Source: an uncultured Acidobacteriota bacterium (GTDB lineage: Bacteria; Acidobacteriota; Thermoanaerobaculia; Multivoradales; JAHEKO01). From it: a stretch of 64,000 nt of DNA. The notes beneath the pieces were generated by a model. The model did not search any database. It was not told the DNA's origin and was given only the letters and a program-made list of their open reading frames with translations. A program made the position numbers and the translations under genes. The stretch spans positions 136,699 through 200,698 of the forward strand of contig CAVRAU010000023.1 of the NCBI GenBank assembly GCA_963719055.1, read 5' to 3'. Below are positions 1 through 64,000 of the stretch, piece after piece (position 1 is the first letter of the stretch; the number at the start of each line of letters is the position of its first letter).

Positions 1-856
1 ATCTGCTGCTCGAACTGGCCCGGCTCGCCCAGAATCTCGGGCCCATCTCCCACCAGAGATTGATCACGACCATAGTAGAAAACCGAACCTTTGTGTTGGT
101 TGCTGCCGCTGCGGGTGATCGCGTTCAGCGAGCCGCCCGAGTAGCCGCCGTTGCGGACATCGTAGTCGGCCATCACCAACTGGATCTCCTGAATGGCATC
201 CAGACTGATGGGCGTGGTCTCCGCCTGGCCACCGGGAGTGCCCGGAGTCGGCCAGACCGAAGAGATCGTTGTTGACCGAACCGTCGATCTGGATGTTGTT
301 GAACCGACTGTTGCGGCCCGCAAAGCTGATCGCCTGAGAGTCCTCATTCTCCGCCGACAGGGTGACGAACGGGTTGGTGCGCGCAAAGTCGTTGAAGCCG
401 CGTTCGATGGTCGGCAGATCCTCGATCGTCTGGATCGCGACGTTGCTGGCCGCACCGGTGCGCGACGGGCTGATCAGCGGGTTCGACTCACCCACCACCG
501 TGACCGTCTCAGTGACGGTCTGCCAGGTTCAGCATGTAGGTCAGACGAGTCAGCTCACCCAGATTGACGTAGATTTCCGTCGACTGCTGGGGATGAAAGC
601 CCTCCAGGCTGACCGAAACGGCGTATGGACCGCCAGGGCGGACATTCTGGATGCTGAATCGCCCTTGGGTATCGGTTACCGTCGCATAGCGGGTTCCGGT
701 GGGTTGATGGATGGCCTCGACATTGACGCCCGGCAGTGCGGCTTTGTCCGCGTCGCTCACGACACCGCCCAGAGCACCAGTGGTGGTCTGTGCGAAGGCC
801 ATGCTCGTGCAGAGCGCCAGAGCGAGGAATAGTGCGGCTCTGGTTGTGAATCTCAT
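1..856 (-). CDS. TonB-dependent receptor (carboxypeptidase-regulatory-like N-domain + plug); C-terminal part runs off window start; two apparent frameshifts (~245, ~505)
   Basis: ATG at 856 (MRFTTRAALFLALALCTSMAFAQ signal peptide) with GGAGG 7 nt upstream. Followed by CarbopepD_reg-like 'GVVSDADKAALPGVNVEAIHQPTGTRYATVTDTQGRFSI' and plug motifs 'NNIQIDGSVNNDLFGL'. Frame changes to 'TPGTPGGQAETTPISLDAIQEIQ' after ~245. Confidence 0.75.
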
Positions 857-1127
857 AGCAGTCCTCCAAAAAGAAAAATAAGGGGTGAAATATGAGTGCG
901 ATTGGAAGCCGAGAATTCGGTCTCCGATGGAGAAACGGGTGGCGGGCAGGTCAGCGCGTGAACTCCCGCCCTGGGGTGACAACGGTGTGTCAAGAGGGCC
1001 ACAATTCGCTTACTCCGCCAGTCCAGTCGAGGCCTGGTTTTTCCCTGTGAAAACAGTCTATACCACCCATTTCCCCTTGGCTACAAGGGTGTCAAGCATT
1101 CATTCTTTTGGATGAAACAGGTGAGGT

Positions 1128-1589
1128 TCAGTCGACCCCGGTAGAGCCGAATCCACCCTCGCCGCGCTGCGTCGATGCGAGCCTATCTCTCTCTGTCAAA
1201 ACAACTTGCGACACCGGTGCCACGACCAGCTGAGCGATACGGTCGCCGCGCTCGAGGCGGAATTCCTCCTGCCCCAGGTTGACCAGGATGACCTTGATTT
1301 CGCCCCGGTAGTCGCTGTCGATGGTACCGGGAGTATTGAGGAGGGTGACCCCGTGGCGCAGCGCCAAGCCACTACGCGGTCGCACCTGCCCTTCCCAGCC
1401 TGTCGGCAGCTCCAGAATCAGACCTGTCGGCACCTGGACACGCTGGCCAGGTGCAACGATCTGCGCGGCTTCGATGGCCGCTCGGAGATCCACTCCAGCA
1501 CTACCAGGCGAGGCGTGCTCCGGCAGAGCCATACCCTGGGCATGGGCCAACCGGAGCACCGGAATGGTGATGGGATCAGTTGCCGCCAC
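1128..1589 (-). CDS. dut: dUTP diphosphatase
   Basis: 153 aa. Motifs 'GSAGVDLRA', 'GLALRHGVTLLNTPGTIDSDYRGEIKVILVNLG' and 'GDRIAQLV' are typical of dUTPase. Last gene of the minus-strand secretion operon; overlaps the upstream gene by 14 nt. Confidence 0.85.
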   Translation of the reverse strand: MAATDPITIPVLRLAHAQGMALPEHASPGSAGVDLRAAIEAAQIVAPGQRVQVPTGLILELPTGWEGQVRPRSGLALRHGVTLLNTPGTIDSDYRGEIKVILVNLGQEEFRLERGDRIAQLVVAPVSQVVLTERDRLASTQRGEGGFGSTGVD

Positions 1590-2304
1590 TGCGATTCGAC
1601 CGCCGTCGTGGATTGCGATTCACCGGACCTTGACCGGACTGCGCCGGGGTATTGCCACCCACCGGGCCCAGACCTGGACGAAAGGGCCGCCCCACCCAGC
1701 GAACGTTCGCCCGGACGGGACTCAGGGTATCTGGTGTGAGGTTGGCGATGGGAACCAGGTCGGCGGTGAATCGCCAGTCACTGTGCTTGCTACCCTCGAA
1801 GAAACTCTTCAGCGCCTCGTCGTCGCTACGGCTGTGCACCCCGACAATCGGTGCCGTGCCCACGGCGGAACGCCGCCGCTGACTCTCACCGCCGAGTTGC
1901 CGCGGACCCGCACCCCCAAAGGTCTGGGGCTGCTGCTCGGGTGCGACCCCGCGGCCCCGACGACCGCGCCGACCCTGCCTCTGCCCTGGAGCGGTCTGCG
2001 CGTAGATCAGTCCCCACTGACCGTCATCCGTCAAGGGATCGGTCCAGAGCTGGCGGATCGAGCGAGGTTTCACTGTCAGCAGCTCTTCGAGACGCAGAGG
2101 GTAACGACCGTTGCGCAGCTGGAAGACACGAATCGCTTCGGCGTACTGCATGCCCCGGAAGATCAGCTCCTCTTCCTTGTCGCGTTGGATGACGTTGCTC
2201 CAAACGGGCATGGCCGCCGAAATGACGACCGCCATCACGGTGAAGATGATGATCATTCCCACCAAGGTGAAACCGGTCTGGGTCGAGCGACGGTTCTCTA
2301 CCAT
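1576..2304 (-). CDS. atypical pseudopilin: prepilin-type N-terminus with Gly at +5, GspG-like core, Arg/Gly/Pro-rich low-complexity C-terminal tail
   Basis: N-terminus 'TQTGFTLVGMIIIFTVMAV' (G^FTLxG instead of G^FTLxE). 'YAEAIRVFQLRNGRYP' resembles the GspG core. C-terminal ~130 aa are RG/P-rich. Confidence 0.6.
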   Translation of the reverse strand: MVENRRSTQTGFTLVGMIIIFTVMAVVISAAMPVWSNVIQRDKEEELIFRGMQYAEAIRVFQLRNGRYPLRLEELLTVKPRSIRQLWTDPLTDDGQWGLIYAQTAPGQRQGRRGRRGRGVAPEQQPQTFGGAGPRQLGGESQRRRSAVGTAPIVGVHSRSDDEALKSFFEGSKHSDWRFTADLVPIANLTPDTLSPVRANVRWVGRPFRPGLGPVGGNTPAQSGQGPVNRNPRRRSNRSGGN

Positions 2305-2726
2305 TCGCTATAAGGAGTTCCGTGCAGACTGATCAACTCCGAACCAGAGTGGACATCGATGATTCCCGGCTGCAAATCTTCGGGGAGATCGGTCTCCGGA
2401 GGCTGCTCCTCCGGGTCCAACTCCTCGTAGACCACCAGCCAGGTATCCGCACTCTTGGTAATCGGATCTCTGGGGACCGCACGAAGATAGCCAGCCTCCA
2501 CCAGGGCCTCCAACGTCGGCGGGTAGTGCCCCTTGTCCCCGTGGAACTGATCGATCACATCGCGGAAGATGTGCAGATTGGATTTCAATACCGCCTCGGC
2601 GCCCCGTCGCGGCACATCCTTGAGCGCCGGCAGGGCGATGGTCGCCAGAATTCCGATCACGGCCACCACGATGATCAGCTCCATCAGGGTGAAACCCGAT
2701 CTCGATCTCGACCTTCTCATCACCAC
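2298..2726 (-). CDS. gspG: type II secretion major pseudopilin GspG
   Basis: 'SGFTLMELIIVVAVIGILATIALP' prepilin cleavage/methylation motif. 'FHGDKGHYPPTLEALVEAGYLRAVPRDPIT' is a GspG signature. 142 aa. Confidence 0.85.
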   Translation of the reverse strand: MVMRRSRSRSGFTLMELIIVVAVIGILATIALPALKDVPRRGAEAVLKSNLHIFRDVIDQFHGDKGHYPPTLEALVEAGYLRAVPRDPITKSADTWLVVYEELDPEEQPPETDLPEDLQPGIIDVHSGSELISLHGTPYSEW

Positions 2727-3196
2727 TCCTTGTAGGGCACCTTGTTCAAGCCCACCCCTTCGCTCAGCGAATAGACATCGAAGACGTTCTCACCTCCCCA
2801 AGAAGTGGAGTCGAAGTCGTCTTGAAAGCTCCGCAGCCCCCACTCGTACTCGCCCGTCATGGGATCTCGTGGAATCCGACGCAAGAACCGCACCTGCTTG
2901 TCGATCTGCCCCACCAGATCCACTCCTTCGACCAACACCTCGATCTCACTTGGATAGCCATCGGTTCCCAGGTCCACCGGGATCAACCCGGCATCGCTGT
3001 AACGTTTGAATTCGTCAATCGCATTCCGCATGGTCCTCAGCGCCAGCCGCAGCTCGATCTCCTTGGCTCTTCTGACAGTGTACTTGGATGCCGGTAAGGC
3101 GACCGCGGCAAGAGTCACGAGAAGAGTCGTGACCAACACCAGTTCCACCATCGTGTAACCAGATCGGTGCCAGGCACGGTGCTCGGAACGAGCCAT
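2720..3196 (-). CDS. GspG-family pseudopilin paralog
   Basis: 'SGYTMVELVLVTTLLVTLAAVALP' (G^YTMVE, Glu at +5). 'RRIPRDPMTGEYEW' is a GspG-like C-region. 158 aa. Confidence 0.7.
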   Translation of the reverse strand: MARSEHRAWHRSGYTMVELVLVTTLLVTLAAVALPASKYTVRRAKEIELRLALRTMRNAIDEFKRYSDAGLIPVDLGTDGYPSEIEVLVEGVDLVGQIDKQVRFLRRIPRDPMTGEYEWGLRSFQDDFDSTSWGGENVFDVYSLSEGVGLNKVPYKEW

Positions 3197-3214
3197 TGCT
3201 TTGGGTTCCTCCGG

Positions 3215-5804
3215 CTAGCCGCGGAGCGGTGGATCACCGCGCTCGGGTGGGTCGGGCCTTTCCGGAGTCTCGAAAGGCTCCGAAGCGCTGCCCTCCGGTC
3301 CCACCTGAATGACCGCTCTCTTCTTCTTCAAAGGCTGGATGGGTTCGAGGGCTCGATCCAGAGCCTTGCCCTTCTCGAACTTCACCACCGCCCGGCCTTC
3401 GGTCAGGGCGCGAAACCGGACAAAAGCCACCGTACCCTGCCCCTGGACCCCTTGACGATTCCCCAGCCGGCTGGCACCGAGGACGATTCGACCCGGCTCG
3501 GAGAACTCGGACAGGAATTGGCTCTCCTTCTTGGAGCCGATGAAATCGCCTGACCAGACATCCAGAACCTGGAGCCGTTTGTCGTTATAGCGCAAGGTGA
3601 TCGGCAGGTGCGACACCTGTTGCGAAGCATCGATCTGGACGGCCACATTGAAGCGGTCGCCAACTCCGACCCTCTTCTTTGTCGGCTGCAGCCGAATCTC
3701 GACAGCCGCCGCGGTCTCGTCGCGGTCGGCAGCCAGTTGTATCTCCGAGTGGCGACCCGGCGAGTAGCTCGCCGGCATGAACAGAGGCCGATGCTGGCGG
3801 CGATAGGAAACCTCGGATGGACCGCCGTCCTCCTCGTCTTCTGTGGCGGGCAACGAGTCTTCAAAAGGATCGAACTCGCGTTGTTCAGGCTCGCCTTCGA
3901 AGAAATCTCGTGGCGTGCCGGGTTCCACTATCTGTTGCCCCGGCAGATCGTCCTCGGTGCCCGTCTCCTCTCCTTGCTCGTTCTGCAGTCCGCGAGGCAG
4001 GTTCTGGATGCGGCGCCGGATCATCTCGCGAATCCTCTCCGCATCTTCGTCGCCACCGTCTTCGTCAAATGGACCCTCCACATCCGACTCCACTCTGGGA
4101 CTACCGCCACGGAAGGTGATATTGGCTTCGGTCCCCACCCAGATGGGCAGTAGGTCCTGCTCATCGATGTTGGCCGTCCGGATGATGTGGGGTGTCATCG
4201 TCAGGATGAGATCCGTGCGGTCCAAATCGGTCCTCTTGTGTGTGAAGAGACGACCGATGATCGGAATGTCCATCAGCCCCGGGATACCGGTATCCGTGGT
4301 CGTCTCATCGGTGCGGATCAGACCGGCCAGGAAGTTGGTCTCACCGTCCTTCAGACGAATATTGGATTCGATCCGCCGAGTGGCAATGATCGGCTGCTGA
4401 CCCCGACTCACCGACAAAACCGGTGATGGCACTGACTTCGACCTTGAGCTTGAGAGTGATCTCCTTGTTGTGGTGAATCCGGGGCTCGATATCCAGACGG
4501 ATGCCGATGTCCTGATACTGGAACGAGGTGATCGGCACGATGTTGCCACCGATGGTATTGGCACTGTTGAAGGTGGTGACCGGGATGGGAACCTGATCCC
4601 CGATGTGAAGAAGCGCTTTCTCGCCATCGCTGATCCTGACCTGAGGACTGGCCAGCAGTTGGGCTTCCGTTCGCTGTTTCATGAAGTCGTAGCTGAAGCT
4701 GGGAATGGTCACCAGCCAATCGCCCTGGTTGATGAACTCCAGATCGGAGACCCGGTAGCCACCGGTGTCGCCGACTTGCAGGGACGGATCGAGGAACTGC
4801 GTGATCTGGTAGTCGCTCAGCAGGATTCCCAACTCCTGGAGTTTCTTGGTGTCGATCTCGAGCAGCTCCACATCCACCACGACTTCGCCGCGGGACTTGT
4901 CATTGGTGCCGATGATCGTCTCGGCCACCTTGACCTTGTCGGCGCTGTCCCGCAAAACGATGGCGTTGAGCTGATCGTTGGCGGCCACGTTCTTGGCTCC
5001 CACCAGGCTGCGGAGCATGGTCATGACGTCCTTGGGCTCGGCATTCGAGAGAAAGAAGGTCTGGATCACCAGATCCTCGTAGGCGCGACGATTCTGGGGC
5101 GTATCCTCGACCACTATGATGGTGTGCTCGTCCAGCACCTTGTAGAAGTGCTTGGACGTCCGCATCAGGATTTCGAGAGCGTCCTGGGCGTTGACGGATT
5201 CGAGCTCGATGGCGATCTCTTGATCGCGCAGCTTGGGATCGAACATGACGTTGATGCCAAAGGCCTTACCCAGTGCCAGATAGATGTCCTGGACCGACAC
5301 GGGACGGGGAAAGCTCAGGGAGATCGGTTCTGCAGAGCGGGGATCGAGCACCGGCGGCTGGGCTCTGGCGCCTCTGGCGGCCTCTTTCATTTCCGCCAGC
5401 GTCAGGTCTGGATCACCGCCTCTCTCGGTGACAGCGATGTCTTCCATGACCTTCTCGAGCTCGACACGGGCGTACTGGTTGGTAGGGTCGAGCTGCACCG
5501 CCTGCCTGTATTCCTCCAATGCCCGGTCCAGAGCCTCTGCTTCGTGCAAGAGTTTGGCTCGCTCGAAGTGCATCTGCGAGGCCTTGAGCTTGGCCCGCAG
5601 CAGACCCGTCTGATAGGAGACGTTGTTGGGATGGTTATCGACGAGCTCCAGGTACTGCATCACCGCTTGATCCCAGTCTCCTTCCTGTTCGGCTACCTGC
5701 GCCTGGCGAGAGGTGTTGTAGCCCGAGCAGCCCATGAGGGCTGCGAGAGCCATGACGAGTGCCATGCTGAAACCGCGGAGTCGGTGCCTTCGCATCGCCC
5801 GCAT
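3215..5804 (-). CDS. gspD: secretin (GspD/PilQ family) lipoprotein with ~340-aa C-terminal acidic linker + cohesin-like domain; one apparent frameshift at ~4400
   Basis: Start 'MRAMRRHRLRGFSMALVMALAALMGCSG' (lipobox LMGC). N-domains follow. Secretin domain 'QVRISDGEKALLHIGDQVPIPV...DIGIRLDIEPRIHHNKEITLKLKVEVS' continues in another frame as 'QQPIIATRRIESNIRLKDGETNFLAGLIRTDE...GIPGLMDIPIIGRLF...ILTMTPHIIR'. C-terminal extension covers 3215-4177. Confidence 0.85.
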
Positions 5805-5805
5805 C

Positions 5806-6399
5806 TTATCCTCCAATCTCCAATCGCTGGGCTGGAGCCTCGGGAAACCCGACAAAGCCCAGATCGGCTGACTCCATTCCTATCTTCACCAAAACGAATT
5901 TGTCCTTCAAGATGTCCCCCTCCGGGACATTGAAGATCTCACTGCCGTCCGTGAACACCGCCAGCCGCCGACGGCCATTGCCAAAGTTGCCCAGATACAC
6001 CACGTCGATGGCGGGTGGCCTCGGCGCCGGCGGCCGGACGGGCGCCGTGACCTCGGTCGTTCGACGCTGGCGAGCCTCTTCGATCCTCTGGCGAAGATCC
6101 GACTCCGTCGGCTTGGGTCGCGGAGGAGGCTCGGGACGACCTGCCTGAAACGGATCTCGGCCTTCGCTGAGCGCTTCGGTCCCCATCACGAGCGCACTCG
6201 AATGCAGCTCCTCGACTTCCGGCAGCGTCGTTCTCCAATCCTGCTCGGCCAGACCCGTGGTGCGACCGCCAGACGAGCGACCACCCGAACCGCTGAAGCT
6301 ATCCACCGAGAACAACGAACCGAGCCGTCGTCCTGCCGCGATCACGAGAATCAAGGCGAGAACGGCCAACAGGGCTTGTTGCTTCTGCTTCTTACTCAA
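5806..6399 (-). CDS. PilP/GspC-like inner-membrane lipoprotein-type secretion component
   Basis: Single N-terminal TM 'ALLAVLALILVIAA', Pro-rich linker and C-terminal beta domain 'IDVVYLGNFGNGRRRLAVFTDGSEIFNVPEGDILKDKFVLVKIG'. Sits between the pilO-like gene and the secretin. Confidence 0.55.
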   Translation of the reverse strand: MSKKQKQQALLAVLALILVIAAGRRLGSLFSVDSFSGSGGRSSGGRTTGLAEQDWRTTLPEVEELHSSALVMGTEALSEGRDPFQAGRPEPPPRPKPTESDLRQRIEEARQRRTTEVTAPVRPPAPRPPAIDVVYLGNFGNGRRRLAVFTDGSEIFNVPEGDILKDKFVLVKIGMESADLGFVGFPEAPAQRLEIGG

Positions 6400-6402
6400 C
6401 GC

Positions 6403-6982
6403 CTAGGCCTCTGCGCTCTCAAGATTGTCCAGGAACAACGTCGAGACACTGATGCGTACCCGAACATCCGTGCTTTTACCGCCTGTCTCGCTGACTCCTA
6501 TCTCGTCGAGGATCAAGAACTGCTCCGAGCGCTCGAGGGCATAGATGAATCGCCGCAACTCCTTGTAGCTGCCCTCCGCCGAAAACACGATGGAGCGGCG
6601 CACGAGCTCGAACTCCTCCAGCGCCTCGTCAGGGTACCGAAAGCCCGATGCTTTCACACCCGCGGCTCGTGCCATGGTCTTGACCTCGGCGATCACCTGG
6701 GTCAGCCGGTCGGCCTCGGAAGACAACCACCGTCCATAGAATTCCTCTACCCGAAGCCGATTGGTTTCGGCCTTCGCCCAGACGTCATCCAGAGCGGCCC
6801 GGTGCGCCTGCAATTCGGCCAGCGTGGTGCTCAGCCTCTCGACTCGAGACAAGCGCAACTGGGTCTGTCCCGCGAGCAGAAACCGGTACGTCGACAACAC
6901 GCCCAGATTTGACGAGCAGCAACAACAGACCCGGGAGCCAGAGCTTCAGCATCCGCCGCCACACCACTGCCGAGCCGATCAT
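6403..6982 (-). CDS. PilO/GspM-like membrane protein (apparent frameshift ~6905)
   Basis: ATG at 6982 gives TM 'VVWRRMLKLWLPGLLLLLV'. Frame then switches to 'LSTYRFLLAGQTQLRLSRVERLSTTLAELQAH...' (coiled-coil plus periplasmic domain). Sits between the pilN-like and pilP-like genes. Confidence 0.5.
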
Positions 6983-7656
6983 CCGTCACCCCCCGCCGAA
7001 TCGGTTGCCAACGCCGCCTCTTCGACCGCGCTTTCCGCCGTCTCGGCACTTTCCTCGGGCATCACTGAGGGTAGGTAGAGAACGTTGAGATTGAACTCCA
7101 GATGGCCGTCGTCTCGCTGGTTCTCTCCCATGAGATTCGGCAAGGTGAAACTCGAATGATCGAAGAGGTTGTCCACGAGCTGCAGCAGCTCCTCGGTTGT
7201 CTCGGCGCTGCCTTTCATATCGATGGCGATCAGATCCTGAAGGCGTGGATTCTTCGGCTTACCGCGACGCTCCTTCGAGGTTTTCGGCGATACCCGGTGC
7301 AGCTCGACGTTGGCTGGCAGAACCTCCTCCAGGCGATCGAACAACCGGCTCCAGGAAAACGTCCGGCGGGCGATCTCCTCGTTCAGGAAGACCACCTCTT
7401 CGTTCTGCTCGTCGAGATGCAGAGATGCGAGGTCAGCTTGCCCCTGCTTGATCGCTTCCTCCTCTGCCCCGATCTGCTCCTGCAGGCTCCTGATGGTTTG
7501 CCGCTGCTCGTTGTGAGCCGCAAGGTGGCGTTGATAGAGAAAGATGTTGATCGCCAACAGGGCCAGCGCCAGAATCCAGATCAAGAGCGTAGTCCGCTTC
7601 ACCGGTCGCTCATTGGCGAACGGTTGCGCAGCGAGATTGGGCCCCATGGTCCTCAT
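6979..7656 (-). CDS. pilN: PilN-like (GspL periplasmic-half homolog) assembly protein
   Basis: ATGA overlap with pilM at 7653-7656. 'GPNLAAQPFANERPVKRTTLLIWILALALLAINIFL' (INLLP-like N-terminus plus TM), then a periplasmic domain. Confidence 0.65.
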   Translation of the reverse strand: MRTMGPNLAAQPFANERPVKRTTLLIWILALALLAINIFLYQRHLAAHNEQRQTIRSLQEQIGAEEEAIKQGQADLASLHLDEQNEEVVFLNEEIARRTFSWSRLFDRLEEVLPANVELHRVSPKTSKERRGKPKNPRLQDLIAIDMKGSAETTEELLQLVDNLFDHSSFTLPNLMGENQRDDGHLEFNLNVLYLPSVMPEESAETAESAVEEAALATDSAGGDG

Positions 7657-8651
7657 GCGACCTCCTGCCTGGCGGCACCCAGCAAGGTTGCAACCTCGCA
7701 TAGGGGCACCTCCGTGCCCGCCGTGCTCAGAGGCAGATTCTCCAGGCGCAGGGGATGGGCCGCGAGGCCGAAGCCGCCAGCCAGCCACCCGAGCCACCTC
7801 TCTTCGATCTCCCGGGGCCCGATGAGCAGGAGACGTCCGATCTCGCCACCTGGAAACTGCTCCCCCAGGTACATCTTCGTCAGCTTCAGATCGCGTTCCA
7901 CCAGTTGTTGCGGGGGCTCGTCACCGGCCATCTGGGGCAAGGCCTTGAATCGATGCAACACGGGTTCGCCGTGGAGCACGAACGTCAGGCTGTAGCCCCG
8001 CGTCGACACGAAGGCCACGGCGCCCAACTCCACACCGCTGAGAACATCCCGAACCGCGGAGAGCAGGGTCAGACTCTCGCTCGAGATGTATCCCAGATGA
8101 ATCCCGCGATCCTCGAAGACCCCTTCCAGTTGCCTCAGGAGCCCTTCCAGTCCAAAACCCAGCAGCACACGACCGTTCCCAAACCTGTTTCTGGGAGAAG
8201 TCATGGTGCCGCGAACCCGCAGCTCCTCGACTCGGAAGGGCACCGTTCTTTGCAGCTTCCACTTCAGGACCTCCTCCCGGGCCTCGCCTTTGCGAGGCAA
8301 ATCCTCACTTTCGACGAGAGCGATGCGCAGCCAGGGATCCGGCAGGATCAGTGAACCCTCTTGCACCTCACCCTCCATGCCTTCCTGGAGCTCGGCCACC
8401 GCCGACCGAAATCTCTCCGGATCGTGGATCGGACCGCCGACGGGTCCGGCTGCAAAGAGATCGGGATCGAGATCCACGGCTTGATAGTCCGCCAGCTCAT
8501 AGCCGAAACTCTGGCGCTCGAAGCGGGCAAAGCGCAGCTGGGTCTCGTCCACGGAGAAGACGGCCGGTGGTAACGGCATCGGCTCCAGGCCAAAGAACCT
8601 CTTAGTCCACGAAGGTAACTTTATTGATCTCACGTAGCGTCGTGACTCCAT
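7653..8651 (-). CDS. pilM: PilM-like actin-fold cytoplasmic assembly protein (GspL cytoplasmic-half homolog); start may be at 8579
   Basis: 332 aa. 'VLLGFGLEGLLRQLEGVFEDRGIHLGYISSESLTLLSAV' and 'AVAFVSTRGYSLTFVLHGEPV' have an ASKHA/PilM-like pattern. Sits between gspE and pilN. Confidence 0.65.
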   Translation of the reverse strand: MESRRYVRSIKLPSWTKRFFGLEPMPLPPAVFSVDETQLRFARFERQSFGYELADYQAVDLDPDLFAAGPVGGPIHDPERFRSAVAELQEGMEGEVQEGSLILPDPWLRIALVESEDLPRKGEAREEVLKWKLQRTVPFRVEELRVRGTMTSPRNRFGNGRVLLGFGLEGLLRQLEGVFEDRGIHLGYISSESLTLLSAVRDVLSGVELGAVAFVSTRGYSLTFVLHGEPVLHRFKALPQMAGDEPPQQLVERDLKLTKMYLGEQFPGGEIGRLLLIGPREIEERWLGWLAGGFGLAAHPLRLENLPLSTAGTEVPLCEVATLLGAARQEVA

Positions 8652-10251
8652 GAAACGCCCGCTCCAGCGCGGACTCCCGCAGAAAGACCATGCCCTCTTC
8701 CTTGGCCGCCCTCTTGATCTCCGATGCCGGGCGGCGATCCAGAATCAGCTCGCGGATCCGATCGGAAAGATCGAGCAGCTCGGAGATGGCCGATCGGCCG
8801 AGGAACCCGCTGCCGCTGCATTCGAGGCATCCCCGGCCTTCGTAGAACGGATGGTTGGCATAGACATCCGGGTCGAGCCCGCTCTCGACCAGCAACTCCC
8901 GGGAGACCTCGGCCGGTCGCCGGCAGTTGGTGCAGATCTTGCGCACCAACCGCTGCGCCAGGACACAGTTGAGCGCCGAAACGAAGTTGTATAGATCCAC
9001 ATTCATGTTCAGAAAACGTCCCAACACATCGACGACGTTGTTGGCATGCACGGTGGTAAAGACCAGGTGACCGGTCAGGGCTGACTGCACCGCGATCTGC
9101 GCGGTCTCGACGTCTCGGATCTCACCGACCATGATCTTGTCGGGATCGTGTCGCAGAATCGAACGCAGACCGCGAGCAAAGGTCAGACCTTTCTTCTCGT
9201 TGACCGGTATCTGCGTGATGCCGCGAAGCTGATACTCGACAGGATCCTCGATGGTTACGATCTTGTCCTCCGAGGACTGGATCTCCGACAAGCACGCGTA
9301 GAGGGTGGTCGTCTTACCGGAACCGGTGGGACCCGTCACCAGAACCATGCCGTAGGGCTCGCGGATGAACTTGCGAATCTTGTCGATGGTGCCGCCGTCG
9401 AGACCGAGAACATCGAGCCGCAGGTTCTTGAACTCCTTGCTCATCGACTCCTTGTCGAGGATTCGGATCACCGCGTCCTCGCCGTGCACCGATGGCATGA
9501 TGGAGACTCGGAAGTCGATGTTTCGCCCTTCGAACCGGAGCTTGAACCGACCGTCCTGCGGCACCCGTTTCTCGGCAATGTCCAATTCGGACATCACCTT
9601 GATGCGGCTGATGATCGTCTGGTGATGCCGCTTGTCGATGGGCTCCATCGCTTGGTAGAGAACGCCATCGATGCGGTACTTCATGATGACTTCCGACTCG
9701 CGGGTCTCGATATGGATATCGCTGGCCCGCCGCTGAATGGCGTTGAAGATGGCGGAGTCCACCAACTTGATGATGGGACTACTGTCGGTCGTAATCCGAT
9801 CGAGGGAGAGGATCTCTTCTCCATCCGAATCCTCCTGAACCAATTGCAGGCGGAAATCCTCCGTTGCCTCGTCCAGCACCCGCTGGGCGCTCTCCGACTT
9901 CTGCAGGATTTCCTCGATCGCCGAGCGCGCGCCGACCCGCACCTCCAGGGGTTGGTTCAGCAGCAGCTCCAGCTCGTCCTGCTTGGTGACATCGCTGGGA
10001 TCCGACATGACCACCGCCAGCCGGCCAGCCAATTGGCGATCCGGAATGAACGAATAGCGCAGCATGAGATCGAAGGGAATCGAGCGCAGCAGGTCGTTGT
10101 CGATCCTGAACCGGCTCATATCCACCAACTCCAGACCGAGACGCTCGGCCAGCACCGCCGCCTCCCGTTCCTCTCGCTGCTGCTTCGCTGCGAGCTCTCC
10201 TGCTGCGTCAACCAAGGCGATGGGGCTGTTCGGGGAATCCAGATTCATCAC
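8602..10251 (-). CDS. gspE: type II secretion / type IV pilus assembly ATPase (GspE/PilB family)
   Basis: N-terminal T2SSE_N-like domain. Walker A 'GPTGSGKTT', Asp box, His box 'HLVFTTVHAN' and tetracysteine 'CTNCRR...CLECSGSGF'. ATGA overlap with gspF. Confidence 0.9.
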   Translation of the reverse strand: MMNLDSPNSPIALVDAAGELAAKQQREEREAAVLAERLGLELVDMSRFRIDNDLLRSIPFDLMLRYSFIPDRQLAGRLAVVMSDPSDVTKQDELELLLNQPLEVRVGARSAIEEILQKSESAQRVLDEATEDFRLQLVQEDSDGEEILSLDRITTDSSPIIKLVDSAIFNAIQRRASDIHIETRESEVIMKYRIDGVLYQAMEPIDKRHHQTIISRIKVMSELDIAEKRVPQDGRFKLRFEGRNIDFRVSIMPSVHGEDAVIRILDKESMSKEFKNLRLDVLGLDGGTIDKIRKFIREPYGMVLVTGPTGSGKTTTLYACLSEIQSSEDKIVTIEDPVEYQLRGITQIPVNEKKGLTFARGLRSILRHDPDKIMVGEIRDVETAQIAVQSALTGHLVFTTVHANNVVDVLGRFLNMNVDLYNFVSALNCVLAQRLVRKICTNCRRPAEVSRELLVESGLDPDVYANHPFYEGRGCLECSGSGFLGRSAISELLDLSDRIRELILDRRPASEIKRAAKEEGMVFLRESALERAFHGVTTLREINKVTFVD

Positions 10252-11464
10252 TCAACCGATCCAAGAAGACTGAAAAGAGGTAGATACACCGAAATCAAGA
10301 GTGTGGCGATGATGATGCCCATGAGGACCAACATGACCGGCTCCAGCAGGCTCAGAACCCGCTGCAGACGCGTCTCCACTTCCTCATCGAGAAAATCCGA
10401 GACATCGGACAGCATGACATCGAGCGATCCCGTCGCTTCGCCCACCTCCACCATGTCGACCAGAATCTCCGGCACCGCTCCCGTGGACTCCAGGGTCTCG
10501 GCCAGGGCTTTGCCCTCACGCACCGAATCGGTGGTTGGAGCCAGCTGCCCCCTGAGATGGAGATTGCTCACCGCTTTGACCGACACCTCCATCGAGCTGA
10601 CCAGAGGAATCCCTCCGGCCAACAGGGTGGACAGGGAACGGCAGAACTCCGACAGCGCCAGACGGTGGAAGAGCGTCACCCAGGAAAGGGATCTGTGAGC
10701 AGCAGTCGAGAGAGCGTCAGACGGCCAGTCTCCGAGCGCGCGTACTGCAGAAAGGCGACCGTGCCGACGACCAGGACGATCAGGATCACCACGATATGTT
10801 CCTTGACAAACAGCGAGAAGCCCATGGTGATCTTGGTCACCAGCGGCAGATCCACGTTCAGCGTCGAGAAGAAATCGGTGAAGTTGGGCAACACAAAGAC
10901 GGTCATCACGGCGATCAGACCCAGGGAGAGTCCCACCAACGCCGCCGGATAGACCATCGCCGATGTCACTCGTTTGCGGGTCTCCAGCTCCAGCTTGAGA
11001 TGGCGCACGAATCGGCGGATCACCTGTTCCATCTCACCGCTGCGTTCGCCGGCCTTCAGGGTCGCCGGATAGAGACCGGGAAATCGATCACCGTAGGCCG
11101 CAATGGCGGTCGACAGATCCTCTCCGCTTCTCACCTGATCGCGAACCTGGGTCAGGATCTGTTTGAAGACCGGGTTGCGCTGGCGGGAAAGCACCAGCTC
11201 GAGGGCCTGCAGCATCGGTAGACCCGACCGCAGCAAGGCAGCCAGCTCCTGATTGAAGATCATCAGATCCCGCGGACTGATCTTCTGGTTCCGTGCCCCG
11301 AGGGTCGGGAGCCGCAATCGCCCCATCAATCCCCGACGACGAATCTCGAACAGATGATAGCCCTGGTTGGTGAGATCCTTCTTCAGCGTCGTCTCGTCAT
11401 GGGCTTCCATCACCTCTTCGATGACCTGTCCCGTCGGAGTTCCCAATTTGCAGATGAATTGCAT
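10248..11464 (-). CDS. gspF: inner-membrane platform protein GspF/PilC family (apparent frameshift ~10680)
   Basis: N-terminal piece 'QFICKLGTPTGQVIEEVMEAHDE...LPMLQALELV...' and C-terminal piece '...SLSTLLAGGIPLVSSMEV...LLEPVMLVLMGIIIATLLISVYLPLFSL' are both T2SSF repeats. Combined ~405 aa. Confidence 0.85.
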
Positions 11465-11471
11465 TCGACTC

Positions 11472-12290
11472 TCAGTTCTCCGACAACCGAGCGACAGATT
11501 CATCCGCGGCGTAGGTCAGGAGCAACCACAGCTGCTCCTCGTCCTCGTCGGCCGGCGTCACGCCAACAATCAGGGGGGAATTGGGCAATGGCTGCAAGTG
11601 GGCGCTGAACAGAGCGACCTCGCCTTGTTGGTCAGAGTGCAATAACTGGAAACTCCTCAATACCGGGCCACCCATCGATATCTCTCCGGGCCAGCTGAAC
11701 CGAATTCGGTACCCGTGTCCCAGATCGCGGTCCACCCTTTCGCCCGCGTGGGTAGCGATCTCCAGGTGAGAAACCGTGTGCAGGGTCGGAGATCTCGACA
11801 GATCGGACACCCGCGTGGATCGCGCCAACTCCACCTGCAGCTTCACCACCGCACCGTCGATGGCGGCTCGCGGAACGTTCACCAGCCCGGAACCGACTCC
11901 GACGGCTCCCGCGAACGGGACCTCTTCAGGAGTCTGTCGCTCCGAGCGCATGGGTATCAGGACAATGGCCATCAGCACCATGGCGGCGAGGGCACCCACC
12001 GCCAGACCTCGGCGAGACCAGGAGGCCTCCATGGCTCGCACCCGCCGCATGGCCTGCACCGTGCGCCGAATCTCCTCGATTTCCCCTTCCTCGATCTTTT
12101 CCTCCGGTAGCAAGGAAAAGACCACTGTGGGATCCGCCTCGGCAGCAGCCCGGCGACAAGAGGGACAGCCCTGGAGATGGATCAAATACTCCTCGCGTCG
12201 AGACCCGGCCAGCTCATCGACGCTCTCGGCCCGAAGCAGATCCCGCCAGCGGGCACAGCTCACTGGATCGGCCCGCCCTGATCTGTGCAA
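11472..12290 (-). CDS. zinc-binding anti-sigma factor (HxxxCxxC), single TM
   Basis: 'IHLQGCPSCRRAA' ZAS-type motif. TM 'LAVGALAAMVLMAIVLIP'. Lies immediately downstream of the ECF sigma and overlaps it. Confidence 0.65.
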   Translation of the reverse strand: MHRSGRADPVSCARWRDLLRAESVDELAGSRREEYLIHLQGCPSCRRAAAEADPTVVFSLLPEEKIEEGEIEEIRRTVQAMRRVRAMEASWSRRGLAVGALAAMVLMAIVLIPMRSERQTPEEVPFAGAVGVGSGLVNVPRAAIDGAVVKLQVELARSTRVSDLSRSPTLHTVSHLEIATHAGERVDRDLGHGYRIRFSWPGEISMGGPVLRSFQLLHSDQQGEVALFSAHLQPLPNSPLIVGVTPADEDEEQLWLLLTYAADESVARLSEN

Positions 12291-12841
12291 TCCCAGCCTG
12301 TGGGGGCGTACTCTGGATAGCGTCGCACCAACTCTTGGCGCAGATGCTTGCGCGCGGCAAACAGGTGGTTGCGGACCGTCGAGGCCTTGCAGCCCAGAAT
12401 CTGGCCCACCTCGTCCGATCCCAGTCGCTCGACGCCTGCCAGCAGAAACACCAATCGTTGCCTCTCGGTCAAGCCCTCTGACAGACGTTCCAGAATCTCA
12501 GTGACTTCCCGGTCCCCGAGATCGGCCAGCGTCCGAGCTCCCGGATTCTTGAGACTCCTCAGGTGGGTCCCCAGGGGTCGCAAGGCCTGCTCCCGGGTCC
12601 GGCGCCAGCGCACCTGGTCGATGGCGAGGTTGACGGCGATACGGAAGATCCAGGTATTCGGACTCCACCGGGTATCGAAACTCTGTCGTTTCTCCCACAC
12701 CCGCAGAAAGACCACCTGAACGATATCTCGCGCCTCCTCCCGATCCCGCGTTATGCGTGTGACCACTTGCAGGAGGGGCGGTGTTTTGCGACGGATCAGC
12801 TCGTCGAAAGCCCTCTCATCACCGTCCTGCACCGCAGTCAT
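12260..12841 (-). CDS. RNA polymerase ECF (sigma-70 family group IV) sigma factor
   Basis: 'ERAFDELIRRKTPPLLQVVTRITRDREEARDIVQVVFLRVWEKRQSFD' is region 2. The region 4 HTH is 'LTERQRLVFLLAGVERLGSDEVGQILGCKASTVRNHLFAARKHLRQ'. Confidence 0.85.
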   Translation of the reverse strand: MTAVQDGDERAFDELIRRKTPPLLQVVTRITRDREEARDIVQVVFLRVWEKRQSFDTRWSPNTWIFRIAVNLAIDQVRWRRTREQALRPLGTHLRSLKNPGARTLADLGDREVTEILERLSEGLTERQRLVFLLAGVERLGSDEVGQILGCKASTVRNHLFAARKHLRQELVRRYPEYAPTGWDCTDQGGPIQ

Positions 12842-13173
12842 GACCTCGGTGTCCGCGGCTGCGGTCCAGGATTGCTGCGGACGTGAAGTGTAGAGGTGAA
12901 AAGGCACGTGTATCCCTATCTCGATCGACAGTCGATCAACGGTTCATACGGCCGTCGATCCGGCATCGTCTATGCATCTCGCGAATCGCCGAAGCTCTGC
13001 CATCGGTGATCCCACCCGGCGGCTTCCCGAAACACCCGTACGATGACGATTCTGTGAAGATAGAATGCACGTGCGCCGGGAAGAAACACCCGACCGCGGG
13101 CTCGCAACGGGCAACCGCCTGTGGCCGATTCGATTATACGGGACAGGTGCCCTGTTGCCTTGTTGCAAATTCC

Positions 13174-14457
13174 ATGTGGTTCCTCTACCAGATTGCCACG
13201 ACATGTGTCTTGTTGGTTGTCGGGCCCTTCCTGCTGCTCCGTCGCGGCCGGCACTATCTGGGCAGCCTGCCGGGGCGTCTGGGCCGCTACACCGGCGAGG
13301 CTCCCGACGCTCCCTTGTGGGTTCACGCCGTGTCCGTGGGTGAGGTAGGAGTCGCTCACACTCTGATTCGGGGTCTGCCCGCGCATCTGCCTCTGCTGAT
13401 CACCACCGTGACGCCCACGGGTCAGGCACTGGCCAAGCGCTTGTTCAAAGATCGCGCAGCCGTCGCCTATCTGCCTTTCGATCTGGGACCCATCGTCGAG
13501 AGATTCCTCGACCACTACTCCCCCAGAGCGCTGGTCCTCGTCGAGGGCGACCTGTGGCCGCTGTTGCTCTCGCGGGTCCAAGCGCGCGGGCTTCCCATCG
13601 CCGTTGTCAATGGTCGGGTCAGTGATCGTAGCTTTCGGCGCATGACCCGGCTCGAGCCCCTTCTCGGACCGATCTTCGGACCTGTGGACCGGTTCGGCAT
13701 GCAATCAGAAGCGGACCGTAAGCGGCTCCTAGATCTCGGCGTGCCCGCTGAACGAGTTGTGGTTTCCGGCAATCTGAAGTTCGAGACACCGACTCAAAAG
13801 GCCAAGCCGGAACTGGCTGAAGCCATTCGGAACCTGGCTGCGGGTAGGCCCATCTTGGTCGTGGGTTCTACCATGTCGGGGGAGGAAGAGGAGATTTTGG
13901 CGGCTTTTCGACAGATCGGAGGTGGGAAAAGAGCCCTACTCGTGCTGGCTCCCCGTCACCCTGAGCGCTGGAACGAGGTTGCGGCGTTGGTGCAGGCAAG
14001 GGGGCAGTCTCTGACCCGACGCACGGATCTGACCGCCGCCTCCGCGGCCACAGACATCTTGCTCCTGGATAGCCTCGGTGAGTTGGCGGCGATCTATGAA
14101 GTGGGCCTCGGCTGCTTTATCGGTGGCACGCTGGTGCCCACAGGGGGGCACAACCCGCTGGAAGCGGCGCTGCACGGTGTGGCCATCAGCGTCGGTCCGT
14201 CGATGGAGAACTTTCGCGAGATCGCCGCCGCTTTCGAGAGCGGCACCGCCTGGCAACAAGTTGTCAGTACCGATGAATTGGCCCAGGTCTGGAATACGTG
14301 GATCTCTGAACCGGAAGAAGCCGCCGCGCTCGGTAGAAGAGGATTGAGCGTCGTCGCGGCAAACCGGGGTAGCCTGCGGACCACGACAGCCCTGCTGGAG
14401 TCACTCGTAGATCTGGGAGCTTCGAACGACCCCATCCCATCGGATACATCATCGTGA
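13174..14457 (+). CDS. waaA: 3-deoxy-D-manno-octulosonic acid (Kdo) transferase
   Basis: 428 aa. 'LWVHAVSVGEVGVAHTLIRGL' and 'GGHNPLEAALHGVAISVGPSMENFREI' are KdtA family signatures. Confidence 0.85.
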   Translation: MWFLYQIATTCVLLVVGPFLLLRRGRHYLGSLPGRLGRYTGEAPDAPLWVHAVSVGEVGVAHTLIRGLPAHLPLLITTVTPTGQALAKRLFKDRAAVAYLPFDLGPIVERFLDHYSPRALVLVEGDLWPLLLSRVQARGLPIAVVNGRVSDRSFRRMTRLEPLLGPIFGPVDRFGMQSEADRKRLLDLGVPAERVVVSGNLKFETPTQKAKPELAEAIRNLAAGRPILVVGSTMSGEEEEILAAFRQIGGGKRALLVLAPRHPERWNEVAALVQARGQSLTRRTDLTAASAATDILLLDSLGELAAIYEVGLGCFIGGTLVPTGGHNPLEAALHGVAISVGPSMENFREIAAAFESGTAWQQVVSTDELAQVWNTWISEPEEAAALGRRGLSVVAANRGSLRTTTALLESLVDLGASNDPIPSDTSS

Positions 14458-15491
14458 AAGCCGTCGCCTCCACGACCCTCCCGCCACGATCGCCTTGGCA
14501 ACTCCTGTATGGGGCAGCCCACAAATTGCGGTGGCACTGGTACGTCCGACGAGCGCGGCGACTGTCCCGACCGGTGATCAGCGTCGGCAATCTGCATTGG
14601 GGCGGCGCCGGCAAGACACCGGTGGTGGCGGCCATCGCTCGACACCTGACCCAGCGTGGACTGCGTACCGCGATCCTCTCCCGGGGTTATGGCAGGCAAG
14701 ACAAGAGGGTCCGCGTAGTGAGTACCGGCGAAGGTCCTCTGCTCGGACCCCTGGTGGCCGGCGACGAGCCGGTCTTGCTGGCCGGTGAGTTGCCAGGCGT
14801 GGCTGTTGTGGTCGGCCGAGACCGATACGAGGCTGGCCGCCACGCCCTGGAACGCCTCGACCCCGCCCCGCAGGTCTTTTTGCTCGATGACGGCTTTTCC
14901 CATCTCGGTCTCTTCCGAGATATCGATCTGGTTGTCTTCCCTTCGGATGATCCTCTGGCAGGGGGCAGGCTGCTGCCGGGGGGCAGGCTCCGCGAGCCTC
15001 TCGCCGCCATGGAACGAGCCGACGCGGCCCTGATGGTAGGCATGCAGGATGCCGCAGCTCAGCAGTTGGCCAACGGGCTGCGCCCCTTCGGATTCACTGG
15101 GCCAGCGTTCGCGTGCGAGCTCCAGACCCTAGCCGCGCAGATGGCCGAAGGCGGAGACTTGTCGCCGGGAAGTCGGGTACTGGTGGTCGCTGCGATCGCC
15201 CGGCCCGAGCGTTTCATCGCGGCGGTGCGGCAAACAGACTTCCCCATCTCCGAGGTGCTCACATTTCCGGATCACCACAAGTATCCGGATCGCAGCCTGC
15301 AGCAGATACGGACAGCCTGGGAGGAGTCCGGGGCCGACGCCGTCCTCACCACTTCCAAGGACCGGGTCAAGCTCTTGCGGCGACTCGATCTTCCCTTGGC
15401 AGAGCTGCCCTTGCGGGCCCGGCCTATCGACTCGTTCTGGACCTGGCTGTCACGGCAACTCGATCAGCAGATGGCGGAGACTCGAGCGTGA
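14454..15491 (+). CDS. lpxK: tetraacyldisaccharide 4'-kinase
   Basis: 'ISVGNLHWGGAGKTPVVAAIARHL' P-loop and 'ILSRGYGR'. ATGA overlap with waaA. Confidence 0.85.
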   Translation: MKAVASTTLPPRSPWQLLYGAAHKLRWHWYVRRARRLSRPVISVGNLHWGGAGKTPVVAAIARHLTQRGLRTAILSRGYGRQDKRVRVVSTGEGPLLGPLVAGDEPVLLAGELPGVAVVVGRDRYEAGRHALERLDPAPQVFLLDDGFSHLGLFRDIDLVVFPSDDPLAGGRLLPGGRLREPLAAMERADAALMVGMQDAAAQQLANGLRPFGFTGPAFACELQTLAAQMAEGGDLSPGSRVLVVAAIARPERFIAAVRQTDFPISEVLTFPDHHKYPDRSLQQIRTAWEESGADAVLTTSKDRVKLLRRLDLPLAELPLRARPIDSFWTWLSRQLDQQMAETRA

Positions 15492-16501
15492 AATCGCTCG
15501 CGATCCTGCCGAATTGGGTCGGCGACACCGTCATGGCCTTGCCGGTTCTGGATGCCCTGGCGTCGACCGGCCGTCGTCTCTCGGTCCTCGGTAGACCCCA
15601 CCTACGCCCTCTTCTCGAAGGTCGATCAGGAATCGCCGAGTACGTCGTCCGAGCCGCGTCCAACGCCGGCACCCTTGACGCCTTGAGCGACTCCGGCTTC
15701 GACGAGGCAGTGATCCTTCCCAACTCGTACCGTGCGGCCTGGTTGGCCCACCGAGCCGGTATCTCGAAACGCTGGGGCTATGGTGGCTGGTCTCCGGAGG
15801 GACTCCTGCGAGGTGCCCTTCTCGCTCCGCGGGTCCCCGACCATCGAGAGCGAGGGCGACACCAGGTCGCGGACTATACCGAGCTGCTCTCGGCGATGGA
15901 AATCAAAGTACCAACGGAGTGGATCCCACGACTCGAGCTCACTCCCCAACAAGTAAGGGAAGGGCGAGATCTGCTGGCCAGATCCCACCTCGATCCGAGC
16001 CGCTCGCCGCTGATCGGTCTCTTCGCCGGCGCCGAGTTCGGCCCCAGCAAACGTTGGCCGTGGAAGCGATTCGCGGAGCTGGCTCAACAGCTCAGACGCA
16101 ATCTTCCTGGCAGCCAGCAGCTGGTCCTGGCCGGTCCAAAAGAGACCTGGCTGGCGGTGAGGATCCACGAGGAATCGGGCAAGATCCATCCCGTGGTTGG
16201 ACCCGATCTGGACCTCGGCCAGCTGGCGAGCGTCATGTCGGAGATGGACCTCCTGGTGACCAATGACTCCGGCCCCATGCATCTGGCCGCAGCGCTAGGA
16301 GTCCCCTGTCTGTCCATCTTCGGTCCGACCGATCCGCGCCGCACGAGCCCGGTCGGCGATGCCCACCGAGTCCTCTACACCGACCGCTGGTGCTCCCCTT
16401 GCTTTCGCCGTCGCTGCCCCCTCCTGCGCCACCGATGCATGCGCGACATCACCGTCGAAGAGGTCACCCAACAGGCCATCCAGATGCTCGCTCCAGAGTG
16501 A
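15488..16501 (+). CDS. GT9-family LPS heptosyltransferase (WaaF/WaaC-like); GTG start overlapping lpxK stop
   Basis: 'KSLAILPNWVGDTVMALPVL', 'LIGLFAGAEFGPSKRWPWKRFAEL' and 'LLVTNDSGPMHLAAALGVPCLSIFGPT' are GT9 hallmarks. Confidence 0.8.
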   Translation: MKSLAILPNWVGDTVMALPVLDALASTGRRLSVLGRPHLRPLLEGRSGIAEYVVRAASNAGTLDALSDSGFDEAVILPNSYRAAWLAHRAGISKRWGYGGWSPEGLLRGALLAPRVPDHRERGRHQVADYTELLSAMEIKVPTEWIPRLELTPQQVREGRDLLARSHLDPSRSPLIGLFAGAEFGPSKRWPWKRFAELAQQLRRNLPGSQQLVLAGPKETWLAVRIHEESGKIHPVVGPDLDLGQLASVMSEMDLLVTNDSGPMHLAAALGVPCLSIFGPTDPRRTSPVGDAHRVLYTDRWCSPCFRRRCPLLRHRCMRDITVEEVTQQAIQMLAPE

Positions 16502-16534
16502 TACAAAAGGCCGGCACGGAGACCCTCCAACCGA

Positions 16535-16554
16535 GGCCGGCGCGGAGGCCGGCC
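16535..16554. terminator. possible bidirectional hairpin between convergent genes
   Basis: Stem ggccgg / ccggcc around an 8-nt loop cgcggagg. Lies between the heptosyltransferase (+) and the biotinyl protein (-). A weak T tract follows. Confidence 0.3.
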
Positions 16555-16596
16555 ACTACCGTTCTTGTCTCTGCAGAAGCCTACCGGTCTGAAGAT

Positions 16597-17100
16597 CTAT
16601 TCGAGCTCGAAGAGAGGGTCGCCGCCTTCGACGGGCTGGCCGGCGGTGACGAAGATCCGGGTGACGACGCCTTCGTGCTCGGCCTGGATCTCGTTCTCCA
16701 TCTTCATGGCTTCCAGCACGATGAGACCCTGGCCTGGCTGCACCGACTCTCCTTCTTCCACCAGGATCTCGACAACCCGACCGGGCATGTAGGCCAGAAT
16801 CTGTTGGGGACCTTCACGCTTCTGTCTGCCCGAACCCTGTTCGGCAAGATAGGTCAGGGGATCGAGTACCTGTACCTCGTCGATGGCTCCTTGATGACTG
16901 ACGGTGTACTTGCTGGAGTTCTCGCGTCGTACCGAGACTTCGAATTGGCGACCTTCGATCACCAGGCTCCGTACGGAACCGTTGGTGGCCGCGGAGTCGA
17001 CGACATAGGATCGCTCCCCGATCCGCAGACGAAAGACCTGCCCCTGCTCCTCTACCTCGACGCGGCTCTCTTCGCCACCCCGCAGAACAATCAGCTCCAT
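16597..17100 (-). CDS. biotin/lipoyl-attachment domain protein (BCCP-like)
   Basis: C-terminal 'GLIVLEAMKMENEIQAEHEGVVTRIFVTAGQPVEGGDPLFELE' carries the AMKM biotinylation motif. Immediately downstream of accC. Confidence 0.75.
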   Translation of the reverse strand: MELIVLRGGEESRVEVEEQGQVFRLRIGERSYVVDSAATNGSVRSLVIEGRQFEVSVRRENSSKYTVSHQGAIDEVQVLDPLTYLAEQGSGRQKREGPQQILAYMPGRVVEILVEEGESVQPGQGLIVLEAMKMENEIQAEHEGVVTRIFVTAGQPVEGGDPLFELE

Positions 17101-18635
17101 CGGTTCCCCCGCAACATCTCCTGTCGAGCCGCGTGGCGCCAGCGCTCTCGCTTGCCTCCTTCTCTGACCGGCGCCGCAGAGGTGCGGACCTGTCCCTTCA
17201 GGTGCTCCAACGCCGCCGCGATGATCGCCAGCTCAGGGAATTCGATTTTCTGGTCCGCCGCCAATTCTCCATCAGCCATCTTGCGGTCCAACATGCCGAT
17301 ATCCAGCCGGCCCTGTCGGAAATCCTCATCCTCCAGCAAAGCCTTGAAGAGCGGCACGGTGGTGCGGATCCCTTCGATTCGCAGCTCACTGAGAGCCCTG
17401 GCCAGTCGCTCCATGGCCTGTTCCCGGTCACGGCCCCAGACAATCAGCTTGGCCAGCAGCGGGTCGTAGTGGATCGGCACCTCGGCGCCTTCGTAGACGC
17501 CGGCATCGTTTCTGATCCCGGGTCCCTCGGGCCAGCGCAGTCTCCGAATCGTCCCTGGAGAGGGCACAAAGCCATGATAGGGATCCTCGGCATAGAGCCT
17601 CACTTCAATGGCGTGCCCCTCGGGTTGTACGTCATCGAACTCGCTTCCCAGCCGCCCACCCTGGGCAATCTCGAGTTGCGCCCGGACCAGGTCGAGGCCC
17701 GTCACCATCTCGGTCACCGGATGTTCCACCTGCAAGCGGGTATTCATTTCAAGAAAGAAGAACTCGCCATCTCTGGCGAGTAAGAACTCCACCGTACCCG
17801 CGTTGGTATATCCCGCCGCCTGCGCCGCACGGACCGCTGCTTCACACATTCGTTGGCGCAACCCGGGAGTCACCACCGGCGACGGCGCCTCCTCGACGAC
17901 CTTTTGATGGCGCCGCTGCAGCGAGCATTCTCTCTCTCCCAACGCCACCACCTTGCCGTGCTCGTCCCCGAGAATCTGAATCTCCACGTGACGTGGCTCG
18001 ACGATGTATTTCTCCAGGTACACGGAATCGTTACCGAAGCTGGCACCGGCCTCGGATCGAGCTGCACGGTAGGCGCTGGCCAGCTCATCCGGTCCCTGGA
18101 CGAGTCGCATGCCCTTGCCCCCTCCACCCGCCGTGGCTTTGAGCATGACCGGATAGCCGATCTCCTCCGCAAAGGCGGCGGCCTCCTCGACAGTCTCCAG
18201 GGCCTCGGTACCGCCCGGCACGATCGGCACCTCGGCCTGACTGATCAAGCGGCGACTCTCTATCTTCGATCCCATGAGGGCGATGGCCGCTGCCGAGGGT
18301 CCGATGAACTTGATTCCTGCCTGGGCGCAAAGCTCGGCAAAATCGGCGTTTTCGGCGAGGAATCCATAGCCGGGGTGGATCGCATCCGCGCCGATCTCCT
18401 GCGCCAGCTCGACGATGGCCTCGGCTCTCAGATAGCTCTCGCGGGAAGGCGCCGCGCCGATGCAATAGGCCTCATCGGCCAGCAGGACCGGCAGGCCCCG
18501 CCGATCCGCCTCCGAGTAGACGACCGCACTGCGAATCCCCGCGTCGCGTAGGCCACGAATGACACGTGCCGCGATCTCGCCACGGTTTGCGACCAGGACT
18601 TTCTGAAACGGTGTCTTCACCACAGGTTGGGTCAC
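17091..18635 (-). CDS. accC: biotin carboxylase subunit of acyl-CoA carboxylase
   Basis: 'KVLVANRGEIAARVIR', ATP-grasp 'GYPVMLKATAGGGGKGMRLV' and 'EFLLARDGEFFFLEMNTRLQVEHPVTE'. 514 aa, long C-terminal extension. Confidence 0.9.
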   Translation of the reverse strand: MTQPVVKTPFQKVLVANRGEIAARVIRGLRDAGIRSAVVYSEADRRGLPVLLADEAYCIGAAPSRESYLRAEAIVELAQEIGADAIHPGYGFLAENADFAELCAQAGIKFIGPSAAAIALMGSKIESRRLISQAEVPIVPGGTEALETVEEAAAFAEEIGYPVMLKATAGGGGKGMRLVQGPDELASAYRAARSEAGASFGNDSVYLEKYIVEPRHVEIQILGDEHGKVVALGERECSLQRRHQKVVEEAPSPVVTPGLRQRMCEAAVRAAQAAGYTNAGTVEFLLARDGEFFFLEMNTRLQVEHPVTEMVTGLDLVRAQLEIAQGGRLGSEFDDVQPEGHAIEVRLYAEDPYHGFVPSPGTIRRLRWPEGPGIRNDAGVYEGAEVPIHYDPLLAKLIVWGRDREQAMERLARALSELRIEGIRTTVPLFKALLEDEDFRQGRLDIGMLDRKMADGELAADQKIEFPELAIIAAALEHLKGQVRTSAAPVREGGKRERWRHAARQEMLRGNRWS

Positions 18636-18714
18636 GAGGCCAACTCCCTCAAGTCGACTGAGCTACGCCGCGAGGCGGAACGCACCATCGTGCAGCCACT
18701 GGATCTTAGCAGCC

Positions 18715-21030
18715 TCAAGTCTGGCGCCGCCGCAGGGAAAGGGTGATCAGACCCACCAGGGCGATGAGGGCGACAGCTGTGGAGATCCAAAGGGGGCGAC
18801 GGTCGATCCAGATCTCGACCCGGTGATCCCCCGCAGGCAGCTCGATCCCAAGCCGATGGATGTTGGCGGCCACGATGGGTATTCGCCGACCATTCGCCCG
18901 CGCCCGGTAGATGGGCAGAAAGGCCCTCTGCAAGACCAGAACGCCTGGGACGGTCGAGCTGACCTCGAGCTCCATCCGGTGGGTGCCGGACTCGGTGACT
19001 CTGGCGCTTCCCGGTGGCCCATCCCAGCTGGAACCACCCTCCGGCAGGACTACCGTCGTCGTCGGGTCGAAGTCCTCGGCGGTGATCCATTCCAGCGCCG
19101 CGTTGAGATGGGGTGCTCGCAACACCCTGCCGAGGAATTGTGCTCGTGGCGCCGCGTCGATCTCGTAGACGAAAATCTCACCGCCCACCCCGGGCTGCCG
19201 ATGTCGCAGTCTGGCGACATCGTCGCTCTCGATTTCGAGCGCCCGGCCGAGCAGCAGAACATCCACCCCCGAGGCGGCCAACAGTCGCACCCGTCGATCG
19301 TCAGGTAGAACTCGCAGAGCCTCCGCTGCTGCCCGGGTCAGAAACGCGTCCAGACCTTCAGCCGAGATGGCGAAATCGTAGCGCCTGCCCCAGATCGTGC
19401 CGGCGACCGGATAGAGCTCATCGAAAACCTGCCGCTGCAACCAGATGGGGCGAGCATCGGGGTAATCGGCCGGCGACATCTTGACAGCGCCAAACAGGCC
19501 ATTGGACTTGCCATGCGTGACGATGGACCCTTCGCCGACGTGCGCCAGCAGCGCCGGCGGCTCCAAGAACTGCCCCACCTCCACCATGGGCAGCGCGGGC
19601 CTCAGAATCCAAAGCTGTACCGCTAGATGCAGGACCAGCAAGCCGGCACCCGCGAGCTCGGGAGAGCGGCGACCCCATCTGTAGATCCATCCCATGACCG
19701 CCAGGAGACCGAGGGTGATCAGCGCCCATCCAGCCCAAGCTTGCTGCTCCAGTAGGAGCCGCTCACTAGTCAACGAGCCGGCAACCTTGGAGGCCAACCA
19801 CGAAGGACTCGCCGTCCCGGCAGCACCAAAACCCACCCACAGCAAAAGAAACACGAGACCCAGACCTGCCAAAATCCTCCAGAAGGTGCGGCGGTGAGAG
19901 GCGCCCATCAACCGCTCGAAACCCAGGCCACAGAGCAGGGCCAGACCCACAGCGGTCATCAACCAGAACTTGACCGGCAATCGCATCAGATCGGTGCCCG
20001 GTATCTTCAACAGCCAACGCACCAGGACATTGTGCTCACCCAGGGCCAGGAACACCCCCAGACCCGCTACGGCCCATGCCCACCGAGCCGCCCGGCTCGA
20101 TGGGCGACCACTACCGAGAATCAAGATCAGTGCCAGAACCCCTGGGTAGAGACTGGGAAACAAGGGCAAGTTTCCACCATGGAAACCCTGACCCCAGAAC
20201 GCCAGATCAGGACGCCCGAAGAAGAACGGAATCAACCACTCCGCTGCCGCCATGGGGTGCCAGCTGGCTGCGGTTGCGGCGGCCTCCGAGAACCCCATGT
20301 GCCCCCGATAGGACATCGGCAGAATGCGCAGAAACTCCACCCATTGCGGTGCCGCGATCGCAGTCCCGAGAACGATCGCCAAGCCGGCCCAAAACCAGGC
20401 GACCCGACGCCAACCCCACCGCACGAGCACTGCCGAGGCTCCCAGGAACAGAGCCATGACGCAGGTCATGGGATCTCCCGCCAGGAGCAGCACGGTCCAG
20501 ATCAACCCAACCGGCAGCAGATTCTTGCGCTCGCTCTCCGGCCGAGCCAATTGCAGCCAGGCCGCCACGAACGCCGGTGTCCAAGCGGCTCCGGCGACAA
20601 GGTTGTAGAAGCCCAGGTTGGAGATGAAGAATCCACTCGCGGCGTAACAGATCCCGGCAGCCCATGCCGCTTGGCGATCCAAACCCCAGACCCGAGCCAA
20701 CCAGAACATGGTCAGAGGCGCGAGGAGTAGATGGAGCCAGAAGTGGGCATTGAACGCCCACAGGGTCGGCGCCACCAGGTAGAGCAGGTTGTCCGGCAAC
20801 AGCGGTACGGTGTTTGGATTGCCCAGATGGGGTTCGCCGCCATCGCGATAGGTGTCCACTACCGGCAGGTACCCTTCGCGCATGGCTTCGGCCTGGACCC
20901 ACTTCTTGCCCAGATGAGTGTTGAAGACATCCCGCAGGAAGAGCGAGTCCGTACCGCGGATCAAAGGCAACGCCACCCAAACGATCACCAGCAGGCACGG
21001 TAGGACAAAGGTGAGAAGGAATCTCTTCAT
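18715..21030 (-). CDS. YfhO-family polytopic membrane protein (GT-C-like glycosyltransferase)
   Basis: 771 aa, >12 predicted TM helices. N-terminal 'LFLRDVFNTHLGKKW...PHLGNPNTVPLLPDNLLYL'. Large C-terminal extracytoplasmic domain ending in a final TM. Confidence 0.65.
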   Translation of the reverse strand: MKRFLLTFVLPCLLVIVWVALPLIRGTDSLFLRDVFNTHLGKKWVQAEAMREGYLPVVDTYRDGGEPHLGNPNTVPLLPDNLLYLVAPTLWAFNAHFWLHLLLAPLTMFWLARVWGLDRQAAWAAGICYAASGFFISNLGFYNLVAGAAWTPAFVAAWLQLARPESERKNLLPVGLIWTVLLLAGDPMTCVMALFLGASAVLVRWGWRRVAWFWAGLAIVLGTAIAAPQWVEFLRILPMSYRGHMGFSEAAATAASWHPMAAAEWLIPFFFGRPDLAFWGQGFHGGNLPLFPSLYPGVLALILILGSGRPSSRAARWAWAVAGLGVFLALGEHNVLVRWLLKIPGTDLMRLPVKFWLMTAVGLALLCGLGFERLMGASHRRTFWRILAGLGLVFLLLWVGFGAAGTASPSWLASKVAGSLTSERLLLEQQAWAGWALITLGLLAVMGWIYRWGRRSPELAGAGLLVLHLAVQLWILRPALPMVEVGQFLEPPALLAHVGEGSIVTHGKSNGLFGAVKMSPADYPDARPIWLQRQVFDELYPVAGTIWGRRYDFAISAEGLDAFLTRAAAEALRVLPDDRRVRLLAASGVDVLLLGRALEIESDDVARLRHRQPGVGGEIFVYEIDAAPRAQFLGRVLRAPHLNAALEWITAEDFDPTTTVVLPEGGSSWDGPPGSARVTESGTHRMELEVSSTVPGVLVLQRAFLPIYRARANGRRIPIVAANIHRLGIELPAGDHRVEIWIDRRPLWISTAVALIALVGLITLSLRRRQT

Positions 21031-21071
21031 TGGAGGTCCAGATTTTCAGTGACTCCCCTACAATACACTCC

Positions 21072-21944
21072 ATGATAGGCCCCATGATTCGACTTCTGCG
21101 CCCGGCACATTGGGCAAAGAACGTGTTCGTCCTCGCTCCACTGGTCTTCGCTCAGCGGCTCACCGATCCGGAATCGGTCCACAACGGTCTGATGGCCTTC
21201 GCCGCGTTCTGTCTGGCCTCCAGTGCCGTCTATGTCTTCAACGACATTCGGGACCGAGCCGAAGATCGCCTGCATCCGATGAAGCGCTTCCGGCCCATCG
21301 CTGCGGGTGAAGTCAGCGTCTTCGCGGCTACGGTGCTGGGTCTCGGACTGGCGATCGTCAGTCTGGCGCTGGCTGCCTCCCTGGGCTGGCCCTTCTTTGC
21401 CATACTGGCCATCTATCTGGGGCTCAACCAGCTCTACTCAGCGGGTCTCAAGCACACGGTCATCCTCGACGTGATGATCGTCAGCCTCGGGTTCGTCCTC
21501 AGAGTCCTCGCCGGTGGCGCTGCCGTGCATGTGCAGGTATCGGCATGGCTTCTCCTTTGCACTTTCTTCATCGCCTTGTTTCTCGCCTTCTCGAAGCGAC
21601 GCCACGAGCTCATCCTGCTAGCCGACGACGCCTCCGGTCAACGACCGGTGCTGAGCCACTACAGCCCCGAATTCCTCGACCAGATGATCAACGTCGTCAC
21701 CGCCTCCACCGTGGTGGCCTATGCCATGTACGCCATCTCGCCGGAGACCATCGAGAAATTCCAGACGCGACATCTGATCTACACGATTCCGATGGTCCTC
21801 TTCGGCATCTTCCGATACCTCTACCTCATCTATCAAAAGCACACGAACCGCAATCCCACAGAAGCGATCCTGAGAGACCCACCGTTCTTGATCAACATGT
21901 TCCTCTGGGCGTTGGCGGCTCTCTGGATCGTCTACCGTGGCTAG
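21072..21944 (+). CDS. UbiA-family prenyltransferase, decaprenyl-phosphate phosphoribosyltransferase (DPPR synthase, Rv3806c)-like
   Basis: 'MIRLLRPAHWAKNVFVLAPLVFA' plus Asp-rich 'FNDIRDRAEDRLHPMKRFRPIAAGEVS'. ~290 aa. Confidence 0.75.
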   Translation: MIGPMIRLLRPAHWAKNVFVLAPLVFAQRLTDPESVHNGLMAFAAFCLASSAVYVFNDIRDRAEDRLHPMKRFRPIAAGEVSVFAATVLGLGLAIVSLALAASLGWPFFAILAIYLGLNQLYSAGLKHTVILDVMIVSLGFVLRVLAGGAAVHVQVSAWLLLCTFFIALFLAFSKRRHELILLADDASGQRPVLSHYSPEFLDQMINVVTASTVVAYAMYAISPETIEKFQTRHLIYTIPMVLFGIFRYLYLIYQKHTNRNPTEAILRDPPFLINMFLWALAALWIVYRG

Positions 21945-22046
21945 GGTGACCTCTATCCTGGCGCGGGTCCGAGCCGGCATCTATCCCTTCGAGATCGTCA
22001 CCACCGTCAGTCTGTTCGCAACCGTTGTCTTCCTACGCCGCCACGG

Positions 22047-22946
22047 TTGAGAATCGACTGGCAGACCTTCGAGTACACCGTTCCACCTCTGATTCCGGTG
22101 ATGGCGAAGTATTTTGCCGTCGGATTGTGTCTCTATCTGGTTTACCTCCTCCTCAGAAGGCGTCGGATCCAGCCGAATGTTCGGCGTGTGCTCTCGGTTC
22201 CTGGTTGCTGCTCACACTCAGGCTGTGGCTGGCGATCATCGGCTTCTTCTTCTGCTACTTATGGCTGAAGGTCTGCACGCCGCTGATCAATCACAGGCTC
22301 TGGGATGGCGTCTTCTGGCGTCTCGACACGATCCTCCATCTCGGTTTTTCACCCTGTCTTTCTCACCGAGCTCACCGTGGCACGGGACTGATCGACTGCT
22401 CGATATCTGGTATGGCCTCTGGCTGCCGTCGGTCTCCCTGAGCATCGCCTTCTTCCTGGCCCTGCCAGGAGCCCGTATCCGCCGCCGCTTTGTCCTCAGT
22501 TGCGTCCTGATCTGGGTGTCGGGTGCCTGGATCTATGTGTCTCTTCCGACCCTGGGCCCCATCTACGCCTTTCGCCCGTATCTCGAGGAGGTGCTGCCAG
22601 AGATTCCCCAGGCCAGCAGCGCTCAGGCGATGCTGTGGGACAACTACGAGAAAGTCGTGGCGGGCGCTCTGGAGATCTCAAGCAGTTCAAACCTGCCCTG
22701 GGTATCGCTGCGATGCCAAGCCTCCATGTGGGCGTCCATTGGCTGCTGATGTTGTGGATCCGACGGTATGCCAGACCTCTCTTCGCAGTGGCGGTCATTG
22801 GCACCCTTCTGACCTTCCTCGGTTCGATCGTCACCGGGTGGCACTACGCGGTCGACGGATACGTGGGCATCGGATTGGCCCAACTGAGCTATTGGCTGGC
22901 GAACCGGACGGAGCGGCAACCGCAGACTGCCCGAGCCACGGCCTGA
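22047..22946 (+). CDS. PAP2-family membrane phosphatase (about three apparent frameshifts)
   Basis: Pieces in three frames. N-terminal TMs 'AKYFAVGLCLYLVYLL'. C-terminal 'AMPSLHVGVHWLLMLW...TGWHYAVDGYVGIGLA' matches PAP2 motifs (SxH; SRxxxxxHxxxD-like). Confidence 0.6.
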
Positions 22947-23054
22947 TCTCGCGATGACTTTCGCTTTCACGACCTTGGGATAACATGCGAACGCTGGCCG
23001 TGACCGGTAGGCATCGGCCGGCGGCCGAGAACCGAGTCGAACTCACCCCTCCCC

Positions 23055-26000
23055 ATGCGATTCACCGTCACCAAGATCAGTCTGCTGGTCTTCGGCTCCG
23101 GGTTCTGTGCGCTGGTCTACCAGATGGCATGGCTACGGTTGCTGCGTCTGATCTTCGGCTCTTCGACGCCCGCCACCGCAGCCGTCCTGGCCATCTTCAT
23201 GGGCGGTCTCGGGGCCGGCAGTCTCATCCTCGGACCCCGATCTGATCGCCAGGCCAGCCCACTCGGCTTCTACGCTCGGCTCGAGCTCGGCATCGCCGTC
23301 TCGGCAGCAGCCAGCCCCTTTCTCATCTTGCTGACTCGTTGGCTCTACATCTTCGCTGGAGGATCTCAGCAGTTGGGCCTGGTGACCGGTAGCCTCCTGA
23401 GGATCCTTCTCGCGACCTTGGTCCTCGGTCTGCCGACGTTTCTCATGGGAGGCACTCTTCCTGCGGTCACTCGAGCCGTGGAACGGGCCGAGGACCCCGG
23501 GCGGCGGCTGCTAGGAATTCTCTATGGAGCCAACACCCTCGGTGCCGTGCTGGGCGCCCTCACCACGACCTTCTTCAGTATCGAGATTCTGGGAATCCGC
23601 CGATCCATCTGGATCGCCAGTCTGATCAATCTGCTGGTCGTCGTGCTCGCCCGACGCCTGGCCCAGAGGTCTCGCCGAGCGCGGGGCGGTTGCCCGCGAA
23701 CCGACCCCAGCTAGCACGGATCACGAGGTCCGGGCGATCCCGTCGCCAGCAGTGGCGACGTCGGCACCTGCACGGCTGGTGCTGATCTCAGCAGCGATCG
23801 TGGGCTTCGCATTCTTTCTCATGGAGCTCGTCTGGTACCGCATGCTAGCTCCCCTGCTGGGAGGATCCTCCTATACCTTCGGTCTGATCCTGGCCGTGGC
23901 GCTGGCGGGAATCGGTGCCGGTGGACTCCTCTACGGCGCCGGCACCAGGACCCGGCGCCCCTCGCTACTCGCATTCTCGATCACCTGTTCGCTGGAGGCG
24001 CTCTTCCTGGTCATTCCGTTGGCACTCGGGGACCGGCTCGCCGTCGTCGCTTTGGTATTGAGGGACCTGGGAGGATTGGGGTTCCCGAGCCTCGTCCTCT
24101 CCTGGTCGGTGGTGGTCGCCGTGGTGGTCCTGCCAGGAGCCATCATCGCCGGCTATCAGTTTCCACTCCTGGTGGCCATCCTGGGTACAGGTCGCGACCG
24201 GGTCGGCACGGAGGTGGGTTGGACCTATGCTTGGAATACGGCCGGCGCCATTCTCGGCTCCCTTGCCGGCGGGTTTGGCCTGATCCCCCTGCTCTCGGCA
24301 ACCGGCACCTGGCGACTGGTCGTCACCGTGCTGGTAGCTCTGGCGATCGTTACCGGAGTCTTTGGAACAAGGCGGCCGGCTCACCGGCGACTCGCGACAC
24401 CCTTGGCTATCGCTCTCGCCGCGCTGGTGCTGGCCACCTCTACCGGGCCCACGGCATTCTGGCGGCACAGCCCGATCGGCGCCGGTCGGATGAAGCTCAC
24501 CTTTGCGGACGAGAACGACCTGACCGACCAGATCCGCTGGAAGAATCGCATCATCCTCTGGGAGGCGGATGGCAGGGAGAGCTCGATCGCTATGCAATCT
24601 GTCGACGGCGCCAGCTTTGTGATCAGTGGCAAGGTCGACGGTCACGCCCGCAAAGATGCCTCGACTCAGGTGATGAGCGGCCTGCTGGGAGCAGCTCTCC
24701 ACCCCAACCCACGACACGCCCTGGTGATTGGACTGGGAACCGGGAGCACGGCTGGCTGGTTGGCTCGGGTTCCCACCATCGAGCAAGTCGATGTCGTGGA
24801 ACTGGAGCCGGATATCGTGGAAGTGGCTCGGCAATGCGTACCGGTCAATCAGGATGTTCTCGGCAATCCAAAGGTCCACCTGATCATCGGAGACGGCCGC
24901 GAGATTCTGCTGACCACTGGGCAGCGCTACGATGTCGTCTTCTCGGAACCCTCCAACCCCTACCGCGCTGGAATCGCCAGCCTGTTCACCAGGGATTTCT
25001 ACTCTGCGGTCTCCCAGCGTCTGACCGAGGATGGCATCTTCATTCAGTGGCTGCAGGGATACGAGGTGGACGGTCAGATCGTCCGCACGGCGATGGCAAC
25101 AATGGGGGTCGTTTTCGATTCTGTAGAGATCTGGCACACCAACCAGTCCGACTTGATGCTCCTGGCCTCCAATCGACCGATCCGCCACGATACGGCCCGA
25201 CTGCGGGACCGCCTGGCTGCTGAGCCCTTCAAAACAGCCATGAACAGAATCTGGGGGGTCGAAGGGGCCGAGGGCTTCTATGCCGGTTTTGTCGCCGCCG
25301 ACCCGCTGACCCGGGCCATCCTCGAACAGGAGAACCGTTGGATCAACTCCGACGACCGGCCCATTATCGAGTTCGGCTTCGCCAGGAATCTCGGTCGGGC
25401 CGGGAGGTTCAAGATCGAAGACTTGATCCAACTCGCCAGGAGCCGGGGCGAGGATCGACCGAGCGGCGTCGAAGAGGAGAGCCTGGATTGGCAGCAAGTG
25501 GTCGACCTGAGGGCTGCCAGGACCGCCGCCGTCAATCAGTCTCCTCATATGCCCCCCGACGCCCCACCGGACCTGGCATCCCGAATCCGCGCTCGTCAGC
25601 ATTTCGTGCGCCAGCAGCTTCACCGGGCCTGCACCGAGTGGCACACCCAGGACCAGCAGCCGACAGCACCCATCGATGTCCTGATGTTGGCCGAGTGCCT
25701 GGCAGACAGCGGCAACCACGCCGCGGAGCCGCTCATAGAACAGCTGCGAACCGATGGCAGAATCATCGAAGCCGAGGCCATCCTGGCTCGACTGGTGGCC
25801 AAGTCCGGGGAGACCGAGAGCGCCGGCGAGCACCTGACAAGGGCCTTTGAAGGCTACCGCTCGGATCCCTGGCCGTACCCCCCGACCATGACTCGATTGC
25901 TGCTCCTGGCGGCGGAGCTGGTGCGAGAAGAACCGTCCTTGGGACCGAGGATCTTCAAAGCTCTGGACGAGCCCTTTGCCGTCGATCTGCTGAGCGAACT

Positions 26001-26235
26001 TCGCCGTGCGGCCCTCCTCGATATCGCCCGCATCACCGGGTCCAACGATCTCTGCTTGCAGGCCATGGAGGCCTTCGGCCGGTGGTATCCCTGGCAAGAG
26101 AACTTCTTGCGCGAACGGCTCCGGTGCCTGGACGAGAATCGTCATCCTCTGGCGGGGCAAGCGCGACGAGATCTGGAGGACTTTCTGGTGGTGGCACCCT
26201 TTCCCCTGGACACCGGGCTGCGACCCGAATCATGA
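23055..26235 (+). CDS. fused membrane (2x6-TM internal duplication) / spermidine-synthase-like aminopropyltransferase-fold protein with long C-terminal extension; apparent frameshift ~23715
   Basis: Repeated modules 'FGSGFCALVYQMAWLRLLRLIFGSSTPATAAVLAIFMGGLGAGS' and 'IVGFAFFLMELVWYRMLAPLLGGSSYTFGLILAVALAGIGAGG'. Spermidine-synthase fold 'ALVIGLGTGSTAGW...VDVVELEPDIVEVA...HLIIGDGRE...YDVVFSEPSNPYRAGIASLFTRDFY'. Confidence 0.65.
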
Positions 26236-27516
26236 GCAGGCTGAGCGCGCGAGGGCGGCTGACCGTGATTCTCGGGGCCGGCCTGCTCTTCGTTCTCGTC
26301 GCGCTCTTCCTGCGCCCCTCCACCGAGGAGCTGATCGACGGGGAGGACATCCAACCGCCGGGGCGCTGGCATCTCCAAACGTCCCGACTTGAGGAATCGA
26401 ACGCCGGAGAAGAGCTTGCCCGAGTGCTCTCGCTACCCTATATGGCCGGTTCCAAGGCAGCGCCGTCCCAGACCGGCGTGACCCGCCACGACTCCGACCT
26501 GGCCCAGCCCGGTCTCAATCTCTATGTCTCGGGTCACGGACCGGAGGTCGTGCTCGTGGACATGCAGGGAACGTTGATGCACCGGTGGCACTATCCCTTC
26601 GAGAGAGCGTTCCCCGAAAAGAAGCCCACCATCGACACGGCCTACATCCGTCGAGCCCTTCTCTACCCCAACGGTGACCTGCTGGCGATCTTCCAGGGCG
26701 GTGGCATGATCAAGCTCGACCGCCTCTCCAACCTGATTTGGGCCTCGGACCTGCCCTACTACAACCATCTCTCTGTCGATGAACATGGCCGGATCCTGGC
26801 CATCGCCAAGACCGCCAGAGTCGTCCCCGAGCTCCGGCCCGACGCGACGATTCTGGAGGACTCCATCGTCCTCCTGACACCCGACGGGTGAGCTCTTGCG
26901 TCGCGTGTCGCTCCTCGAGTGCTTCGCGGCGTCCGAATTCGCCGACCTGATCCATCCCCTCCCCGACCACCCGGACATCTTCCACACCAACACCGTGCTG
27001 CCCATCGATGGCACTCTGGCCGCAGGCTCGGACGTCCTCCGACCCGGTCAGCTGGTGGTCTCGCTGCGTGAGATCGACACCGTAGCGCTGATCGATCCCG
27101 ATGCGGTGAAGGTGACAGCTGCCTGGCGCGGGCCCTGGAGAGGCCAGCATCAGCCCGTGCCTCTTTCTTCGGGAACTCTTCTTCTGTTCGACAACAAGGG
27201 TGCTCGTACAGGGTCTCGAGTCGTCGAATTCGACCCGGCAAACGGAGAGCTGTCATGGGTATTCCCCGGCGAAGATCAGCCGAGCCTCTCGTCGCCCGAG
27301 GCAGGATCCTGTCAACGTCTGCCCAATGGCAACACGCTGATCACAGAATCCGAGATGGCTCGGGCGCTCGAGATCACACCCGCGGGCCAGGTGGTGTGGG
27401 AGTTCGTCAGCCCTCACCGCGCCGGTGAGCAACTGGAGCTGGTCGCGACGCTTTTTGAAGTGATCCGGTTTCCAGTCGAGGCACTACCGTTTGTCGGGAG
27501 CGGCGATACCCGCTAG
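26232..27516 (+). CDS. arylsulfotransferase (ASST)-like beta-propeller protein with N-terminal anchor; apparent frameshift ~26890
   Basis: Signal anchor 'LTVILGAGLLFVLVALFL'. 'GLNLYVSGHGPEVVLVDMQGTLMHRWHYPF...LYPNGDLLAIFQGGGMIKLD', then 'HTNTVLPIDG...NGNTLITESEMARALEITPAGQVVWEF'. Confidence 0.55.
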
Positions 27517-28616
27517 AAGAACCGCTGAACCGCCACACACACCTCCTCCACCTCGCCGTCCGTGAGCTCGGGGAACATGGGCAGGCAGAGAACTTCTCGT
27601 CCGGCCAGCGTCGCCACCGGTAGATCGTCGACCTGCGAGCCCCTGCTGGTAAAGGCGGGCTGCAGGTGCAACGCCAGAGGATAGTGAACACTGGTGCCGA
27701 TTCCTTGCTCCTGCAGAAACTGGCGCAACTCATCTCGCTGTCCGGTCATCACCGTTTCCTGGTGAAACACCGATAGCGCCCCGGGTGGGTCGATCAGAAA
27801 CCGCAGATCTCCGACATCGGCCAGATTCGCTCGGTACCGCTGTGCGATCTGCCGGCGTCTCTCGTTGTGCGTTGCCAGCGACGGCAGGCGACAATTGAGC
27901 ACTCCGGCCTGGAGCGCATCCAAGCGACTGTTCATGCCCACTTCCGAGTGCACGTAGTGCTCACGCCGACCATGGTTCGCCAATCTCCTGACCCTGGCCA
28001 ACAGATCGACATCGTTGCCGGTCACCGCCCCACCATCGCCAAAGCAGCCGAGATTCTTCGCCGGGTAGAAGCTCCAGGTTGCCAAAGAACCGAAGTTGCC
28101 CACCCGCCGACCCTGCCACTCGGCACCATGAGCCTGTGCCGCATCCTCGACCAACCAGAGGCCATGCCGCACCGCTAGATCCTGAGCTCGATCGACAGCG
28201 AAGGGCCGACCATAGAGATGGACTCCGATGACGCCCACCGTGCGATCGGTGATCCGGTCCGCGGCTCGCGCCCAATCGAGATTCAAGCTCGCGGCCTCGA
28301 CGTCGGCAAAGACCGGTGTCCCCCCAGCCAGCACCACCGCCGCGGCGGTAGCGATGAAGGTGAAGCTGGGAACGATGACCTCGTCTCCGGGCTCCAGATC
28401 CAGGGCCCGCAGCGCCAGGACCAATGCGTCCGTGCCATTGGCGACACCGACACAGCCGGCCGACGCGACAAAGTCCGCGAAGGCCTTCTCGAAGCGATCG
28501 ACCTCCGCTCCGCCGACAAAGGAGCTCGCCATCAACAGCGAGCTCCAACGGCTCTCGACCTCCTCGGCGATGGGCTCGATGGCGCGCCGCAGATCAAAGA
28601 CGGGAATCTGAGTCAT
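27513..28616 (-). CDS. DegT/DnrJ/EryC1/StrS-family PLP-dependent sugar aminotransferase (ArnB/WecE-like)
   Basis: 'GCVGVANGTDALVLALRAL', 'EVIVPSFTFIATAAAV' and 'SFYPAKNLGCFGDGGAVT' (PLP-lysine region). 367 aa. Confidence 0.85.
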   Translation of the reverse strand: MTQIPVFDLRRAIEPIAEEVESRWSSLLMASSFVGGAEVDRFEKAFADFVASAGCVGVANGTDALVLALRALDLEPGDEVIVPSFTFIATAAAVVLAGGTPVFADVEAASLNLDWARAADRITDRTVGVIGVHLYGRPFAVDRAQDLAVRHGLWLVEDAAQAHGAEWQGRRVGNFGSLATWSFYPAKNLGCFGDGGAVTGNDVDLLARVRRLANHGRREHYVHSEVGMNSRLDALQAGVLNCRLPSLATHNERRRQIAQRYRANLADVGDLRFLIDPPGALSVFHQETVMTGQRDELRQFLQEQGIGTSVHYPLALHLQPAFTSRGSQVDDLPVATLAGREVLCLPMFPELTDGEVEEVCVAVQRFF

Positions 28617-30180
28617 GGTTTAGCTCCATTTGCCGGCTCGACCAAGGGATAACGAGTCCAAGGGGTCCTGTACACCACCAGGACATCTCCGGCCATGGTG
28701 ATGTTGTTGGCGATCGGAATCTCGTGGACCGCCTGGAAAGCGGAGACGTCGTCGATGAGCCGGTCCAACCAGTTGGGAAAAATCACCAGATAGTCTGGCT
28801 TGTAGTGTTCCAGAAAAGCGACTGCGCCCCAGGTCTTGATCTCGGGATTGGCAATACCCGCCAGATCGACGACCTGGTTGGGAAGCAGGTACTTGATGGC
28901 ACCGATATCACCCACACCCAACACCGCCTCGGGCGGCAATCGGTGGGCCAGCCAGCGGGCGGCCCTGACGTCACTGTCCTGGACATTGACGACTCCTTGG
29001 GCGTAGCGACCCGCACCCTGGGCCAGCTCCGTCAGGGTCGGCGCCAGGAGAACCAGAACCGCCAGTAGGCGGAGAGGGATCCGCAAGAACCCTACCTTGA
29101 CCCACCTGGCGAGTCGCCGGGCGACGGGCTGCACGGCCAGAATTCCCAGGATGACCACGATGGGAAAAAGCGGAAAGTAGTAGCGGCCGAAATTCCCCAC
29201 AAGGCTGTACTTACCCGGCGGATCGATCAGACCGTAGGCGAACGGCAGACCAAAGAGCCAGAGAATCGGCAGCAGTCCACGGTTCCTTCTGGGTCCCCAG
29301 ATCGGCGAGAAGAATCAGGGCTCCGGCAGCGGCGAACAGAGCCATCCAGGGCTGTGCCTGGAAGAAGATCCCGAACACTGTATACAGATAGCCCATCTCC
29401 GGCAGCCACCGAGCCAGCCCTCCCGACTTGGCTCCAAATGTGGTGGGCAAGATCGATCCGGTGACTGAGAGATTGAAGACCAAGACCGGAGCTACGATCA
29501 CCGCGGCGATCGCCAATCCGACAAGCAGATCTCGCCACCGCGGCGGGTGCCAGGTCCCCTGACCATCCGCCCCGAGCCGAAATACCAGCAGCCGGTCGGC
29601 GACCGCCGCCAAGATCAGCAATGCCGCCTCCGGACGAGCCAGAAAGCCGAGCGCCAGGATGGGCAGCGACACGGGAATGCGCGCGGGATCTCGACGCTCC
29701 TGGATATGGAACAGAATTCCCGCCAGACTGAGGACGATGAACAGCGAGATCTCCAGACCCGGACAGCGCCGACCAGACGAGCCAGGAAGTCGCGAGGGTC
29801 ACCGCCGCGGCGAGGTTCGCCGGCCAGGGGTCCAGCCCCAACTCTCGTGACAAACGATAGGTCACCACGCCGCCGGCCAGATAGAGGACGACGCCGAAGA
29901 GCTTTGTCCAGAAGAGCGGATTGCCGGGTAGAAAAAAGATCAGGGACAGAAGGGCTGTCCACAGCGGCGCCGTCGAGCCGGGCACCAGCACCTCTGGATT
30001 GAACGAGAGACCGTTGCCGGCAAAGAGATTGCGAGCAAACTGCAGGTGGATCCAGCTGTCGTCGAGGGGAAACCCCAACTCGCCTCCGAGCAGATAGATC
30101 TCGACCACCAGATAGAAGAGACAGGCTGCCAGACCGAAGACCAGACAACCTAGCCAGATCCTGCTGTCTCTACTCCCCAT
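28613..30180 (-). CDS. ArnT/PMT-like (GT39/GT83-type) polytopic membrane glycosyltransferase; at least two apparent frameshifts
   Basis: N-terminal 'LGGELGFPLDDSWIHLQFARNLFAGNG...PLWTALLSLIFFLPGNPLFWTKLFGVVLYLAGGVVTYRL'. Middle and C-terminal pieces lie in other frames. ATGA overlap with the DegT gene. Confidence 0.55.
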
Positions 30181-30304
30181 GGCAGCGCCCGGATTCAAGT
30201 TGTCCGTTTGTGAAGGCTCCGATCTCTCCGCTCCAGACACCGGGTAAGGATACACAAACAATCGTCCCGGGAACGACTTTGCCGATGCTAAGATCGCGCC
30301 GCGC

Positions 30305-31741
30305 ATGTATCTTTCCAAGAGATTCGCCGCTCTTCCTCCGCGCCAAAAGCTTCTCGCTCGCATCGCACTCTACGGTGGGCTGGCCGCCCTCATGGGCCTC
30401 GTGGCGCTGGGGATCTCCTACTTCGCCCGCCCCCTGAAAAGGGGGAGGGACGCTATCGGAGACATCGCCGCGCTCAGTCAGACCGAGGAGGTGCGGCTAC
30501 TCCAGGAGTACATTCAGATCGACACCAGTTCGAGTACCGGTAGCGAGGTGGATGGCGCGCTCTTCCTGGCCGAGCACCTGCGGCAAGGGGGTCTCGAACC
30601 CTACATCGAGCGCCTCGGTGAAGACAAAGCCAACCTGTGGGCGATTCTGGAGGGCGAGACCGAGCAGGCCATCGTCCTCCACAACCACATCGACGTCTAT
30701 CCGGCGGGTGATCCGGAGGATTGGGACTTTCCACCTTTCGGGGGAGTGATCGACAAGGCCTGGATCTACGGCCGCGGCGCCTTCGATATGAAAAGCCTCG
30801 CCATCGCCCAGCTCATGGCCATCGTCGATCTGGCCAAGGATCAGGAACGACCCGAGAACACGATTATCTTCCTGGCTTCGGGCAGCGAGGAGGTGGGTAG
30901 CGATCTGGGCTCGAAATGGATCCTGGCCAACCACCCTGCCCTGGCCGACCGGTTCTCGGTCGTCCTGACCGAGGGTGGGGTCATCGAAGCGATCACTCAC
31001 GAAAACATCAAGTATTGGGGGGTCGAGTTCGCCCAGAAGTGGTTCGCAGACGGCTGGGCCTGCGCCCCGACTCGAGAGCGGCTGGAGGCTCTCAGAGAGG
31101 ATCTGAACCACATCAGCGACTCGAGTTACGAGTTACGAGTGACCCCAGAGATCCAGGACTTCGTGCTCTCGTATGGCGGTTCGCGGGGTAGCGAGAAGAC
31201 TCAGGAGATGCTGGACGACCTGCTCTCGACCCTCGACCATGCCGATCAGTTCAAGGCGCTGCCGCCCTATCTGCAATCGCTTTTCCGAGACGAGACCGCC
31301 CCTTTCGAGATCGAGCCGGATCCCGAGGGAGAAGGCTACAGGATGAGAATCATCCTGCATCTGCTGCCCGGTTCGGACTTCGAGGAGGCCAAGAGGACCC
31401 TTCTCCCCGACTGGGCGACTGCCGGCGTCTCACTGACCTTCACTCCTCCTGCGGGAGCGGATTACGGCAGCCCCATTGATCATCCTGCCTTCCAGATTCT
31501 TGTCGACTCTCTCCAGGAAGCCCATCCCTATGCCACTGTCGGCCCCTACTTTCTGGCCTGGTCGGCCACGGACGCCCGCTTCTTTCGCCAGGCCGGTACC
31601 CCGGCCTATGGCTTCTCGCCATTCCTGATCTTCGTCACCGACACCTTCCGCCGCGACACGCTCAACGAACGGATCGATCTGCGGGGCTTTGTCGAAGGTG
31701 TGGACCTCTACCGGCAGGTCGTCCGCCGACTCGCCGGCTGA
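30305..31741 (+). CDS. M20-family metallopeptidase (ArgE/DapE/CPG2-like) with N-terminal membrane anchor
   Basis: 'NHIDVYPAGDPEDWDFPPFGGVIDKAWIYGRGAFDMKS' and 'IIFLASGSEEVGSDLGSKW' match M20 metal-binding motifs. Confidence 0.75.
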   Translation: MYLSKRFAALPPRQKLLARIALYGGLAALMGLVALGISYFARPLKRGRDAIGDIAALSQTEEVRLLQEYIQIDTSSSTGSEVDGALFLAEHLRQGGLEPYIERLGEDKANLWAILEGETEQAIVLHNHIDVYPAGDPEDWDFPPFGGVIDKAWIYGRGAFDMKSLAIAQLMAIVDLAKDQERPENTIIFLASGSEEVGSDLGSKWILANHPALADRFSVVLTEGGVIEAITHENIKYWGVEFAQKWFADGWACAPTRERLEALREDLNHISDSSYELRVTPEIQDFVLSYGGSRGSEKTQEMLDDLLSTLDHADQFKALPPYLQSLFRDETAPFEIEPDPEGEGYRMRIILHLLPGSDFEEAKRTLLPDWATAGVSLTFTPPAGADYGSPIDHPAFQILVDSLQEAHPYATVGPYFLAWSATDARFFRQAGTPAYGFSPFLIFVTDTFRRDTLNERIDLRGFVEGVDLYRQVVRRLAG

Positions 31742-31838
31742 CAGGCTGTGGCAAACCCCTGGTCAATTCTTGTCACCTCGACGGCCGGGTTCTCCTGAAC
31801 CGACCCCAAAAACTCCCTGAAACAAGGGTTTTCTCGCT

Positions 31839-31854
31839 TGGCACGCAATCTGCA
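31839..31854 (+). promoter_or_regulatory. sigma54 (-24/-12) promoter
   Basis: TTGGCACGcaatCTGCA. GG and GC are 11 nt apart; TGGCACG-N4-TTGCA has one mismatch. ~50 nt upstream of the pilin start, with a GAGGAG RBS at 31895-31900. Confidence 0.65.
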
Positions 31855-31909
31855 GAAAGGGTATTCGAGCGAAGCGGAAACACTAACTGTTACAGAGGAG
31901 TGAATGACT

Positions 31910-32458
31910 ATGATGCGACTCATGAGACGACGGGGCCAAAAGGGTTTCACCCTTATCGAGCTCCTCATCGTGGTTGCCATCATCGGCATCATCGCTGCGA
32001 TCCTCATCCCGAACCTGCTGGATGCTCTCCAGAAGGCGAAGCAGAAGAGGACCGTTGGTGATATGCGTGATGTTGGTGCCGCCTGGTTCTCCTGGTTGAC
32101 CGACCAGGTGGGCGCAGCCGCCGCTGGAAGCACAGCCAAGACGTACAGCCTTCCTGGATCTTCGGTGACTGGAGATACTCTTCTCCAGACACTGTATCCG
32201 AACGACAACATGTTCTACATTCAGGAAGTGCCGAACACGGACGGTTGGGGTGGCCCTATTGAGTACTGGTACTCGGGCAACCCGCTCTCCGCCCAGGTCA
32301 TGGCGGTCCGCAGCTTTGGTCGTGACGGCACCGCCGGACCGAACGGTTCCGGAACGCCTACACCATGGGGCCCTTCCTGGCCTCGGATTACGATCAGGAC
32401 ATCGTCTGGGCCGACGGCTTCTTCGTCACCTACCCAGCAGGTGCCAAGATCGACTGAC
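31910..32458 (+). CDS. type IV pilin / pseudopilin (PilA-like) with prepilin N-terminus; probable frameshift near 3' end (~32360)
   Basis: 'RRRGQKGFTLIELLIVVAIIGIIAAILIPNLL' is a classic class III signal. The alternative-frame tail '...DYDQDIVWADGFFVTYPAGAKID*' ends at ~32458. ATGs at 31904, 31910 and 31913 are all possible starts. Confidence 0.85.
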
Positions 32459-32478
32459 GCTTTCACTCTCTGAAAGCA

Positions 32479-32510
32479 GGTTTTCCAAGAGGCGCCGCGA
32501 TTCGCGGCGC
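32479..32510 (+). terminator. rho-independent terminator after pilin gene
   Basis: gaggcgccgc-gattc-gcggcgcctc is a perfect 10-bp GC stem with a 5-nt loop, followed by ttttctttct. Confidence 0.85.
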
Positions 32511-32541
32511 CTCTTTTCTTTCTGGACCCGATTCTTCAAAG

Positions 32542-33934
32542 GTGCTGCCCTTGCTAGACTCTCACTCCACCGTGCGTGCTTCGGCCAGTCTCCTGCTCAT
32601 CCTCCTGGCGATCGCCTTTCCAGGCCAGGTCCTCCAGGCGCTGGAGCCGACGGTCGACGAAGCCACCGAGTGGCTCGAGCATTACATCGAGATCGACACC
32701 TCCACCCTCGACGGGGCGCGAAAGGCGGGCACCTATCTGCGCGGACTTCTCCATCAGGCCGGGGTGACCACCCAATGGATCATCTCTCCGGAGGGTCAGC
32801 CGTTTCTCTACGCTCGTGCCGAGGCTGCGGTAGCCGGTGCTCCTACTTTGATCCTGCTGCATCATCTCGATGCAGTTCCCGCCGGATCGGGCTGGACTCA
32901 CGAGCCGTTTGCGGCGGAGATCGATGAGGGGGCTCTCTACGGACGCGGAGCCATCGATGACAAGAGTCTGGGAATCGCCCATCTGGTCGCCTTTCTTGCG
33001 CTACCGGCAATCGACCTCCACATCCGTGGCGCTCGCCTTTCTCGCGGTTGGAGGAGAGGAAACCGGCGGCATGGCAGGAACCGGATGGCTGATCGACAAT
33101 CACCCAGAGCTCTTCGAAAACGTGGCAGCGGTCCTCACCGAGGGAGGCTCCAATCGGGTCTACGGTGATCGTGTCGCCTGGTGGGGAATCGAAGTGGCAC
33201 AGAAGCGACCCCTGTGGATGCTGGCGACCAGCACGGGTCGTCCCGGTCACGGCTCGACGCTCAATCTGCACAGCGCCCCCCACCGTCTCGTGCGAGGGCT
33301 CAGCAAGATGGTGGATCGACCTCTGGATTTCCGCCTGACGCCGGAAGCGAGGCTCTTTTTCGAAACGCTGGCACCGCTGGAGAGTCCCGCATTCCGGTCC
33401 GTGGTCGAGGATCTGGATTCCATTCTGGCGGAGCCCGACCCCGTCCTGCGGCTGCTGCCGGGCCTGCCCAACTATCTCTTGGATTCCGTCCAGGTCAATG
33501 TCCTGGAGGCCGGGTCGGATCTCAACGTGACTCCCGATGTGGCCCGGGCGCGGATCGACGCGCGCCTACTCCCCGACACTGACGAAGCCGCATTTCTGGC
33601 CGAGCTGCGCGAGCTCGCGGGTCCCGATGTCAAGCTCGAGGTTCTCCTGACTGCCGCCCAATCCCCACCCTCACCCACCGACCACCCTGTCTTTGTCTGT
33701 CTGCAGGATCAACTCGGCAGTTCGGCACCCGTGGTGCCGGCCTTCATCACCGCCATCACGGATGCGCGCTTTCTTCGCCAGCGAGACATTCCGGCCTACG
33801 GATTCTCACCGTTCCCCCTCGGCCCCCGGGCCCTGCGCGGTATCCACTCGAGCGACGAGCACATCCCCCTCGATGACTTTGGCGAGGGTATCGAGACCCT
33901 GTGGAAAGTGGTGTGGCGATGCACCGGCGGCTGA
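32542..33934 (+). CDS. M20-family metallopeptidase paralog (apparent frameshift ~33000)
   Basis: 'LILLHHLDAVPAGSGWTHEPFAAEIDEGALYGRGAIDDKS', then in another frame 'FLAVGGEETGGMAGTGWLIDNH...LTEGG'. Paralog of 30305-31741. Confidence 0.7.
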
Positions 33935-36361
33935 TTCGGTTGCTGCCGGTCATCATCGGCATCATCGCCCTGTCCATCCTCTACGGACAGCTACTTCTCC
34001 CGGGCAGAGCGCTGGCCGAGCGCGATATTCCCGGTCTTCATCTCCCCATGCTCACCGACCTCGCTCGCGTCGGCGCCGAGGGGATCCCCTACTGGAACCC
34101 CTCGATTCATGGGGGACAGCCCCTGCTCACCAATCCTCACTACGCCACCTTCTACCCGCCGACCTGGATGATCTTTCTGCTGCCCGTCGATTACGTCATC
34201 GGTCTACTGGTCTTTCTGCACGCGCTCTGGGCTTTCGTCGGCGCCTGGAGGTTGGCGCGGCGCTGGGGGTGCGAATCGGCCGCGGCCAGTCTGGCCGCCG
34301 TGGCATTTGTCGGCGGTGGCGCCTTCGTGTCTTCACCCAATCTGCTCAATCTGTTCCTGGGGATGGCCTGGCTGCCTTGGATTCTGGCGCTGGGGCGAGG
34401 AGGCCCTGCGGGAGCCAGCGGCCAGACAATGGGTCCCGGCGAGCGTCAAAACCGCTCTCGGAATCGGCGCCCAGGTTCTGGTGGGCAGCCCGATCATGCC
34501 GCTTGCTCAGTCTGTTGGCACTCCTGTGTCTGGCTCTCGAATACGTGCCGAGTCGCTGGTACCGGGTCGCACGGCTGGTGCCGATCGGTCTGACCTCCCT
34601 GGCTATCGCCGCCATTCAGCTGCTGCCGACTCTGCGACACATCGCCGACTCCTCCAGGGGGGCGGGCTTGGATCTCCACACCGCGACGACCTGGTCGACA
34701 CCCCCGGCGAGGTTCGCCGAGTTCTTCTGGCCGCGCATCTATGGCGACCCGACAATGGCCGAATCCCTCTTGTATTTCGGCTACCCCGGTGTCGAGCGAC
34801 CGGTGCCCCTGATTCTCTTCATCTACACCGGTCTGATGATCCTGGCGCTGGCGTTGGGCGGTCTTTTCGACAAACAGCTTCCCCGACGTCGCACCCTGAT
34901 CACCCTCATGCTTCTTGGGCGCCTTCCTCTCCTTGGGCCGCTACAACCCCCTCTACACCGCAGTCCTGGTCAAGGTGCCGCCTTTCTCGGCGATCCGATT
35001 TCCCGAGAAGTTCCTCATCTTGACCACCACCGCGATCGTCTTTGCGGCAGCCCTGGCCTGGCAGGGAATCCTCTCCAGTCGAGGCGAGGATCGAAAGGCG
35101 CGGCTGAGGGCGCCGCTGATCGTCGCCAGTGTCGCCCTGGTGCTGACGGCTATTCTCTATCTGGCCCCGCTGGTGGCACCGGATCTCGCAGTCCGTCTCA
35201 TCGAGGGAACCAGCGCCGAGAAGTTGCAGTGGTACGACAAGCCGGCAGGAGAGGCGACGCTGCCAGCCGAAGTCCTGGCCGTCAGGGCCGGTTACCTGGG
35301 CAAGGAGACCTTTGTCGCCGGTGTTTTCTGGTTCGGGGCCCTGATCCTTCTGCGCCTCCATTCGAGACCTGGGTTCTCGCCAGCTCTGCTGGTCGGACTC
35401 GTTCTGGCGCTGGTCACTGTGGAATTCGCGTACTACGGCCGGACCGTGAACAACCCGATACCCGCTGGCTTTCTACGCCAGCCACCAAGGGTATTGCAGC
35501 AGCTCCCGCCCTCGACTGGGCGGGTCTTCTCCGACGCGGGTCTCTTCAACGACTGGGAGTTCTTCATCCCCTCACCCGAGGAAAAGGTGCCACCGTCCTT
35601 ACAGCGATTCCTTCTGCGGCTCGATCCCTACTCGGCGAATCTCTGGGGATATTCCTATGCCCTGGAAACCGATCCCGACAAGATGATCAACCGGTGGGGG
35701 CGACATGCTCTGGAGACGCTGAGAACCGACTCGACTCTGTTGAGTGAGGGCTGGTCCGTGAGAGCCTATAGGTTCCTCGGCGCGTGGAATGTCGGCATCG
35801 TCGTCCGACGCCGATCGCCCAAGGCCCAGATGGATGAGAAGGAGCGCACGGGAACCATGCCGGACCCGGCGCGCGTGATCGGCAACCCCTATGTCCTGGA
35901 GAGATTCCGGTTTGTCTCCCGAGTGGACTCGTGTGCCGATCTGCCCGCCGCTGTGCAGCGGATCAAGGATCGAGACTTCGATCTCGAGGATTTCGACGCC
36001 ATCGTGGTCCCCTCGACAGCAGGCCGGGGGCCGCAGCCTGGAATTCGACTCGCAGGCCGAGGTGACCGTTATCGAAGACCACGCCAGCCGCATTCTGGTC
36101 GACTACCAAGCCCAGAACAAGGCCTTCCTGGTGGCCGCCATCACCGCCGACCGCGATTGGTCAGCGCGAGTGGATGGAGCCTCCACCCCCATCCAGGTCA
36201 CCGCCCTGGGTCAGATGGGCATCGAGCTCCCTGCGGGGTCCCACCGCCTGGTGCTCGAGCATCGGAATCCGGTGCTGATCTGGGGTGCCCTCATCAGCGG
36301 GCTCGCGCTCCTGGCTTGCGCGACCCCTCTCATTACCCGGACAATGCGTCATGGTGATTGA
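33919..36361 (+). CDS. second YfhO-family GT-C-like membrane protein (three or more apparent frameshifts)
   Basis: 'LPMLTDLARVGAEGIPYWNPSIHGGQPLLTNPHYATFYPPTWMIFLLP' parallels the N-terminal loop of the 18715-21030 paralog. C-terminus 'IELPAGSHRLVLEHRNPVLIWGALISGLALLA' matches the paralog C-terminus. Confidence 0.55.
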
Positions 36362-37128
36362 GTCCATCTTCTTCCTGCTCTGGGTGGGACTGGTCGGCCT
36401 GGTTGTCGGCAGCTACCTGAACGTCCTGATTCACCGGATTCCCCGGGGAAAGTCAACAGTCCTGCCCCGCTCGAGATGCCCCTATTGCCAGGGACCCATT
36501 CGGGCCAGGGACAACCTGCCGGTTCTGAGCTTCCTCATCCTGCGCGGACGCTGCCGCCACTGCCGGGCGCCGATCTCCTGGCGCTACCCGATCATCGAGG
36601 GCCTCACCTCCATCCTTTTCGTGGCGAGTCTTCTCAAGTTCGGAATCAGTCCGAGCCTGGTCCATGCACTGGTCTTTTCATGCTTGATGGTATTGCTGGC
36701 AGCCATCGACATGGAGCACTTCCTTCTCCCTGATCGCCTCACCCTGCCCGGCATCTTCGTCGGCCTGGGGCTGCAGCTCTGGGCTCCGATGCCGGGATTG
36801 CTCGATGCCGTGGTCGGCACCGCTGGTTGGCGCCGGCATCCTGATTCTGGTCATCAACTACTGGTACTGGTGGCGGGGTGAGGAGGGCATGGGAATCGGG
36901 GACGTCAATATGCTGGCACTGATCGGTGCGTTTCTGGGCTGGCAAGGTGTCTTGACGACAATCGTCCTGGCGACCTCGAGCGGGGCGCTGGTGGGGATCA
37001 GCATGCTCCTGGCCGGCCGCCTCGGCATGCGCTCGCGGTTGCCCTTCGGCTTCTTTCTGGCCCTGGGTGCTCTCCTGACCTTGTTCTTCGGCGATCTGCT
37101 GATCGCCTACTACAGCGGGTTGCTATGA
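36351..37128 (+). CDS. pilD: prepilin peptidase / N-methyltransferase (A24 family) (apparent frameshift ~36815)
   Basis: 'LPRSRCPYCQGPIRARDNLPVLSFLILRGRCRHCRAPISWRYP' is the tetracysteine zinc motif. Polytopic TMs. The A24 catalytic region 'GMGIGDVNMLALIGAFLGW' lies in a second frame. Confidence 0.8.
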
Positions 37129-38864
37129 GTCGTCGGCGCTGGCCGCGGCTCGGACTGCGGCGCGAGATCCAGATTCTCTTGCCGGTCACGGTCTTTCTGC
37201 TGGTTCTCATCTCCGGGTTCACTCTGTTCGCCTATCGCAGTGCCATCGACCTGTTGGTCGAGGAGCGCCAGCGAGAAGTCCTGGCCATCACCCAGAAGTT
37301 CGCCATCGATCTTGCCGCGGGCCCCTGGCCCACACCCACAGAGCTGCGTCGACAGGCCCCAGCCGCCAGTCGCATCGCCATTGCCGACACCACCGGTCGC
37401 CCGCTGCGCTCCTTCGGCGCCCAGGCGACTGGCAACCTTCTCACTCCGTTGCAGGGCCAACCTCTGACCCGAGCCGTGGCGTTCGGACCCGGTGCGGCCG
37501 CAGGCGACTCTGTCATGGGCTTCGCCCCCTTCCGGTATCAAGACCAGAGCTTCATCCTCCGTCTCGAGATGCCGGCCATGGAGTTGTCTCGGCAAAGGCA
37601 GGGAGTTGGCGTTCTGACCTGGGTCGTTCTGCCCACCAGCGTCGCGCTACTGATGCTGACCCTGCTCTTTCTGCCCCACTTCTTGAAGCCCTACGACACG
37701 CTGGTGGAGCAGGTGCAGCGGGTGACGCCGGACAGCGACGATCAGGACGATGTCTCGATGCTCGTGTCCACTGTAGACAAGGCGTTGACCGCTCTGGCAG
37801 CCGCCTCCAAAGAGTCCTCGGAGGACGACTTCACCGCCCTGCAGCGCACACTGGGGGCCAGCCTGGAGAGCGGTCTTCTCCTTCTCGATCAGCAGGGGCT
37901 GGTCCTGACTCTCAACCAGCTGGGCAGCGATCTCCTCGAGATCGACCCGATCGAGGAACCGGTTCCCGTGGCGACCTGTCTGGAGACTCATCCGGGGCTG
38001 CTCGCCATGTTGTCCCAGGCCGTGACTGAAGCCAAGGGTCTTCCCCGTCAGGAAATTCGCCTCGAGACCTCCGAGGGCGGTCGCACCCTGGGATTCACGG
38101 TTCATGTCCTGCGACGGGACGACAGCACGGTCCGGGGCCATCTCGCTCTGTTCGTCGATCTCACGGAAAGCCACCGGGAAGCCGAAGCTCGCCAGCTCGC
38201 CACCAGTCTGGAGCAGCTCGGTGAGGTGGCCGCAGGAGTCGCTCATGAACTGCGCAACAGCTTGGCGACCCTGCGTGGATATCTGACGCTCATCGAACGC
38301 CATCCGGATGAAGAATCCATCACCGACTATCTGCAGGAGATCCGTCGAGAAAGCGACCACCTGCAGAGGGTTGTCGAAGACTTCCTGTCCTTCGCGCAAC
38401 CGGACAGCGCCCGGGTCGAAACCGTGGATCTGCTGGCAATCGCTCGCAGAGCGGCCGCCGACCCGGCCCTGGAAGCGGTACCGGTGGAGATCGAACCCCA
38501 AGGAAGTGCATCGTGGAAGCTGCAAGGGGATGCGCAGCTGTTGGAGCGGGCGCTGCGCAATCTTCTGCACAATGCCGCTCGAGCCGAGCAGGACGCCGGA
38601 CGATCAGGTCCCATTCACCTGAGCCTGCAGCAGAGAGGGGACCAGATCGAGCTGGCAGTCGAGGATCGCGGGCCGGGAATTCCCACCGAGGTCCGCACCA
38701 GACTCTTCCAGCCCTTCGCCACAGGCCGCAGTGACGGTGTGGGTCTGGGCCTTTCCCTGGCTCACCGCATCGTGACGCTGCATGGCGGCAGGATCGATCT
38801 CGAGGACCGCCCGGGAGGCGGGACCCGAGCGGCGATTTCATTTCCCTTTGGCATTTTTGTGTAG
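37125..38864 (+). CDS. sensor histidine kinase (2 TM, periplasmic sensor, HisKA + HATPase_c)
   Basis: H-box 'GVAHELRNSLATLRGYL', N-box 'LRNLLHNAARA' and G-boxes 'DRGPGIP...GVGLGLSLA'. ATGA overlap with pilD. Confidence 0.85.
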   Translation: MSRRRWPRLGLRREIQILLPVTVFLLVLISGFTLFAYRSAIDLLVEERQREVLAITQKFAIDLAAGPWPTPTELRRQAPAASRIAIADTTGRPLRSFGAQATGNLLTPLQGQPLTRAVAFGPGAAAGDSVMGFAPFRYQDQSFILRLEMPAMELSRQRQGVGVLTWVVLPTSVALLMLTLLFLPHFLKPYDTLVEQVQRVTPDSDDQDDVSMLVSTVDKALTALAAASKESSEDDFTALQRTLGASLESGLLLLDQQGLVLTLNQLGSDLLEIDPIEEPVPVATCLETHPGLLAMLSQAVTEAKGLPRQEIRLETSEGGRTLGFTVHVLRRDDSTVRGHLALFVDLTESHREAEARQLATSLEQLGEVAAGVAHELRNSLATLRGYLTLIERHPDEESITDYLQEIRRESDHLQRVVEDFLSFAQPDSARVETVDLLAIARRAAADPALEAVPVEIEPQGSASWKLQGDAQLLERALRNLLHNAARAEQDAGRSGPIHLSLQQRGDQIELAVEDRGPGIPTEVRTRLFQPFATGRSDGVGLGLSLAHRIVTLHGGRIDLEDRPGGGTRAAISFPFGIFV

Positions 38865-38974
38865 AAAAGAAACAAAACTCGCACACCGGGGTCTGTCGTG
38901 AGAATCCCTTGGCAACACTCCTAAGTCCTTCTCTCACAAGTAGTTGATGCGTATTCAAAGAGATGCCAGAGACC

Positions 38975-38989
38975 TGGCACTACTCTTGC
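38975..38989 (+). promoter_or_regulatory. sigma54 (-24/-12) promoter upstream of minor-pilin operon
   Basis: TGGCACtactcTTGCg. GG/GC spacing is 11 nt, a near-consensus match. ~65 nt upstream of the fimT-like start. Confidence 0.6.
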
Positions 38990-39052
38990 GACACCATAGA
39001 TCCGATCTCAGCGATGTGTCCGTTGATGGACGACCCACGGAGAGACCAGAAA

Positions 39053-39698
39053 ATGCGTTCCAATCGTCAAGACCACTCGCACGCAGGCTTCACCCTCTTC
39101 GAGCTGCTCGTCGTGATCGCCCTGATCTCCATCATGGCGACCATGGCGACACCCAATTTCCTGCGTTTGATTCAACGCTCGAAGCTCACCGGCATCGCCC
39201 AGGAGACATCGTTGCTCATGCGGATGGCGCGTGACTACGCGATCCGCTACAACACGGAAACCGTTGTCCGCATCGACGTGAACACCAACGAAGTCATCGC
39301 TTTTGTCGAAGTGGACGGCGTCCTCCCCGGTGACCCGGGTGACCGGATCTTCAACCCCATCGCCGGCAGCCCACATCGCTCTACCGATTGGGAACTGGCC
39401 AGATACCAGCTGCCGAGTCGGGTGACGTTCGATGCCCCGGCGGCTGACCCACTGGTCGGAGGCGGTACGCCCATCTGGGCGTTCACTCCGGTGGCCGGAG
39501 AGAACGTTGCGGTGTTTCAGCCCAATGGATCAGCCGACACTACGGGGAGCCTTTCGGTTTGCCGATCCCTTCGGGAACTTTCTGCAGGTCCGGGTCGAGC
39601 CGGCGGCCACGGGTCGCGTGCGGATCGAGAAGTTCCACGACGCCGACGTGAGGTGGTACTTCCGCAACGAGAACAACAAACCCTGGGAATGGAAGTAA
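39053..39698 (+). CDS. FimT/GspH-like minor (pseudo)pilin (apparent frameshift ~39555)
   Basis: 'HAGFTLFELLVVIALISIMATMATPNF' prepilin motif. The C-terminus in the alternative frame ends '...RVEPAATGRVRIEKFHDADVRWYFRNENNKPWEWK'. Confidence 0.7.
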
Positions 39699-39720
39699 CG
39701 GCAGCGAGAGGAACCTACCC

Positions 39721-40329
39721 ATGCTGAACCAAAGGAGATCTGCTGTGTACAGAAAACAAGTTTCTCGTCGGGGCGGCTTTTCCCTGATCGAGGTGCTCAT
39801 CGCCATGGGCATCGTCCTCATCGCGATGGTCGGGCTGCTGCCGCTCTTCATGCGCTCGGTCCTGCAGAACATCGAGGGCCGGGAATCCACCATCGCCGGC
39901 AATCACGGGCGTTCGGAGATGGAGACCTACAGCGAGCTCGGCTTCAACAATTGGGAGCTCGAGCTCACCGCCGGCACAGAGCGAATCTCGCAGTTGTTCT
40001 ACACGAATGGCGAGGTGGACAAGCGAGGCGACGAGTCCTGGGTCACCGTCGTCCCGGCTGGGGAAATCGCGCCCTGGACACAGACCACGACCATTCGTCA
40101 ATTCGGTCTCAACGGGGTGGTCGACACGGATCTGGATGGCGTCATCGATCTGATCCGTGGCTTGGAGGATGACGACCACGACGGCGAGCTCGACAACCCG
40201 CTGGCGGCGGGGACTCTCGCCGGAGCCGTCCATCTGAAACAGGTCGAGGTGGATGTCGCGGGGGAGAAGGATTGGGCCCACGGCGGCGGCGCGGGTCAGA
40301 TCACCGTCGAGACTCTCAAGGCTTTCTAA
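39721..40329 (+). CDS. PilV/GspI-like minor pilin
   Basis: 'RRGGFSLIEVLIAMGIVLIAMVGLLPLF' prepilin motif. 202 aa. Confidence 0.65.
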   Translation: MLNQRRSAVYRKQVSRRGGFSLIEVLIAMGIVLIAMVGLLPLFMRSVLQNIEGRESTIAGNHGRSEMETYSELGFNNWELELTAGTERISQLFYTNGEVDKRGDESWVTVVPAGEIAPWTQTTTIRQFGLNGVVDTDLDGVIDLIRGLEDDDHDGELDNPLAAGTLAGAVHLKQVEVDVAGEKDWAHGGGAGQITVETLKAF

Positions 40330-40343
40330 GGAGGATGGGCGAG

Positions 40344-41686
40344 ATGACTTCATACGAAACGCACAGACCTCGGCCCAGGCGCCGCGTGCCTCGCCGGCAG
40401 GGTTACTCCCTGGTCGAGCTTGTCATCGCCTTCGCCGCTGCGATCATCATTCTGCTGGTGCTCTTCCAGGCCTTCCAGGCCAAGACCCAGCTGGCCCGCA
40501 CCCAGATCGATGTCTCGGACATGCAGCAGGCGCAGCGCGTCATCCAACACGAGATGAGCCGACTGATTCGCATGACCGGTCGAGGCGGCCTGGCCGACAT
40601 GGTCGACAGAGGCAACGGTACCCGCTATCAGCCGGCCCTGACCGTTCGCGACGACGTGGCGTCGGGACAGAACATCGCGATCGGTGACGCCAGCACCCCT
40701 CTCGTGGCCGAGGGGACCGACGTCCTGACGATCCGGGGTGTCTTCAACTCCCCGGTCTACCAGCTCAACTTCGCCAGTCCCGCGACTCTGGCACTCACCA
40801 TCAATGGCGTCGACACCACCGACGAAACGCAGGCCACAGACGGGACTCTCCTCGTCACCGATCCGAGTCCCACTGGTGTGCCGCAGGATCTGACAGCCGC
40901 TCTGCAATGCTGTCGCCGGAGACGCCTTGCTGCTCGTCAGCCCCATCGACGAGGCGATCTACGCGGTGGTCGAGATCAGCAATGGCCCCAATTGTGGTGC
41001 CGGTCAGGCCTCGGTCCCATTCGACGTCACGGGTGGCACCTACACCAGCGAATTCAGGACCCTCTACAACTCCGGTCTGGGTGGCAATCCGACCCTGCCC
41101 AGCGGCCTCTCCAACGTCGCACTGGCCGGGCTCGTCGAGGAGTTTCGGTTCTATGTCCGCGAGCCCGATCCCAATACCATCGCGGCCCCGGCGCTTTCCG
41201 TCGCCAGCATGATCCCCGGCACCGAGATCGTCGACCCCAGGACGACCAGCAGGCAATAACGTGCGTCTCGATCTGGCGGACAACATCCTCGATCTGCAAG
41301 TTGCCCTGGGCTATGACTCGGCTCTGGGGGACGCCCTGACCGATCGCAACGGCGACGGCTTTACCAACGAGGACGACATCGTGCTGACCGAGACCGCCGA
41401 CGGTCAGGACGACGACTGGCTTTTCAACCACGATCAGGACGACCCCGACGCGGCACCCTTCGTACCGCCTTGGGACACCGATCCCCTGACCGCCACCCCG
41501 GAGCAGCCGGACATCTACTTCGTGCGGCTCACCACCCTGGCCCGGGTCCAGGTGCCCGATCGGAACTTCGACTCCCTCGAGATCGCGAGGATCGAGAACC
41601 GGGACGTGGATCCCTTCAACACCTTGGATGAACGGCGTTTTCGTCGCCAACTGATTCAATCGACCATCGACCTGAGGAATCTCTGA
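40344..41686 (+). CDS. PilW/GspJ-like minor pilin (two apparent frameshifts ~40915, ~41255)
   Basis: AAGGAGG RBS 9 nt before ATG 40344. 'RQGYSLVELVIAFAAAIIILLVLF' prepilin motif. C-terminal 'DIYFVRLTTLARVQVPDRNF...' is PilW-like. Confidence 0.6.
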
Positions 41687-42252
41687 TGCGTAGATCCAAC
41701 CGCACCCTCCGTCGCCAACAGGGCAGTGTCTATATCCTCGCCCTCCTGGTCCTCCTCATTCTCACCATCGTCGGGCTCGCCGTATCGCTCGTCACCCAGA
41801 GCGAGATGCAAATCGGTATCAACGAGCGCCTCGGTCACCAGGCGTTCCACTCGGCCACCAGCGGCATCGACATCGCCATGGCCAAGGCCCTGGTGATGCC
41901 CGACCTGCGGTCGTTCGAGCTCGATCTGGTCGAGCCCGGCACCGATGTGGCCAATCTCAACATCCGCCACCGTCTCGAAGTGTCCCCGTTTCTGCCAATC
42001 CTCAGCGCTCCCTGCAATCTCTGCCAGATCAACGAGGGCGCCGAGTTCATGAAGATCAACCATGCCGTCGCCTCCACGGCGACACGCATCGCCTGGATGG
42101 GCAATCCCGACACCCCACCCGATGTTCCGACGCCGCTGGCGCAGGAGCAACTGAGTGTGTTGGTCTCATTCCAACCCTGGCGAATGGACATCACATCCGG
42201 CGTCGACGCCGCCACCGATCCGAACCGTGGTGGCCTCGACAACGCGTTCTGA
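41686..42252 (+). CDS. PilX/GspK-like minor pilin
   Basis: 'QQGSVYILALLVLLILTIVGLAVSLVTQSEMQIGINE' is a PilX N-terminal type motif (no Glu +5). 188 aa. Confidence 0.6.
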   Translation: MRRSNRTLRRQQGSVYILALLVLLILTIVGLAVSLVTQSEMQIGINERLGHQAFHSATSGIDIAMAKALVMPDLRSFELDLVEPGTDVANLNIRHRLEVSPFLPILSAPCNLCQINEGAEFMKINHAVASTATRIAWMGNPDTPPDVPTPLAQEQLSVLVSFQPWRMDITSGVDAATDPNRGGLDNAF

Positions 42253-42284
42253 TCCGCGAGAATTTCTAGAAGGAAGGTGTCGCC

Positions 42285-45200
42285 ATGACTCGAAGGATCT
42301 CATTCTCGAACCCCATGTTTCGACTCGTCTGCCTCTTGATGGTAGCGACGCTGGTCACCAGCACAGGTATCGCCGACGACCGCGATCTGGTCAAGGAAAG
42401 CGGTGAAGTACCCTACCTTTTCGTCATCTTCGACGTCTCCGGGTCCATGAACTGGACACCGCCGGACCTCGACAACGGCCTGCCTGAGGATCGCTGGGCC
42501 CCCGGCTCGGGTGACGATCCCAACTCGAAGTTCTACCAGGCGAAATCCGCCCTGTTCCAGGTCATGCAGGATCCCGATCTCCAGGGCATCAACTGGGGAT
42601 TTGCCACGTACAACCAAGACCAGGTGCGGGCCTACCGCAAGCACTATCTCTACTCGCCGGTGGAAGACCCGCCCTGGGCGACCGATCTCCCCTATCCGCT
42701 GCCAGGCACACCCAAGCATTTCGGGGACACCTGTATGGACGACTCCGACGGCGGCTCGGGTTGTGATCTGGATGCGGATATGGCCGAAGTCGCCTGGAAC
42801 GCCGGCCGCAGTGCCTGGGCCATGGGAACCTGTGGAGCGCCACAGGATCTGGCGAATCTCGAGAGCACTGGCGAGCTCATTTCCTTCCCCGTCTTGGGAC
42901 CCTATGGAACTGCGGAGACCATCGAATGGGTGCGGTCTCAAGGCCGCGAGTTCGAGGTCACCTGGCACGACGTGGATTCCGGCGCCTATGGCGACGACAA
43001 CATCGTGGTCGAGGTCAGCGTGCGGGAGCGCGACGGATGTGGCAGCTACGGCATGTCATGGAACAACGTCGATCTGGAGTTCACCAAGACCTACCCCACC
43101 GACAACAACGGTCGTGACCTGCCGGGCGGCAGCGAGACGCTGATCTGGCAGGGCGATGGCTTCACCGACGGCGCGGGCAACCCCGCAGGTTTCTACGACC
43201 CCGACGACACGCGAGCGACCAACACCTGTCGCGGCTGGGAACCCAACAGCGACGCCGGCAACGATGTCGCCGCCGGCGTCAATGCCAAGTACCCCACGAC
43301 CTCCGACCCTCTGAGCCGTCATACCTCGGGCTTTCGACCGGGGTGACGTCATCCCCTTCGACTGGCAGGATGAAGAGGCCTGGGGTGCTGGCAACAGCAA
43401 CCGTGCCCAGATCCTCAAACGTCTGGCTCCCAGCTTCGACTTCGCCGATCCCGCGACGGCCGACTTCCGGGTGGCCCCCTACTTCCAGGACCTGCCCGAC
43501 AGTTTCACCGCCACGGGCGCCCAGGGAAGGCTGGCTCTGAAACCGGAGTACGTCATCACCCCGCCACTGCTGCCCAGCGGCTCGACGCCGATCGGCAACT
43601 CGATGTACAACTTCATGCAGTGGTTCGATCAATGGAAGACGGTGGCCACGGGCCCGGTTGGCGACGACCAGTTCGGCTGCCGAACGGTCAACCTGCTGAT
43701 CCTGAGTGATGGCGACGAGACCTGCTACAACGGCGGTATCGACGGCACCACGGATGGCGGCGGGGATCGCAATCCCTGCTGGATGGCCGATCGCCTCTTG
43801 ACTCAGAACAACCGCAGTATCCGCACCTTCATCATCGGCTTCGGCGTGCCGGGCACGAATGCCAACTTCCTCAACTGCATCGCGGAGCGGGGCGGCACGG
43901 ATGCCATCGATCTGGACAACGACGGTGTCACCGATGTCGAGGGACCGATCCTGCCCGGCAACGAGCAGGAGCTGGTCGATGCCATGAAACAGATCGCCAA
44001 CGCGGTCAAGAGCCAGTCCCGGTCCTTCGCCTCCGCCGCGGTACCGCAGGCGCAGGTCAATGTCGATGACAAGGTCTATCTGACCAGCTTCATGCCCCTG
44101 CAGGGTGAACCTATCTGGCCGGGACGATTGGATGCCTATCTGCGCCCCGTACCCCTGCGCGAGCAGGATGTGGTGCTGCCTGATGGAACCATCGTCACCC
44201 GCCTGGTCCCCGACCCGACGCAGGGCTGTGCCGCGGGAGACGAAAGCCAGTGCCACATCTGGAACGCGGGCGAGGAGCTGCTGCTCCAGGCCGCGGAAGA
44301 CACCCAACTCATCGACATGGGGAGCGGTGTCGGCGACGGCACCTTCAACCTGGGCAACGGTGAGCTGCGACGTCGCGTCTACTACTCCATCGATCGCAAG
44401 AACTTCCAGGTGCCCGATCGCCGACGCTTCTTCCGACTCAATGCCGGCAACAGTGACGGTCTATGGCGGGACATGTTGTATGGAATGGATATCTGTCACC
44501 GAGACGATCCCGCTTGTACACTCGACTCAAGACAATCGAGATATCGCCTCCGAGAACATGAACTTCACCCATGGTGTCAAGACCGCCGAGGATCCGACCG
44601 ACCCCGGTACCTACTTCGACTACATCCTGGGTGACTTCTTCCACTCCGATCCGCTCGTGTACGGCAACCCGGACAATTTCGCCTACTGGGTCGGCGACGC
44701 GGAAGGCAGCGGCACGCTGCCGCTGCAGGATCCTTGTGACACCTCACCCGATGGCTACCGCTGCTTCTTTGCCCAACATCGGTATCGCCGCAAGGTGATC
44801 ATCGCGGGCACCAACGATGGCCAGGCCCATATCTTCGATGCCGGGTTCTTCCGCGGTCCCAACGGGAATCCGACCGGTCTCTGCGAATCGAACCCGGTGA
44901 CCAGCCAGGAGTTTGTGGTCGGCGAGTTCGACAAGGGGACAGGACGGGAGCTGTTCTCCTATGTTCCGCGCACGGTCATGCCCATGATGGAAGACCTCAG
45001 AACAGACAAGCGTGCAGGACTTCTCGGTCGACGGCCGGATCGCTCGCGGCGATGCCTTCATCGACCCCGTGCAGGGGGACGGAATTCCCAATCCCAGTGA
45101 AAGAGAATGGCGAAGCACGCTGGTGGGGACCCTGCGGGAAGGCGGTTCCGGATTGTGGGCCATCGATATCACCCAGCCCGACGTCCTGCTCGAATGCGAT

Positions 45201-46565
45201 GGTCTCAACGCAGATTCCACAGGCACGCAACGGTGCCCTCGACTACGTCCCCTCCTGCACCAACGGTGGCATCGATTGCGGCACGGCCCGCTACCCCGAG
45301 GTCATGTGGGAGTTCGAGGACAGCAAGGACTGCGTCATATGAGATAGACGACCCCTACCTGGACCATCCCGGCATAGACCCTGAAACGGAAGCCAAACGG
45401 TGCGATGATGACGGCAACGGCTTTGTCGATCTCGGCGATACCTGGTCCCGACCGACCATCGCCCGAATCCGTGTCGACTCCGACGCGGACGGTGGCGTCG
45501 TCGACAAGTACGTCGCGGTCTTCGGTGGCGGGATGGATCCCGACGAGAAGCACTCGGCAGATCAATCCCGAGTGCGTGGGAACTTCCTGTACATGGTGGA
45601 TATCGAGACCGGTCGCGCCATCTACAAACGGGCCGTGATCGGATCGGCCGCCGGCGATCCCGCGGTGGTCGACACCGATCAGAACGGCTATGCCGACACG
45701 GTCTACTTCGGCACGACCGCCGGCTATCTCTACAAAGCGGATATCAGCTCCGTGGAGATTCTCGAGGATCTGGGAAATGCGGGTGGCTTCAAGGTGACCT
45801 CCGAGAACTGGGAGCCTTTCGCCATCTTCAATACTTTCGATCGCCCCATCTATCACGAGCCCACGGTGGTCTTCGTGACCGAGCTGGGCAAATACGCGGT
45901 GGCCTTCGGCACCGGCGACCGGGAGGATCTCTGGGACGACAGCTATCTGGGCCAAGCCCAGGAACGAAGGTCGCTTCTACATGTTCGTGGACCGTGACTT
46001 CGGAAGGAACGATGGCTTTCTGCCGCAGGATGAGACCGACTACCAGCAGATTGCCCTGACCGACACCAACACGACGGCCGACTACCTGCGGCAAGCCCCC
46101 TACGGCTGGTACCTACGTCTCGATCCAACGGAACGGGTCATCTCCGAGGCGTTCTCGTTGGCCGGCGTCACGATCTTTTCCTCCTACGTGCCCGAGGAAT
46201 CGATCAGCGACGATGGATCGGTCTGCCAGCGCTTTGGCGACAGCAGGATCTACCTCGTCACCTCGACGGCCGCCAACACCCTGCTGAGCACCAACGAGCG
46301 CTACTTCACCGTCGAGCAGGGTTTCTTGTCACCTCCGTTCGCCGAGACGTCGCAGACCAAGAACCCGCCCGATGGGGATGAGGGACCCGGTGACTTGCCG
46401 GACGATATGGTCAATGTGGTGAACGAGATCAAGAAGCTCCTGCCGACCAACTGCAAGTACGCCAACTACACCATCAATATCAAGGCGGTGCGTGACGACA
46501 CCGGTATCGAGTTCCTCGCCGCCATTCCGATCTGTACCGTGGAGGCCAACTGGAAGGACTTCTAA
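42285..46565 (+). CDS. PilY1/PilC-like pilus tip adhesin with N-terminal vWA (MIDAS DVSGS) domain and C-terminal PilY1 beta-propeller; five or more apparent frameshifts
   Basis: Signal peptide 'MFRLVCLLMVATLVTSTGIA'. 'YLFVIFDVSGSMNW' is a vWA MIDAS motif. The C-terminus 'QNGYADTVYFGTTAGYLYKADIS...GKYAVAFGTGDRED' matches the conserved PilY1 C-domain. ORF pieces span four frames. Confidence 0.7.
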
Positions 46566-46567
46566 AG

Positions 46568-47294
46568 ATGAAGCTACGCCAGACTCTCGCTGTTGTGATC
46601 TTCGGTTGCGGCTCCCTGGCCTGGCTGGCCAGTGGAGCCGCCGCCGATTGGCTGGTGGCCAGCGATGGCTCCAGAATCGAGACCACGGGACCCTTCAAGG
46701 TCGAAGGCAAGTTGGTGATCTTCACGTTGCCGAACGGTACCCTGGGCTCGCTGCCTCTCTCGGAGGTCGATCTGGAAGCCAGTCGCTGCGCTGACCGCGC
46801 AAGCTGCCGCCGAAGACCCGCCTGCAGACGAGCCGGACCGTCCCAAGGCGGTGCTGGTGATCACCGACGCTGATGTCGGACATCCCAATCTCGGCAGAAC
46901 CCGGGCCCCCGAAGAGGACGACACCATCCCGGCCGAGGCGCCAGCTCCGGAGCTACGGGTATCCAATTGGCGAGAGAATCTGGATCAGACCACCAACTCC
47001 GTCGAGATCAGCGGCACCCTGGAGAATCCGACCGACAATCCAGCCACTTCGATCGAGCTCGAGGTAGTCCTCTACGACGAAGAGGGCGGCCTGCTGGAGC
47101 GCAGCAGTGCCAGGCTCGAGCGAGGGTTTCTCAACCCCGGCACCAGTACGCGGTTCGACTCGGATTTCAACGAGACCATGAGTTACGACCACGTCGAATT
47201 CCACATCCGGAGTCGGGGGTTCATGGCCCATCCACCGGACGAGGAACCGCAGGTCGAGGGTGAAGACGACGACGAGAGCCCGGACTGGCAGTAG
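46568..47294 (+). CDS. hypothetical secreted protein (signal peptide; acidic C-terminus); apparent frameshift ~46790
   Basis: 'MKLRQTLAVVIFGCGSLAWLASGAAA' is a signal peptide. No recognisable domain. Lies directly after the pilY1-like gene (2-nt gap). Confidence 0.4.
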
Positions 47295-47314
47295 CGTTAC
47301 AGAAGAGGGTCAGG

Positions 47315-48531
47315 TCAAGGACCCGTATCGGGTTCGCCTTCGGTGGCCCCGTCGCTGATGGCCGAGCCGGTGGCGACCCGAAACCGCCGCAGAATGCTCC
47401 AGGGGCCCCGCTCGCCATCGTCGTCGAAGGCGGCAACCCGCCAGACGAAGCTCCCCGTCCCCTGCAGACCAATGGTCGCCGAGGTCTCGGTACGGTCGGC
47501 CAGATCGATGATGTTCTGGACGAAGAAACGGGTTCTGGCGACCTGCAGCGCATAGCGGCTGGCGCCTTCGACCGGACGCCACTCCAGCACCAGCTCGCCA
47601 TCGGCTGCCATGACAGCCTCGTAGTTGTCCTCGGGCCCGAGAAGCAACGGTGCGTTGGGCAGCAGCTTCTTTCTGGATAGGGCCGTGCCCTGTTGGACGA
47701 CCTGCTCCAGAGGCCCCACATCTCGACTGGAACCATCCGAGGAGGAGACCACCATCTGGCCCTCATAGGCGGCGAACCGGCTGGTGTCCTCTTCCGGATC
47801 GTGGCTGATGGCCGCCTTGCTGTCGCGCTGGACTCTCGCCTCCGCTTGCGGCGTCGAAATGCGGCTGCTGGTCTGAGCGGTTCCCAAATCGACCCACCCT
47901 GCCTCCAGATCGATGGTGCGCTGCCGCGCCTCGCCGGGTGCCGGCCGGGTGCGGCCGATCAGGAGCACGGTATCCGGTCGCACCGTGTACAGGGTGCCAT
48001 CGACGGACATGATCTCTGCCGAACCACTGCCAGTGGTCTTGACATAGTCGCCCGCGTTGAGGGCCACGCGGCTGCGAGCGGTCTGCCATGAGCCGCGGTC
48101 TCCACGTCGGTACTGGACGCCACCCTGGACCGCAATGAACATGGCCTCGCCCTCGGCACCACGCATTCGCAAGGTGCTGAGAATCGACGCCAGCAGCGTG
48201 CGGCTGCGCTCGGCGCTAACGAACGACTCGCGCAGCGCCCCAGCGCTCTGATGCTCCCGCGCCTCCTCCAAATGACGACGGGCCACGAAGTACTCCTCTC
48301 GGTAGCTGTTGATCGCGCCTTCGCTGCGCACTGTGCGCAGAAGATCTTCGGCCTCCAGGATGACCCTGGCCACTTCCCTTTCAAGGACCATTCGATCCAG
48401 AAATCTGTAGCCCATGACTCCCACGATTCCCAAGACCAGCAGGACGACCACGAAACCCCACCCCTTGACGGAATCGAGCGAGACCGTGTACCAGTCGACC
48501 AGTTTGCGGGACTTGTTCTCCGAGCTCACTG
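47315..48531 (-). CDS. membrane-anchored FecR-domain protein with C-terminal Fn3-like domain
   Basis: Putative GTG start at 48531 with AGAGGAA upstream. TM 'GWGFVVVLLVLGIVGVMGY'. FecR-like 'RVALNAGDYVKTTGSGSAEIMSVDGTLYTVRPDTVLLIG'. C-terminal 'LEWRPVEGASRYALQVA...GSFVWRVAAFDDDG' is Fn3-like. Confidence 0.55.
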
Positions 48532-48590
48532 AACTGATTCCTCTGACGGGTGGTTTTGCACGGGGTCTCGAATATAGCAGGCGACGACGC

Positions 48591-49901
48591 CCTATTTCCG
48601 ATACTCCGGGAAGCCCCCGAGATCGTATTCCTTGATCCGGCGCTGCAGCGTACGATAGCTGATCCCCAGAACTGCCGGCGGCCTGATGCTTGTCGCCATC
48701 GGCCTGGGTCAGGGCCTCGCAGATGCGCTGGCGATCGTTACCGCTACCCAGAGCGGAGAGCAGTGGACGCAGCTCGGCGGCTCCCAGCCGCAGACCCTCG
48801 CCGACGATCATGGCGCGCTCCAGGACGTTGGCCAACTGTCGGACGTTGCCCGGCCAGGGGTGCGATTCCAGCAACTCCAGGGCATCGTCCGTCAACTGCC
48901 GGCGGCTCGATTTCTGACGCTCCGCGAGGCGATCGAGAAGATACTGCGCCAGCAGCGGAATATCGCTCGGCCGATCTCGCAAGGCAGGGAGCTCGATCGG
49001 AAAGACCTCCAGCCGGTAGAACAAGTCTTCGCGGAAGCCTCCGGCCTCGGCCATCGCGGCCAGATTCCGATTGGTGGCGGCCACCAACCTGACATCCGCG
49101 TGCAGGGTCTGTGAGCCCCCCACACGCTCGAAGGTCCGTTCTTCCAACACCCGCAAGACCTTGGCCTGAACCGCCAGGGGTAGCTCGCCGATCTCATCCA
49201 TCAGCAGGGTGCCGCTCTTGGCCACTTCGAAGCGACCGGGCTGGCGTCGGTGGGCGCCAGTGAAGGCGCCTCTTCTCGTGCCCGAAGAGCTCATTTTCGA
49301 TCAACGTCTCCGGGATGGCGGCACAGTTGACAGCCACAAAGGGCCCCTCGCGACGCGGAGACAGCGCGTGCAGCGCCCGAGCAAAGAGCTCTTTGCCGGT
49401 GCCGCTTTCGCCGGTCAACAGGACCGTGCTGTCGGTGCGGGCCACGCGTTCGAGAAGTCGGAGGGCGGTGCGGACCTTGGGGTGCGCACCCACAATGGTC
49501 GGTCCACCGGCAACGCTGAAAGAATCCTCGGCGGCTGTCTCGCCCGCCACGGCAGCCACGAGTCGGAACAGATCGTCGATCTCGACCGGCTTTTCCAGGA
49601 AGTCCACGGCTCCTTCTTTCATGGCCTCCACGGCCGTGTGAACGGTCCCGTAGGCTGTCAGGACGACTACAGGCAATCCTGGATTCAGTTTGCGGCTGCC
49701 TCGCAACACATCGATCCCCGACTGGCCGGGGAGCTTGAGATCGGTGAGAACCAGATCGTACTGTCGCGTGGCGAGAAGCTCCAAGGCCGTCTCACCGTCC
49801 GCGGCGGTCTCCACCACATGGCCTTCACCGCTCAAAGCGCGGTCCAACATACGGCGCAGGGACTCCCGGTCCTCCACGACCAGGATACGTGACGAGGACA
49901 T
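48591..49901 (-). CDS. NtrC-family sigma54-dependent response regulator (REC + AAA+ + Fis-type HTH); two apparent frameshifts (~48680, ~49270)
   Basis: REC '[18 protein letters not shown]...[14 protein letters not shown]'. AAA+ '[19 protein letters not shown]', '[10 protein letters not shown]' and GAFTGA. The HTH is recoverable in the alternative frame '[24 protein letters not shown]'. Confidence 0.85.
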
Positions 49902-49963
49902 AGATCGATTCTACTGGTCTGGATGGGTTAAGCAGTATGAAATGCCACAGCGGCGACGCCGCT

Positions 49964-51331
49964 CTATCTCGCTGACGCCGCCTGCACCGCCTGGATCAGG
50001 ACCTCGTCGTCTTCCGGGTCGACCGTGCGCAGATCCAGGATCAGTGCACCCTCGCGGATGTATCCCACGACCGGCGGATCGCCGGCGCGGAGACGCTCGA
50101 GCAAGGCGGGGTCTCCCGGCAGCGCCAGTGCCTCGCCCGGAACAGGCCGCTCGGGTGCCGCCCCACCCCCGAGAAAAGCCTCGGCCGGGACGATGTCGGC
50201 GCCGAGTCGCTCGGCGACCTGCTCGAGCCTTTCGCGCTGCAGCGCCTGATCGAGCCACAAGCGATCCAGCGGCATCGGCTCGCCCGCCAGGTGCAACCTG
50301 AGGACGCCCTCGAGAGCCGCAAAAACAGTGCGGTCGGGACGCAACGCCCGATAGAGGGGGTGGCGCCGACAACGGTCCACGAGCTCTCGCTTGCCCACCA
50401 GGAGACCGGCCTGAGGCCCACCCAGCAGCTTGTCTCCGCTGCCACAAACCAGATCGCAGTCAGCGGCCAGAAGCTCTTGAATGCTGGGGTGCCCCGCCAG
50501 CTGGGGTGCTGAATGGTGACGCAGTAGACCGCTGCCCTCGTCCATGAGGACGGGGAGATCGTGCCTCTGCCCCAGCTCGACCAGAGCCGGAATGTCTACC
50601 GACTCGACGAATCCCGAGACCCGATAGTTGCTGGGATGAACCTTGAGCAACAACGCGGTCTCAGACCCGATGGCCTTCTCGTAGTCGGCAATTCGGGTTC
50701 TGTTGGTTGTCCCGACCTCAACCAGCGTCGCACCCGCCGCTTCGAGAATGTCCGGAATGCGGAAGGAGCCCCCGATCTCCACCAGCTCACCCCGGGACAC
50801 CACCACTTCGCCGCCGCGGGCCAGGGCGGACAAGACCAGGACCAGCGCGCCCGCATTGTTGTTGGCGACCAGCGCGCCCTCGGCACCGGTGACCGCCTCG
50901 AGCAGCCGCTCCGCTCGGCGATTGCGCTCACCCCGGCGGCCGTTGCCGAGATCGAACTCCAGATCGCAGTAGGCGTTCAGCAGCGGCGGCAAGTCGCTGG
51001 CGATACTCCTGGGCAGGGGGGCCCGGCCCAGATTCGTGTGCAGGAAGATGCCGGTAGCGTTCAGAACCCGACGCAAAGCACCGCCCAACTCCTCTTCCAG
51101 ACCTGTCCGGAGTCTGGCTTTCAAGGCCTCGACCTCCGTGCCGAGCTCTCCGGTCTGTGCCTCTCCGTCGTCGGCGAGCCGGTGCCGCAACTCATCCAAC
51201 CCCTGTCGGAGTCGCTGGCGCACCAGATCTCTCCCGTATAATCCGATGAGTCGTTGAAAGCCAGGCTCAGCCATCAGCCGGTCTACGGATGGGATGTGTC
51301 GACGCAGGTCTTCTGTGGGGGTTTCGGTCAT
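49964..51331 (-). CDS. selA: L-seryl-tRNA(Sec) selenium transferase
   Basis: 455 aa. 'LRRVLNATGIFLHTNLGRAPL' and 'VSGFV...GDKLLGGPQAGLLVGKRELVDR' surround the PLP-lysine. The length is characteristic of SelA. Confidence 0.85.
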   Translation of the reverse strand: MTETPTEDLRRHIPSVDRLMAEPGFQRLIGLYGRDLVRQRLRQGLDELRHRLADDGEAQTGELGTEVEALKARLRTGLEEELGGALRRVLNATGIFLHTNLGRAPLPRSIASDLPPLLNAYCDLEFDLGNGRRGERNRRAERLLEAVTGAEGALVANNNAGALVLVLSALARGGEVVVSRGELVEIGGSFRIPDILEAAGATLVEVGTTNRTRIADYEKAIGSETALLLKVHPSNYRVSGFVESVDIPALVELGQRHDLPVLMDEGSGLLRHHSAPQLAGHPSIQELLAADCDLVCGSGDKLLGGPQAGLLVGKRELVDRCRRHPLYRALRPDRTVFAALEGVLRLHLAGEPMPLDRLWLDQALQRERLEQVAERLGADIVPAEAFLGGGAAPERPVPGEALALPGDPALLERLRAGDPPVVGYIREGALILDLRTVDPEDDEVLIQAVQAASAR

Positions 51332-51446
51332 GGCTTCGAGGCAATTCTAGCCTGACCCGTATCGTTGGAACCGGATGTGACGTGCGTCACGATGTGAAGA
51401 GCATCACTCGAGAACAGTGTTTCGCAGGGTACCCTAGGAGCCACCC

Positions 51447-52016
51447 GTGGTAGATCTACCTTCACTCAAGCGCAAGAAGACCCTCAACGAGAGACTGATG
51501 AATCTCGATCAGGATATCCGTCGCTTTCGCATCGATTACGAACGGTTCTTCAGCGGCAACCTCCCCATCCCTCCGGAACAGCGGCGGATCAGCATCATCA
51601 ACCAGATCAAGGAGCTGCGCACCGAGCGCATGAAGGCGGTTTCGCATCGTTTCCGCTTCAATACCCTGGAAGCCAAGTTCAATGCATTTCTCGTCTTGTT
51701 CAACCGACGGATGCGGGAGGTCGAGCTGGGCCGCAAGGCTCGCCCGATCGCCGGCTCCGAGGAAATCCAGTTCGATCCGCTAAAAGGTGTGGTGGTGGAT
51801 GAGAAACCCAGCGACGCCGCCACACAGGCTCTCTTCCAGGGTCTCTACGCGGACAGCGCGACCGGTCCCAAAGCCGACTTCGGGAAGTTCCAGACCTATC
51901 TCGAAAAGCAGGCGGCGAAGATCCGCGACAAGACCGGCTGCAACCAGGTCAGCTTTCGAGTGGCGTCGGAGAAGGGGAAGTTGAAGCTGAAGGCCAAGGC
52001 GGTCAAGAGTGACTGA
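51447..52016 (+). CDS. hypothetical protein (basic, Lys-rich C-terminus)
   Basis: 189 aa with no recognisable catalytic motif. Ends 'FRVASEKGKLKLKAKAVKSD'. Divergent from selA. Confidence 0.4.
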   Translation: MVDLPSLKRKKTLNERLMNLDQDIRRFRIDYERFFSGNLPIPPEQRRISIINQIKELRTERMKAVSHRFRFNTLEAKFNAFLVLFNRRMREVELGRKARPIAGSEEIQFDPLKGVVVDEKPSDAATQALFQGLYADSATGPKADFGKFQTYLEKQAAKIRDKTGCNQVSFRVASEKGKLKLKAKAVKSD

Positions 52017-52028
52017 GGGCGGGCCCGC

Positions 52029-53339
52029 CTAGTCCATACTCCGCAGACCAAGCCCACCGATCAGCAGCGAGGGGGCGCCGATCATGGCACTCAGTGGCTG
52101 GAAGCTCAAGTCGCGAGCCACCGCCTGGATATTCCGCAGTAGGGCACCGATCCCCCCTTCGACCCAAGTCCGCGACAAGGGTGCGGTGGCCTGACCCTGA
52201 CGCAGGACAAAGCCGCACACGGGTAGACGAAAATGGTCGCGCTCGAAGTCGAACATGCCGGGTCCCAGCGGCTCCAGCAGATAGTAGCCGCGAGAGACGG
52301 AGCTCAGGAGCTCGCCGACGCCAACTCCGTCTCGAGGCTGGAGATAGAGATGGGAGGGGGAGGTCTGAGGCAGGTCCCGCCAGCTCTCGCGTCGGGCACA
52401 CCCAAACACCTTCCGTGGTTCGCCGCCGCTCTGTCGCCAGTCCACCAAGGGCTGGCGATAGCGACCCTCCTCGATCAGCACGGCCGGTCCGGTGGGCAGG
52501 CCCTCGCCGTCGACCGGGCTGGCCAGGACGCCGGCGGGCAGCCGACCGTCGTCGATGATCGTCAGCAGCCCGCTGCCCAATCTGCCCTGCCGGTCCCTGA
52601 GACGTCGAGCCAGCGCCTCGGCATCGACTCCCAGCAGCAGGGGCAACAACGATGCGAGGAGCCGCGCGGCCACGGCGGAACCGACCAGGACATCGCCCCG
52701 TTCTCTCGAGGGAGCCGCTCCCTGCCGCGTCAGCAGCAGTCGATTCGCCAGCCGCTTGGCGATCGCCGCGGGTTGGAACGCACGATGGTCCCGCTCCGCC
52801 AGCGACAAGACCGCGGAGGCCGATCCCTGCCAGGGGCCGACTGCCTCGACAAACAACGAGGCGGCTCGGCTGCGGTAGTCCACATCGATGCCTTGCGTGC
52901 TGACGATCGAGGTCTCGCTGGTGCCCTCTTCCAACCGACCCAGGATGATGTGGCTACCCGGCACTTCGTGGATCAGGGCACTCTCGATACCCGACAGCAG
53001 AGCCACGGCCTCGGCCTCGGCCACCAGAGCGGTGTCGAGATCAGTGGGAGGACGCCACGGTGGTATCGGCATCGCCGGGGGTAACCGCAAAGGCTGGCCA
53101 TCCGGCTCTGGCCACTTCAGACTCGCCTTGGGGAGCCCGGTACCGGCGATAAACAAGGAGGACCGGGGGCTGCCTGCCCGAATCGCCCAGCCGCGCTCGA
53201 CACTGGAGCTCCCCGCCTTGCCCTGCGAGCCGATCTCGAATCGCCGTGAGCGGCCGCTCTTGGAATAGATCTCGGCCTCTTCCATGCCCGCCCGCTTCAA
53301 CGACTCGAAAATCTCCGCTGATTGCCCCTGATCCGTCAT
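52029..53339 (-). CDS. pmbA: TldD/PmbA-family metalloprotease (PmbA/TldE-like)
   Basis: Start at '[18 protein letters not shown]' (ATGA overlap with tldD). Carries a TldD/PmbA C-terminal beta domain and 'GYYLLEPLGPGMFDFERDHF'. Confidence 0.7.
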   Translation of the reverse strand: MTDQGQSAEIFESLKRAGMEEAEIYSKSGRSRRFEIGSQGKAGSSSVERGWAIRAGSPRSSLFIAGTGLPKASLKWPEPDGQPLRLPPAMPIPPWRPPTDLDTALVAEAEAVALLSGIESALIHEVPGSHIILGRLEEGTSETSIVSTQGIDVDYRSRAASLFVEAVGPWQGSASAVLSLAERDHRAFQPAAIAKRLANRLLLTRQGAAPSRERGDVLVGSAVAARLLASLLPLLLGVDAEALARRLRDRQGRLGSGLLTIIDDGRLPAGVLASPVDGEGLPTGPAVLIEEGRYRQPLVDWRQSGGEPRKVFGCARRESWRDLPQTSPSHLYLQPRDGVGVGELLSSVSRGYYLLEPLGPGMFDFERDHFRLPVCGFVLRQGQATAPLSRTWVEGGIGALLRNIQAVARDLSFQPLSAMIGAPSLLIGGLGLRSMD

Positions 53340-54650
53340 CCGACCACCTCGACCGTTTCCAGCCTCAAGGCGGGTGCTGTCGCCCACACGGGCAGCTTGA
53401 TACCCCCTTTGGCACACCAACCCGCACCCGCCGATCGTCGCTCTTCGCCGACGCCGGTCACGGCCTGCAACAGGTCGGAGACCCGCCCCCGCAAACGACA
53501 AGGAGCCACCAGGTCACCGACCTTGCCCTGGCGAATCTGTCGACCCCAGGGGACGGACAAGGAAAACTCCCCAGAGAGAGGATCGAGGGTTCCTCGGGAA
53601 GCCTCGGCGAAGAACAGGCCGGCAGTGACGTCGGTCATGAGATCCTCGATCGACAGATCTCCGGCAAGCAGCTCGAGGTGGCTCGAACGAGGTACTGGGG
53701 GTACGTGGCGGTGACTTCGCCGCCCCGCTCCGGCTATGAGATCCGGCGAGTCGTGCGCCGTCTTGAGATCGGCCAGCAGCTGCTCCACGACTCCCCCGCG
53801 CAGCAGCCACCGACGGACGACTCTCATCCCTTCATCATCGGTCTGGCGACAGACGCCCGCCGGACCGTCTGCCGGGATTGTCCAACACGTTGAGGAGATC
53901 GCTACCCACCCGCAAACCCAGGGCCTTTTCGATTCGGCCCCCGAGGGCCAGGGTGTCGGTTTCCAGAGCGTGGGCGACAGCTTCATGAAGAAGCACCGCG
54001 CAAGCAGCCGGCCCCAGAATCACCGGCGAAGGCCCTGGCCGCACTGCCGAAGCCTCCCGGGCACGGAAGAGCGAGGTCAGGCTGGTCGCGACATCCTCCA
54101 CCTGCTCCTCACCCATCTCGGCCAACAAAGCGCCATGACGCCCCCAAGGAGTCTCCGCCTCGAAGCTATGAAACTCCTCCCGTTCCTGCTCTGGAGCCAC
54201 ATGAGTCCCGACGACACGCAGCCACCGGCGATATCGCCGGATCTTCAGGCGCAAGGGAAATCCAGCCAGCCGGCGCCGGATCGCCCGGGTCACTTGCACC
54301 GGAAATCTCTGCATCGCTCGTGGCACCTGCGAATCCTCGAAGACCGCGACTGGCAGGATCGGCGGAGAATAGGTCGCCGCGGGCAGGACCCGCGCCACCT
54401 GTCGCAGACTGTCGGCAAAGAGCTCCGGCTCGATCTGATCTCGCGACGCCAGCCAGGCAGCCCCCTCACGAATCAAGCGCACAGCGAACCCCTCTTCGCG
54501 CCACACTCGTGCACCGGCTGATTCTTCGGCTGCCGGCAGCTCGACGACTTCCTGACGTTCGAAGAAGACGTCCGCCAGGTCACCCTCGCGGTCCGCGATC
54601 TGGGCGAGCGATCGAGCAATGGCGGTCGTATCGAGATCGTCAAACGGCAC
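53336..54650 (-). CDS. tldD: TldD-family metalloprotease (apparent frameshift ~53900)
   Basis: N-terminal part '[13 protein letters not shown]...' and C-terminal part '[33 protein letters not shown]' lie in two frames. Both match TldD. Confidence 0.7.
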
Positions 54651-54725
54651 GATCGAAAATTCTTACACACCCTCGCCGACTCGGGGTATCGAATTCGTAG
54701 CGCCAGCGATGAGATAATCAAGTTC

Positions 54726-56297
54726 ATGACGAAATCAAAATCTGCGCCAGCCGACACCAAAGTAGGCGAGCTCGAACGACGACTGTCCGAGGCGAGAGCC
54801 GCCGGAGGCCCGGCTCGCATCGAGCGCCAGCACTCTGCCGGCAAGCTGACCGCCCGCGAACGCCTCGAGCTGCTTCTCGATCCGGGTTCTTTTGTCGAGA
54901 TCGATGCTCTGGTCACCCACCGCTGTCAGGACTTCGGCATCGAGGATCAAAAGATCCCAGGCGATGGGGTCGTGTGCGGATACGGCACGGTGGACAACCG
55001 ATTGGTCTATGTCTTCGCCCAGGACTTCACCGTTTTCGGTGGCTCCATGTCCGAGACCAACGCCCGCAAGATCTGCAAGATCATGGATCTCGCAGTGGAG
55101 AACGGTGCTCCAGTGATCGGCTTGAACGATTCTGGTGGAGCGCGTATTCAGGAAGGCGTGGCGTCACTCGGTGGCTATGCGGACATCTTCCTGCGCAACA
55201 CGTTGACCTCCGGGGTCGTACCCCAGATCAGCGCCATCATGGGTCCCTGTGCCGGGGGTGCGGTCTATTCGCCCGCCATCACCGACTACATCTTCATGGT
55301 CGAGAACACCAGCTACATGTTCCTCACCGGACCCGACGTCATTCGCACCGTCACCCACGAGGAAGTCACCAAGGAAGAGCTGGGAGGCGCCTCCACCCAT
55401 GCCGCCAAGAGCGGTGTCTGCCACTTCACCGTGCCCGACGACACCTCTTGTTTGTTGGCCATCCGCGACCTGCTTTCCTATCTGCCCAGTAACAACCTCG
55501 AGGACCCGCCCGCCGGATCCAGCGAGGACAATCCCGAGAGAGAGGACGAGACTCTCGACAGCCTGATTCCCGGCGACCCCAACAAGCCCTACGACATCAA
55601 GCGCCTCATCCACTCGGTTGTCGATGACGGCCGATTTCTGGAGGTGCAGGTCGAGTACGCCAGAAACCTCGTCGTCGGTTTTGCCCGGTTGGCCAATCAG
55701 AGCGTCGGGATCGTCGCCAACCAGCCCAACTACCTGGCCGGGGTCCTGGACATCGACGCTTCGTTGAAGGGGGCACGCTTCGTCCGCTTCTGCGATGCCT
55801 TCAACATTCCGCTGGTGACCTTCGAGGACGTGCCGGGGTTTCTCCCGGGAACCCAGCAGGAGTTCGGCGGCATTATCAAGCACGGGGCCAAGTTCCTCTA
55901 CGCGTTCGCAGAAGCCACCGTCCCGAAGATCACCGTCATCACGCGCAAAGCCTATGGTGGTGCCTATTGCGTCATGTCCAGCAAACACCTGCGAACCGAT
56001 GTCAATCTGGCCTACCCCGCCGCCGAGATCGCCGTCATGGGCCCCGAGGGCGCAGTGAGTATCCTGTACCGACGCGAGCTCGAAGCGGCCGGCGACGGGT
56101 CCGAGGATCTACGCCGAGAGCTGGTGGCCGAGTACCGGGAGAAGTTCTCCAACCCGTATATCGCCGCCGAGCGGGGCTTTATCGACGCTGTCATCCAGCC
56201 ACGACAGACCCGCCCACAGATCATTCGGGCTCTGCGCCAGCTGGGCTGCAAGCGCCAAAGTGTCCCACCCAAGAAACATGGAAACATCCCTATATAG
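54726..56297 (+). CDS. pccB: acyl-CoA carboxylase carboxyltransferase subunit (propionyl-CoA carboxylase beta / methylmalonyl-CoA carboxyltransferase family)
   Basis: '[23 protein letters not shown]', '[21 protein letters not shown]' and '[20 protein letters not shown]'. 523 aa. Confidence 0.85.
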
Positions 56298-56379
56298 ACC
56301 CCATCCACCGCTTGACACCGGGGACGAGGTCGGGCAAGCTGACCCCCCGGCTGAATACGCCTAGATCCGAGGAGGGAAG

Positions 56380-56781
56380 ATGCGGGAAAAAGACCGTCAG
56401 CTGAGACGCCGACGAAAACGCCGTCAAGAGAGACTGAAAGAGCGTCGGCGAGAGATGCTCAAGAAACGAACCCCTCGCAGTAGCAAGCCCGTCAAGAAGA
56501 CGGCTGCCAAGAAGGCCAGCGAGGATAGCCCGGAGAAGGGCACCGCCAAGAAGGCTGCCGCCAAGAAGACTGCGGCCAAGAAGACCGCTGCCAAGAAGAC
56601 CGCAGCCAAGAAGACCGCTGCCAAGAAGACAGCGGCAAAGAAGACCGCCGCCAAGAAAACCGCTGCCAAGAAGACAGCAGCCAAGAAGACCGCCGCCAAG
56701 AAGACCGCCGCCAAGAAGACCGCGACAAAGAAGACCGCCAAGAAGACCGCTGACGAGGGTGGCGACTCGGCTAGCGAATAG
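56380..56781 (+). CDS. histone H1-like Lys/Ala-rich repeat (KA-rich) DNA-binding protein
   Basis: 133 aa. Basic N-terminus, then ~13 tandem 'AAKKT' pentapeptides. GAGGAGGG RBS upstream. Confidence 0.7.
56545..56745 (+). repeat. 13 x 15-nt near-perfect tandem repeat (gccaagaagaccgcN) encoding (AAKKT)n
   Basis: Direct inspection. Only third-position variation between copies. Confidence 0.9.
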
Positions 56782-56819
56782 TCCCCACCCCTCCTCCCGC
56801 CTTGATAGGGAGTCCTGCC

Positions 56820-58073
56820 ATGTCCGAATACCGCTCGCTGCAAGCGACCGACGCTGAGATCTATGCCGCCATCGCCGCCGAGCGTCGGCGACAGAACGAG
56901 TCGATCGAGCTGATCGCCTCCGAGAACTTCGTCAGCCAGGCGGTACTCGAGGCCGCCGGCTCCGTGATGACGAACAAGTACGCCGAAGGGTATCCCGGGC
57001 GCCGCTACTACGGTGGCTGTGAGAATGTCGACGTGGCCGAGCGCCTAGCCATTCAGCGAGCCAAGGAGCTCTTTGGCGCCGAGCATGTCAACGTCCAACC
57101 CCACAGCGGCAGCCAGGCCAACATGGCCGTCTATTTCTCCGTTCTCGAGCCTGGTGACACGCTCATGGGGATGGACCTGGCCAGTGGCGGTCATCTGACG
57201 CACGGACACCGGCTGTCCTATTCGGGCCGCGATTTCCAGGTCGTGTCCTATGGGGTCGACAAAGAAACAGAGACCATCGACTACGAGCAGGTGGCCAAGC
57301 TGGCTCGCGAGCATCGTCCCAAGTTGATCATCTGTGGTGCCAGCGCCTACAGCCGCACTATCGACTTCGAGCGCTTCCGCAGCATCGCCGACGAGGCCGG
57401 GGCGTTGTTGATGGCAGACATCGCCCATATCGCGGGCCTGGTGGTCGCCGATCTCCACCCGTCACCCGTTCCCCACTGCCAGTTCGTCACTACCACTACG
57501 CACAAGACCCTCCGGGGTCCTCGCGGCGGCATGGTCATGTGTCACGAGGAGTTCGCCAAGAGCCTCGACCGCGCCTTGTTTCCTGGAATCCAGGGTGGGC
57601 CCCTGATGCACATCATCGCGGCCAAGGCCGTAGCCTTCAAGGAAGCTCTGGAACCGGAGTTCAAGGTCTATCAACAAAGACTGGTCGCCAACGCCGCGTC
57701 GATGGCGCAACGCATGGTGGAGTTGGGCTTTCGGATCGTTTCCGGCGGTACCGACAATCACGTATTTCTTGTCGACGTCGCGGCGGCCGGACAAACCGGC
57801 AAGCTCGTCGAGAAGGCCCTCGAGAAAGCGGCCATTACCGTCAACAAGAACACCATTCCCTACGACCCCAAGCCACCCCTGGTGGCCTCGGGTATTCGTA
57901 TCGGCACACCGGCGGTCACCTCCAGGGGTATGGAAGAGTCCCAGATGATCGAGATTGCCGATCTCATCGCCCGGGCCCTGGAAGAGCCGGAGGACGACGA
58001 CCATTTGGCAGGAGTACGGAACCAGGTCCTGGAGCTCTGCGAGAGATTCCCGCTCTATCCTCCATTGGCCTGA
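56820..58073 (+). CDS. glyA: serine hydroxymethyltransferase
   Basis: '[38 protein letters not shown]' and the PLP site '[15 protein letters not shown]'. Confidence 0.95.
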
Positions 58074-58094
58074 GACCCGTTGGTCACTTTCTAT

Positions 58095-59488
58095 CTATCG
58101 TCGCTGCAGATTGTCCGTCGCAGGATACGGCACACCGAACCGCTGGCGCAGATCCATTCGCACGTCGCCGACCAGATAGACCGAGCCACAGACCACGACA
58201 AAGTCCCCTGCCGCCGCCAAGGCCGCTGACAGCGCCGCGTTCCTATCGGTCTCGATGACGGTCTTGTCGCGGTCGCACCATGGCGGCGAGAGCCTCGGGG
58301 TCCATGGCTCGGGGACTCGCCGGAGACGTCAGGACCACTTTGTCGGCCCTCTCGGCCAGAACCGGCAGCACGCGATTCACCTCCTTGTCTGCCAAGGCCC
58401 CGAAAAGAAGAACGCATCGACCCTCTACCCGGTCGAGCGAGCGCCTGAGGGTTTCGGCACCATCGGGATTGTGAGCCACGTCCAACAGCACGGGTTTGGC
58501 GGCTGACGGCTCCACCCACTCGAGCCGGCCCGGCCAGCGAGTCATCGCCACACCGGCTGCGATGGCTGCGGGGTCGAACCGATCGAGCCCCGAAATGGCG
58601 AGCTGCTCGGCCGCCAACGTTGCCAGAGCGAGATTGGCCACCTGATGCTCACCTGGCAGCGGCAAGGTCAGTTGGTGCTTGCCGCTGGGAGTCTGCAACT
58701 CGATCTGCTGGCCGTTCCACCCAAGCTCCTCCCGGCTCATGATGGAGGCCAGCGCAGTTCCCCAGGACAGATGCGCCCCCATCTCGTCGGCAACCTCTTG
58801 AATGGCTTGGCGAGCCTCCGGCCGCTCCACCCAGGCGAGCGCCGGGCGATCTGGACGCAGAATTCCCGCCTTTTCCCGCCCGATGCTGGCCAGGGTCTTG
58901 CCCAGATACCGCTGATGCTCGAGGCCGATTTCGGTGATCAAGGAGAGCACGGGCTCGCATCCATTGGTGGCATCCAGTCGACCTCCCAGCCCCACCTCGA
59001 GCACCGCGAGATCCACGGATTCGCGAGCAAACCAGAGAAACGCAGACGCGGTCAGGGCCTCGAAATAGGTCGGTAGATATCCCAGACGACTCTCGGCTGT
59101 GGCCACGACCTCGGCCACAGTGGATGCGAGTGCCGCGGTCGGAATCGCTTGGCCATCGATTCGCAGTCTCTCTTCCACCGACTCGAGATGAGGAGAGGTG
59201 TACAGACCCACGCGGTAACCCGCAGCCTTCGCCATGCCGGCCAGCAAGGCGGCCGTGGATCCCTTGCCATTGGTGCCGGCTACGAGGACAGGCACGAAGA
59301 TTCTCCTGGGGGTCACCCAAGGCCGTCAGAAGTCGTCGGGTGGTCTCGAGCCCCAGACGAACTCCGAATGCCTCCAGGCGCTGCAAAAGGGATTCGAGCT
59401 CGGACTCGGTGCTCACACATACGCTCCCGGAAGGCTCGACCCCAGGGTACCGAGGGCCGAAGTCGCTCAGTGAAAATGTCGCAGGCAC
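58095..59488 (-). CDS. folC: bifunctional folylpolyglutamate synthase / dihydrofolate synthase (two apparent frameshifts ~58250, ~59315)
   Basis: 'VLVAGTNGKGSTAALLAGMAKAAGYRVGLYTSPHL' P-loop. N-terminus ('ESLLQRLEAFGVRLGLETTRRLLTALGDPQENL') and C-terminus ('GSVYLVGDV...') lie in other frames. The 5' frameshift sits at a CCCCC run. Confidence 0.8.
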
Positions 59489-60312
59489 CGGGACACGGTC
59501 TGCTTCAGCTCGGTGCGTGGCACGACCATATCCAGGAAACCGTGCTGCAGAAGGAACTCGCTGCGCTGAAAGCCTTCCGGCAGGCTCTCGCCGATGGTCT
59601 GCTCGATGACTCGCGGGCCGGCGAAGCCGATCAAGGCGCCTGGTTCGGCGATGTTGAGATCACCCAGCATGGCGAAGGAGGCCGTGACCCCACCGGTCGT
59701 GGGATCGGTGAGGATGGACAGATAGGGCAACCGGGCCTCTCGCAGACGAGCCAGGGCAGCGCTGATCTTGGCCATCTGCATCAGGGAGAGGGCGCCCTCC
59801 TGCATGCGGGCGCCTCCCGACGCCGACACCACGACCAGGCCGATGTCGCGTCGCAGCGCTTCCTCGGCGGCGCGCGTGATCTTCTCTCCGACCACGGAAC
59901 CCATGGACCCACCCATGAAGCGATACTCCATCACCGCCAGGATCACCTGTAGGTCATCGATCCGACCCTCCACCACCCGGACTGCTTCGGGTATGCCCGT
60001 CTTGTCCTGGTATTGCTTCAAGCGACTCTTGTACGGCTTGCTATCCCGGAACTTCAGCGGATCGACCGGCAAGATGCCGGTGAAAAGCTCCCGGGGCTGT
60101 TCTTCATCGATCAGCAGACCGATCCGTTCCGGAGCCGAGATGCGGAAGTGGTACCCGCATTTGGGACAGATCATGAGGTTCTTGTGCAGCTCTTTGGAGT
60201 AGATGATCTCCCGACAGCCGTCACACTTGACCCACAACCCTTCCGGTACCTGGCTGCGCTGTCGGACGGCGACTACGGGCTTGGGCTTCTTGCTCCTTTT
60301 GAACCAGACCAT
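59467..60312 (-). CDS. accD: acetyl-CoA carboxylase carboxyltransferase beta subunit
   Basis: Zinc ribbon 'CDGCREIIYSKELHKNLMICPKCGYHFR', then the carboxyltransferase domain 'VVVSASGGARMQEG'. Confidence 0.9.
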   Translation of the reverse strand: MVWFKRSKKPKPVVAVRQRSQVPEGLWVKCDGCREIIYSKELHKNLMICPKCGYHFRISAPERIGLLIDEEQPRELFTGILPVDPLKFRDSKPYKSRLKQYQDKTGIPEAVRVVEGRIDDLQVILAVMEYRFMGGSMGSVVGEKITRAAEEALRRDIGLVVVSASGGARMQEGALSLMQMAKISAALARLREARLPYLSILTDPTTGGVTASFAMLGDLNIAEPGALIGFAGPRVIEQTIGESLPEGFQRSEFLLQHGFLDMVVPRTELKQTVSRCLRHFH

Positions 60313-60526
60313 CGCCTCGCGTTTCTAACACTTAAACTCGCCGGTCGTCAACGAAGAAGTCTTTTCGACTGAGCCACTTAGAAAGCGAGCCGCAGGACGC
60401 TCCGACCGCGGTCGCAACCGGCGACGGCGACCGCGCTACAATGGGAATCGCTGACGAGATCAAGGGCAACTGCCCAATCAGAAGGTCGAGCGACACATCC
60501 TTTCTCGAGACAGGTAGGAGCGCAGA

Positions 60527-61276
60527 ATGGCGGGTCACAGCAAGTGGTCACAGATCAAACGCAAGAAAGCGGTCACCGACGCCCGCCGTGGTCAGTTGTG
60601 GACGAAGCTACTCAAGGAGGTGACGGTAGCCGCCCGGTTGGGTGGTGGCGATCCCGATGGCAATCCGCGACTGCGTACCGCGGTCCAGGAAGCCAGGAGC
60701 AGCAATGTTCCCAACGACAATATCGACCGGGCCATCAAGAGAGGTACCGGCGAGCTCGAGGGCGTGTCCTACGAGGAGGTGACCTACGAAGGTTACGGTC
60801 CCGGCGGAGTCGCCATCCTGGTCGAGGTGGTCACGGACAACCGCAATCGTTCGGTGGCGGAGATTCGTCACCTCTTCTCCAAGAGCGGCGGCAATCTGGG
60901 TGAGAACGGCTGCGTGGCCTGGATGTTCGACAAGAAGGGGCTGTTTGCCGTCGACAAGACCAGATGAGCGAAGAGGAGTTCATGGAGCTCGCCCTGGAGA
61001 TCGAGGCCGAGGATATCTCTATCGAGGAGGAGACCTACGAGATCTACTCTCAGCCGGAGCTTTTTGGAGCCCTCCAGGAAGAGCTCGAGCAACGCCAGGT
61101 ATCCCTTGTCGCCAGAGAGCTCGCGATGCTGCCTCAGAACCAGATCAAGGTGGAAGCCGACAAGGCACCCCAAGCTTCTCCGCCTCATGGAAGCTCTCGA
61201 AGATCAAGAGGATGTCCAGCATGTCTGGGCGAACTTCGATATCGACGCCGACGTCCTGGCCTCCCAGATGGGCTGA
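60527..61276 (+). CDS. yebC: YebC/PmpR-family probable transcriptional regulator (two apparent frameshifts ~60965, ~61190)
   Basis: '[28 protein letters not shown]' is the canonical YebC N-terminus. The middle and C-terminal ('[12 protein letters not shown]...') segments lie in other frames. Confidence 0.8.
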
Positions 61277-61299
61277 CTTCACGGCCCTGCCACAAAGAA

Positions 61300-61800
61300 T
61301 CTTGCGCATCCTAGGCCTAGACCCCGGCAGTCGACATACCGGCTACGGCCTGATCGAGGCCGACGGCGGATCCCTGCGCGCCCTCGCCCATGGCAGGTTC
61401 TCCTGTTCGGCTGCGAAACCGGTGGCCGATCGCCTGGCTCACATGGCCGCGGAGCTCACGGCTCTCCTCGCTCGCTGGCAGCCCGAAATCGCGGTACTCG
61501 AGACCCCCTTTCTCGGTATGAACACGCGCTCGCTGGTGGTTCTGGCGCAGGCCCGTGGCGCACTCCTGGCGGTATTGGCCGCTCAGGGGCTGGAGATCGA
61601 CGAGTACACCCCGGCCGAGGTCAAGAACGCGGTCACGGGCCACGGTCGTGCGGACAAGGGCCAGGTCGCAAAGATGGTCGGTCTGCATCTGTCGCTGGCC
61701 GGACACCCAGCTCAGCGAGGACGCTTCAGACGCCCTCGCGATCGCGATCTGTTTCGCCCAAAGAGGGCGAATGGACCGCATTCTGTCGGGTCGCGAATAG
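61300..61800 (+). CDS. ruvC: crossover junction endodeoxyribonuclease RuvC (apparent frameshift ~61690; probable TTG start)
   Basis: 'RILGLDPGSRHTGYGLIEADGG' and 'EIAVLETPFLGMNTRSL'. The C-terminal 'DASDALAIAICFAQRG' lies in the alternative frame. Confidence 0.8.
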
Positions 61801-62027
61801 GCCCCACCGACTCCGAACCCCGCTCGGTTGTCGGCTTACAGAACCCTGTGCTAGCATGCCATCCTTGTTTCCACAGCTGGCGAGGAATAGACTCTTCGCT
61901 GTTGACAATTGGATGACATCGGAGTGCGGTCTCGCTTCTTGGCGGACCGGTATCTTCCGATCTGTGGGGGGTCGTCGGGAACTCGTTTCGGCGATCTGGG
62001 GTCTAATTTAGATAGAGGAGGAAAGTC

Positions 62028-62735
62028 GTGGAATTCGGCGGAACTTTCGTAAAGCTCTTCAGGGATGGTGGTCCCGTTATGTACCCTCTGTTGTTGTTCT
62101 CGATACTTGGATTGGTGTTCATCATCGAGCGTTTCATCGCGCTGCGCAAAGCCAAGATCAACGTCAATGAGTTTCTCGCCAAGATTCGCAAGTCCTTGAT
62201 CGTCAACCGATCGATCAAAGACGCCATCAAGGTCTGCGAGAACTACCGCGGGCCCGTGCCGTCCATCATGAAGGCTGGCCTGCTGAAGTACGGTGAGCCG
62301 AAGGAGGACGTCGAGAAGACCATCGAGAACGCAGCCCTGTTCGAAATGGGACGTCTCGAGCAAAATCTGGTCTGGCTCGCGACCATCGCCAACGTATCGC
62401 CGCTACTGGGCTTCTTCGGCACGGTGGCCGGCATGATCAAGTCGTTCGACGCTCTGGCCGAGGCCGGTCTGTCCAACCCCGGCCTGGTGGCCGCGGGTAT
62501 CTCAGAGGCCCTGATCACAACGGCCGCAGGTCTGGCCGTGGCGATTCCGGCCCAGTTGTCCTACAACTTCTTCATGAGCCGGATCAACAAGTTCGTGCGC
62601 GACATCGAGACCTCCACGAACATGCTTCTGGAGACCTTTGGCGAGATGCAGCGCAGTGGAATCAGCCCCGAGCCCGCAGGAGCGCGGCCGAGCGCTGGAT
62701 CCGCACCAGCCACCAAGCCGGCAGCTGGCGGCTAG
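62028..62735 (+). CDS. exbB: MotA/TolQ/ExbB-family proton channel
   Basis: GTG start with GAGGAGG RBS. 'GFFGTVAGMIKSFDAL...GISEALITTAAGLAVAIPA' is the TolQ/ExbB signature. Confidence 0.8.
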   Translation: MEFGGTFVKLFRDGGPVMYPLLLFSILGLVFIIERFIALRKAKINVNEFLAKIRKSLIVNRSIKDAIKVCENYRGPVPSIMKAGLLKYGEPKEDVEKTIENAALFEMGRLEQNLVWLATIANVSPLLGFFGTVAGMIKSFDALAEAGLSNPGLVAAGISEALITTAAGLAVAIPAQLSYNFFMSRINKFVRDIETSTNMLLETFGEMQRSGISPEPAGARPSAGSAPATKPAAGG

Positions 62736-62757
62736 AGTCCGGGAATCGGTATAGACC

Positions 62758-63195
62758 ATGAAACTCCTAGTCCGATCAGTTCAGAACCAGGGCATACCTA
62801 CCGCCTCGATGGCGGATATTGCTTTCCTGCTGATCATTTTCTTCATGGTCACCATCAACTTCGAAGTGGACAAAACACAGGTCTTTCTGCCAAAGACCAA
62901 TATCCGCCTCGAGATTCCGAAGAAAGCTGCCTACATCTCCATCACGGAGGCCGGGCAGATTCGGGTGAGTGGCGGTGAAGAGATCAGCGTTCCAGTGCAT
63001 CCGGAGGACGTGCTCTCTTTCGCCGCTGACGTGGTGGCCAGGGATCCCGCCAAAGAGTTCGTACTCAAGGCCGACACCAACGTTCCCTATCGCTATGTCG
63101 ATGGGGTGATCGATTCCCTCAAACAGGCCAAGGCGAGGGTCATCTATCTCCTCTCGGAGCAAGAGACCGTCGACTCGGCCGCATCTGGAGGCTGA
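62758..63195 (+). CDS. exbD: ExbD/TolR biopolymer transport protein
   Basis: 'IPTASMADIAFLLIIFFMVT' is the ExbD N-terminal TM. Confidence 0.8.
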   Translation: MKLLVRSVQNQGIPTASMADIAFLLIIFFMVTINFEVDKTQVFLPKTNIRLEIPKKAAYISITEAGQIRVSGGEEISVPVHPEDVLSFAADVVARDPAKEFVLKADTNVPYRYVDGVIDSLKQAKARVIYLLSEQETVDSAASGG

Positions 63196-63199
63196 GGTA

Positions 63200-63634
63200 A
63201 TGAAGTTCAAGAGAGGTTCGGTCGACGACGAGATTCCCACCGCCTCGATGGCCGACATCGCCTTCCTGTTGATCATCTACTTCATGGTGACCACGACTTT
63301 TGCGGCGACGCGTGGCATCGACTTCTCGCTACCTCAGGAGGATGACAGCCCGCTGGTCGACAAAGAGGAATCGGTGCTGATCGAGGTTCAACCCGGGGGT
63401 GTCCTGTTGGTGGATACCAAGCCCATGCAGTTGGACCAGATTCTGGACTACCTGAAGCCCAAGCTCGAGCGCAACCCCATGAAACCGGTCATCATCCGTT
63501 CGAACGAAATGGCGGAGTACGGCTATATGGTCAGTGTTTTCGACGAGCTACGGCAGGCCCCGGACAAGATAGGGCTCGAGGTCAAGAATGTCTCGATCCC
63601 CACTCAACGTGAAATCGACATGTTCTGGTACTGA
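63200..63634 (+). CDS. exbD: ExbD/TolR paralog
   Basis: 'IPTASMADIAFLLIIYFMVTTTF'. Second tandem copy. Confidence 0.8.
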   Translation: MKFKRGSVDDEIPTASMADIAFLLIIYFMVTTTFAATRGIDFSLPQEDDSPLVDKEESVLIEVQPGGVLLVDTKPMQLDQILDYLKPKLERNPMKPVIIRSNEMAEYGYMVSVFDELRQAPDKIGLEVKNVSIPTQREIDMFWY

Positions 63635-63649
63635 TCGCCATGGCAAAAG

Positions 63650-64000
63650 ACAAAGAACCCGCAGCGTCGAAGATGAAGGAAGCCGTCCCCACAACCATGA
63701 TGGCTGAGGAGACCTTCGCTCTCGAGTACGAAGATGACAAGAAGAACATGCGGATCGCTATCGGAGTCGCGATCGCTCTCCACATCGTTTTCTTCCTCAT
63801 CCGGGTGCCCGAGATGATTGCCCAGCAGCAGGAGGCCAAAAAAGCGAAGGTCTATGTCGTGCAACAGGTGCGCTTCAAGCCACCGCCACCAAAGCAGCAA
63901 AAGGATATCCCCAAGGCGAGGTCGAAGAAGGTGCCCATCCCTGATCCGACACCCGACGAGCCGGAACCCATTCGGTTGCCAGAAGAGATCGACACCGAGA
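63650..64000 (+). CDS. TonB-like energy transducer, N-terminal part (runs off window end)
   Basis: TM 'IAIGVAIALHIVFFLI', then the Pro/Lys-rich 'RFKPPPPKQQKDIPKARSKKVPIPDPTPDEPEP'. Downstream of exbB-exbD-exbD. Confidence 0.6.

Follow-up and report, generated by a model that had tools for sequence, protein, structure and literature searches.

The 13 co-directional minus-strand genes at positions 1128-12907 of the DNA analysed here, a stretch of 64 kb that we call the window, are best explained as a single operon driven by an ECF-type promoter, which probably encodes a sigma/anti-sigma pair together with a complete type IV filament machine in the 'Pul' layout. We infer that this machine serves secretion rather than forming a pilus; a true pilus function is also possible.

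Gene content and packing of the array

Open reading frames, Pfam/NCBIfam matches and comparison with relatives gave the following array, with its predicted promoter.

12947..12972, minus: candidate ECF-type promoter TAGACG-N15-CCGTA (-35 TAGAC, -10 CGTA), ending 39 nt before the sigma start codon
12260..12907, minus: ECF sigma factor, 215 aa (Pfam Sigma70_r2, Sigma70_r4_2, Sigma70_ECF)
11472..12263, minus: single-pass anti-sigma factor, 263 aa, with zinc-finger HxxxCxxC and periplasmic beta domain (motif HLQGCPSC and transmembrane segment read in the sequence)
10248..11464, minus: gspF, GspF/PilC/PulF-type inner-membrane platform (one T2SSF domain in each fragment)
8602..10248, minus: gspE, GspE/PilB/PulE-type assembly ATPase, 548 aa (Pfam T2SSE 423 bits, and MshEN)
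7653..8579, minus: pilM, PilM-type actin-fold protein, 308 aa (AF2 model and Foldseek)
6979..7656, minus: PilN-like bitopic protein, 225 aa (Pfam PilN match of E 9.8e-4 that misses the gathering score; directly after PilM)
6403..6982, minus: PilO/GspM-like bitopic protein (Pfam T2SSM_b 24.2 bits, exceeding the cut-off of 21.7)
5806..6399, minus: PilP/GspC-position protein, 197 aa (position, and conservation across the phylum)
3215..5804, minus: secretin lipoprotein, about 863 aa (Pfam Secretin, Secretin_N, TPR, Cohesin)
2720..3196, minus: pilin-like G1, 158 aa, prepilin motif G|YTMVE, Glu5 present (NCBIfam GspG 27 bits, cut-off 88.85)
2298..2720, minus: pilin-like G2, 140 aa, G|FTLME, Glu5 present (Pfam N_methyl; NCBIfam GspG 44 bits)
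1576..2304, minus: atypical pilin-like G3, 242 aa, G|FTLVG, without Glu5 (weak N_methyl and GspG matches)
1128..1589, minus: dut, dUTPase, last gene of the array (Pfam dUTPase 111 bits; NCBIfam dut 202.6 bits, cut-off 103)

These genes, their order and their tight packing agree with the sequence-only reading, which counted twelve although its own list contains 13. Junctions range from -14 to +22 nt. The ATGA overlaps read earlier at pilM/pilN and pilN/pilO (-4 nt each) hold, whereas the overlap read at gspE/pilM is a 22-nt gap, the largest intergenic gap in the array. The remaining junctions are sigma/anti-sigma -4 nt (the anti-sigma start overlaps the sigma stop as GTGA), anti-sigma/gspF +7, gspF/gspE -1, pilO/pilP +3, pilP/secretin +1, secretin/G1 +18, G1/G2 -1, G2/G3 -7 and G3/dut -14 nt. 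The sigma gene most likely starts at 12907 rather than at 12841, as had been proposed, because relatives, locus L081 among them, align with its N-terminus (MPFHLYTS...) from the first residue on.

The proposal of an operon headed by the ECF pair is supported by kept synteny, by gaps of at most 22 nt and by a single conserved ECF-type promoter motif upstream of sigma. A single transcript would run from sigma into the machine genes, since there is no room for a further intergenic promoter; promoters inside coding sequence are possible.

Conservation of the ECF head and its candidate promoter

The order sigma, anti-sigma, gspF, gspE beside the divergent kdtA is found in 13/13 Thermoanaerobaculia species genomes with enough flank and in four metagenome contigs (loci L001-L012, L075 and L081-L084). 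The host of the array is itself a soil-type Acidobacterium of this class. Most relatives carry an extra gene between anti-sigma and gspF, and their intergenic gaps are 12-27 nt, against 7 nt for anti-sigma/gspF in the window. Only Thermoanaerobaculia and one gp22 genome carry the ECF head; the machine clusters of other Acidobacteriota lack it, and in one lineage a two-component pair stands upstream in place of sigma.

The predicted promoter is a sequence pattern rather than a mapped start site. Its consensus, T[AG]GAC-N17-CGTA, is sharply conserved; with the start codon aligned, it lies 16-41 nt upstream of sigma. Of 17 related loci that carry sigma, 16 have it in the same position, and L012 lacks it. 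The window holds a single match (0.04 expected by shuffling), and with a PWM true sites score 26-36 bits, anything else reaching at most 15.7 bits in the window and 1.42 Mb of loci (1.48 Mb altogether). In the gp22 genome (L014) the motif follows sigma and precedes the anti-sigma gene, a Secretin_N protein gene and gspF; it faces the machine genes, and its predicted target is the machine side. Sigma-70-like sites did not exceed shuffle expectation, and none lies between sigma and gspF.

The sigma factor itself, a stress-type one, scores 89 bits on the sigma70-ECF model TIGR02937 (cut-off 42.9). The anti-sigma match to zf-HC2 is weak (E 0.021); the protein has 21 homologues, 171-266 aa long and mostly 262-266, that align over 60-97% of its length. 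Its residues 140-252 are modelled by AF2 at a pLDDT of about 85-90; this beta domain, the presumed sensor, gave no PDB fold match and has no recognisable relatives. The C-terminal half of the protein aligns with that of a separate Secretin_N protein of other Thermoanaerobaculia.

Components of the machine

Every machine component falls below the curated cut-offs of the NCBIfam Gsp and Pil models. The E, F, D and G components do lean towards Gsp models, as a hybrid reading would have it, but none reaches the cut-off for GspE, PilB, GspF, GspD or GspG. The repaired gspF protein scores 303.7 bits on GspF (cut-off 424) and about 255 on PilC models. The gspE product, with its MshEN N-domain, Walker A motif and CxxC...CxxC motif, scores 523.6 on GspE (cut-off 630) and 522.2 on PilB (cut-off 675); its closest solved chains are PilB of Geobacter (430 bits) and Myxococcus (406), then Vibrio GspE (361).

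The roles of GspL, GspM and GspC are, as had been described earlier, filled by split PilM and PilN, a PilO/GspM-like and a PilP-like protein (Pfam, NCBIfam, Foldseek). The pilM product has no Pfam or NCBIfam match, and PF11104 PilM_2 is carried by more distant members of its family. Its AF2 model (pLDDT 89.4) identifies it as PilM by predicted fold: the top Foldseek matches are PilM of P. aeruginosa (E 1.4e-19), T. thermophilus (TM 0.76) and M. xanthus, with cyto-GspL/EpsL weaker (E 3e-10). The L081 orthologue of the pilN product likewise carries a weak PF05137 PilN match, and the pilO-like product scores 28.6 bits on NCBIfam GspM_XpsM, below cut-off. The pilP-like product, conserved across the phylum, matches no Pfam, NCBIfam or PDB profile; its transmembrane segment is accompanied by an RDPF motif, a Pro-rich linker and a C-terminal beta region, which we take to resemble PilP.

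The secretin runs from a lipobox (LMGC) through TPR, N-domains, secretin domain and acidic linker to a C-terminal cohesin domain (Pfam Cohesin 34.7 bits, cut-off 24.1). GspD is its best NCBIfam model (167, against 106 for PilQ and 93 for MshL, all below cut-off).

To call the three pilins GspG-type, as was done earlier, overstates the case, for GspG scores are 20-44 bits against the cut-off of 88.85, and an unrelated pilin at 31904-32473 reaches 51.8. G1 is 62-74% identical in Thermoanaerobaculia relatives, and the closest solved chains to G2 are a Geobacter pilin N-domain (40 bits) and GspG (31.5 bits). G3, with a tail rich in Arg, Gly and Pro, is the pilin-like gene most widely kept beside the machine across Acidobacteriota, following pilP in most of 80 loci; of its 19 parsed relatives, 17 have a residue other than Glu at position 5. 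It is followed by dut in L001, L003, L005, L006, L008, L010, L011 and L075.

A second pilus gene set

Missed by the sequence-only reading, a further set of pilus genes lies at 31.9-46.6 kb and comprises a pilin, a prepilin peptidase and FimT/GspH-, PilV-, PilW-, PilX- and PilY1-like genes.

31904-32473: pilin unrelated to G1-G3 (GspG model 51.8 bits, higher than G1-G3)
About 36285-37125: prepilin peptidase (Peptidase_A24)
38963-46565: FimT/PilV/PilW/PilX/PilY1 set

This full minor-pilin/PilY1/PilD set of type IVa pilus (T4aP) type stands 20-35 kb from the array. By tblastn the 64-kb window has no second GspE/PilT-like ATPase, which bears out the earlier statement that it lacks PilT.

Proposed mechanism and alternatives

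In our preferred reading the conserved promoter at 12947-12972 would drive the ECF sigma and zinc-finger anti-sigma genes, and the transcript would continue into the machine genes. Their products would be platform F and ATPase E; an alignment complex of split PilM and PilN, the PilO/GspM-like and the PilP-position protein; the TPR-bearing lipoprotein secretin with its cohesin; and two pilin-like subunits with Glu5 and one without, dut being the last gene. A periplasmic or envelope cue, which we suppose to exist, may act on the anti-sigma beta domain and release sigma. Free sigma would transcribe its own operon, a positive loop that would switch on the whole machine. ATPase and platform would polymerise a short pseudopilus from G1 and G2, which G3 presumably caps or primes and which may work through the secretin in folded-protein export or short-fibre display.

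Could the array instead be a type IVa-like assembly system (PilB-PilC-PilMNOP-PilQ) for genuine surface pili, with a PilT encoded elsewhere? We regard this as somewhat unlikely. Its parts would include the pilin, prepilin peptidase and FimT-to-PilY1 genes of the second set, whose T4aP character and presence in the same window speak for it, and the 'GspG-like' labels would arise spuriously from the shortness of acidobacterial pilins, in keeping with the unrelated pilin that beats G1-G3 on the GspG model. The PilM fold, the PilB structures closest to the ATPase and an operon without GspC, GspL and GspI/J/K also fit, and the secretin TPR module recalls PilF/Tgl pilotins. Against this, PilM, PilN and PilP have no or sub-threshold matches to PilM/N/P models, the protein at the PilO position is instead recognised by GspM models, PilC and PilQ models are outscored by GspF and GspD, and no PilT lies within 64 kb. 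Moreover, the operon has three pilin-like genes of its own, at the pulG/oxpG positions of Pul clusters as annotated, and in Desulfuromonadales Pul is listed as a system distinct from the type IV pilus genes that the genome also has. It is unlikely, too, that sigma and anti-sigma are a mere conserved neighbour, autoregulating and controlling genes elsewhere, while the machine uses housekeeping promoters in the anti-sigma gene or downstream. The sigma-less or two-component-headed machine clusters of other lineages and the extra gene before gspF in most relatives would suit such a neighbour. However, the 7-nt gap here and the 12-27 nt in relatives leave no intergenic promoter space before gspF, and the anti-sigma gene contains no sigma-70-like site. 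Nor is there another local ECF target in the window, because the motif has no second copy there. In L014 the motif immediately precedes the block of anti-sigma, Secretin_N protein gene and gspF rather than sigma, and the arrangement is held across relatives with sigma factors just 45-57% identical.

The reading frames of gspF (two shifts, about 10680-10712), the pilO-like gene (about 6915) and the secretin gene (about 4395) are interrupted in the window, the Pfam Secretin profile being divided between two ORFs (positions 2-87 and 88-169). Taken as real, these frameshifts would leave the strain without a working machine. Such decay of the operon is very improbable in our view, even with four breaks in 11.7 kb, all in machine genes, and none seen in sigma, anti-sigma, gspE, pilM, pilN, kdtA, lpxK or waaF. 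Each is a 1-nt insertion relative to L081/L083, at least two in short homopolymer runs (AAA, GGGG); in-frame stops and larger lesions are absent from the broken genes, whose proteins are still 83-88% identical to those of L081 (74% for the C-terminal part of the secretin). Sequencing or assembly indels are the most likely cause, because the three genes are single intact ORFs in all relatives compared (gspF 403-415 aa; pilO-like 192 aa in L081 and L083; L081 secretin 860 aa, with Cohesin) and other genes of the window are broken as well. These include a TonB receptor (64-982), the prepilin peptidase, with its Peptidase_A24 profile divided between two frames, and the PilW- and PilY1-like genes, among many unrelated ones.

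Comparison with known systems

The OxpG system of Geobacter sulfurreducens was reportedly the subject of work by Mehta et al. in 2006. The machine of the array clearly has the layout of this 'Pul' (atypical type II secretion) family, which is described for Geobacter and already annotated in Pelobacter, so that we regard it as moderately new; the link is one of gene order and annotation, not of comparison with Geobacter or Pelobacter Pul sequences. According to the Pelobacter paper, Pul is a Geobacteraceae system required for OmpB secretion, and the type IV pilus genes of the Desulfuromonadales genome in question are listed as sets separate from it (PMC3543383). The hybrid is not supported as a new combination: the same order is annotated there twice in Pelobacter carbinolicus; Pul-1 and Pul-2 both read pulF-E-M-N-O-P-Q(lipoprotein)-G-oxpG, with a third pseudopilin, TklG, beside DNA-metabolism genes (PMC3543383).

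By annotation, array and Pul share the identical order F-E-M-N-O-P-Q-G-G, PilM/N/O/P-named proteins in place of GspL/M/C, a lipoprotein secretin, just two or three pseudopilins without GspH-K in the cluster, and adjoining DNA-metabolism genes (dut in the array; polA, recO and comM in Pul). They differ in phylum and in the third pseudopilin, which lies inside the array operon, while TklG stands outside the F-to-oxpG run, three genes ahead of pulF in the case of Pul-2 and at another place in that of Pul-1. In addition, the array secretin has a TPR module and C-terminal cohesin, and the array is headed by the ECF pair and its promoter, none of which is listed directly beside pulF in the passages of the Pelobacter table that were covered.

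Like a canonical T2SS (GspC-O), the array encodes a GspM-like protein, and its ATPase, platform, secretin and pilin-like subunits are homologous to those of that system; Gsp models score highest in NCBIfam for its F, D and pilins. All its scores lie below the equivalog cut-offs, however, and it lacks GspC, a fused GspL (having split PilM and PilN instead) and GspH/I/J/K. To the type IVa pilus machine (PilBCMNOPQ; Myxococcus, Thermus, Pseudomonas) it is tied by the PilM fold, the PilM/PilN split and the PilB-like ATPase, but its PilM/N/O/P fall below or outside the Pil models, its secretin scores lower on PilQ than on GspD, the window has no PilT, and the array has its own short GspG-like subunits.

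The sequence-only reading overstated how unusual it is for an ECF pair to control a T2SS-like machine. In the PUMA3 system of P. aeruginosa, vreA-vreI-vreR lies directly upstream of the hxc genes, which sigma overexpression induces; Hxc is a T2SS under its own hxc gene nomenclature (PMC2729926). VreR is FecR-type and works with the receptor-like VreA, whereas the array anti-sigma has a zinc-finger HxxxCxxC and an unrelated beta domain, but in both cases an ECF sigma and a membrane anti-sigma are encoded immediately upstream of the cluster (PMC2729926).

A compact, probable operon headed by an ECF sigma factor

ORF calls on the window give 13 co-directional genes, all of them on the minus strand from 1128 to 12907, with junctions of -14 to +22 nt once start codons had been fixed with the help of relatives. 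Gene identities come mostly from Pfam and NCBIfam; only the anti-sigma, PilM-position and PilP-position genes are left without a confident family match.

Genes of the operon in gene order (1128-12907, all minus strand)
12260-12907, minus: ECF sigma factor (TIGR02937 89 bits, cut-off 42.9; Pfam Sigma70_r2, Sigma70_r4_2, Sigma70_ECF)
minus: predicted anti-sigma factor, directly downstream of sigma with a GTGA overlap
minus: gspF, platform protein of GspF/PilC type, two T2SSF domains (Pfam); split into two ORFs by two frame shifts at about 10680-10712
minus: gspE, assembly ATPase of GspE/PilB type, T2SSE 423 bits and MshEN (Pfam)
minus: pilM, PilM-position protein
minus: pilN, PilN-like protein, weak family match
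minus: PilO-position protein, matching GspM models, with T2SSM_b above the gathering score; a frame shift near 6915 removes the N-terminal membrane segment from the ORF
minus: PilP-position protein, named by its place in the gene order
minus: secretin with TPR, Secretin_N, Secretin and C-terminal Cohesin domains (Pfam); split near 4395, which puts Pfam profile positions 2-87 and 88-169 in different ORFs
minus: G1, G2 and G3, three pilin-like proteins
minus: dut, dUTPase

The sigma factor has regions 2 and 4 only and, scoring above the cut-off of the ECF superfamily model, is of the ECF (group 4) type. For the PilM-position protein, a confident AlphaFold model (pLDDT 89.4) finds PilM structures as its best Foldseek matches (5eoy, E 1.4e-19; 2ych, TM 0.76; also 3jc8), while the cytoplasmic domain of GspL/EpsL is a clearly poorer match (E 3e-10). 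More distant members of the same family carry Pfam PilM_2, and a separate PilN-like gene overlaps pilM by ATGA. These findings point to a separate PilM-type actin-fold protein and to a distinct gene for PilN, its putative binding partner. The identity of the PilP-position protein stays positional, whether PilP or GspC, because its profile compared with PDB sequences matched only low-complexity, proline-rich regions.

G1 and G2 keep Glu5, which G3 lacks both here and in most relatives; among T2SS pseudopilins, it is the tip subunit GspK that typically has no Glu5. A lipobox (LAALMGC) is present at the N-terminus of the secretin. Judged by eye, the N-domain of GspE does not contain the RLGxx(L/V/I)... 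repeat, the c-di-GMP-binding motif of MshEN. Neither an Rfam family nor a tRNA was found within the 64-kb window.

Four reading frames in the operon are interrupted, and this could reflect either decay or sequence errors. At every break the window has one extra base compared with two closer, Illumina-assembled metagenome contigs (L081 and L083), and the broken genes are single intact ORFs in every relative. Many other genes across the window are also split between frames (for example 64-982, 29227-30363, 32542-33934, 33693-36357, 36285-37125, 40272-41683 and 42285-46565). They include an Oar-like TonB receptor (64-982), a prepilin peptidase (36285-37125), whose Peptidase_A24 profile is divided between two frames, and PilW- and PilY1-like genes. 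The sequence looks indel-rich and resembles an uncorrected long-read assembly. Because the relatives are intact and unrelated genes of the window are split likewise, we read the operon breaks as probable sequence errors and regard real decay of the operon as a minor alternative.

Secretion system or pilus?

No component of the machine reaches the cut-off of a Gsp or Pil equivalog model in NCBIfam, and the machine does not match a canonical T2SS.

Scores against NCBIfam models (score/cut-off)
ATPase: GspE 523.6/630; PilB 522.2/675
Platform: GspF 303.7/424; PilC about 255/700
Secretin: GspD 167/351; PilQ 106/284
G1-G3: GspG 20-44/88.85

Among the operon proteins there is no match to GspC or GspL, and the only pseudopilins are the three GspG-like proteins, with none of the minor pseudopilins GspH, I, J or K. 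The models of the type IVa pilus fare no better at two positions, the PilO-position protein matching GspM instead and the PilP-position protein matching nothing. Against solved structures the ATPase scores 430 bits with Geobacter PilB, 406 with Myxococcus PilB and 361 with Vibrio GspE.

A second pilus gene set, overlooked in the sequence-only reading, lies at 31904-46565 on the plus strand, together with 37125-38864 and 47315-49294 (minus).

Features of the second pilus gene set
31904-32473, plus: stand-alone pilin GFTLIELLIVVAIIG
36285-36881 and 36688-37125, plus: prepilin peptidase, split over two frames
within the set: histidine kinase
38963-39727, plus: GspH/FimT-like gene in a PilV/W/X/Y1 context
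39721-40329, plus: PilV-like gene
40272-41683, plus: PilW-like gene, broken
41686-42252, plus: PilX_N protein
42285-46565, plus: PilY1-like protein, in at least five pieces

Nearby, a sigma-54 activator is fused to a FecR domain. The stand-alone pilin covers 125 of the 134 positions of the GspG profile and scores 51.8 bits, more than any GspG-like protein of the operon. In this phylum, sub-threshold GspG matches therefore do not tell subunits of a T2SS from those of a pilus. The label of GspG-type pilins that had been given to G1-G3 is a weak one, given that another pilin of the window scores higher.

These genes may be part of a distinct T4aP whose genes lie elsewhere, or they may supply the machine of the operon with priming pilins and the peptidase. 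This keeps alive the alternative that the machine builds pili. No PilT-like ATPase was found within the 64 kb, and the absence of PilT from the window noted earlier stands.

Conservation and a lineage-specific regulatory head

Acidobacteriota abound in soils and sediments. They are difficult to culture, and little work exists on their secretion machinery. A GspE scan of species-representative genomes gave 80 loci, nearly all labelled Acidobacteriota and one Acidimicrobiia, onto which the window proteins were mapped. Two arrangements emerged. All Thermoanaerobaculia-type loci (L001-L012, L075) show the full order kdtA(-) | sigma - anti-sigma - gspF - gspE - pilM - pilN - pilO - pilP - secretin - G1 - G2 - G3 - dut, as do the closer metagenome contigs (L081-L084). 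Loci of Vicinamibacteria, Terriglobia and Bryobacterales keep gspF-gspE-pilM-pilN-pilO(-pilP)...G3 without sigma upstream. One gp22 genome (L014) has both sigma and anti-sigma. Given the sigma-less loci of other classes, the machine is phylum-wide and the ECF head a lineage-specific addition. In one acidobacterial lineage the place of the ECF pair upstream of gspF is taken by a histidine kinase and an OmpR-type response regulator (L017, 4835-7153).

Alignment of the regions upstream of sigma, which outside the motif are unalignable between distant relatives, yielded the bipartite motif T[AG]GAC[GA]-N15-CCGTA[T/A/G][A/G]A. Its -10 core CGTA resembles the Bacillus SigW-type ECF promoter consensus. 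The motif occurs once in the window, at 12947-12972 on the minus strand and 39 nt upstream of the sigma start codon (0.04 matches expected from shuffling of the window). Of 17 related loci with a sigma gene, 16 have it upstream of sigma and on the sigma strand; in those with an aligned start, it ends 16-41 nt short of the start codon. True sites score 26-36 bits with a weight matrix, and everything else in the window and in 1.42 Mb of loci scores at most 15.7 bits. In the gp22 locus (6421-8640) no motif was seen upstream of sigma; there it lies at 7067-7092, after sigma and before anti-sigma, the gene of a secreted Secretin_N protein and gspF, and it is directed at these genes and not at sigma. 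A second match, T[AG]GAC-N17-CGTA, before the Secretin_N protein gene of L004 stayed below 14 bits in the weight matrix and was dropped.

The motif upstream of sigma is a candidate ECF-type promoter and putatively autoregulatory. A scan of 900-13400 for sigma-70 promoters and terminators gave nothing above shuffle expectation and no sigma-70-like site within the sigma-to-gspF stretch. Anti-sigma and gspF are separated by 7 nt (by 12-27 nt in relatives), and the window holds no second copy of the ECF-type motif. We infer from the short gap and the lack of a second motif or sigma-70-like site that one ECF-driven transcript would run through the machine genes. The head acquired by Thermoanaerobaculia leads to a simple regulon prediction: one sigma, one promoter, one machine.

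Another conserved element, (A)GTATAAT, is found at about 13133-13139 (minus) and in the same place in L001-L011, L075 and L081. Among the loci examined, its distance upstream of the ECF motif is about 65-160 nt; it is close to the divergent kdtA start and, seen from the strand of kdtA, has the sequence TATAC(T/G). It could serve kdtA as the -10 box of a promoter with a short leader, or it could be a housekeeping promoter directed at sigma.

A fused, putative sensor domain and a cohesin on the secretin

The sequence of the anti-sigma factor shows the motif HLQGCPSC (HxxxCxxC) and one transmembrane segment. H29, C33 and C36 do not vary among 19 homologues, and the match to Pfam zf-HC2 is weak (E 0.021). 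By its motif the protein is a zinc-finger (ZAS-type) anti-sigma factor. In most Thermoanaerobaculia two genes lie between sigma and gspF, encoding a shorter zinc-finger anti-sigma and then the secreted Secretin_N protein, which has that domain at its N-terminus (L001-L010 and L012; for example L004 7820-8563, L012 8041-8724). The lineage of the window has a single 263-aa protein made of zinc finger, transmembrane segment and beta domain. In alignments the beta domain corresponds to the Secretin_N protein's C-terminal half, the only part of that protein that remains in this lineage. Most of the 21 homologues found are 262-266 aa long, with coverage of 87-97%, and because they share this length the fusion is not an assembly artefact. 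AlphaFold models the beta domain confidently; a search of the PDB with the fold of the periplasmic domain gave no match with E < 0.001.

At the other end of the machine, the secretin C-terminus (3215-3700) consists of a long acidic linker followed by a cohesin domain (34.7 bits with the Pfam model, whose cut-off is 24.1). The domain also occurs in L081 (secretin 11034-13616) and most close relatives; in L010 and L012 it is either missing or has diverged too far. A search of the window for a dockerin-like partner gave none.

Both the cohesin and the sensor domain common to anti-sigma and the Secretin_N protein are unexplained add-ons. That sensing is linked to the secretin can be imagined, as speculation. 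It is distinctly improbable, in our estimate, that the beta domain monitors the condition of the secretin or pseudopilus of the machine, so that the ECF pair would act as a built-in checkpoint of assembly or activity feeding back on expression of the Pul-type machine, and that the cohesin would dock exported proteins at the envelope.

Comparison with known systems

The combination of T2SS-like and pilus-like genes had been put forward as a hybrid layout. As a novelty this does not hold, since it is already described: Pelobacter carbinolicus has two clusters annotated in the order pulF-pulE-pulM-pulN-pulO-pulP-pulQ (a secretin lipoprotein)-pulG-oxpG (PMC3543383). Their order F-E-M-N-O-P-Q-G-G (Pcar_1685-1678/3311 and Pcar_0130-0138) is that of the window, with a secretin lipoprotein in both. 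Three pilin-like genes stand against PulG, OxpG and TklG; according to the same paper, this third pseudopilin adjoins DNA-metabolism genes, and in the window dut ends the operon. The paper, following Mehta et al. 2006, presents Pul as a Geobacteraceae system required for secreting the multicopper protein OmpB (PMC3543383). In a profile search with the phylum-wide PilM alignment, the best 120 of 453 matches include a few with a named source, which are acidobacterial (PilM_2 family), with neither Geobacter nor Pelobacter among them. By gene order and annotation the machine matches the Pul layout, with a putative role in the secretion of folded exoproteins. Through this likeness the gspF-gspE-pilMNO(P) cluster found across the phylum can be given a name and tied to one experimental result.

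An ECF switch above a T2SS, earlier held to be unusual, likewise has a published precedent: in vreAIR-hxc of P. aeruginosa an ECF sigma/anti-sigma pair lies directly upstream of a T2SS and induces it (PMC2729926). That system uses a FecR-type regulator, whereas Pfam and profile searches found no FecR domain in the anti-sigma of the window. The likeness to FecR/PUMA3-type cell-surface signalling, which pairs a FecR-domain anti-sigma with a TonB-transducer-like receptor, is one of analogy only. A literature search found no publication describing this acidobacterial system. It does not overturn how type IV filament systems are currently viewed. The new features are an ECF head that is specific to Thermoanaerobaculia and has a defined promoter motif, a sensor domain fused to the anti-sigma, and a TPR secretin that bears a cohesin.

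What the first reader, a model, noticed from the sequence alone, without database searches (positions are those of the whole stretch)
18715..22946. DPPR-synthase-like UbiA prenyltransferase + PAP2 phosphatase pair (Rv3806c/Rv3807c-like synteny) flanked by YfhO GT-C membrane proteins
21072-21944 has the 'LLRPxxWxKN' N-terminus and 'NDxxDxxxD' motif of decaprenyl-phosphate phosphoribosyltransferases. The next gene is a PAP2 phosphatase. This is the same pair that makes decaprenyl-phospho-ribose in the mycobacterial DPA pathway. It is also found in Pseudomonas aeruginosa strains that glycosylate pilin with D-arabinofuranose (established knowledge). Two large YfhO-family GT-C-like proteins (18715-21030 and 33919-36361, the latter right next to the pilin and minor-pilin genes) are plausible users of a polyprenyl-phospho-pentose donor. 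No DprE1/DprE2 epimerase pair is in the window, so the donor may be polyprenyl-P-ribose rather than arabinose. Possible targets are pilin, LPS or another envelope polymer.
Basis: inference. Interest (0 to 1): 0.75.

Follow-up and report, generated by a model that had tools for sequence, protein, structure and literature searches.

The report
Lipid-linked pentose donor and transferase locus
An uncultured soil Acidobacterium carries a gene for the enzyme that makes a lipid-linked ribose donor, placed next to several membrane sugar-transferases, which is a new-looking version of a cell-surface decoration pathway already known from mycobacteria, Pseudomonas and Citrobacter.

Summary
Window 21072-21944 encodes a UbiA-superfamily protein that passes two NCBIfam models for decaprenyl-phosphate phosphoribosyltransferase, matches the M. 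tuberculosis Rv3806c structure, and has the NDxxDxxxD motif. The next gene overlaps it by 8 bp and belongs to the PAP2 superfamily, but to Pfam PAP2_3, not the classic PAP2 family of Rv3807c. In this window it is broken by six deletion events. It is intact in four independent assemblies that are 98-99% identical, so the breaks are probably assembly errors.

Best reading: a polyprenyl-phosphate-ribofuranose donor system feeding periplasmic GT-C enzymes, with an unknown acceptor. The concept was published by Kelly et al. (2024). This is a new variant of it, of moderate interest.

The parts
21072..21944 (+). Polyprenyl-phosphate 5-phosphoribosyltransferase (UbiA superfamily, DPPR-synthase family), 290 aa, intact
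   Evidence: NCBIfam NF008977 324.8 bits against cut-off 234, and NF008978 227.6 against 207. PDB 8j8j (Rv3806c) E = 9e-37. NDIRDRAED motif and KRRHEL motif seen in the sequence.
21937..22946 (+). PAP2_3 (PF14378) membrane phosphatase or phosphotransferase. Its start overlaps the UbiA stop by 8 bp. Broken here by six deletion events (7 bases) at 22043, 22199, 22353 (2 bases), 22375, 22392 and 22660.
   Evidence: Pfam hit. Frame changes. Intact 338-aa gene in L075, L076 and L078 (L077 matches the same bases), and a 347-aa gene in L001. AF2 model pLDDT 90, nearest folds IPC synthase, Aur1, PgpB and LpxE.
18715..21030 (-). M771: 771-aa GT-C-fold glycosyltransferase of a family with no Pfam model, transcribed divergently from UbiA across a 41-bp gap
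28613..30306 (-). M538: GT-C-like protein of about 540-560 aa and about 10 TM segments, with DDSWIHLQFARN after TM1. Two frameshifts here; start codon uncertain.
   Evidence: tblastn against the intact L001 gene. Hydropathy and motif. Sub-threshold PMT_2 hit, E = 1e-4. Conserved near UbiA in 11 loci. Extra bases at 29287 and 29756 relative to L078.
27513..28616 (-). DegT/DnrJ/EryC1-family PLP sugar aminotransferase. The L001 ortholog overlaps M538 by 4 bp (same operon); here the ORFs 27513-28616 and 28613-29200 show the same 4-bp overlap.
   Evidence: Pfam annotation of the L001 ortholog, which is 75% identical to the window gene. Synteny. In L072 DegT overlaps UbiA in one operon.
33919..36361 (+). 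M771b: paralogue of M771 lying between the second M20 peptidase gene and pilD, with at least three frameshifts here
   Evidence: Three collinear fragments match the M771 HMM (positions 7-156, 324-666, 641-764) at E about 1e-15 to 1e-13. The RD...HL motif is kept. A 792-aa gene in the same relative position in L073 carries a faint YfhO annotation.
23007..26235 (+). Fused polytopic (about 14 TM) and spermidine-synthase-like protein (about 1077 aa in L001) directly downstream of PAP2_3, with one frameshift here. Role unknown; the only unassigned polytopic protein beside UbiA.
   Evidence: NCBIfam NF037959 and Pfam Spermine_synth. tblastn against L001. TM count. An extra G at 23668 relative to L075 and L078.

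Best explanation
The locus is the core of a periplasmic pentofuranosylation system of the kind described for mycobacterial DPA, P. aeruginosa TfpW and Citrobacter O antigens.

Proposed steps:
1. UbiA (21072-21944) transfers ribose-5-phosphate from PRPP to a polyprenyl phosphate (presumably undecaprenyl-P) on the cytoplasmic face. The family assignment and the motif residues are shown; the activity is inferred.
2. The 5-phosphate is removed. In this lineage this is most likely done by the translationally coupled PAP2_3 protein. Most relatives lack that gene next to UbiA, so another phosphatase must do it there. This step is inferred from gene coupling and analogy only.
3. The lipid-linked sugar reaches the periplasm by an unidentified flippase.
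4. It is used as a donor by GT-C enzymes encoded around UbiA: M771 (fold shown), M538 and the paralogue M771b (both GT-C-like by sequence only).

No DprE1/DprE2 or SDR epimerase is in the window or in any of the related Acidobacteriota loci. The donor encoded here is therefore polyprenyl-P-ribofuranose unless epimerases lie elsewhere in the genome.

The acceptor is unknown. The candidates are LPS core or lipid A (kdtA, lpxK and a GT9 heptosyltransferase gene lie 2-8 kb upstream), the type IV pilin (the pilin gene and M771b sit next to pilD), or a separate periplasmic polymer built by several GT-Cs.

The frameshifts in PAP2_3, M538 and M771b are most likely consensus errors of a long-read metagenome assembly.
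For: UbiA family membership:
-, plus the motif residues read.

M771 has a GT-C fold:
- The AF2 model is confident.
- Foldseek top hits are AftD, ArnT and AftA.
- An invariant Arg-Asp pair lies just after TM1, in the first periplasmic loop.

Linkage of M771 and UbiA:
- They form a divergent pair in L001, L002, L005, L006, L008, L009, L012 and L038.
- Looking from the M771 side, all three homologues tested at 44-47% identity also pair with UbiA.
- One of these, L072, has different flanking genes, so inherited gene order alone does not explain the pairing.
- L074 has three tandem M771 paralogues beside UbiA.

Other linked genes:
- M538 is near UbiA in 11 loci.
- L007 has the order UbiA, PAP2_3, PMT-like GT-C.
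- PAP2_3 overlaps UbiA by 8 bp here and in L001, L075, L076 and L078.

Precedents:
- Kelly et al. 2024, PMC11127046.
- P. aeruginosa PsPA7_6245-6249 with TfpW, bioRxiv 10.1101/2020.04.19.049825.
- Rv3806c/Rv3807c, PMC3055594.

Assembly error:
- The window and L078 are 99.2% identical over 21 kb. Each carries its own different frameshifts.
- Three short-read assemblies agree with L078 at all seven missing bases.
- Codon differences in PAP2_3 are 11 synonymous to 7 non-synonymous.
Against: - No enzyme activity, lipid or glycan data exist for any protein of this clade.
- No flippase (MATE, SMR or GtrA type) was found in the window.
- PAP2_3 is not an orthologue of Rv3807c. It lacks the KX6RP motif. 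By the positive-inside rule its PSLH and HYAVD motifs face the periplasm, while PRPP chemistry is cytoplasmic.
- The PAP2_3 model is closest to phosphotransferases, at a marginal E = 1e-3.
- Two PAP2_3 homologues at 50-58% identity are not next to UbiA.
- M771 is missing beside UbiA in L004 and L007.
- Much of the synteny comes from one class (Thermoanaerobaculia and relatives), where gene order is broadly inherited.
- Six deletions within 620 bp of PAP2_3 is far above the background indel rate of the window (about 0.3 per kb). A real pseudogene in this strain cannot be excluded.
Confidence: 0.6

Rival explanations
1. PAP2_3 does not act on the UbiA product. It is a periplasm-facing lipid phosphatase or phosphotransferase with another substrate. 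Examples: lipid A 1- or 4'-phosphate (as for LpxE/LpxF), undecaprenyl-PP, or transfer of a phospho-head-group as in IPC or sphingomyelin synthases. It would sit beside UbiA only in a few lineages.
For: - It belongs to PF14378 rather than PF01569.
- Best structural matches are IPC synthase 9vj4 and Aur1 9ivc, then PgpB and LpxE.
- HYxxD and PSLH are present without KX6RP.
- The catalytic motifs are predicted on the periplasmic face.
- Homologues in L079 and L080 lie in unrelated contexts.
- It is absent from most UbiA loci of the clade.
- LPS genes kdtA, lpxK and GT9 are nearby.
Against: - Its start overlaps the UbiA stop by 8 bp in five assemblies.
- It sits directly after UbiA in the more distant L007, where a GT-C gene follows it.
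- The same superfamily pairing occurs in M. tuberculosis and P. aeruginosa.
- Rv3807c is also a PAP2 membrane enzyme, so it has the same topology problem.
Confidence: 0.35
2. PAP2_3 (and perhaps M771b and M538) are true pseudogenes in this particular strain, so the system is decaying here.
For: - There are six deletion events within 620 bp of PAP2_3, against about 0.3 indels per kb elsewhere in the same window.
- All six are deletions.
- The adjacent 5 kb (accC, M771, UbiA) has none.
- PAP2_3 is dispensable in relatives. The P. aeruginosa phosphatase mutant is only partly defective.
Against: - The sister long-read assembly L078 has its own frameshifts in other conserved genes (M771, kdtA, SpeL), so such breaks are typical of these assemblies.
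- The window also has breaks in pilQ, the pilin gene and other conserved genes.
- Seven missing bases against 18 substitutions is far more indels than expected for a pseudogene only 1.8% diverged.
- Substitutions are still mostly synonymous, 11 to 7.
- Four independent assemblies have the intact gene.
Confidence: 0.3
3. The adjacency of M771 (and M538) to UbiA is inherited gene order without functional coupling. The GT-C enzymes would use other polyprenyl-P-sugar donors, and the UbiA product would feed an enzyme encoded elsewhere.
For: - Most supporting loci come from one class with the shared order accB-accC-M771-UbiA-DegT-M538-M20-pilin.
- L004 and L007 keep UbiA without M771.
- In Myxococcota and several other phyla the DPPRS homologue has no large polytopic neighbour within 4 kb.
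Against: - L072 keeps the divergent UbiA-M771 pair although accBC and the other flanks are replaced.
- L074 has M771 expanded into three tandem copies beside UbiA.
- Different GT-C-like genes abut DPPRS homologues in L007, L014, L032, L065 and L067.
- The published systems show the same pairing.
Confidence: 0.2
4. The system glycosylates the type IV pilin, with M771b playing the role of P. aeruginosa TfpW.
For: - M771b lies two genes after the major pilin gene and directly before pilD.
- A large membrane-protein gene sits in the same relative position in L073.
- The whole UbiA region is embedded between type IV pilus assembly genes and minor pilin genes.
- There is a TfpW precedent.
Against: - M771b is absent in L002 and L005, where pilD follows the second M20 gene.
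- TfpW has a TPR C-terminal domain. M771 instead has a beta-sandwich domain plus a terminal TM helix.
- LPS core genes are equally close.
- There are no data on pilin mass.
Confidence: 0.2
5. The UbiA protein is an aromatic or heme prenyltransferase (ubiquinone, menaquinone or heme O), not a phosphoribosyltransferase.
For: Some public annotations of close homologues read '4-hydroxybenzoate polyprenyltransferase'.
Against: - The NCBIfam models for those enzymes score 18-33 bits against cut-offs of 210-350, while two DPPRS models pass.
- The PDB match to Rv3806c is 29 orders of magnitude better than to a generic UbiA enzyme.
Confidence: 0.02

Closest known systems
Three-component extracytoplasmic pentofuranosylation systems (Citrobacter youngae O1/O2 ORF15-ORF14-ORF12; Kelly et al. 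2024, PMC11127046)
   Same: A UbiA-type polyprenyl-phosphate phosphoribose synthase with the same NDxxDxxxD catalytic loop is encoded beside a GT-C-fold transferase. The expected donor is polyprenyl-P-ribofuranose. When no epimerase is present the sugar stays ribose. The authors already noted candidate systems in many bacteria whose glycans are unknown.
   Different: - The phosphatase is not a fused HAD domain but a separate and optional PAP2_3 protein.
- No MATE flippase is in the locus.
- The GT-C belongs to a family with no Pfam model, and its relation to GT136 was not tested.
- Several GT-C-like genes cluster around UbiA.
- The locus is a conserved chromosomal region of a whole class, lying between LPS-core and type IV pilus genes, not an O-antigen cluster.
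Mycobacterial decaprenyl-phospho-arabinose pathway (Rv3806c UbiA, Rv3807c PAP2, DprE1/DprE2, Emb/Aft GT-Cs)
   Same: The first enzyme is of the same family (PDB 8j8j E = 9e-37). A PAP2-superfamily gene is adjacent. Multiple GT-C enzymes are the likely consumers. AftD and AftA are among the best structural matches of M771.
   Different: No DprE1/DprE2 was found. The phosphatase belongs to a different Pfam family (PF14378 rather than PF01569). The organism is Gram-negative (LPS genes present), so the lipid is probably C55 rather than C50. The GT-Cs are not Emb/Aft family members.
Pseudomonas aeruginosa group IV pilin arabinosylation (PsPA7_6245-6249 plus TfpW)
   Same: A DPPRS homologue occurs with a PAP2-type phosphatase. 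The phosphatase is only partly required there, which fits its patchy presence here. A GT-C gene is encoded next to the pilin gene.
   Different: The P. aeruginosa cluster includes DprE1, DprE2 and a GtrA-like protein, none of which was found here. TfpW has a TPR C-terminal domain. In P. aeruginosa the sugar-donor genes and the pilin genes are unlinked, whereas here they lie within 15 kb.
YfhO (PF09586) GT-C proteins of Firmicutes
   Same: The layout is similar: an N-terminal GT-C helical bundle, a large extracytoplasmic domain and a final C-terminal TM helix. Weak collinear Pfam hits occur at the N-terminal region and at the last TM helix in some family members.
   Different: None of the family members whose scores I saw reaches the Pfam gathering score. 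The best score shown is 23 bits against a cut-off of 28.5, and the best E-value among the 38 aligned relatives is 3e-4. The window protein has no YfhO hit at all. The partner donor synthase here is a UbiA-type enzyme, not a GT2 CsbB/GtrB-type enzyme.

Membership tests
DPPR synthase / polyprenyl-phosphate 5-phosphoribosyltransferase (NCBIfam NF008977/NF008978; Rv3806c) | Scores above the curated family cut-off and better than other UbiA subfamilies | tested here: met
   324.8 bits against 234, and 227.6 against 207. Heme-O, UbiA, MenA-type and other models score 33 bits or less against cut-offs of at least 210. 8j8j E = 9e-37 against 4tq3 E = 3e-8.
DPPR synthase / polyprenyl-phosphate 5-phosphoribosyltransferase (NCBIfam NF008977/NF008978; Rv3806c) | Catalytic loop II N-D-x2-D-x3-D and loop IV R-x2-E residues (required in Rv3806c and ORF15, per PMC11127046) | tested here: met
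   N57 D58 D61 D65 in FNDIRDRAED. KRRHEL aligns with KRYAEL of 8j8j.
DPPR synthase / polyprenyl-phosphate 5-phosphoribosyltransferase (NCBIfam NF008977/NF008978; Rv3806c) | Transfers ribose-5-P from PRPP to a polyprenyl phosphate | not testable with these tools
   Needs a membrane assay with PRPP and farnesyl-P or C55-P.
Rv3807c-type PAP2 phosphatase (DPPR 5-phosphatase) | Member of classic PAP2 (PF01569) with KX6RP, PSGH and SRX5HX3D motifs (motif consensus and Rv3807c's Pfam family recalled from my own knowledge) | tested here: not met
   PF01569 scores 22 bits, below the 27.2 cut-off. The protein is PF14378 PAP2_3 (E = 3e-22). It has PSLH and S299...H305-x3-D309, but no KX6RP and no Arg in the third motif.
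Rv3807c-type PAP2 phosphatase (DPPR 5-phosphatase) | PAP2-superfamily membrane fold with His and Asp catalytic residues | tested here: met
   AF2 pLDDT 90. Foldseek hits are IPC synthase, Aur1, PgpB, SMSr and LpxE, with a best E of only 1e-3. S264, H266, H305 and D309 are invariant in 38 homologues.
Rv3807c-type PAP2 phosphatase (DPPR 5-phosphatase) | Encoded directly next to the DPPR synthase gene, consistently across relatives | tested here: inconclusive
   There is an 8-bp overlap with UbiA in the window, L001, L075, L076 and L078, and the gene is adjacent in L007. It is absent beside UbiA in L002, L004, L005, L006, L009, L012, L038 and L072-L074. Homologues in L079 and L080 are unlinked.
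Rv3807c-type PAP2 phosphatase (DPPR 5-phosphatase) | Intact reading frame | tested here: not met
   Six deletion events break the gene in the window. It is intact in four assemblies that are 98-99% identical, so an assembly error is favoured but not proven.
GT-C glycosyltransferase superfamily | GT-C fold: polytopic helical bundle with the first extracytoplasmic loop carrying juxtamembrane helices | tested here: met
GT-C glycosyltransferase superfamily | Conserved acidic residue in the first extracytoplasmic loop | tested here: met
   R33-D34 and D59 are invariant in 38 homologues and lie just after TM1 (residues 2-25). The paralogue M771b keeps ERD...HL. M538 has DD after TM1.
GT-C glycosyltransferase superfamily | Uses a polyprenyl-phosphate-linked sugar donor | not testable with these tools
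   Inferred from the fold and from adjacency to UbiA only.
YfhO family (Pfam PF09586) | Scores above the Pfam gathering threshold (28.5 bits) | tested here: not met
   The window protein has no YfhO hit at E of 0.1 or better. Of its relatives, 7 of 38 have sub-threshold hits (best E = 3e-4). More distant family members score 23 bits or less.
Three-component pentofuranose system (Kelly et al. 2024) | Dedicated flippase (MATE, or SMR/GtrA in related systems) encoded in the locus | tested here: not met
   No MATE, SMR or GtrA domain appeared in the scanned window ORFs. No small ORF with three or more TM segments lies near the locus.
Three-component pentofuranose system (Kelly et al. 2024) | GT-C of CAZy family GT136 | not tested
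Only the GT-C fold was shown.
Three-component pentofuranose system (Kelly et al. 2024) | HAD-type phosphoribose phosphatase domain fused to the synthase | tested here: not met
   The protein is 290 aa with no extra domain. It scores 200.6 bits on NF006088 (the 482-position model, which the window protein matches only at positions 191-476, its UbiA part) against a cut-off of 351. Most homologues in the 71 loci searched with it are also about 290-320 aa.
DPA (arabinofuranose) pathway | DprE1 (FAD oxidase) and DprE2 (SDR) present | tested here: not met
   Neither was found among the 45 window ORFs scanned, nor among the called genes listed for the seven related loci that carry a gene table (L001, L002, L072, L073, L074, L075, L078). 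The rest of the genome could not be searched.

The most novel reading that the evidence does not exclude
Thermoanaerobaculia-type Acidobacteriota may use polyprenyl-P-ribofuranose directly, with no epimerase, as the donor for a set of three or more GT-C enzymes of uncharacterised families. Together these would build a periplasmic pentofuranan, or decorate pilin or LPS, as a Gram-negative counterpart of mycobacterial arabinan assembly. The operon-linked DegT aminotransferase (overlapping UbiA in L072 and M538 in L001) might convert a lipid-linked keto-pentose into an amino-pentofuranose donor, a chemistry not yet described.
Probability: 0.1. Interest if true: 0.7.

Novelty: new variant of a known kind. 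Interest (0 to 1): 0.4.

Why it matters
If the reading is right, it extends the lipid-linked pentofuranose pathway to Acidobacteriota. This pathway is a drug target in tuberculosis and a source of antigenic diversity in enterobacteria. Acidobacteriota are a dominant, mostly uncultured soil phylum whose envelope chemistry is almost unknown.

The reading also gives a first functional hypothesis for a large GT-C family that has no Pfam model. A profile of that family finds about 3,400 representative proteins at E up to 1e-30 and about 22,000 at E up to 1e-10.

It suggests a third type of phosphatase partner (PAP2_3), beside the HAD domains and classic PAP2 enzymes already known.

The practical value is limited. 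The concept is already published, the acceptor is unknown, and no cultured carrier was identified here.

Tried and rejected
- Pfam and NCBIfam scans of M771 gave no family above threshold. The YfhO label was therefore tested through relatives and rejected as a membership claim.
- The afdb50 fold library was not available.
- Sequence-profile search of PAP2_3 against PDB chains found nothing meaningful; the best hit was a transporter at E = 0.13.
- NCBIfam has no model that hits PAP2_3.
- The promoter and terminator scan of 18500-23200 found nothing above shuffled expectation.
- The literature search for pentofuranose in Acidobacteria glycans found nothing relevant.
- The search for a small GtrA/SMR-like ORF or a MATE protein in the window found none.
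- Neighbourhood clustering over 71 DPPRS loci showed mostly lineage-specific neighbours: an SCFA transporter, RidA and others in Myxococcota. It gave no universal partner apart from NAD-dependent epimerases in 12 loci from other phyla.
- I looked for a common sequence motif around the deleted bases in PAP2_3 that would mark a systematic base-calling error. Several lie beside CG dinucleotides, but there was no convincing motif.
- The idea that UbiA is a quinone or heme prenyltransferase was rejected on HMM scores.

Full report
**What is in the window**

The window has about 62% G+C. Around the finding the gene order is:
- kdtA (12883-14457, +), lpxK (14454-15491, +) and a GT9 heptosyltransferase gene (to 16501, +)
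- accB and accC (16597-18635, -)
- a 771-aa membrane protein, here called M771 (18715-21030, -)
- UbiA (21072-21944, +)
- a PAP2-superfamily gene (21937-22946, +)
- a fused polytopic and spermidine-synthase-like gene, here called SpeL (23007-26235, +)
- an arylsulfotransferase-like gene (26232-27516, +)
- DegT (27513-28616, -)
- a polytopic protein of about 540 aa, here called M538 (28613 to about 30306, -)
- an M20 peptidase gene (30305-31741)
- the major type IV pilin gene (31904-32473)
- a second M20 peptidase gene
- a paralogue of M771, here called M771b (33919-36361)
- pilD, a histidine kinase gene, and minor pilin genes

Type IV pilus assembly genes (pilQ, pilB, pilC and others) lie upstream of kdtA. 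Close homologues come from uncultured Acidobacteriota, where named mostly Thermoanaerobaculia.

**Check of the observation**

The UbiA protein starts MIGPMIRLLRPAHWAKN and carries FNDIRDRAED. It passes two NCBIfam equivalog models for decaprenyl-phosphate phosphoribosyltransferase: 324.8 bits against a cut-off of 234, and 227.6 against 207. It is far below threshold for the heme-O, ubiquinone, chlorophyll and archaeal lipid prenyltransferase models. Against PDB sequences it matches M. tuberculosis Rv3806c (8j8j) at E = 9e-37, with the NDxRDxxxDRxHPxKRFRPIAAG block aligned. A generic UbiA enzyme matches only at E = 3e-8.

**The PAP2 gene**

The downstream gene begins with GTG at 21937 and overlaps the UbiA stop codon by 8 bp. 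It belongs to Pfam PAP2_3 (PF14378, E = 3e-22 for the intact orthologue). It is below threshold for classic PAP2 (PF01569, 22 bits against 27.2).

In the window it runs through three reading frames. I compared it with these other assemblies:
- Three independent short-read assemblies whose UbiA protein is identical and whose DNA is about 98% identical (L075, L076, L077).
- A 257-kb contig that is 99.2% identical over 21 kb (L078).

PAP2_3 is called as an intact 338-aa gene in L075, L076 and L078. All four assemblies agree on seven bases that the window lacks, at 22043, 22199, 22353 (two bases), 22375, 22392 and 22660. A relative whose UbiA is 93% identical (L001) has an intact 347-aa gene. So the second refutation condition, no intact orthologue in relatives, is not met either.

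Are the breaks real?
- L078 has its own frameshifts in M771, kdtA and SpeL, where the window is intact.
- The window has further breaks in SpeL, ArylST, M538, the pilin gene, the second M20 gene, M771b and pilQ.
- Both look like error-prone long-read assemblies of one species.
- In PAP2_3, seven missing bases against 18 substitutions, and 11 synonymous against 7 non-synonymous codon changes, fit consensus error better than decay.
- However, six events within 620 bp is about 30 times the background rate. I keep a 0.3 probability that the gene is truly dead in this strain.

**What kind of PAP2 protein is it?**

- In 38 homologues the residues S264, H266 (PSLH), H305 and D309 (WHYAVD) are invariant. 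There is no KX6RP motif.
- A confident AF2 model (pLDDT 90) is most similar to inositol-phosphorylceramide synthase and Aur1, then PgpB, SMSr and LpxE. The best E-value is only 1e-3.
- By the positive-inside rule the catalytic motifs face the periplasm.
- Two homologues at 50-58% identity lie in unrelated neighbourhoods.

The protein is thus a PAP2-superfamily enzyme, not an Rv3807c orthologue. Its assignment as the ribose-5-phosphate phosphatase rests on the gene overlap with UbiA and on analogy. In the literature Rv3807c is described as a membrane-bound PAP2 phosphatase encoded beside Rv3806c (PMC3055594). The P. aeruginosa homologue PsPA7_6245 is only partly required for pilin glycosylation (bioRxiv 10.1101/2020.04.19.049825).

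**The large membrane proteins**

M771 and the homologues I checked have no Pfam domain above threshold. A 38-sequence alignment gave an AF2 model with pLDDT 89.7 and pTM 0.91. The model shows:
- an N-terminal helical bundle;
- a first periplasmic loop (residues 26-88) with short helices;
- a periplasmic alpha/beta region and a beta-sandwich;
- a final TM helix.

YfhO membership fails. The window protein has no YfhO hit. Of its relatives, 7 of 38 give sub-threshold hits, and more distant members score 23 bits or less against a cut-off of 28.5. A profile of the family finds 3,358 representative proteins at E up to 1e-30 and 21,874 at E up to 1e-10.

M771b matches the M771 HMM in three collinear pieces and keeps the RD...HL motif. 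M538 has about 10 TM segments, a DDSWIHLQFARN motif after TM1 and a sub-threshold PMT_2 hit. It is therefore GT-C-like by sequence only.

**Synteny**

Among related Acidobacteriota loci the common order is accB-accC(-), M771(-), then UbiA(+), then DegT(-) and M538(-), then M20, pilin and M20.
- The divergent M771-UbiA pair is present in L001, L002, L005, L006, L008, L009, L012 and L038.
- Starting from M771 homologues of 44-47% identity, all three look-ups again found UbiA as the divergent neighbour.
- In L072 the flanks are different: a hexapeptide acetyltransferase, DegT and UbiA form an operon on one side, and a TPR-PMT_2 GT-C lies on the other. In L074 three M771 paralogues stand in tandem.
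- The M771-UbiA pair is missing in L004 and L007.
- M538 is near UbiA in 11 loci.
- DegT overlaps M538 by 4 bp in L001, and overlaps UbiA in L072.
- PAP2_3 is beside UbiA only in the window's own lineage (L001, L075-L078) and in L007, where a PMT-like GT-C follows it.

In other phyla DPPRS homologues often sit beside other large polytopic proteins, or beside NAD-dependent epimerases in 12 loci. No Acidobacteriota locus shows an epimerase.

**Missing components**

Among the 45 window ORFs I scanned there is no FAD oxidase (DprE1), SDR (DprE2), NAD-dependent epimerase, MATE, SMR or GtrA protein. No small multi-TM ORF lies near the locus. The rest of the genome could not be searched.

**Mechanism**

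The published framework is as follows. A UbiA-type synthase makes polyprenyl-P-ribose-5-P from PRPP. A phosphatase removes the 5-phosphate. Optional epimerases convert ribose to arabinose or xylose. A flippase exports the lipid-linked sugar, and a GT-C enzyme transfers it in the periplasm (PMC11127046).

The locus fits the first and last steps well. It fits the phosphatase step by analogy. It offers no flippase or epimerase. I therefore propose polyprenyl-P-ribofuranose as the donor for M771, and probably for M538 and M771b. The acceptor is unknown: LPS core or lipid A, pilin, or a separate polymer. Several GT-C genes around a single donor synthase resembles arabinan assembly more than a single side-chain addition, but this is inference only.

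**Novelty and score**

The concept and its wide distribution are already published. The new elements are:
- the GT-C family, which has no Pfam model;
- the PAP2_3 partner;
- the conservation of the core across a whole class;
- the position between LPS-core and pilus genes.

I rate it a new variant of a known kind, with interest 0.4.

Noticed in passing
window 3215-5855, 23007-26235, 26232-27516, 28613-30306, 31904-32473, 32674-33934, 33919-36361, 47315-49901, 52029-54650: Many conserved genes are split by single-base indels: pilQ, SpeL, the arylsulfotransferase-like gene, M538, the pilin gene, the second M20 gene, M771b, a sigma-54 regulator and TldD/PmbA. A sister assembly (L078, 99.2% identical) is broken at different places. 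The window therefore looks like an error-prone long-read metagenome assembly, and apparent pseudogenes in it should not be trusted.
   Followed up: partly
window 30305-33934; L002, L005, L009, L012, L073: The major type IV pilin gene is flanked on both sides by M20-family peptidase/deacylase genes. This order is conserved across the clade, and its function is unknown.
   Followed up: no
window 23007-26235; L001 6808-10041; L004 10884-14054: A protein of about 1077 aa with about 14 TM segments fused to a spermidine-synthase-like domain (NCBIfam 'fused MFS/spermidine synthase') lies directly after UbiA/PAP2_3. L002 and L005 have a 503-aa form. It is the only unassigned polytopic protein in the operon, so it is a speculative flippase candidate.
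   Followed up: partly
L072 5389-7860 and L074 45-10361: In L072 a hexapeptide acetyltransferase, DegT and UbiA form one operon (DegT and UbiA overlap by 4 bp), facing M771 and a TPR-PMT_2 GT-C. In L074 UbiA is surrounded by three tandem M771 paralogues, a GT87-like protein and another polytopic protein. The link to DegT hints at an amino-sugar step.
   Followed up: partly
L044, L045, L046, L047, L051, L057, L059, L061, L064, L065, L066, L071: NAD-dependent epimerase/dehydratase genes (PF01370) lie within about 6 kb of DPPRS homologues, in five of these loci within 0.4 kb, in 12 loci variously labelled Limisphaerales/Verrucomicrobiales, Phycisphaerales, Gracilibacteria, Saccharibacteria, Desulfuromonadales, Rickettsiales, Helicobacteraceae and Oscillospiraceae. 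This fits the xylofuranose-type variant of Kelly et al. None occurs in the Acidobacteriota clade.
   Followed up: partly
window 16390-17469 (+): A 359-aa ORF with no Pfam or NCBIfam hit overlaps accB/accC on the opposite strand. It is probably a spurious high-GC ORF.
   Followed up: no
window 26232-27516: An arylsulfotransferase-like gene (PF14269 in the L001 orthologue) lies between SpeL and DegT in the window, L001, L004 and L078. It might sulfate a glycan or phenolic acceptor. Its relation to the system is unknown.
   Followed up: no

Follow-up and report, generated by a model that had tools for sequence, protein, structure and literature searches.

In this Thermoanaerobaculia (Acidobacteriota) genome, the region 31739-32523 is probably a self-contained sigma-54/NtrC-type transcription unit that encodes a type IV filament's major subunit, a reading to which we give a probability of about 0.78. 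An earlier note on this DNA had described a compact monocistronic sigma-54 pilin unit with a -24/-12 promoter, a class-III-signal pilin and a strong intrinsic terminator, and had likened it to pilA in Pseudomonas and Myxococcus. All of these features were found in place within the window (the whole 64-kb stretch of DNA analysed), and comparative tests support the unit as described. The sigma-54 dependence of the unit and the position of its transcription start site (TSS) are predictions from sequence, and we infer which protein binds the upstream activator sites (UAS), what signal is sensed and which type of filament is built. The features of the locus are collected in Table 1.

Table 1. Predicted features of the pilin unit and of linked genes in the window, by position.
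Feature	Position	Strand	Remarks
Putative UAS site A, TGACAGGCTGTGGCA	31739-31753	+	9/10 match to TGACA-N5-TGTCA; centre at about -119 from the predicted TSS
Putative UAS site B, GGTCAATTCTTGTCA	31761-31775	+	8/10 match; centre at about -97 from the predicted TSS
A-tract, short inverted repeat and T-tract (AAAAA CT CCCTGAAACAAGGG TTTT)	31808-31832		Between the UAS and -24
Predicted sigma-54 (-24/-12) promoter, TGGCACGCAATCTGCA	31839-31854	+	Predicted TSS about 31865; pattern match and conservation
Predicted 5' UTR, about 45 nt	31865-31909	+	Conserved blocks GCGAGCGAAGCGGAA and TAACTGTTACAGAGGAG
Prepilin gene	31910-32457	+	True product 182 aa; 12-aa leader; G-1/F+1/E+5; GspG-like globular domain
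First 3' hairpin, GCTTTCA-CTCTC-TGAAAGC	32459-32477	+	Right behind the stop codon
Predicted intrinsic terminator, AAGAGGCGCCGCG-ATT-CGCGGCGCCTCTT then TTCTTTCT	32487-32523	+	13-bp stem (10 GC), 3-nt loop
Prepilin peptidase (PilD/A24 family)	36285-37128	+	A24_N_bact and Peptidase_A24 on two overlapping ORFs; split by a frameshift
Sensor histidine kinase	37125-38864	+	HisKA and HATPase_c; 2 TM; extracytoplasmic loop of about 125 aa
Second predicted sigma-54 promoter, TGGCACTACTCTTGC	38975-38989	+	Ahead of the minor-pilin operon
Minor-pilin operon	39053-46565	+	GspH/FimT-, PilV-, PilW-, PilX- and PilY1-like genes; several frameshifts
NtrC-family enhancer-binding protein	48592-49901	-	REC, AAA+ and Fis-type HTH; GAFTGA intact, 49253-49270

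The promoter element TGGCACGCAATCTGCA lies 56 nt 5' of the prepilin gene and has the canonical GG-N10-GC spacing. It departs from TGGCAC-N5-TTGC once, with C for T at -15, so that its -12 element reads CTGCA, not the consensus TTGCA; CTGCA is the commonest variant in the family. Exact TGGCACG-N4-YTGCW matches are expected 0.03 times per window. The core TGGCAC-N5-YTGC occurred twice in 64 kb (at 31839 and 38975; 0.23 expected), both times on the plus strand, in intergenic DNA and close upstream of prepilin-type genes. We found TGGCAY-N5-NTGC 40-180 nt 5' of the GFTLIE codon in 83 of 95 homologous pilin copies from 79 Thermoanaerobaculia loci (background 0.0067 per 140 nt); because these loci are phylogenetically related, this and the other conserved-site counts overstate the number of independent events. 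Since it is kept in so many homologues, the promoter element is not a chance match. Most of the 117 TGGCAY-N5-NTGC matches in 2.44 Mb of strand-sequence were the 83 upstream of pilin genes, and the element was invariant in an alignment of the window with its close relatives L080, L081 and L001. No sigma-70-like promoter was found on the plus strand between 31000 and 33500, and there was no RpoN-box match in the 64-kb window.

Translation most likely begins at ATG 31910. The N-terminus of the pilin, MMRLMRRRGQKG followed by FTLIELLIVVAIIGIIAAI with the leader/mature junction between MMRLMRRRGQKG and FTLIELLIVVAIIG, has the short basic leader ending in Gly, the F+1, the E+5 and the hydrophobic alpha1-N helix of a class III signal. 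It matched N_methyl (E = 4e-10) and TIGR02532, with one TM-like helix at residues 15-33. An M20 peptidase gene stands on either side of this monocistronic gene, an arrangement of flanking genes that recurred in 63/79 loci, and relatives often carry the pilin as 2-3 tandem paralogues. Both conserved 5' UTR blocks were invariant across the window, L080, L081 and L001, and TAACTGTTACAGAGGAG contains the RBS AGAGGAG (31894-31900). We rejected a leader RNA element here because the 5' UTR folded no better than shuffles (z = +0.8).

The 3' region folded at -41.7 kcal/mol (z = -4.6). At the position of the first hairpin, L001 has a different sequence in which the pairing is kept (CGTCTTC...GAAGACG). 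The terminator stem-loop itself spans 32487-32515, with the T-tract TTCTTTCT behind it, and a hairpin with a GGCGCCGC core followed by a T-run was found after 64 of 100 homologous genes. An Rfam search of the locus returned sub-threshold noise only, on the terminator hairpin.

The earlier note had suggested a search for inverted repeats upstream of the promoter, and this search yielded the two TGACA-N5-TGTCA-like sites of Table 1, whose centres are 22 bp apart. Site A is the sole match of at least 9/10 in the 64-kb window. It overlaps the TGA that ends the upstream M20 peptidase gene, so coding constraint could account for some of its conservation. Site B falls wholly in intergenic DNA. The 18-mer CTGGTCAATTCTTGTCAC (31759-31776) that contains it does not vary among the window, L080, L081 and L001, while the flanks of the 18-mer diverge; at the equivalent place relatives have TGTCAAT(T/A)TTTGTC. 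The two sites form the only tandem pair in the window (at -100 and -78 from the -24 T). Sites matching at 8/10 or better occurred in 71 of 84 pilin promoters (117 sites; background 0.029 per 130 nt), irrespective of the upstream gene. Their starts cluster at -67, -77, -89 and -99 relative to the -24 T, and their positions are phased with a vector strength of 0.765 at a 10.8-bp period. This recurrence, together with the helical phasing, makes the sites probably an enhancer of the pilin promoter. Tandem dyad sites upstream, as at glnAp2, are the classic NtrC-type layout. The element at 31808-31832 was picked out as a terminator-like feature of the minus strand, and many relatives have a similar aaaa(g/c)cc...gg(g/c)tttt element at the same position. 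Its possible roles are those of a bend or IHF-type region, or of a weak bidirectional terminator shielding the unit from the gene upstream.

Candidate regulators, namely an NtrC-type protein and a sensor kinase, had also been pointed out in the window; both are there, and their orthologues are syntenic with the pilin in relatives. Reconstructed across two frameshifts (at about 49272 and 48676), the regulator is 435 aa long and is the only GAFTGA protein in the window, where it lies 16 kb from the pilin and 10 kb from the kinase, with which it forms no operon. Ten loci have an orthologue of it (60-70% identical) at a distance of 5-8 kb from the pilin, and at least 40 have a kinase orthologue 1.5-7 kb downstream, on the same strand as the pilin. 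Most loci holding both had the two genes immediately adjacent and convergent. The REC-AAA+-HTH protein is thus, as a candidate, most likely the activator of the pilin promoter, and the 2-TM kinase most likely the sensor. The activator assignment is not unique, since in locus L062 a different enhancer-binding protein is encoded directly upstream of the pilin. Set against a PilS-PilR system, the linked REC-AAA+-HTH regulator was found; a 6-TM kinase in an operon with pilR was not, nor was the published PilR site, the conserved motif here being TGACA-N5-TGTCA. A PilD homologue lay within 6 kb of the pilin in 55/79 loci, and the A24 peptidase of the window presumably processes the pilin.

The second sigma-54 promoter, which the earlier note had placed before the minor-pilin operon, was borne out as a predicted element: 10 of 13 related loci keep it, and an alignment showed it to be invariant. 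We rejected a UAS common to the pilin and minor-pilin promoters because TGACA-N5-TGTCA was absent upstream of the minor-pilin sigma-54 promoter in 14 loci. Sequence at the kinase stop codon (38848-38874) is conserved too, which may point to a site or reflect no more than coding conservation. The operon includes a match to the PilY1 beta-propeller, and minor-pilin gene calls in L082 include PilX_N.

The pilin had been called PilA-like, which held for the class-III-signal N-terminus and not for the rest of the protein. There was no match of Pilin PF00114 to the window protein at E<=0.01, and PF00114 was outside the 25 families most often matched (E<=1) by 127 relatives. NF041775 (Myxo PilA) matched residues 10-57 only, and in a PDB profile search matches to PilA proteins were confined to the N-terminal helix. 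The protein does not fit the T4a major pilin family (PilA/PilE), lacking a PF00114 match and a disulphide D-region; the window pilin has no cysteines, nor have 108 of 127 relatives. A first AlphaFold model from a 28-sequence alignment was discarded (pLDDT 57.6), and the 127-sequence alignment used instead gave an AF2 model with a pLDDT of 85.9. Its best PDB matches were the XcpT and EpsG pseudopilins (probability 0.99), with V. vulnificus GspG also at the top. The globular domain of the pilin appears to resemble GspG, not PilA.

Could the gene then encode GspG, a type II secretion system's major pseudopilin, with the sigma-54 unit governing secretion capacity (export of the flanking M20 peptidases, for example) in place of adhesion or motility? 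We regard this as doubtful, although it has several points in its favour. Besides the structural matches and the lack of cysteines, which is usual in GspG and unlike T4a pilins, the best family match was TIGR01710 (GspG; 52.6 bits over profile positions 1-126 of 134), PF08334 (T2SSG) gave weak matches in 80/127 relatives, and JGI calls relatives 'type II secretion system protein G'. The pilin also sits between M20 peptidase genes in most loci, and a GspE/F/M/secretin-type cluster lies at 1.5-12.9 kb of the window. However, the scores stay under the curated cut-offs (88.85 bits for TIGR01710; 21 for PF08334, which gave 15.9 bits for P0001), and the 35-aa C-terminal beta extension with its conserved YDQDIVWADGFFVxYPAG is absent from GspG. 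Whereas gspG normally lies within a gspC-O operon, this gene forms a monocistronic unit that has a promoter and a terminator to itself, the Gsp/Msh-like cluster being 20 kb off on the other strand. Its frequent 2-3 tandem paralogues are a layout typical of highly expressed major pilins, and the FimT/PilV/W/X/PilY1 type to which the linked minor-pilin operon belongs is that of T4a pili. A reading that denies the TGACA-N5-TGTCA sites an enhancer role, making them sites of a repressor or other regulator, or site A simply the end of a gene, with the activator binding or encoded elsewhere, appears improbable to us. The overlap of site A with a stop codon, the other enhancer-binding protein beside the L062 pilin, the minor-pilin promoters without the motif and the difference from the published P. 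aeruginosa PilR site (PMC8035640, PMC6058289) would all fit it. It sits poorly with a motif kept whatever gene lies upstream, with an intergenic and invariant site B, and with positions quantised at 10.8 bp relative to -24, which fit a looping activator and are unlike coding constraint. Tandem 5-N5-5 palindromes 22 bp apart at about -100/-120 are, moreover, the classic NtrC-type arrangement.

What the earlier note had not noticed is a frameshift in the pilin ORF: the gene is present, but comparison with L080 and L082 shows that the window sequence lacks one base at 32352/32353. For this reason the ORF as read runs to 32473 with a false C-terminus, while the conserved C-terminus YTMGPFLASDYDQDIVWADGFFVTYPAGAKID sits in the next frame and ends at the stop codon 32455-32457, the true end being 32457. 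Full-length homologues matched the reconstructed 182-aa pilin at 98% identity. It is very unlikely that the window copy is a genuine pseudogene, with a real 1-nt deletion, a truncated or garbled pilin and a decaying cassette, even though the deletion falls outside a homopolymer (GGTAAC to GGAAC) and the frameshifted protein (P0017) is held in a database, called from an NCBI/ENA record. The frame is intact in four independent near-identical contigs, the Illumina-derived L080, L081 and L083 and the long contig L082, and the promoter, UAS, RBS and terminator of the window copy are all intact. Over 20.6 kb the window differs from L082 by 57 indels, mostly of 1 nt (98.5% identity), or about one per 360 bp, yet by only 1.2% substitutions. 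Frameshifts also break many unrelated window genes, among them the M20 peptidase, PilD, the regulator (twice), the secretin and PilC. This pattern fits errors in an unpolished long-read consensus, not decay tolerated by selection, and from the comparison of sequences the pilin frameshift is most likely an assembly error and not biology. Because the source assembly is rich in single-base indels, ORF-based annotation of the contig is unreliable, the pilin gene included.

We propose that the sigma-54 pilin unit would work as follows. Sigma-54 RNA polymerase would bind the -24/-12 element as a closed complex, and NtrC-family dimers would occupy the two upstream sites, which lie on the same helix face. 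Once phosphorylated, the activator would assemble into an active oligomer and contact sigma-54 through DNA looping, which the A/T-tract element between the UAS and the promoter may aid; ATP hydrolysis would then drive promoter opening. Transcription would start at about 31865, and a short unstructured leader with a strong RBS would allow efficient translation of the 182-aa prepilin. The two hairpins, the second being the predicted strong terminator, would terminate the monocistronic mRNA and make it more stable. The A24 prepilin peptidase encoded nearby would cleave and methylate the prepilin (leader MMRLMRRRGQKG, then FTLIE), and the pilin would be polymerised with the FimT/PilV/W/X/Y1-type minor pilins, whose operon would use its own sigma-54 promoter.

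Control of pilins by sigma-54 and PilR-type regulators is textbook knowledge in Proteobacteria and Myxococcota. The sigma-54 pilin unit described here is real and ordinary. It adds one more example of the PilR/sigma-54 mode without being a new kind of system, and understanding of sigma-54 pilin systems as a class is unchanged. Judged by sequence comparison, it is conserved across Thermoanaerobaculia, an uncultured acidobacterial class, and this comparative evidence extends sigma-54/PilR-type pilin control to that class. What is gained is a promoter and enhancer definition (two helically phased TGACA-N5-TGTCA sites), a candidate kinase/activator pair, and a highly conserved pilin family that has been auto-annotated as 'prepilin-type protein' or 'GspG'. 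These should be of use in predicting the sigma-54/pilus regulon of such genomes and in reading metatranscriptomes. Thermoanaerobaculia are largely uncultured, known here from metagenome bins only, and our search of the literature on their pili or sigma-54 turned up nothing specific.

A bolder possibility, which we consider unlikely, is that the cassette marks a distinct, class-wide Thermoanaerobaculia filament under sigma-54 control, something between a pilus and a secretion pseudopilus instead of a plain T4a pilus. If so, its major subunit would be cysteine-free and GspG-folded, with the YDQDIVWADGFFVxYPAG beta extension as a unique conserved C-terminal feature. Membrane-anchored M20 peptidases, the prepilin peptidase, the 2-TM kinase and a dedicated enhancer-binding protein recognising TGACA-N5-TGTCA as a new enhancer would be co-inherited with it, and the filament might be tied to peptide scavenging in sediments.

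In many species sigma-54 is known to be linked to pili (PMC3162934). The P. aeruginosa pilA gene, under PilS-PilR control, resembles the unit in being a monocistronic major-pilin gene with a -24/-12 promoter and an NtrC-family regulator with tandem upstream sites, accompanied by a membrane sensor kinase, a prepilin peptidase and a separate minor-pilin operon (PMC6058289). Its PilR site has been given as TGT-N11-AGA with GTCT elements (PMC6058289) and as TGT-N11-ACA (PMC8035640), a NifA-like site unlike the TGACA-N5-TGTCA found here. PilR orthology of our regulator is therefore putative at most. The pilin also differs, being GspG-like and without a disulphide-bonded D-region, as does the kinase, which has 2 TM and an extracytoplasmic loop whereas PilS senses pilin with 6 TM. 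Where P. aeruginosa has a pilSR operon, the genes for kinase and regulator here converge or lie apart. The minor-pilin operon of P. aeruginosa is under FimS-AlgR control, whereas the one here is also of sigma-54 type.

In M. xanthus and Geobacter sulfurreducens, pilA depends on PilR and RpoN, with IHF also involved in Geobacter; that IHF acts on our pilin unit is a guess from the A/T-tract element. These are likewise sigma-54/PilR-dependent pilin genes, of non-gammaproteobacterial soil or sediment bacteria. In profile matches the N-terminal helix is nearly identical to that of geopilin (7tgg, 9egp, 2m7g) and M. xanthus PilA (8tj2); the similarity ends past this helix, at about residue 65, and both the globular domain and the UAS are different ones. 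GspG (XcpT, EpsG, PulG) is the best match in family (TIGR01710, PF08334) and in fold, and shares the DGWG...Y.Y...G(R/K)DG core motif and the absence of cysteines. In contrast to GspG, our pilin is about 40 residues longer, with its conserved C-terminal beta-hairpin extension, scores under the family cut-offs, and is encoded outside a gsp operon with multiple paralogues and its own sigma-54 promoter and terminator. From enterobacterial NtrC/glnAp2 the unit differs in half-site sequence, regulon and signal. The likeness there is one of architecture only, consisting of two tandem dyad sites on one helix face about 100-140 bp upstream of a -24/-12 element and a REC-AAA+(GAFTGA)-Fis-HTH protein, whose binding here is putative.

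The pilin gene is preceded by a near-consensus sigma-54 promoter, as an earlier note on this DNA had claimed, with canonical geometry and conservation among relatives. A shuffled window would be expected to contain the motif TGGCACG-N4-YTGCW 0.03 times; its core, TGGCAC-N5-YTGC, occurred exactly at two sites in the 64 kb (31839 and 38975) against 0.23 expected, both on the + strand, intergenic and ahead of prepilin-type genes. Relatives were sought in one genome per species; the 79 loci obtained contained 98 homologous pilin copies. The titles of nearly all the loci read Thermoanaerobaculia, 'Ca. Multivoradales' or unclassified Acidobacteriota MAGs, a few bins being labelled Holophagae, Deltaproteobacteria, Polyangiaceae or 'uncultured bacterium'. 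Of the pilin copies, 95 had 200 nt or more of sequence upstream, and in 83 of them TGGCAY-N5-NTGC stood 40–180 nt ahead of the glycine codon of GFTLIE (modal distance ~90–105 nt; 90 in the window), a count over phylogenetically related loci rather than of independent events. The whole 2.44 Mb of strand-sequence fetched held 117 such motifs, mostly these pilin promoters. The window was aligned with relatives as distant as 79% protein identity: the -24/-12 element was invariant and the flanking intergenic DNA had diverged. No sigma-70-like promoter was found on the + strand upstream of the pilin. The comparative evidence that this predicted sigma-54 promoter is functional is strong.

The search for upstream activator site (UAS) inverted repeats that the earlier note had suggested was productive. 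Lining up 84 promoters at the -24 element brought out a dyad, TGACA-N5-TGTCA, usually in two copies per promoter and in some lineages a perfect palindrome (GTGACA-N5-TGTCAC, for example, in the related loci L062 and L063). With a threshold of 8 or more matches over the 10 core positions, 117 sites were counted, in 71/84 promoters, against a background elsewhere of 0.029 per 130 nt. Their starts clustered at -67, -77, -89 and -99 relative to the T of TGGCAC (period 10.8 bp, vector strength 0.765), so that the sites keep to one helix face relative to the promoter. The window's sites A and B lie 22 bp apart, with their centres at ~-119 and ~-97 relative to the predicted start; the 64 kb contained no other tandem pair, and the 18-mer CTGGTCAATTCTTGTCAC (31759–31776) was invariant in the alignment with relatives. 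A pair of phased dyads at ~-100 and ~-120 is the layout classically seen with NtrC-family activators, as at glnAp2. Identity with the published Pseudomonas aeruginosa PilR site was rejected, as the dyad matches neither quoted form, TGT-N11-AGA plus GTCT (PMC6058289) or TGT-N11-ACA (PMC8035640). Conjecturally, the A-tract/T-tract element downstream of the UAS could help bending or weakly terminate the upstream gene.

Several genomes also possessed tandem pilin paralogues without a recognisable -24/-12 element (contigs L007 10001–10543, L016 10001, L014 9279 and L008 4368; one example is protein P0062, with the leader MTRTLQRRSRTG), next to a copy with both promoter and UAS. This suggests that pilin variants in those genomes may be under different regulation.

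A single protein in the window, the NtrC-family regulator, carries a sigma-54-contacting GAFTGA loop. Full-length orthologues, 60–70% identical, lay 5–8 kb from the pilin in 10 loci, and orthologues of the sensor kinase were found in at least 40, 1.5–7 kb downstream of the pilin and in its orientation. The gene order in L007, L016, L031–L033, L037 and L040 was M20 peptidase, pilin(s), M20 peptidase, prepilin peptidase (PilD), kinase (forward) and regulator (reverse), the last two convergent and side by side; in the clade to which the window belongs, the minor-pilin operon has been inserted between the two. Both genes had been put forward earlier as candidate regulators, and this conserved neighbourhood supports them as a candidate pair that may act on the pilin promoter.

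Other genes near such regulators were also observed. In contig L062 the pilin is immediately preceded, in the same orientation, by a gene (234–1169) for another GAFTGA enhancer-binding protein; this shares just 44% identity with the regulator of the window, and the pilin promoter there has a perfect TGACAAGTGTTGTCA dyad. SelA, selenocysteine synthase, is encoded directly upstream of the window regulator on the same strand, its ORF aligning with SelA profile positions 1–366 of 367. Downstream of the regulator lies a gene for a membrane protein (…LVDWYTVSLDSVKGWGFVVVLLVLGIV…). The L021 homologue (~3524, - strand) is preceded by TGGCACGTGCTTTGC, a motif from which the gene may be another sigma-54 target; at the corresponding place in the window no sigma-54 motif was found.

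The second sigma-54 promoter, claimed to precede the minor-pilin operon, was likewise borne out: its motif stood ahead of the FimT/GspH-like gene in 10/13 related loci and was invariant in an alignment of six. TGACA-N5-TGTCA was found in none of 14 such minor-pilin promoters, and these may thus be controlled by another activator or through a divergent site. At 38848–38874 a conserved block, TTGGCATTTTTGTGTAGAAAAGAAACA, spans the kinase stop codon ~100–127 nt upstream of the second promoter's -24 (~130–150 nt from the predicted TSS) and recurs in L001, L003, L006, L011 and L082. Its sequence looks like a pilin-UAS half-site together with the T-rich spacer, but the dyad is unmatched, and it could be a candidate binding site or just coding conservation.

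The pilin gene had been described as carrying a class III (prepilin) signal, and its N-terminus, MMRLMRRRGQKG|FTLIELLIVVAIIGIIAAI, agrees; homologues begin at 31910 among the three in-frame ATGs. The ORF as read, to 32473, did not stand, since it is frameshifted. Its tail is low-complexity, and the next frame encodes YTMGPFLASDYDQDIVWADGFFVTYPAGAKID up to a stop at 32455–32457. Spliced from the two frames, the pilin has full-length homologues at 98% identity (P0001, P0002); a frameshifted version is also in the database (P0017). Alignment with syntenic contigs placed one missing T between 32352 and 32353. The frameshift is very probably an assembly error and not a pseudogene, because the gene is intact in four independent contigs (L080, L081, L082, L083), frame breaks affect many unrelated genes of the window, and the window, 98.5% identical to L082 over 20.6 kb (21910–42485), differs from it by 57 indels, mostly of 1 nt and outside homopolymers, along with 249 substitutions. 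L082 itself has split genes at other positions, and both look like unpolished long-read assemblies.

The strong intrinsic terminator reported after the pilin was confirmed. The 3' region folds into two hairpins (32459–32477 and 32487–32515; MFE -41.7 kcal/mol, z = -4.6), the first retained in L001 with a different sequence. A strict search (perfect stem, at most 150 nt from the stop) found a terminator for 64/100 pilin copies, mostly with a GGCGCCGC core 20–30 nt past the stop. Within the ~45-nt 5' UTR, the blocks GCGAGCGAAGCGGAA and TAACTGTTACAGAGGAG (within 31866–31900), the latter containing a CTGT-T-ACAG palindrome, were invariant down to 79% protein identity. The leader gave no significant RNA structure on folding and no Rfam match; the blocks may be bound by a protein or an sRNA, or simply serve translation efficiency.

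Features of the pilin locus and its surroundings in the window
Feature	Position	Strand	Remarks
UAS site A, TGACAGGCTGTGGCA	31739–31753		sole match of ≥9/10 in 64 kb
UAS site B, GGTCAATTCTTGTCA	31761–31775
A-tract, short inverted repeat, T-tract	31808–31832		between UAS and -24 element; recurs in relatives
-24/-12 element, TGGCACGCAATCTGCA	31839–31854	+	GG-N10-GC; direct reading of 31500–32800
RBS, AGAGGAG	31894–31900	+	precedes three in-frame ATGs
Terminator hairpin, then TTCTTTCT	32487–32515 (hairpin)	+	13 bp, 10 GC pairs; downstream of pilin
M20-family metallopeptidase genes	30305–31741, 32542–33934		flank pilin
Sensor kinase, HisKA + HATPase_c	37125–38864	+
Second sigma-54 promoter, TGGCACTACTCTTGC	38975–38989	+	63 nt upstream of FimT/GspH-like gene (ATG 39053)
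Membrane protein gene	~47315–48590	-	downstream of regulator
Regulator, REC-AAA+-Fis-HTH	49901 to 48592	-	435 aa, reconstructed across two frameshifts
SelA	49964–51331	-
Frame break, M20 peptidase	32992
Frame breaks, PMT_2-like glycosyltransferase	29287, 29756
Frame break, PilD	~36821
Frame breaks, NtrC-like regulator	~49272, ~48676
Frame break, secretin	~4400–4600
Frame breaks, GspF-like gene and several minor pilins
Second cluster: ECF sigma factor	12260–12907	-
Second cluster: GspF-like protein	10676–12290	-	split
Second cluster: GspE-type ATPase	8602–10251	-	MshEN domain
Second cluster: PilN-like protein	6979–7797	-
Second cluster: T2SSM_b-like protein	6403–6900	-
Second cluster: TPR-secretin	3215–5855	-	cohesin domain; split
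Second cluster: two pseudopilin-like genes	2720–3196, 1576–2304	-

The description 'PilA-like pilin' held in part: the protein is a major subunit of a type IV filament, its core resembles GspG, and by family criteria it is neither PilA nor GspG. Pfam recognised the N-terminal methylation motif only. The top NCBIfam match was GspG (TIGR01710; 52.6 bits against a cut-off of 88.85, profile positions 1–126 of 134), and PF08334 (T2SSG) matched weakly in 80/127 relatives (best E-value 9e-6; close homologue P0001, 15.9 bits, below the 21-bit cut-off). PDB sequence matches, to Geobacter, Myxococcus, Pseudomonas and Neisseria pilins and GspG, covered the N-terminal helix only. An AlphaFold model from 127 sequences (pLDDT 85.9, pTM 0.77) had XcpT, Vibrio vulnificus GspG and V. 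cholerae EpsG as best PDB matches, PAK pilin being next, in Foldseek, the single search tool used for the fold (best matches: probability 0.99, E ~7e-3, TM 0.35–0.53). The pilin and 108/127 relatives have no cysteine, and the conserved C-terminal extension (~35 residues) adds strands to the fold.

Context favours a pilus, because the pilin gene is monocistronic, often with tandem paralogues, and is linked to PilD and a FimT/PilV/PilW/PilX/PilY1-type operon. That the protein is instead a subunit of a secretion pseudopilus seems rather unlikely; for it speaks the GspE(MshEN)/GspF/PilN/T2SSM/secretin cluster at 1.5–12.9 kb on the other strand. The genes of this cluster (1576–12907) resemble those of another type IV filament or of a type II secretion system. 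An M20 homologue lay within 600 nt of the pilin in 63/79 loci, and the M20 peptidases flanking it on one or both sides have an N-terminal membrane anchor or signal; secretion cargo and pilin processing are possible explanations of the linkage. We consider it unlikely that the filament is a distinct type, Thermoanaerobaculia class-wide and tied to M20 peptidases.

The PilR/RpoN paradigm has been described in Pseudomonas, Myxococcus, Geobacter, Xanthomonas and other bacteria (PMC6058289, PMC7170775, PMC3162934), and the mechanism proposed for the window's pilin unit is the same. New here are the lineage, Thermoanaerobaculia; the predicted enhancer sequence TGACA-N5-TGTCA and its phasing; the GspG-like pilin with its C-terminal extension; and the conserved flanking M20 peptidases. 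Also new is the 2-TM kinase: whereas PilS is a 6-TM protein, the window kinase has two hydrophobic segments (residues 17–35 and 163–181) and therefore an extracytoplasmic loop.
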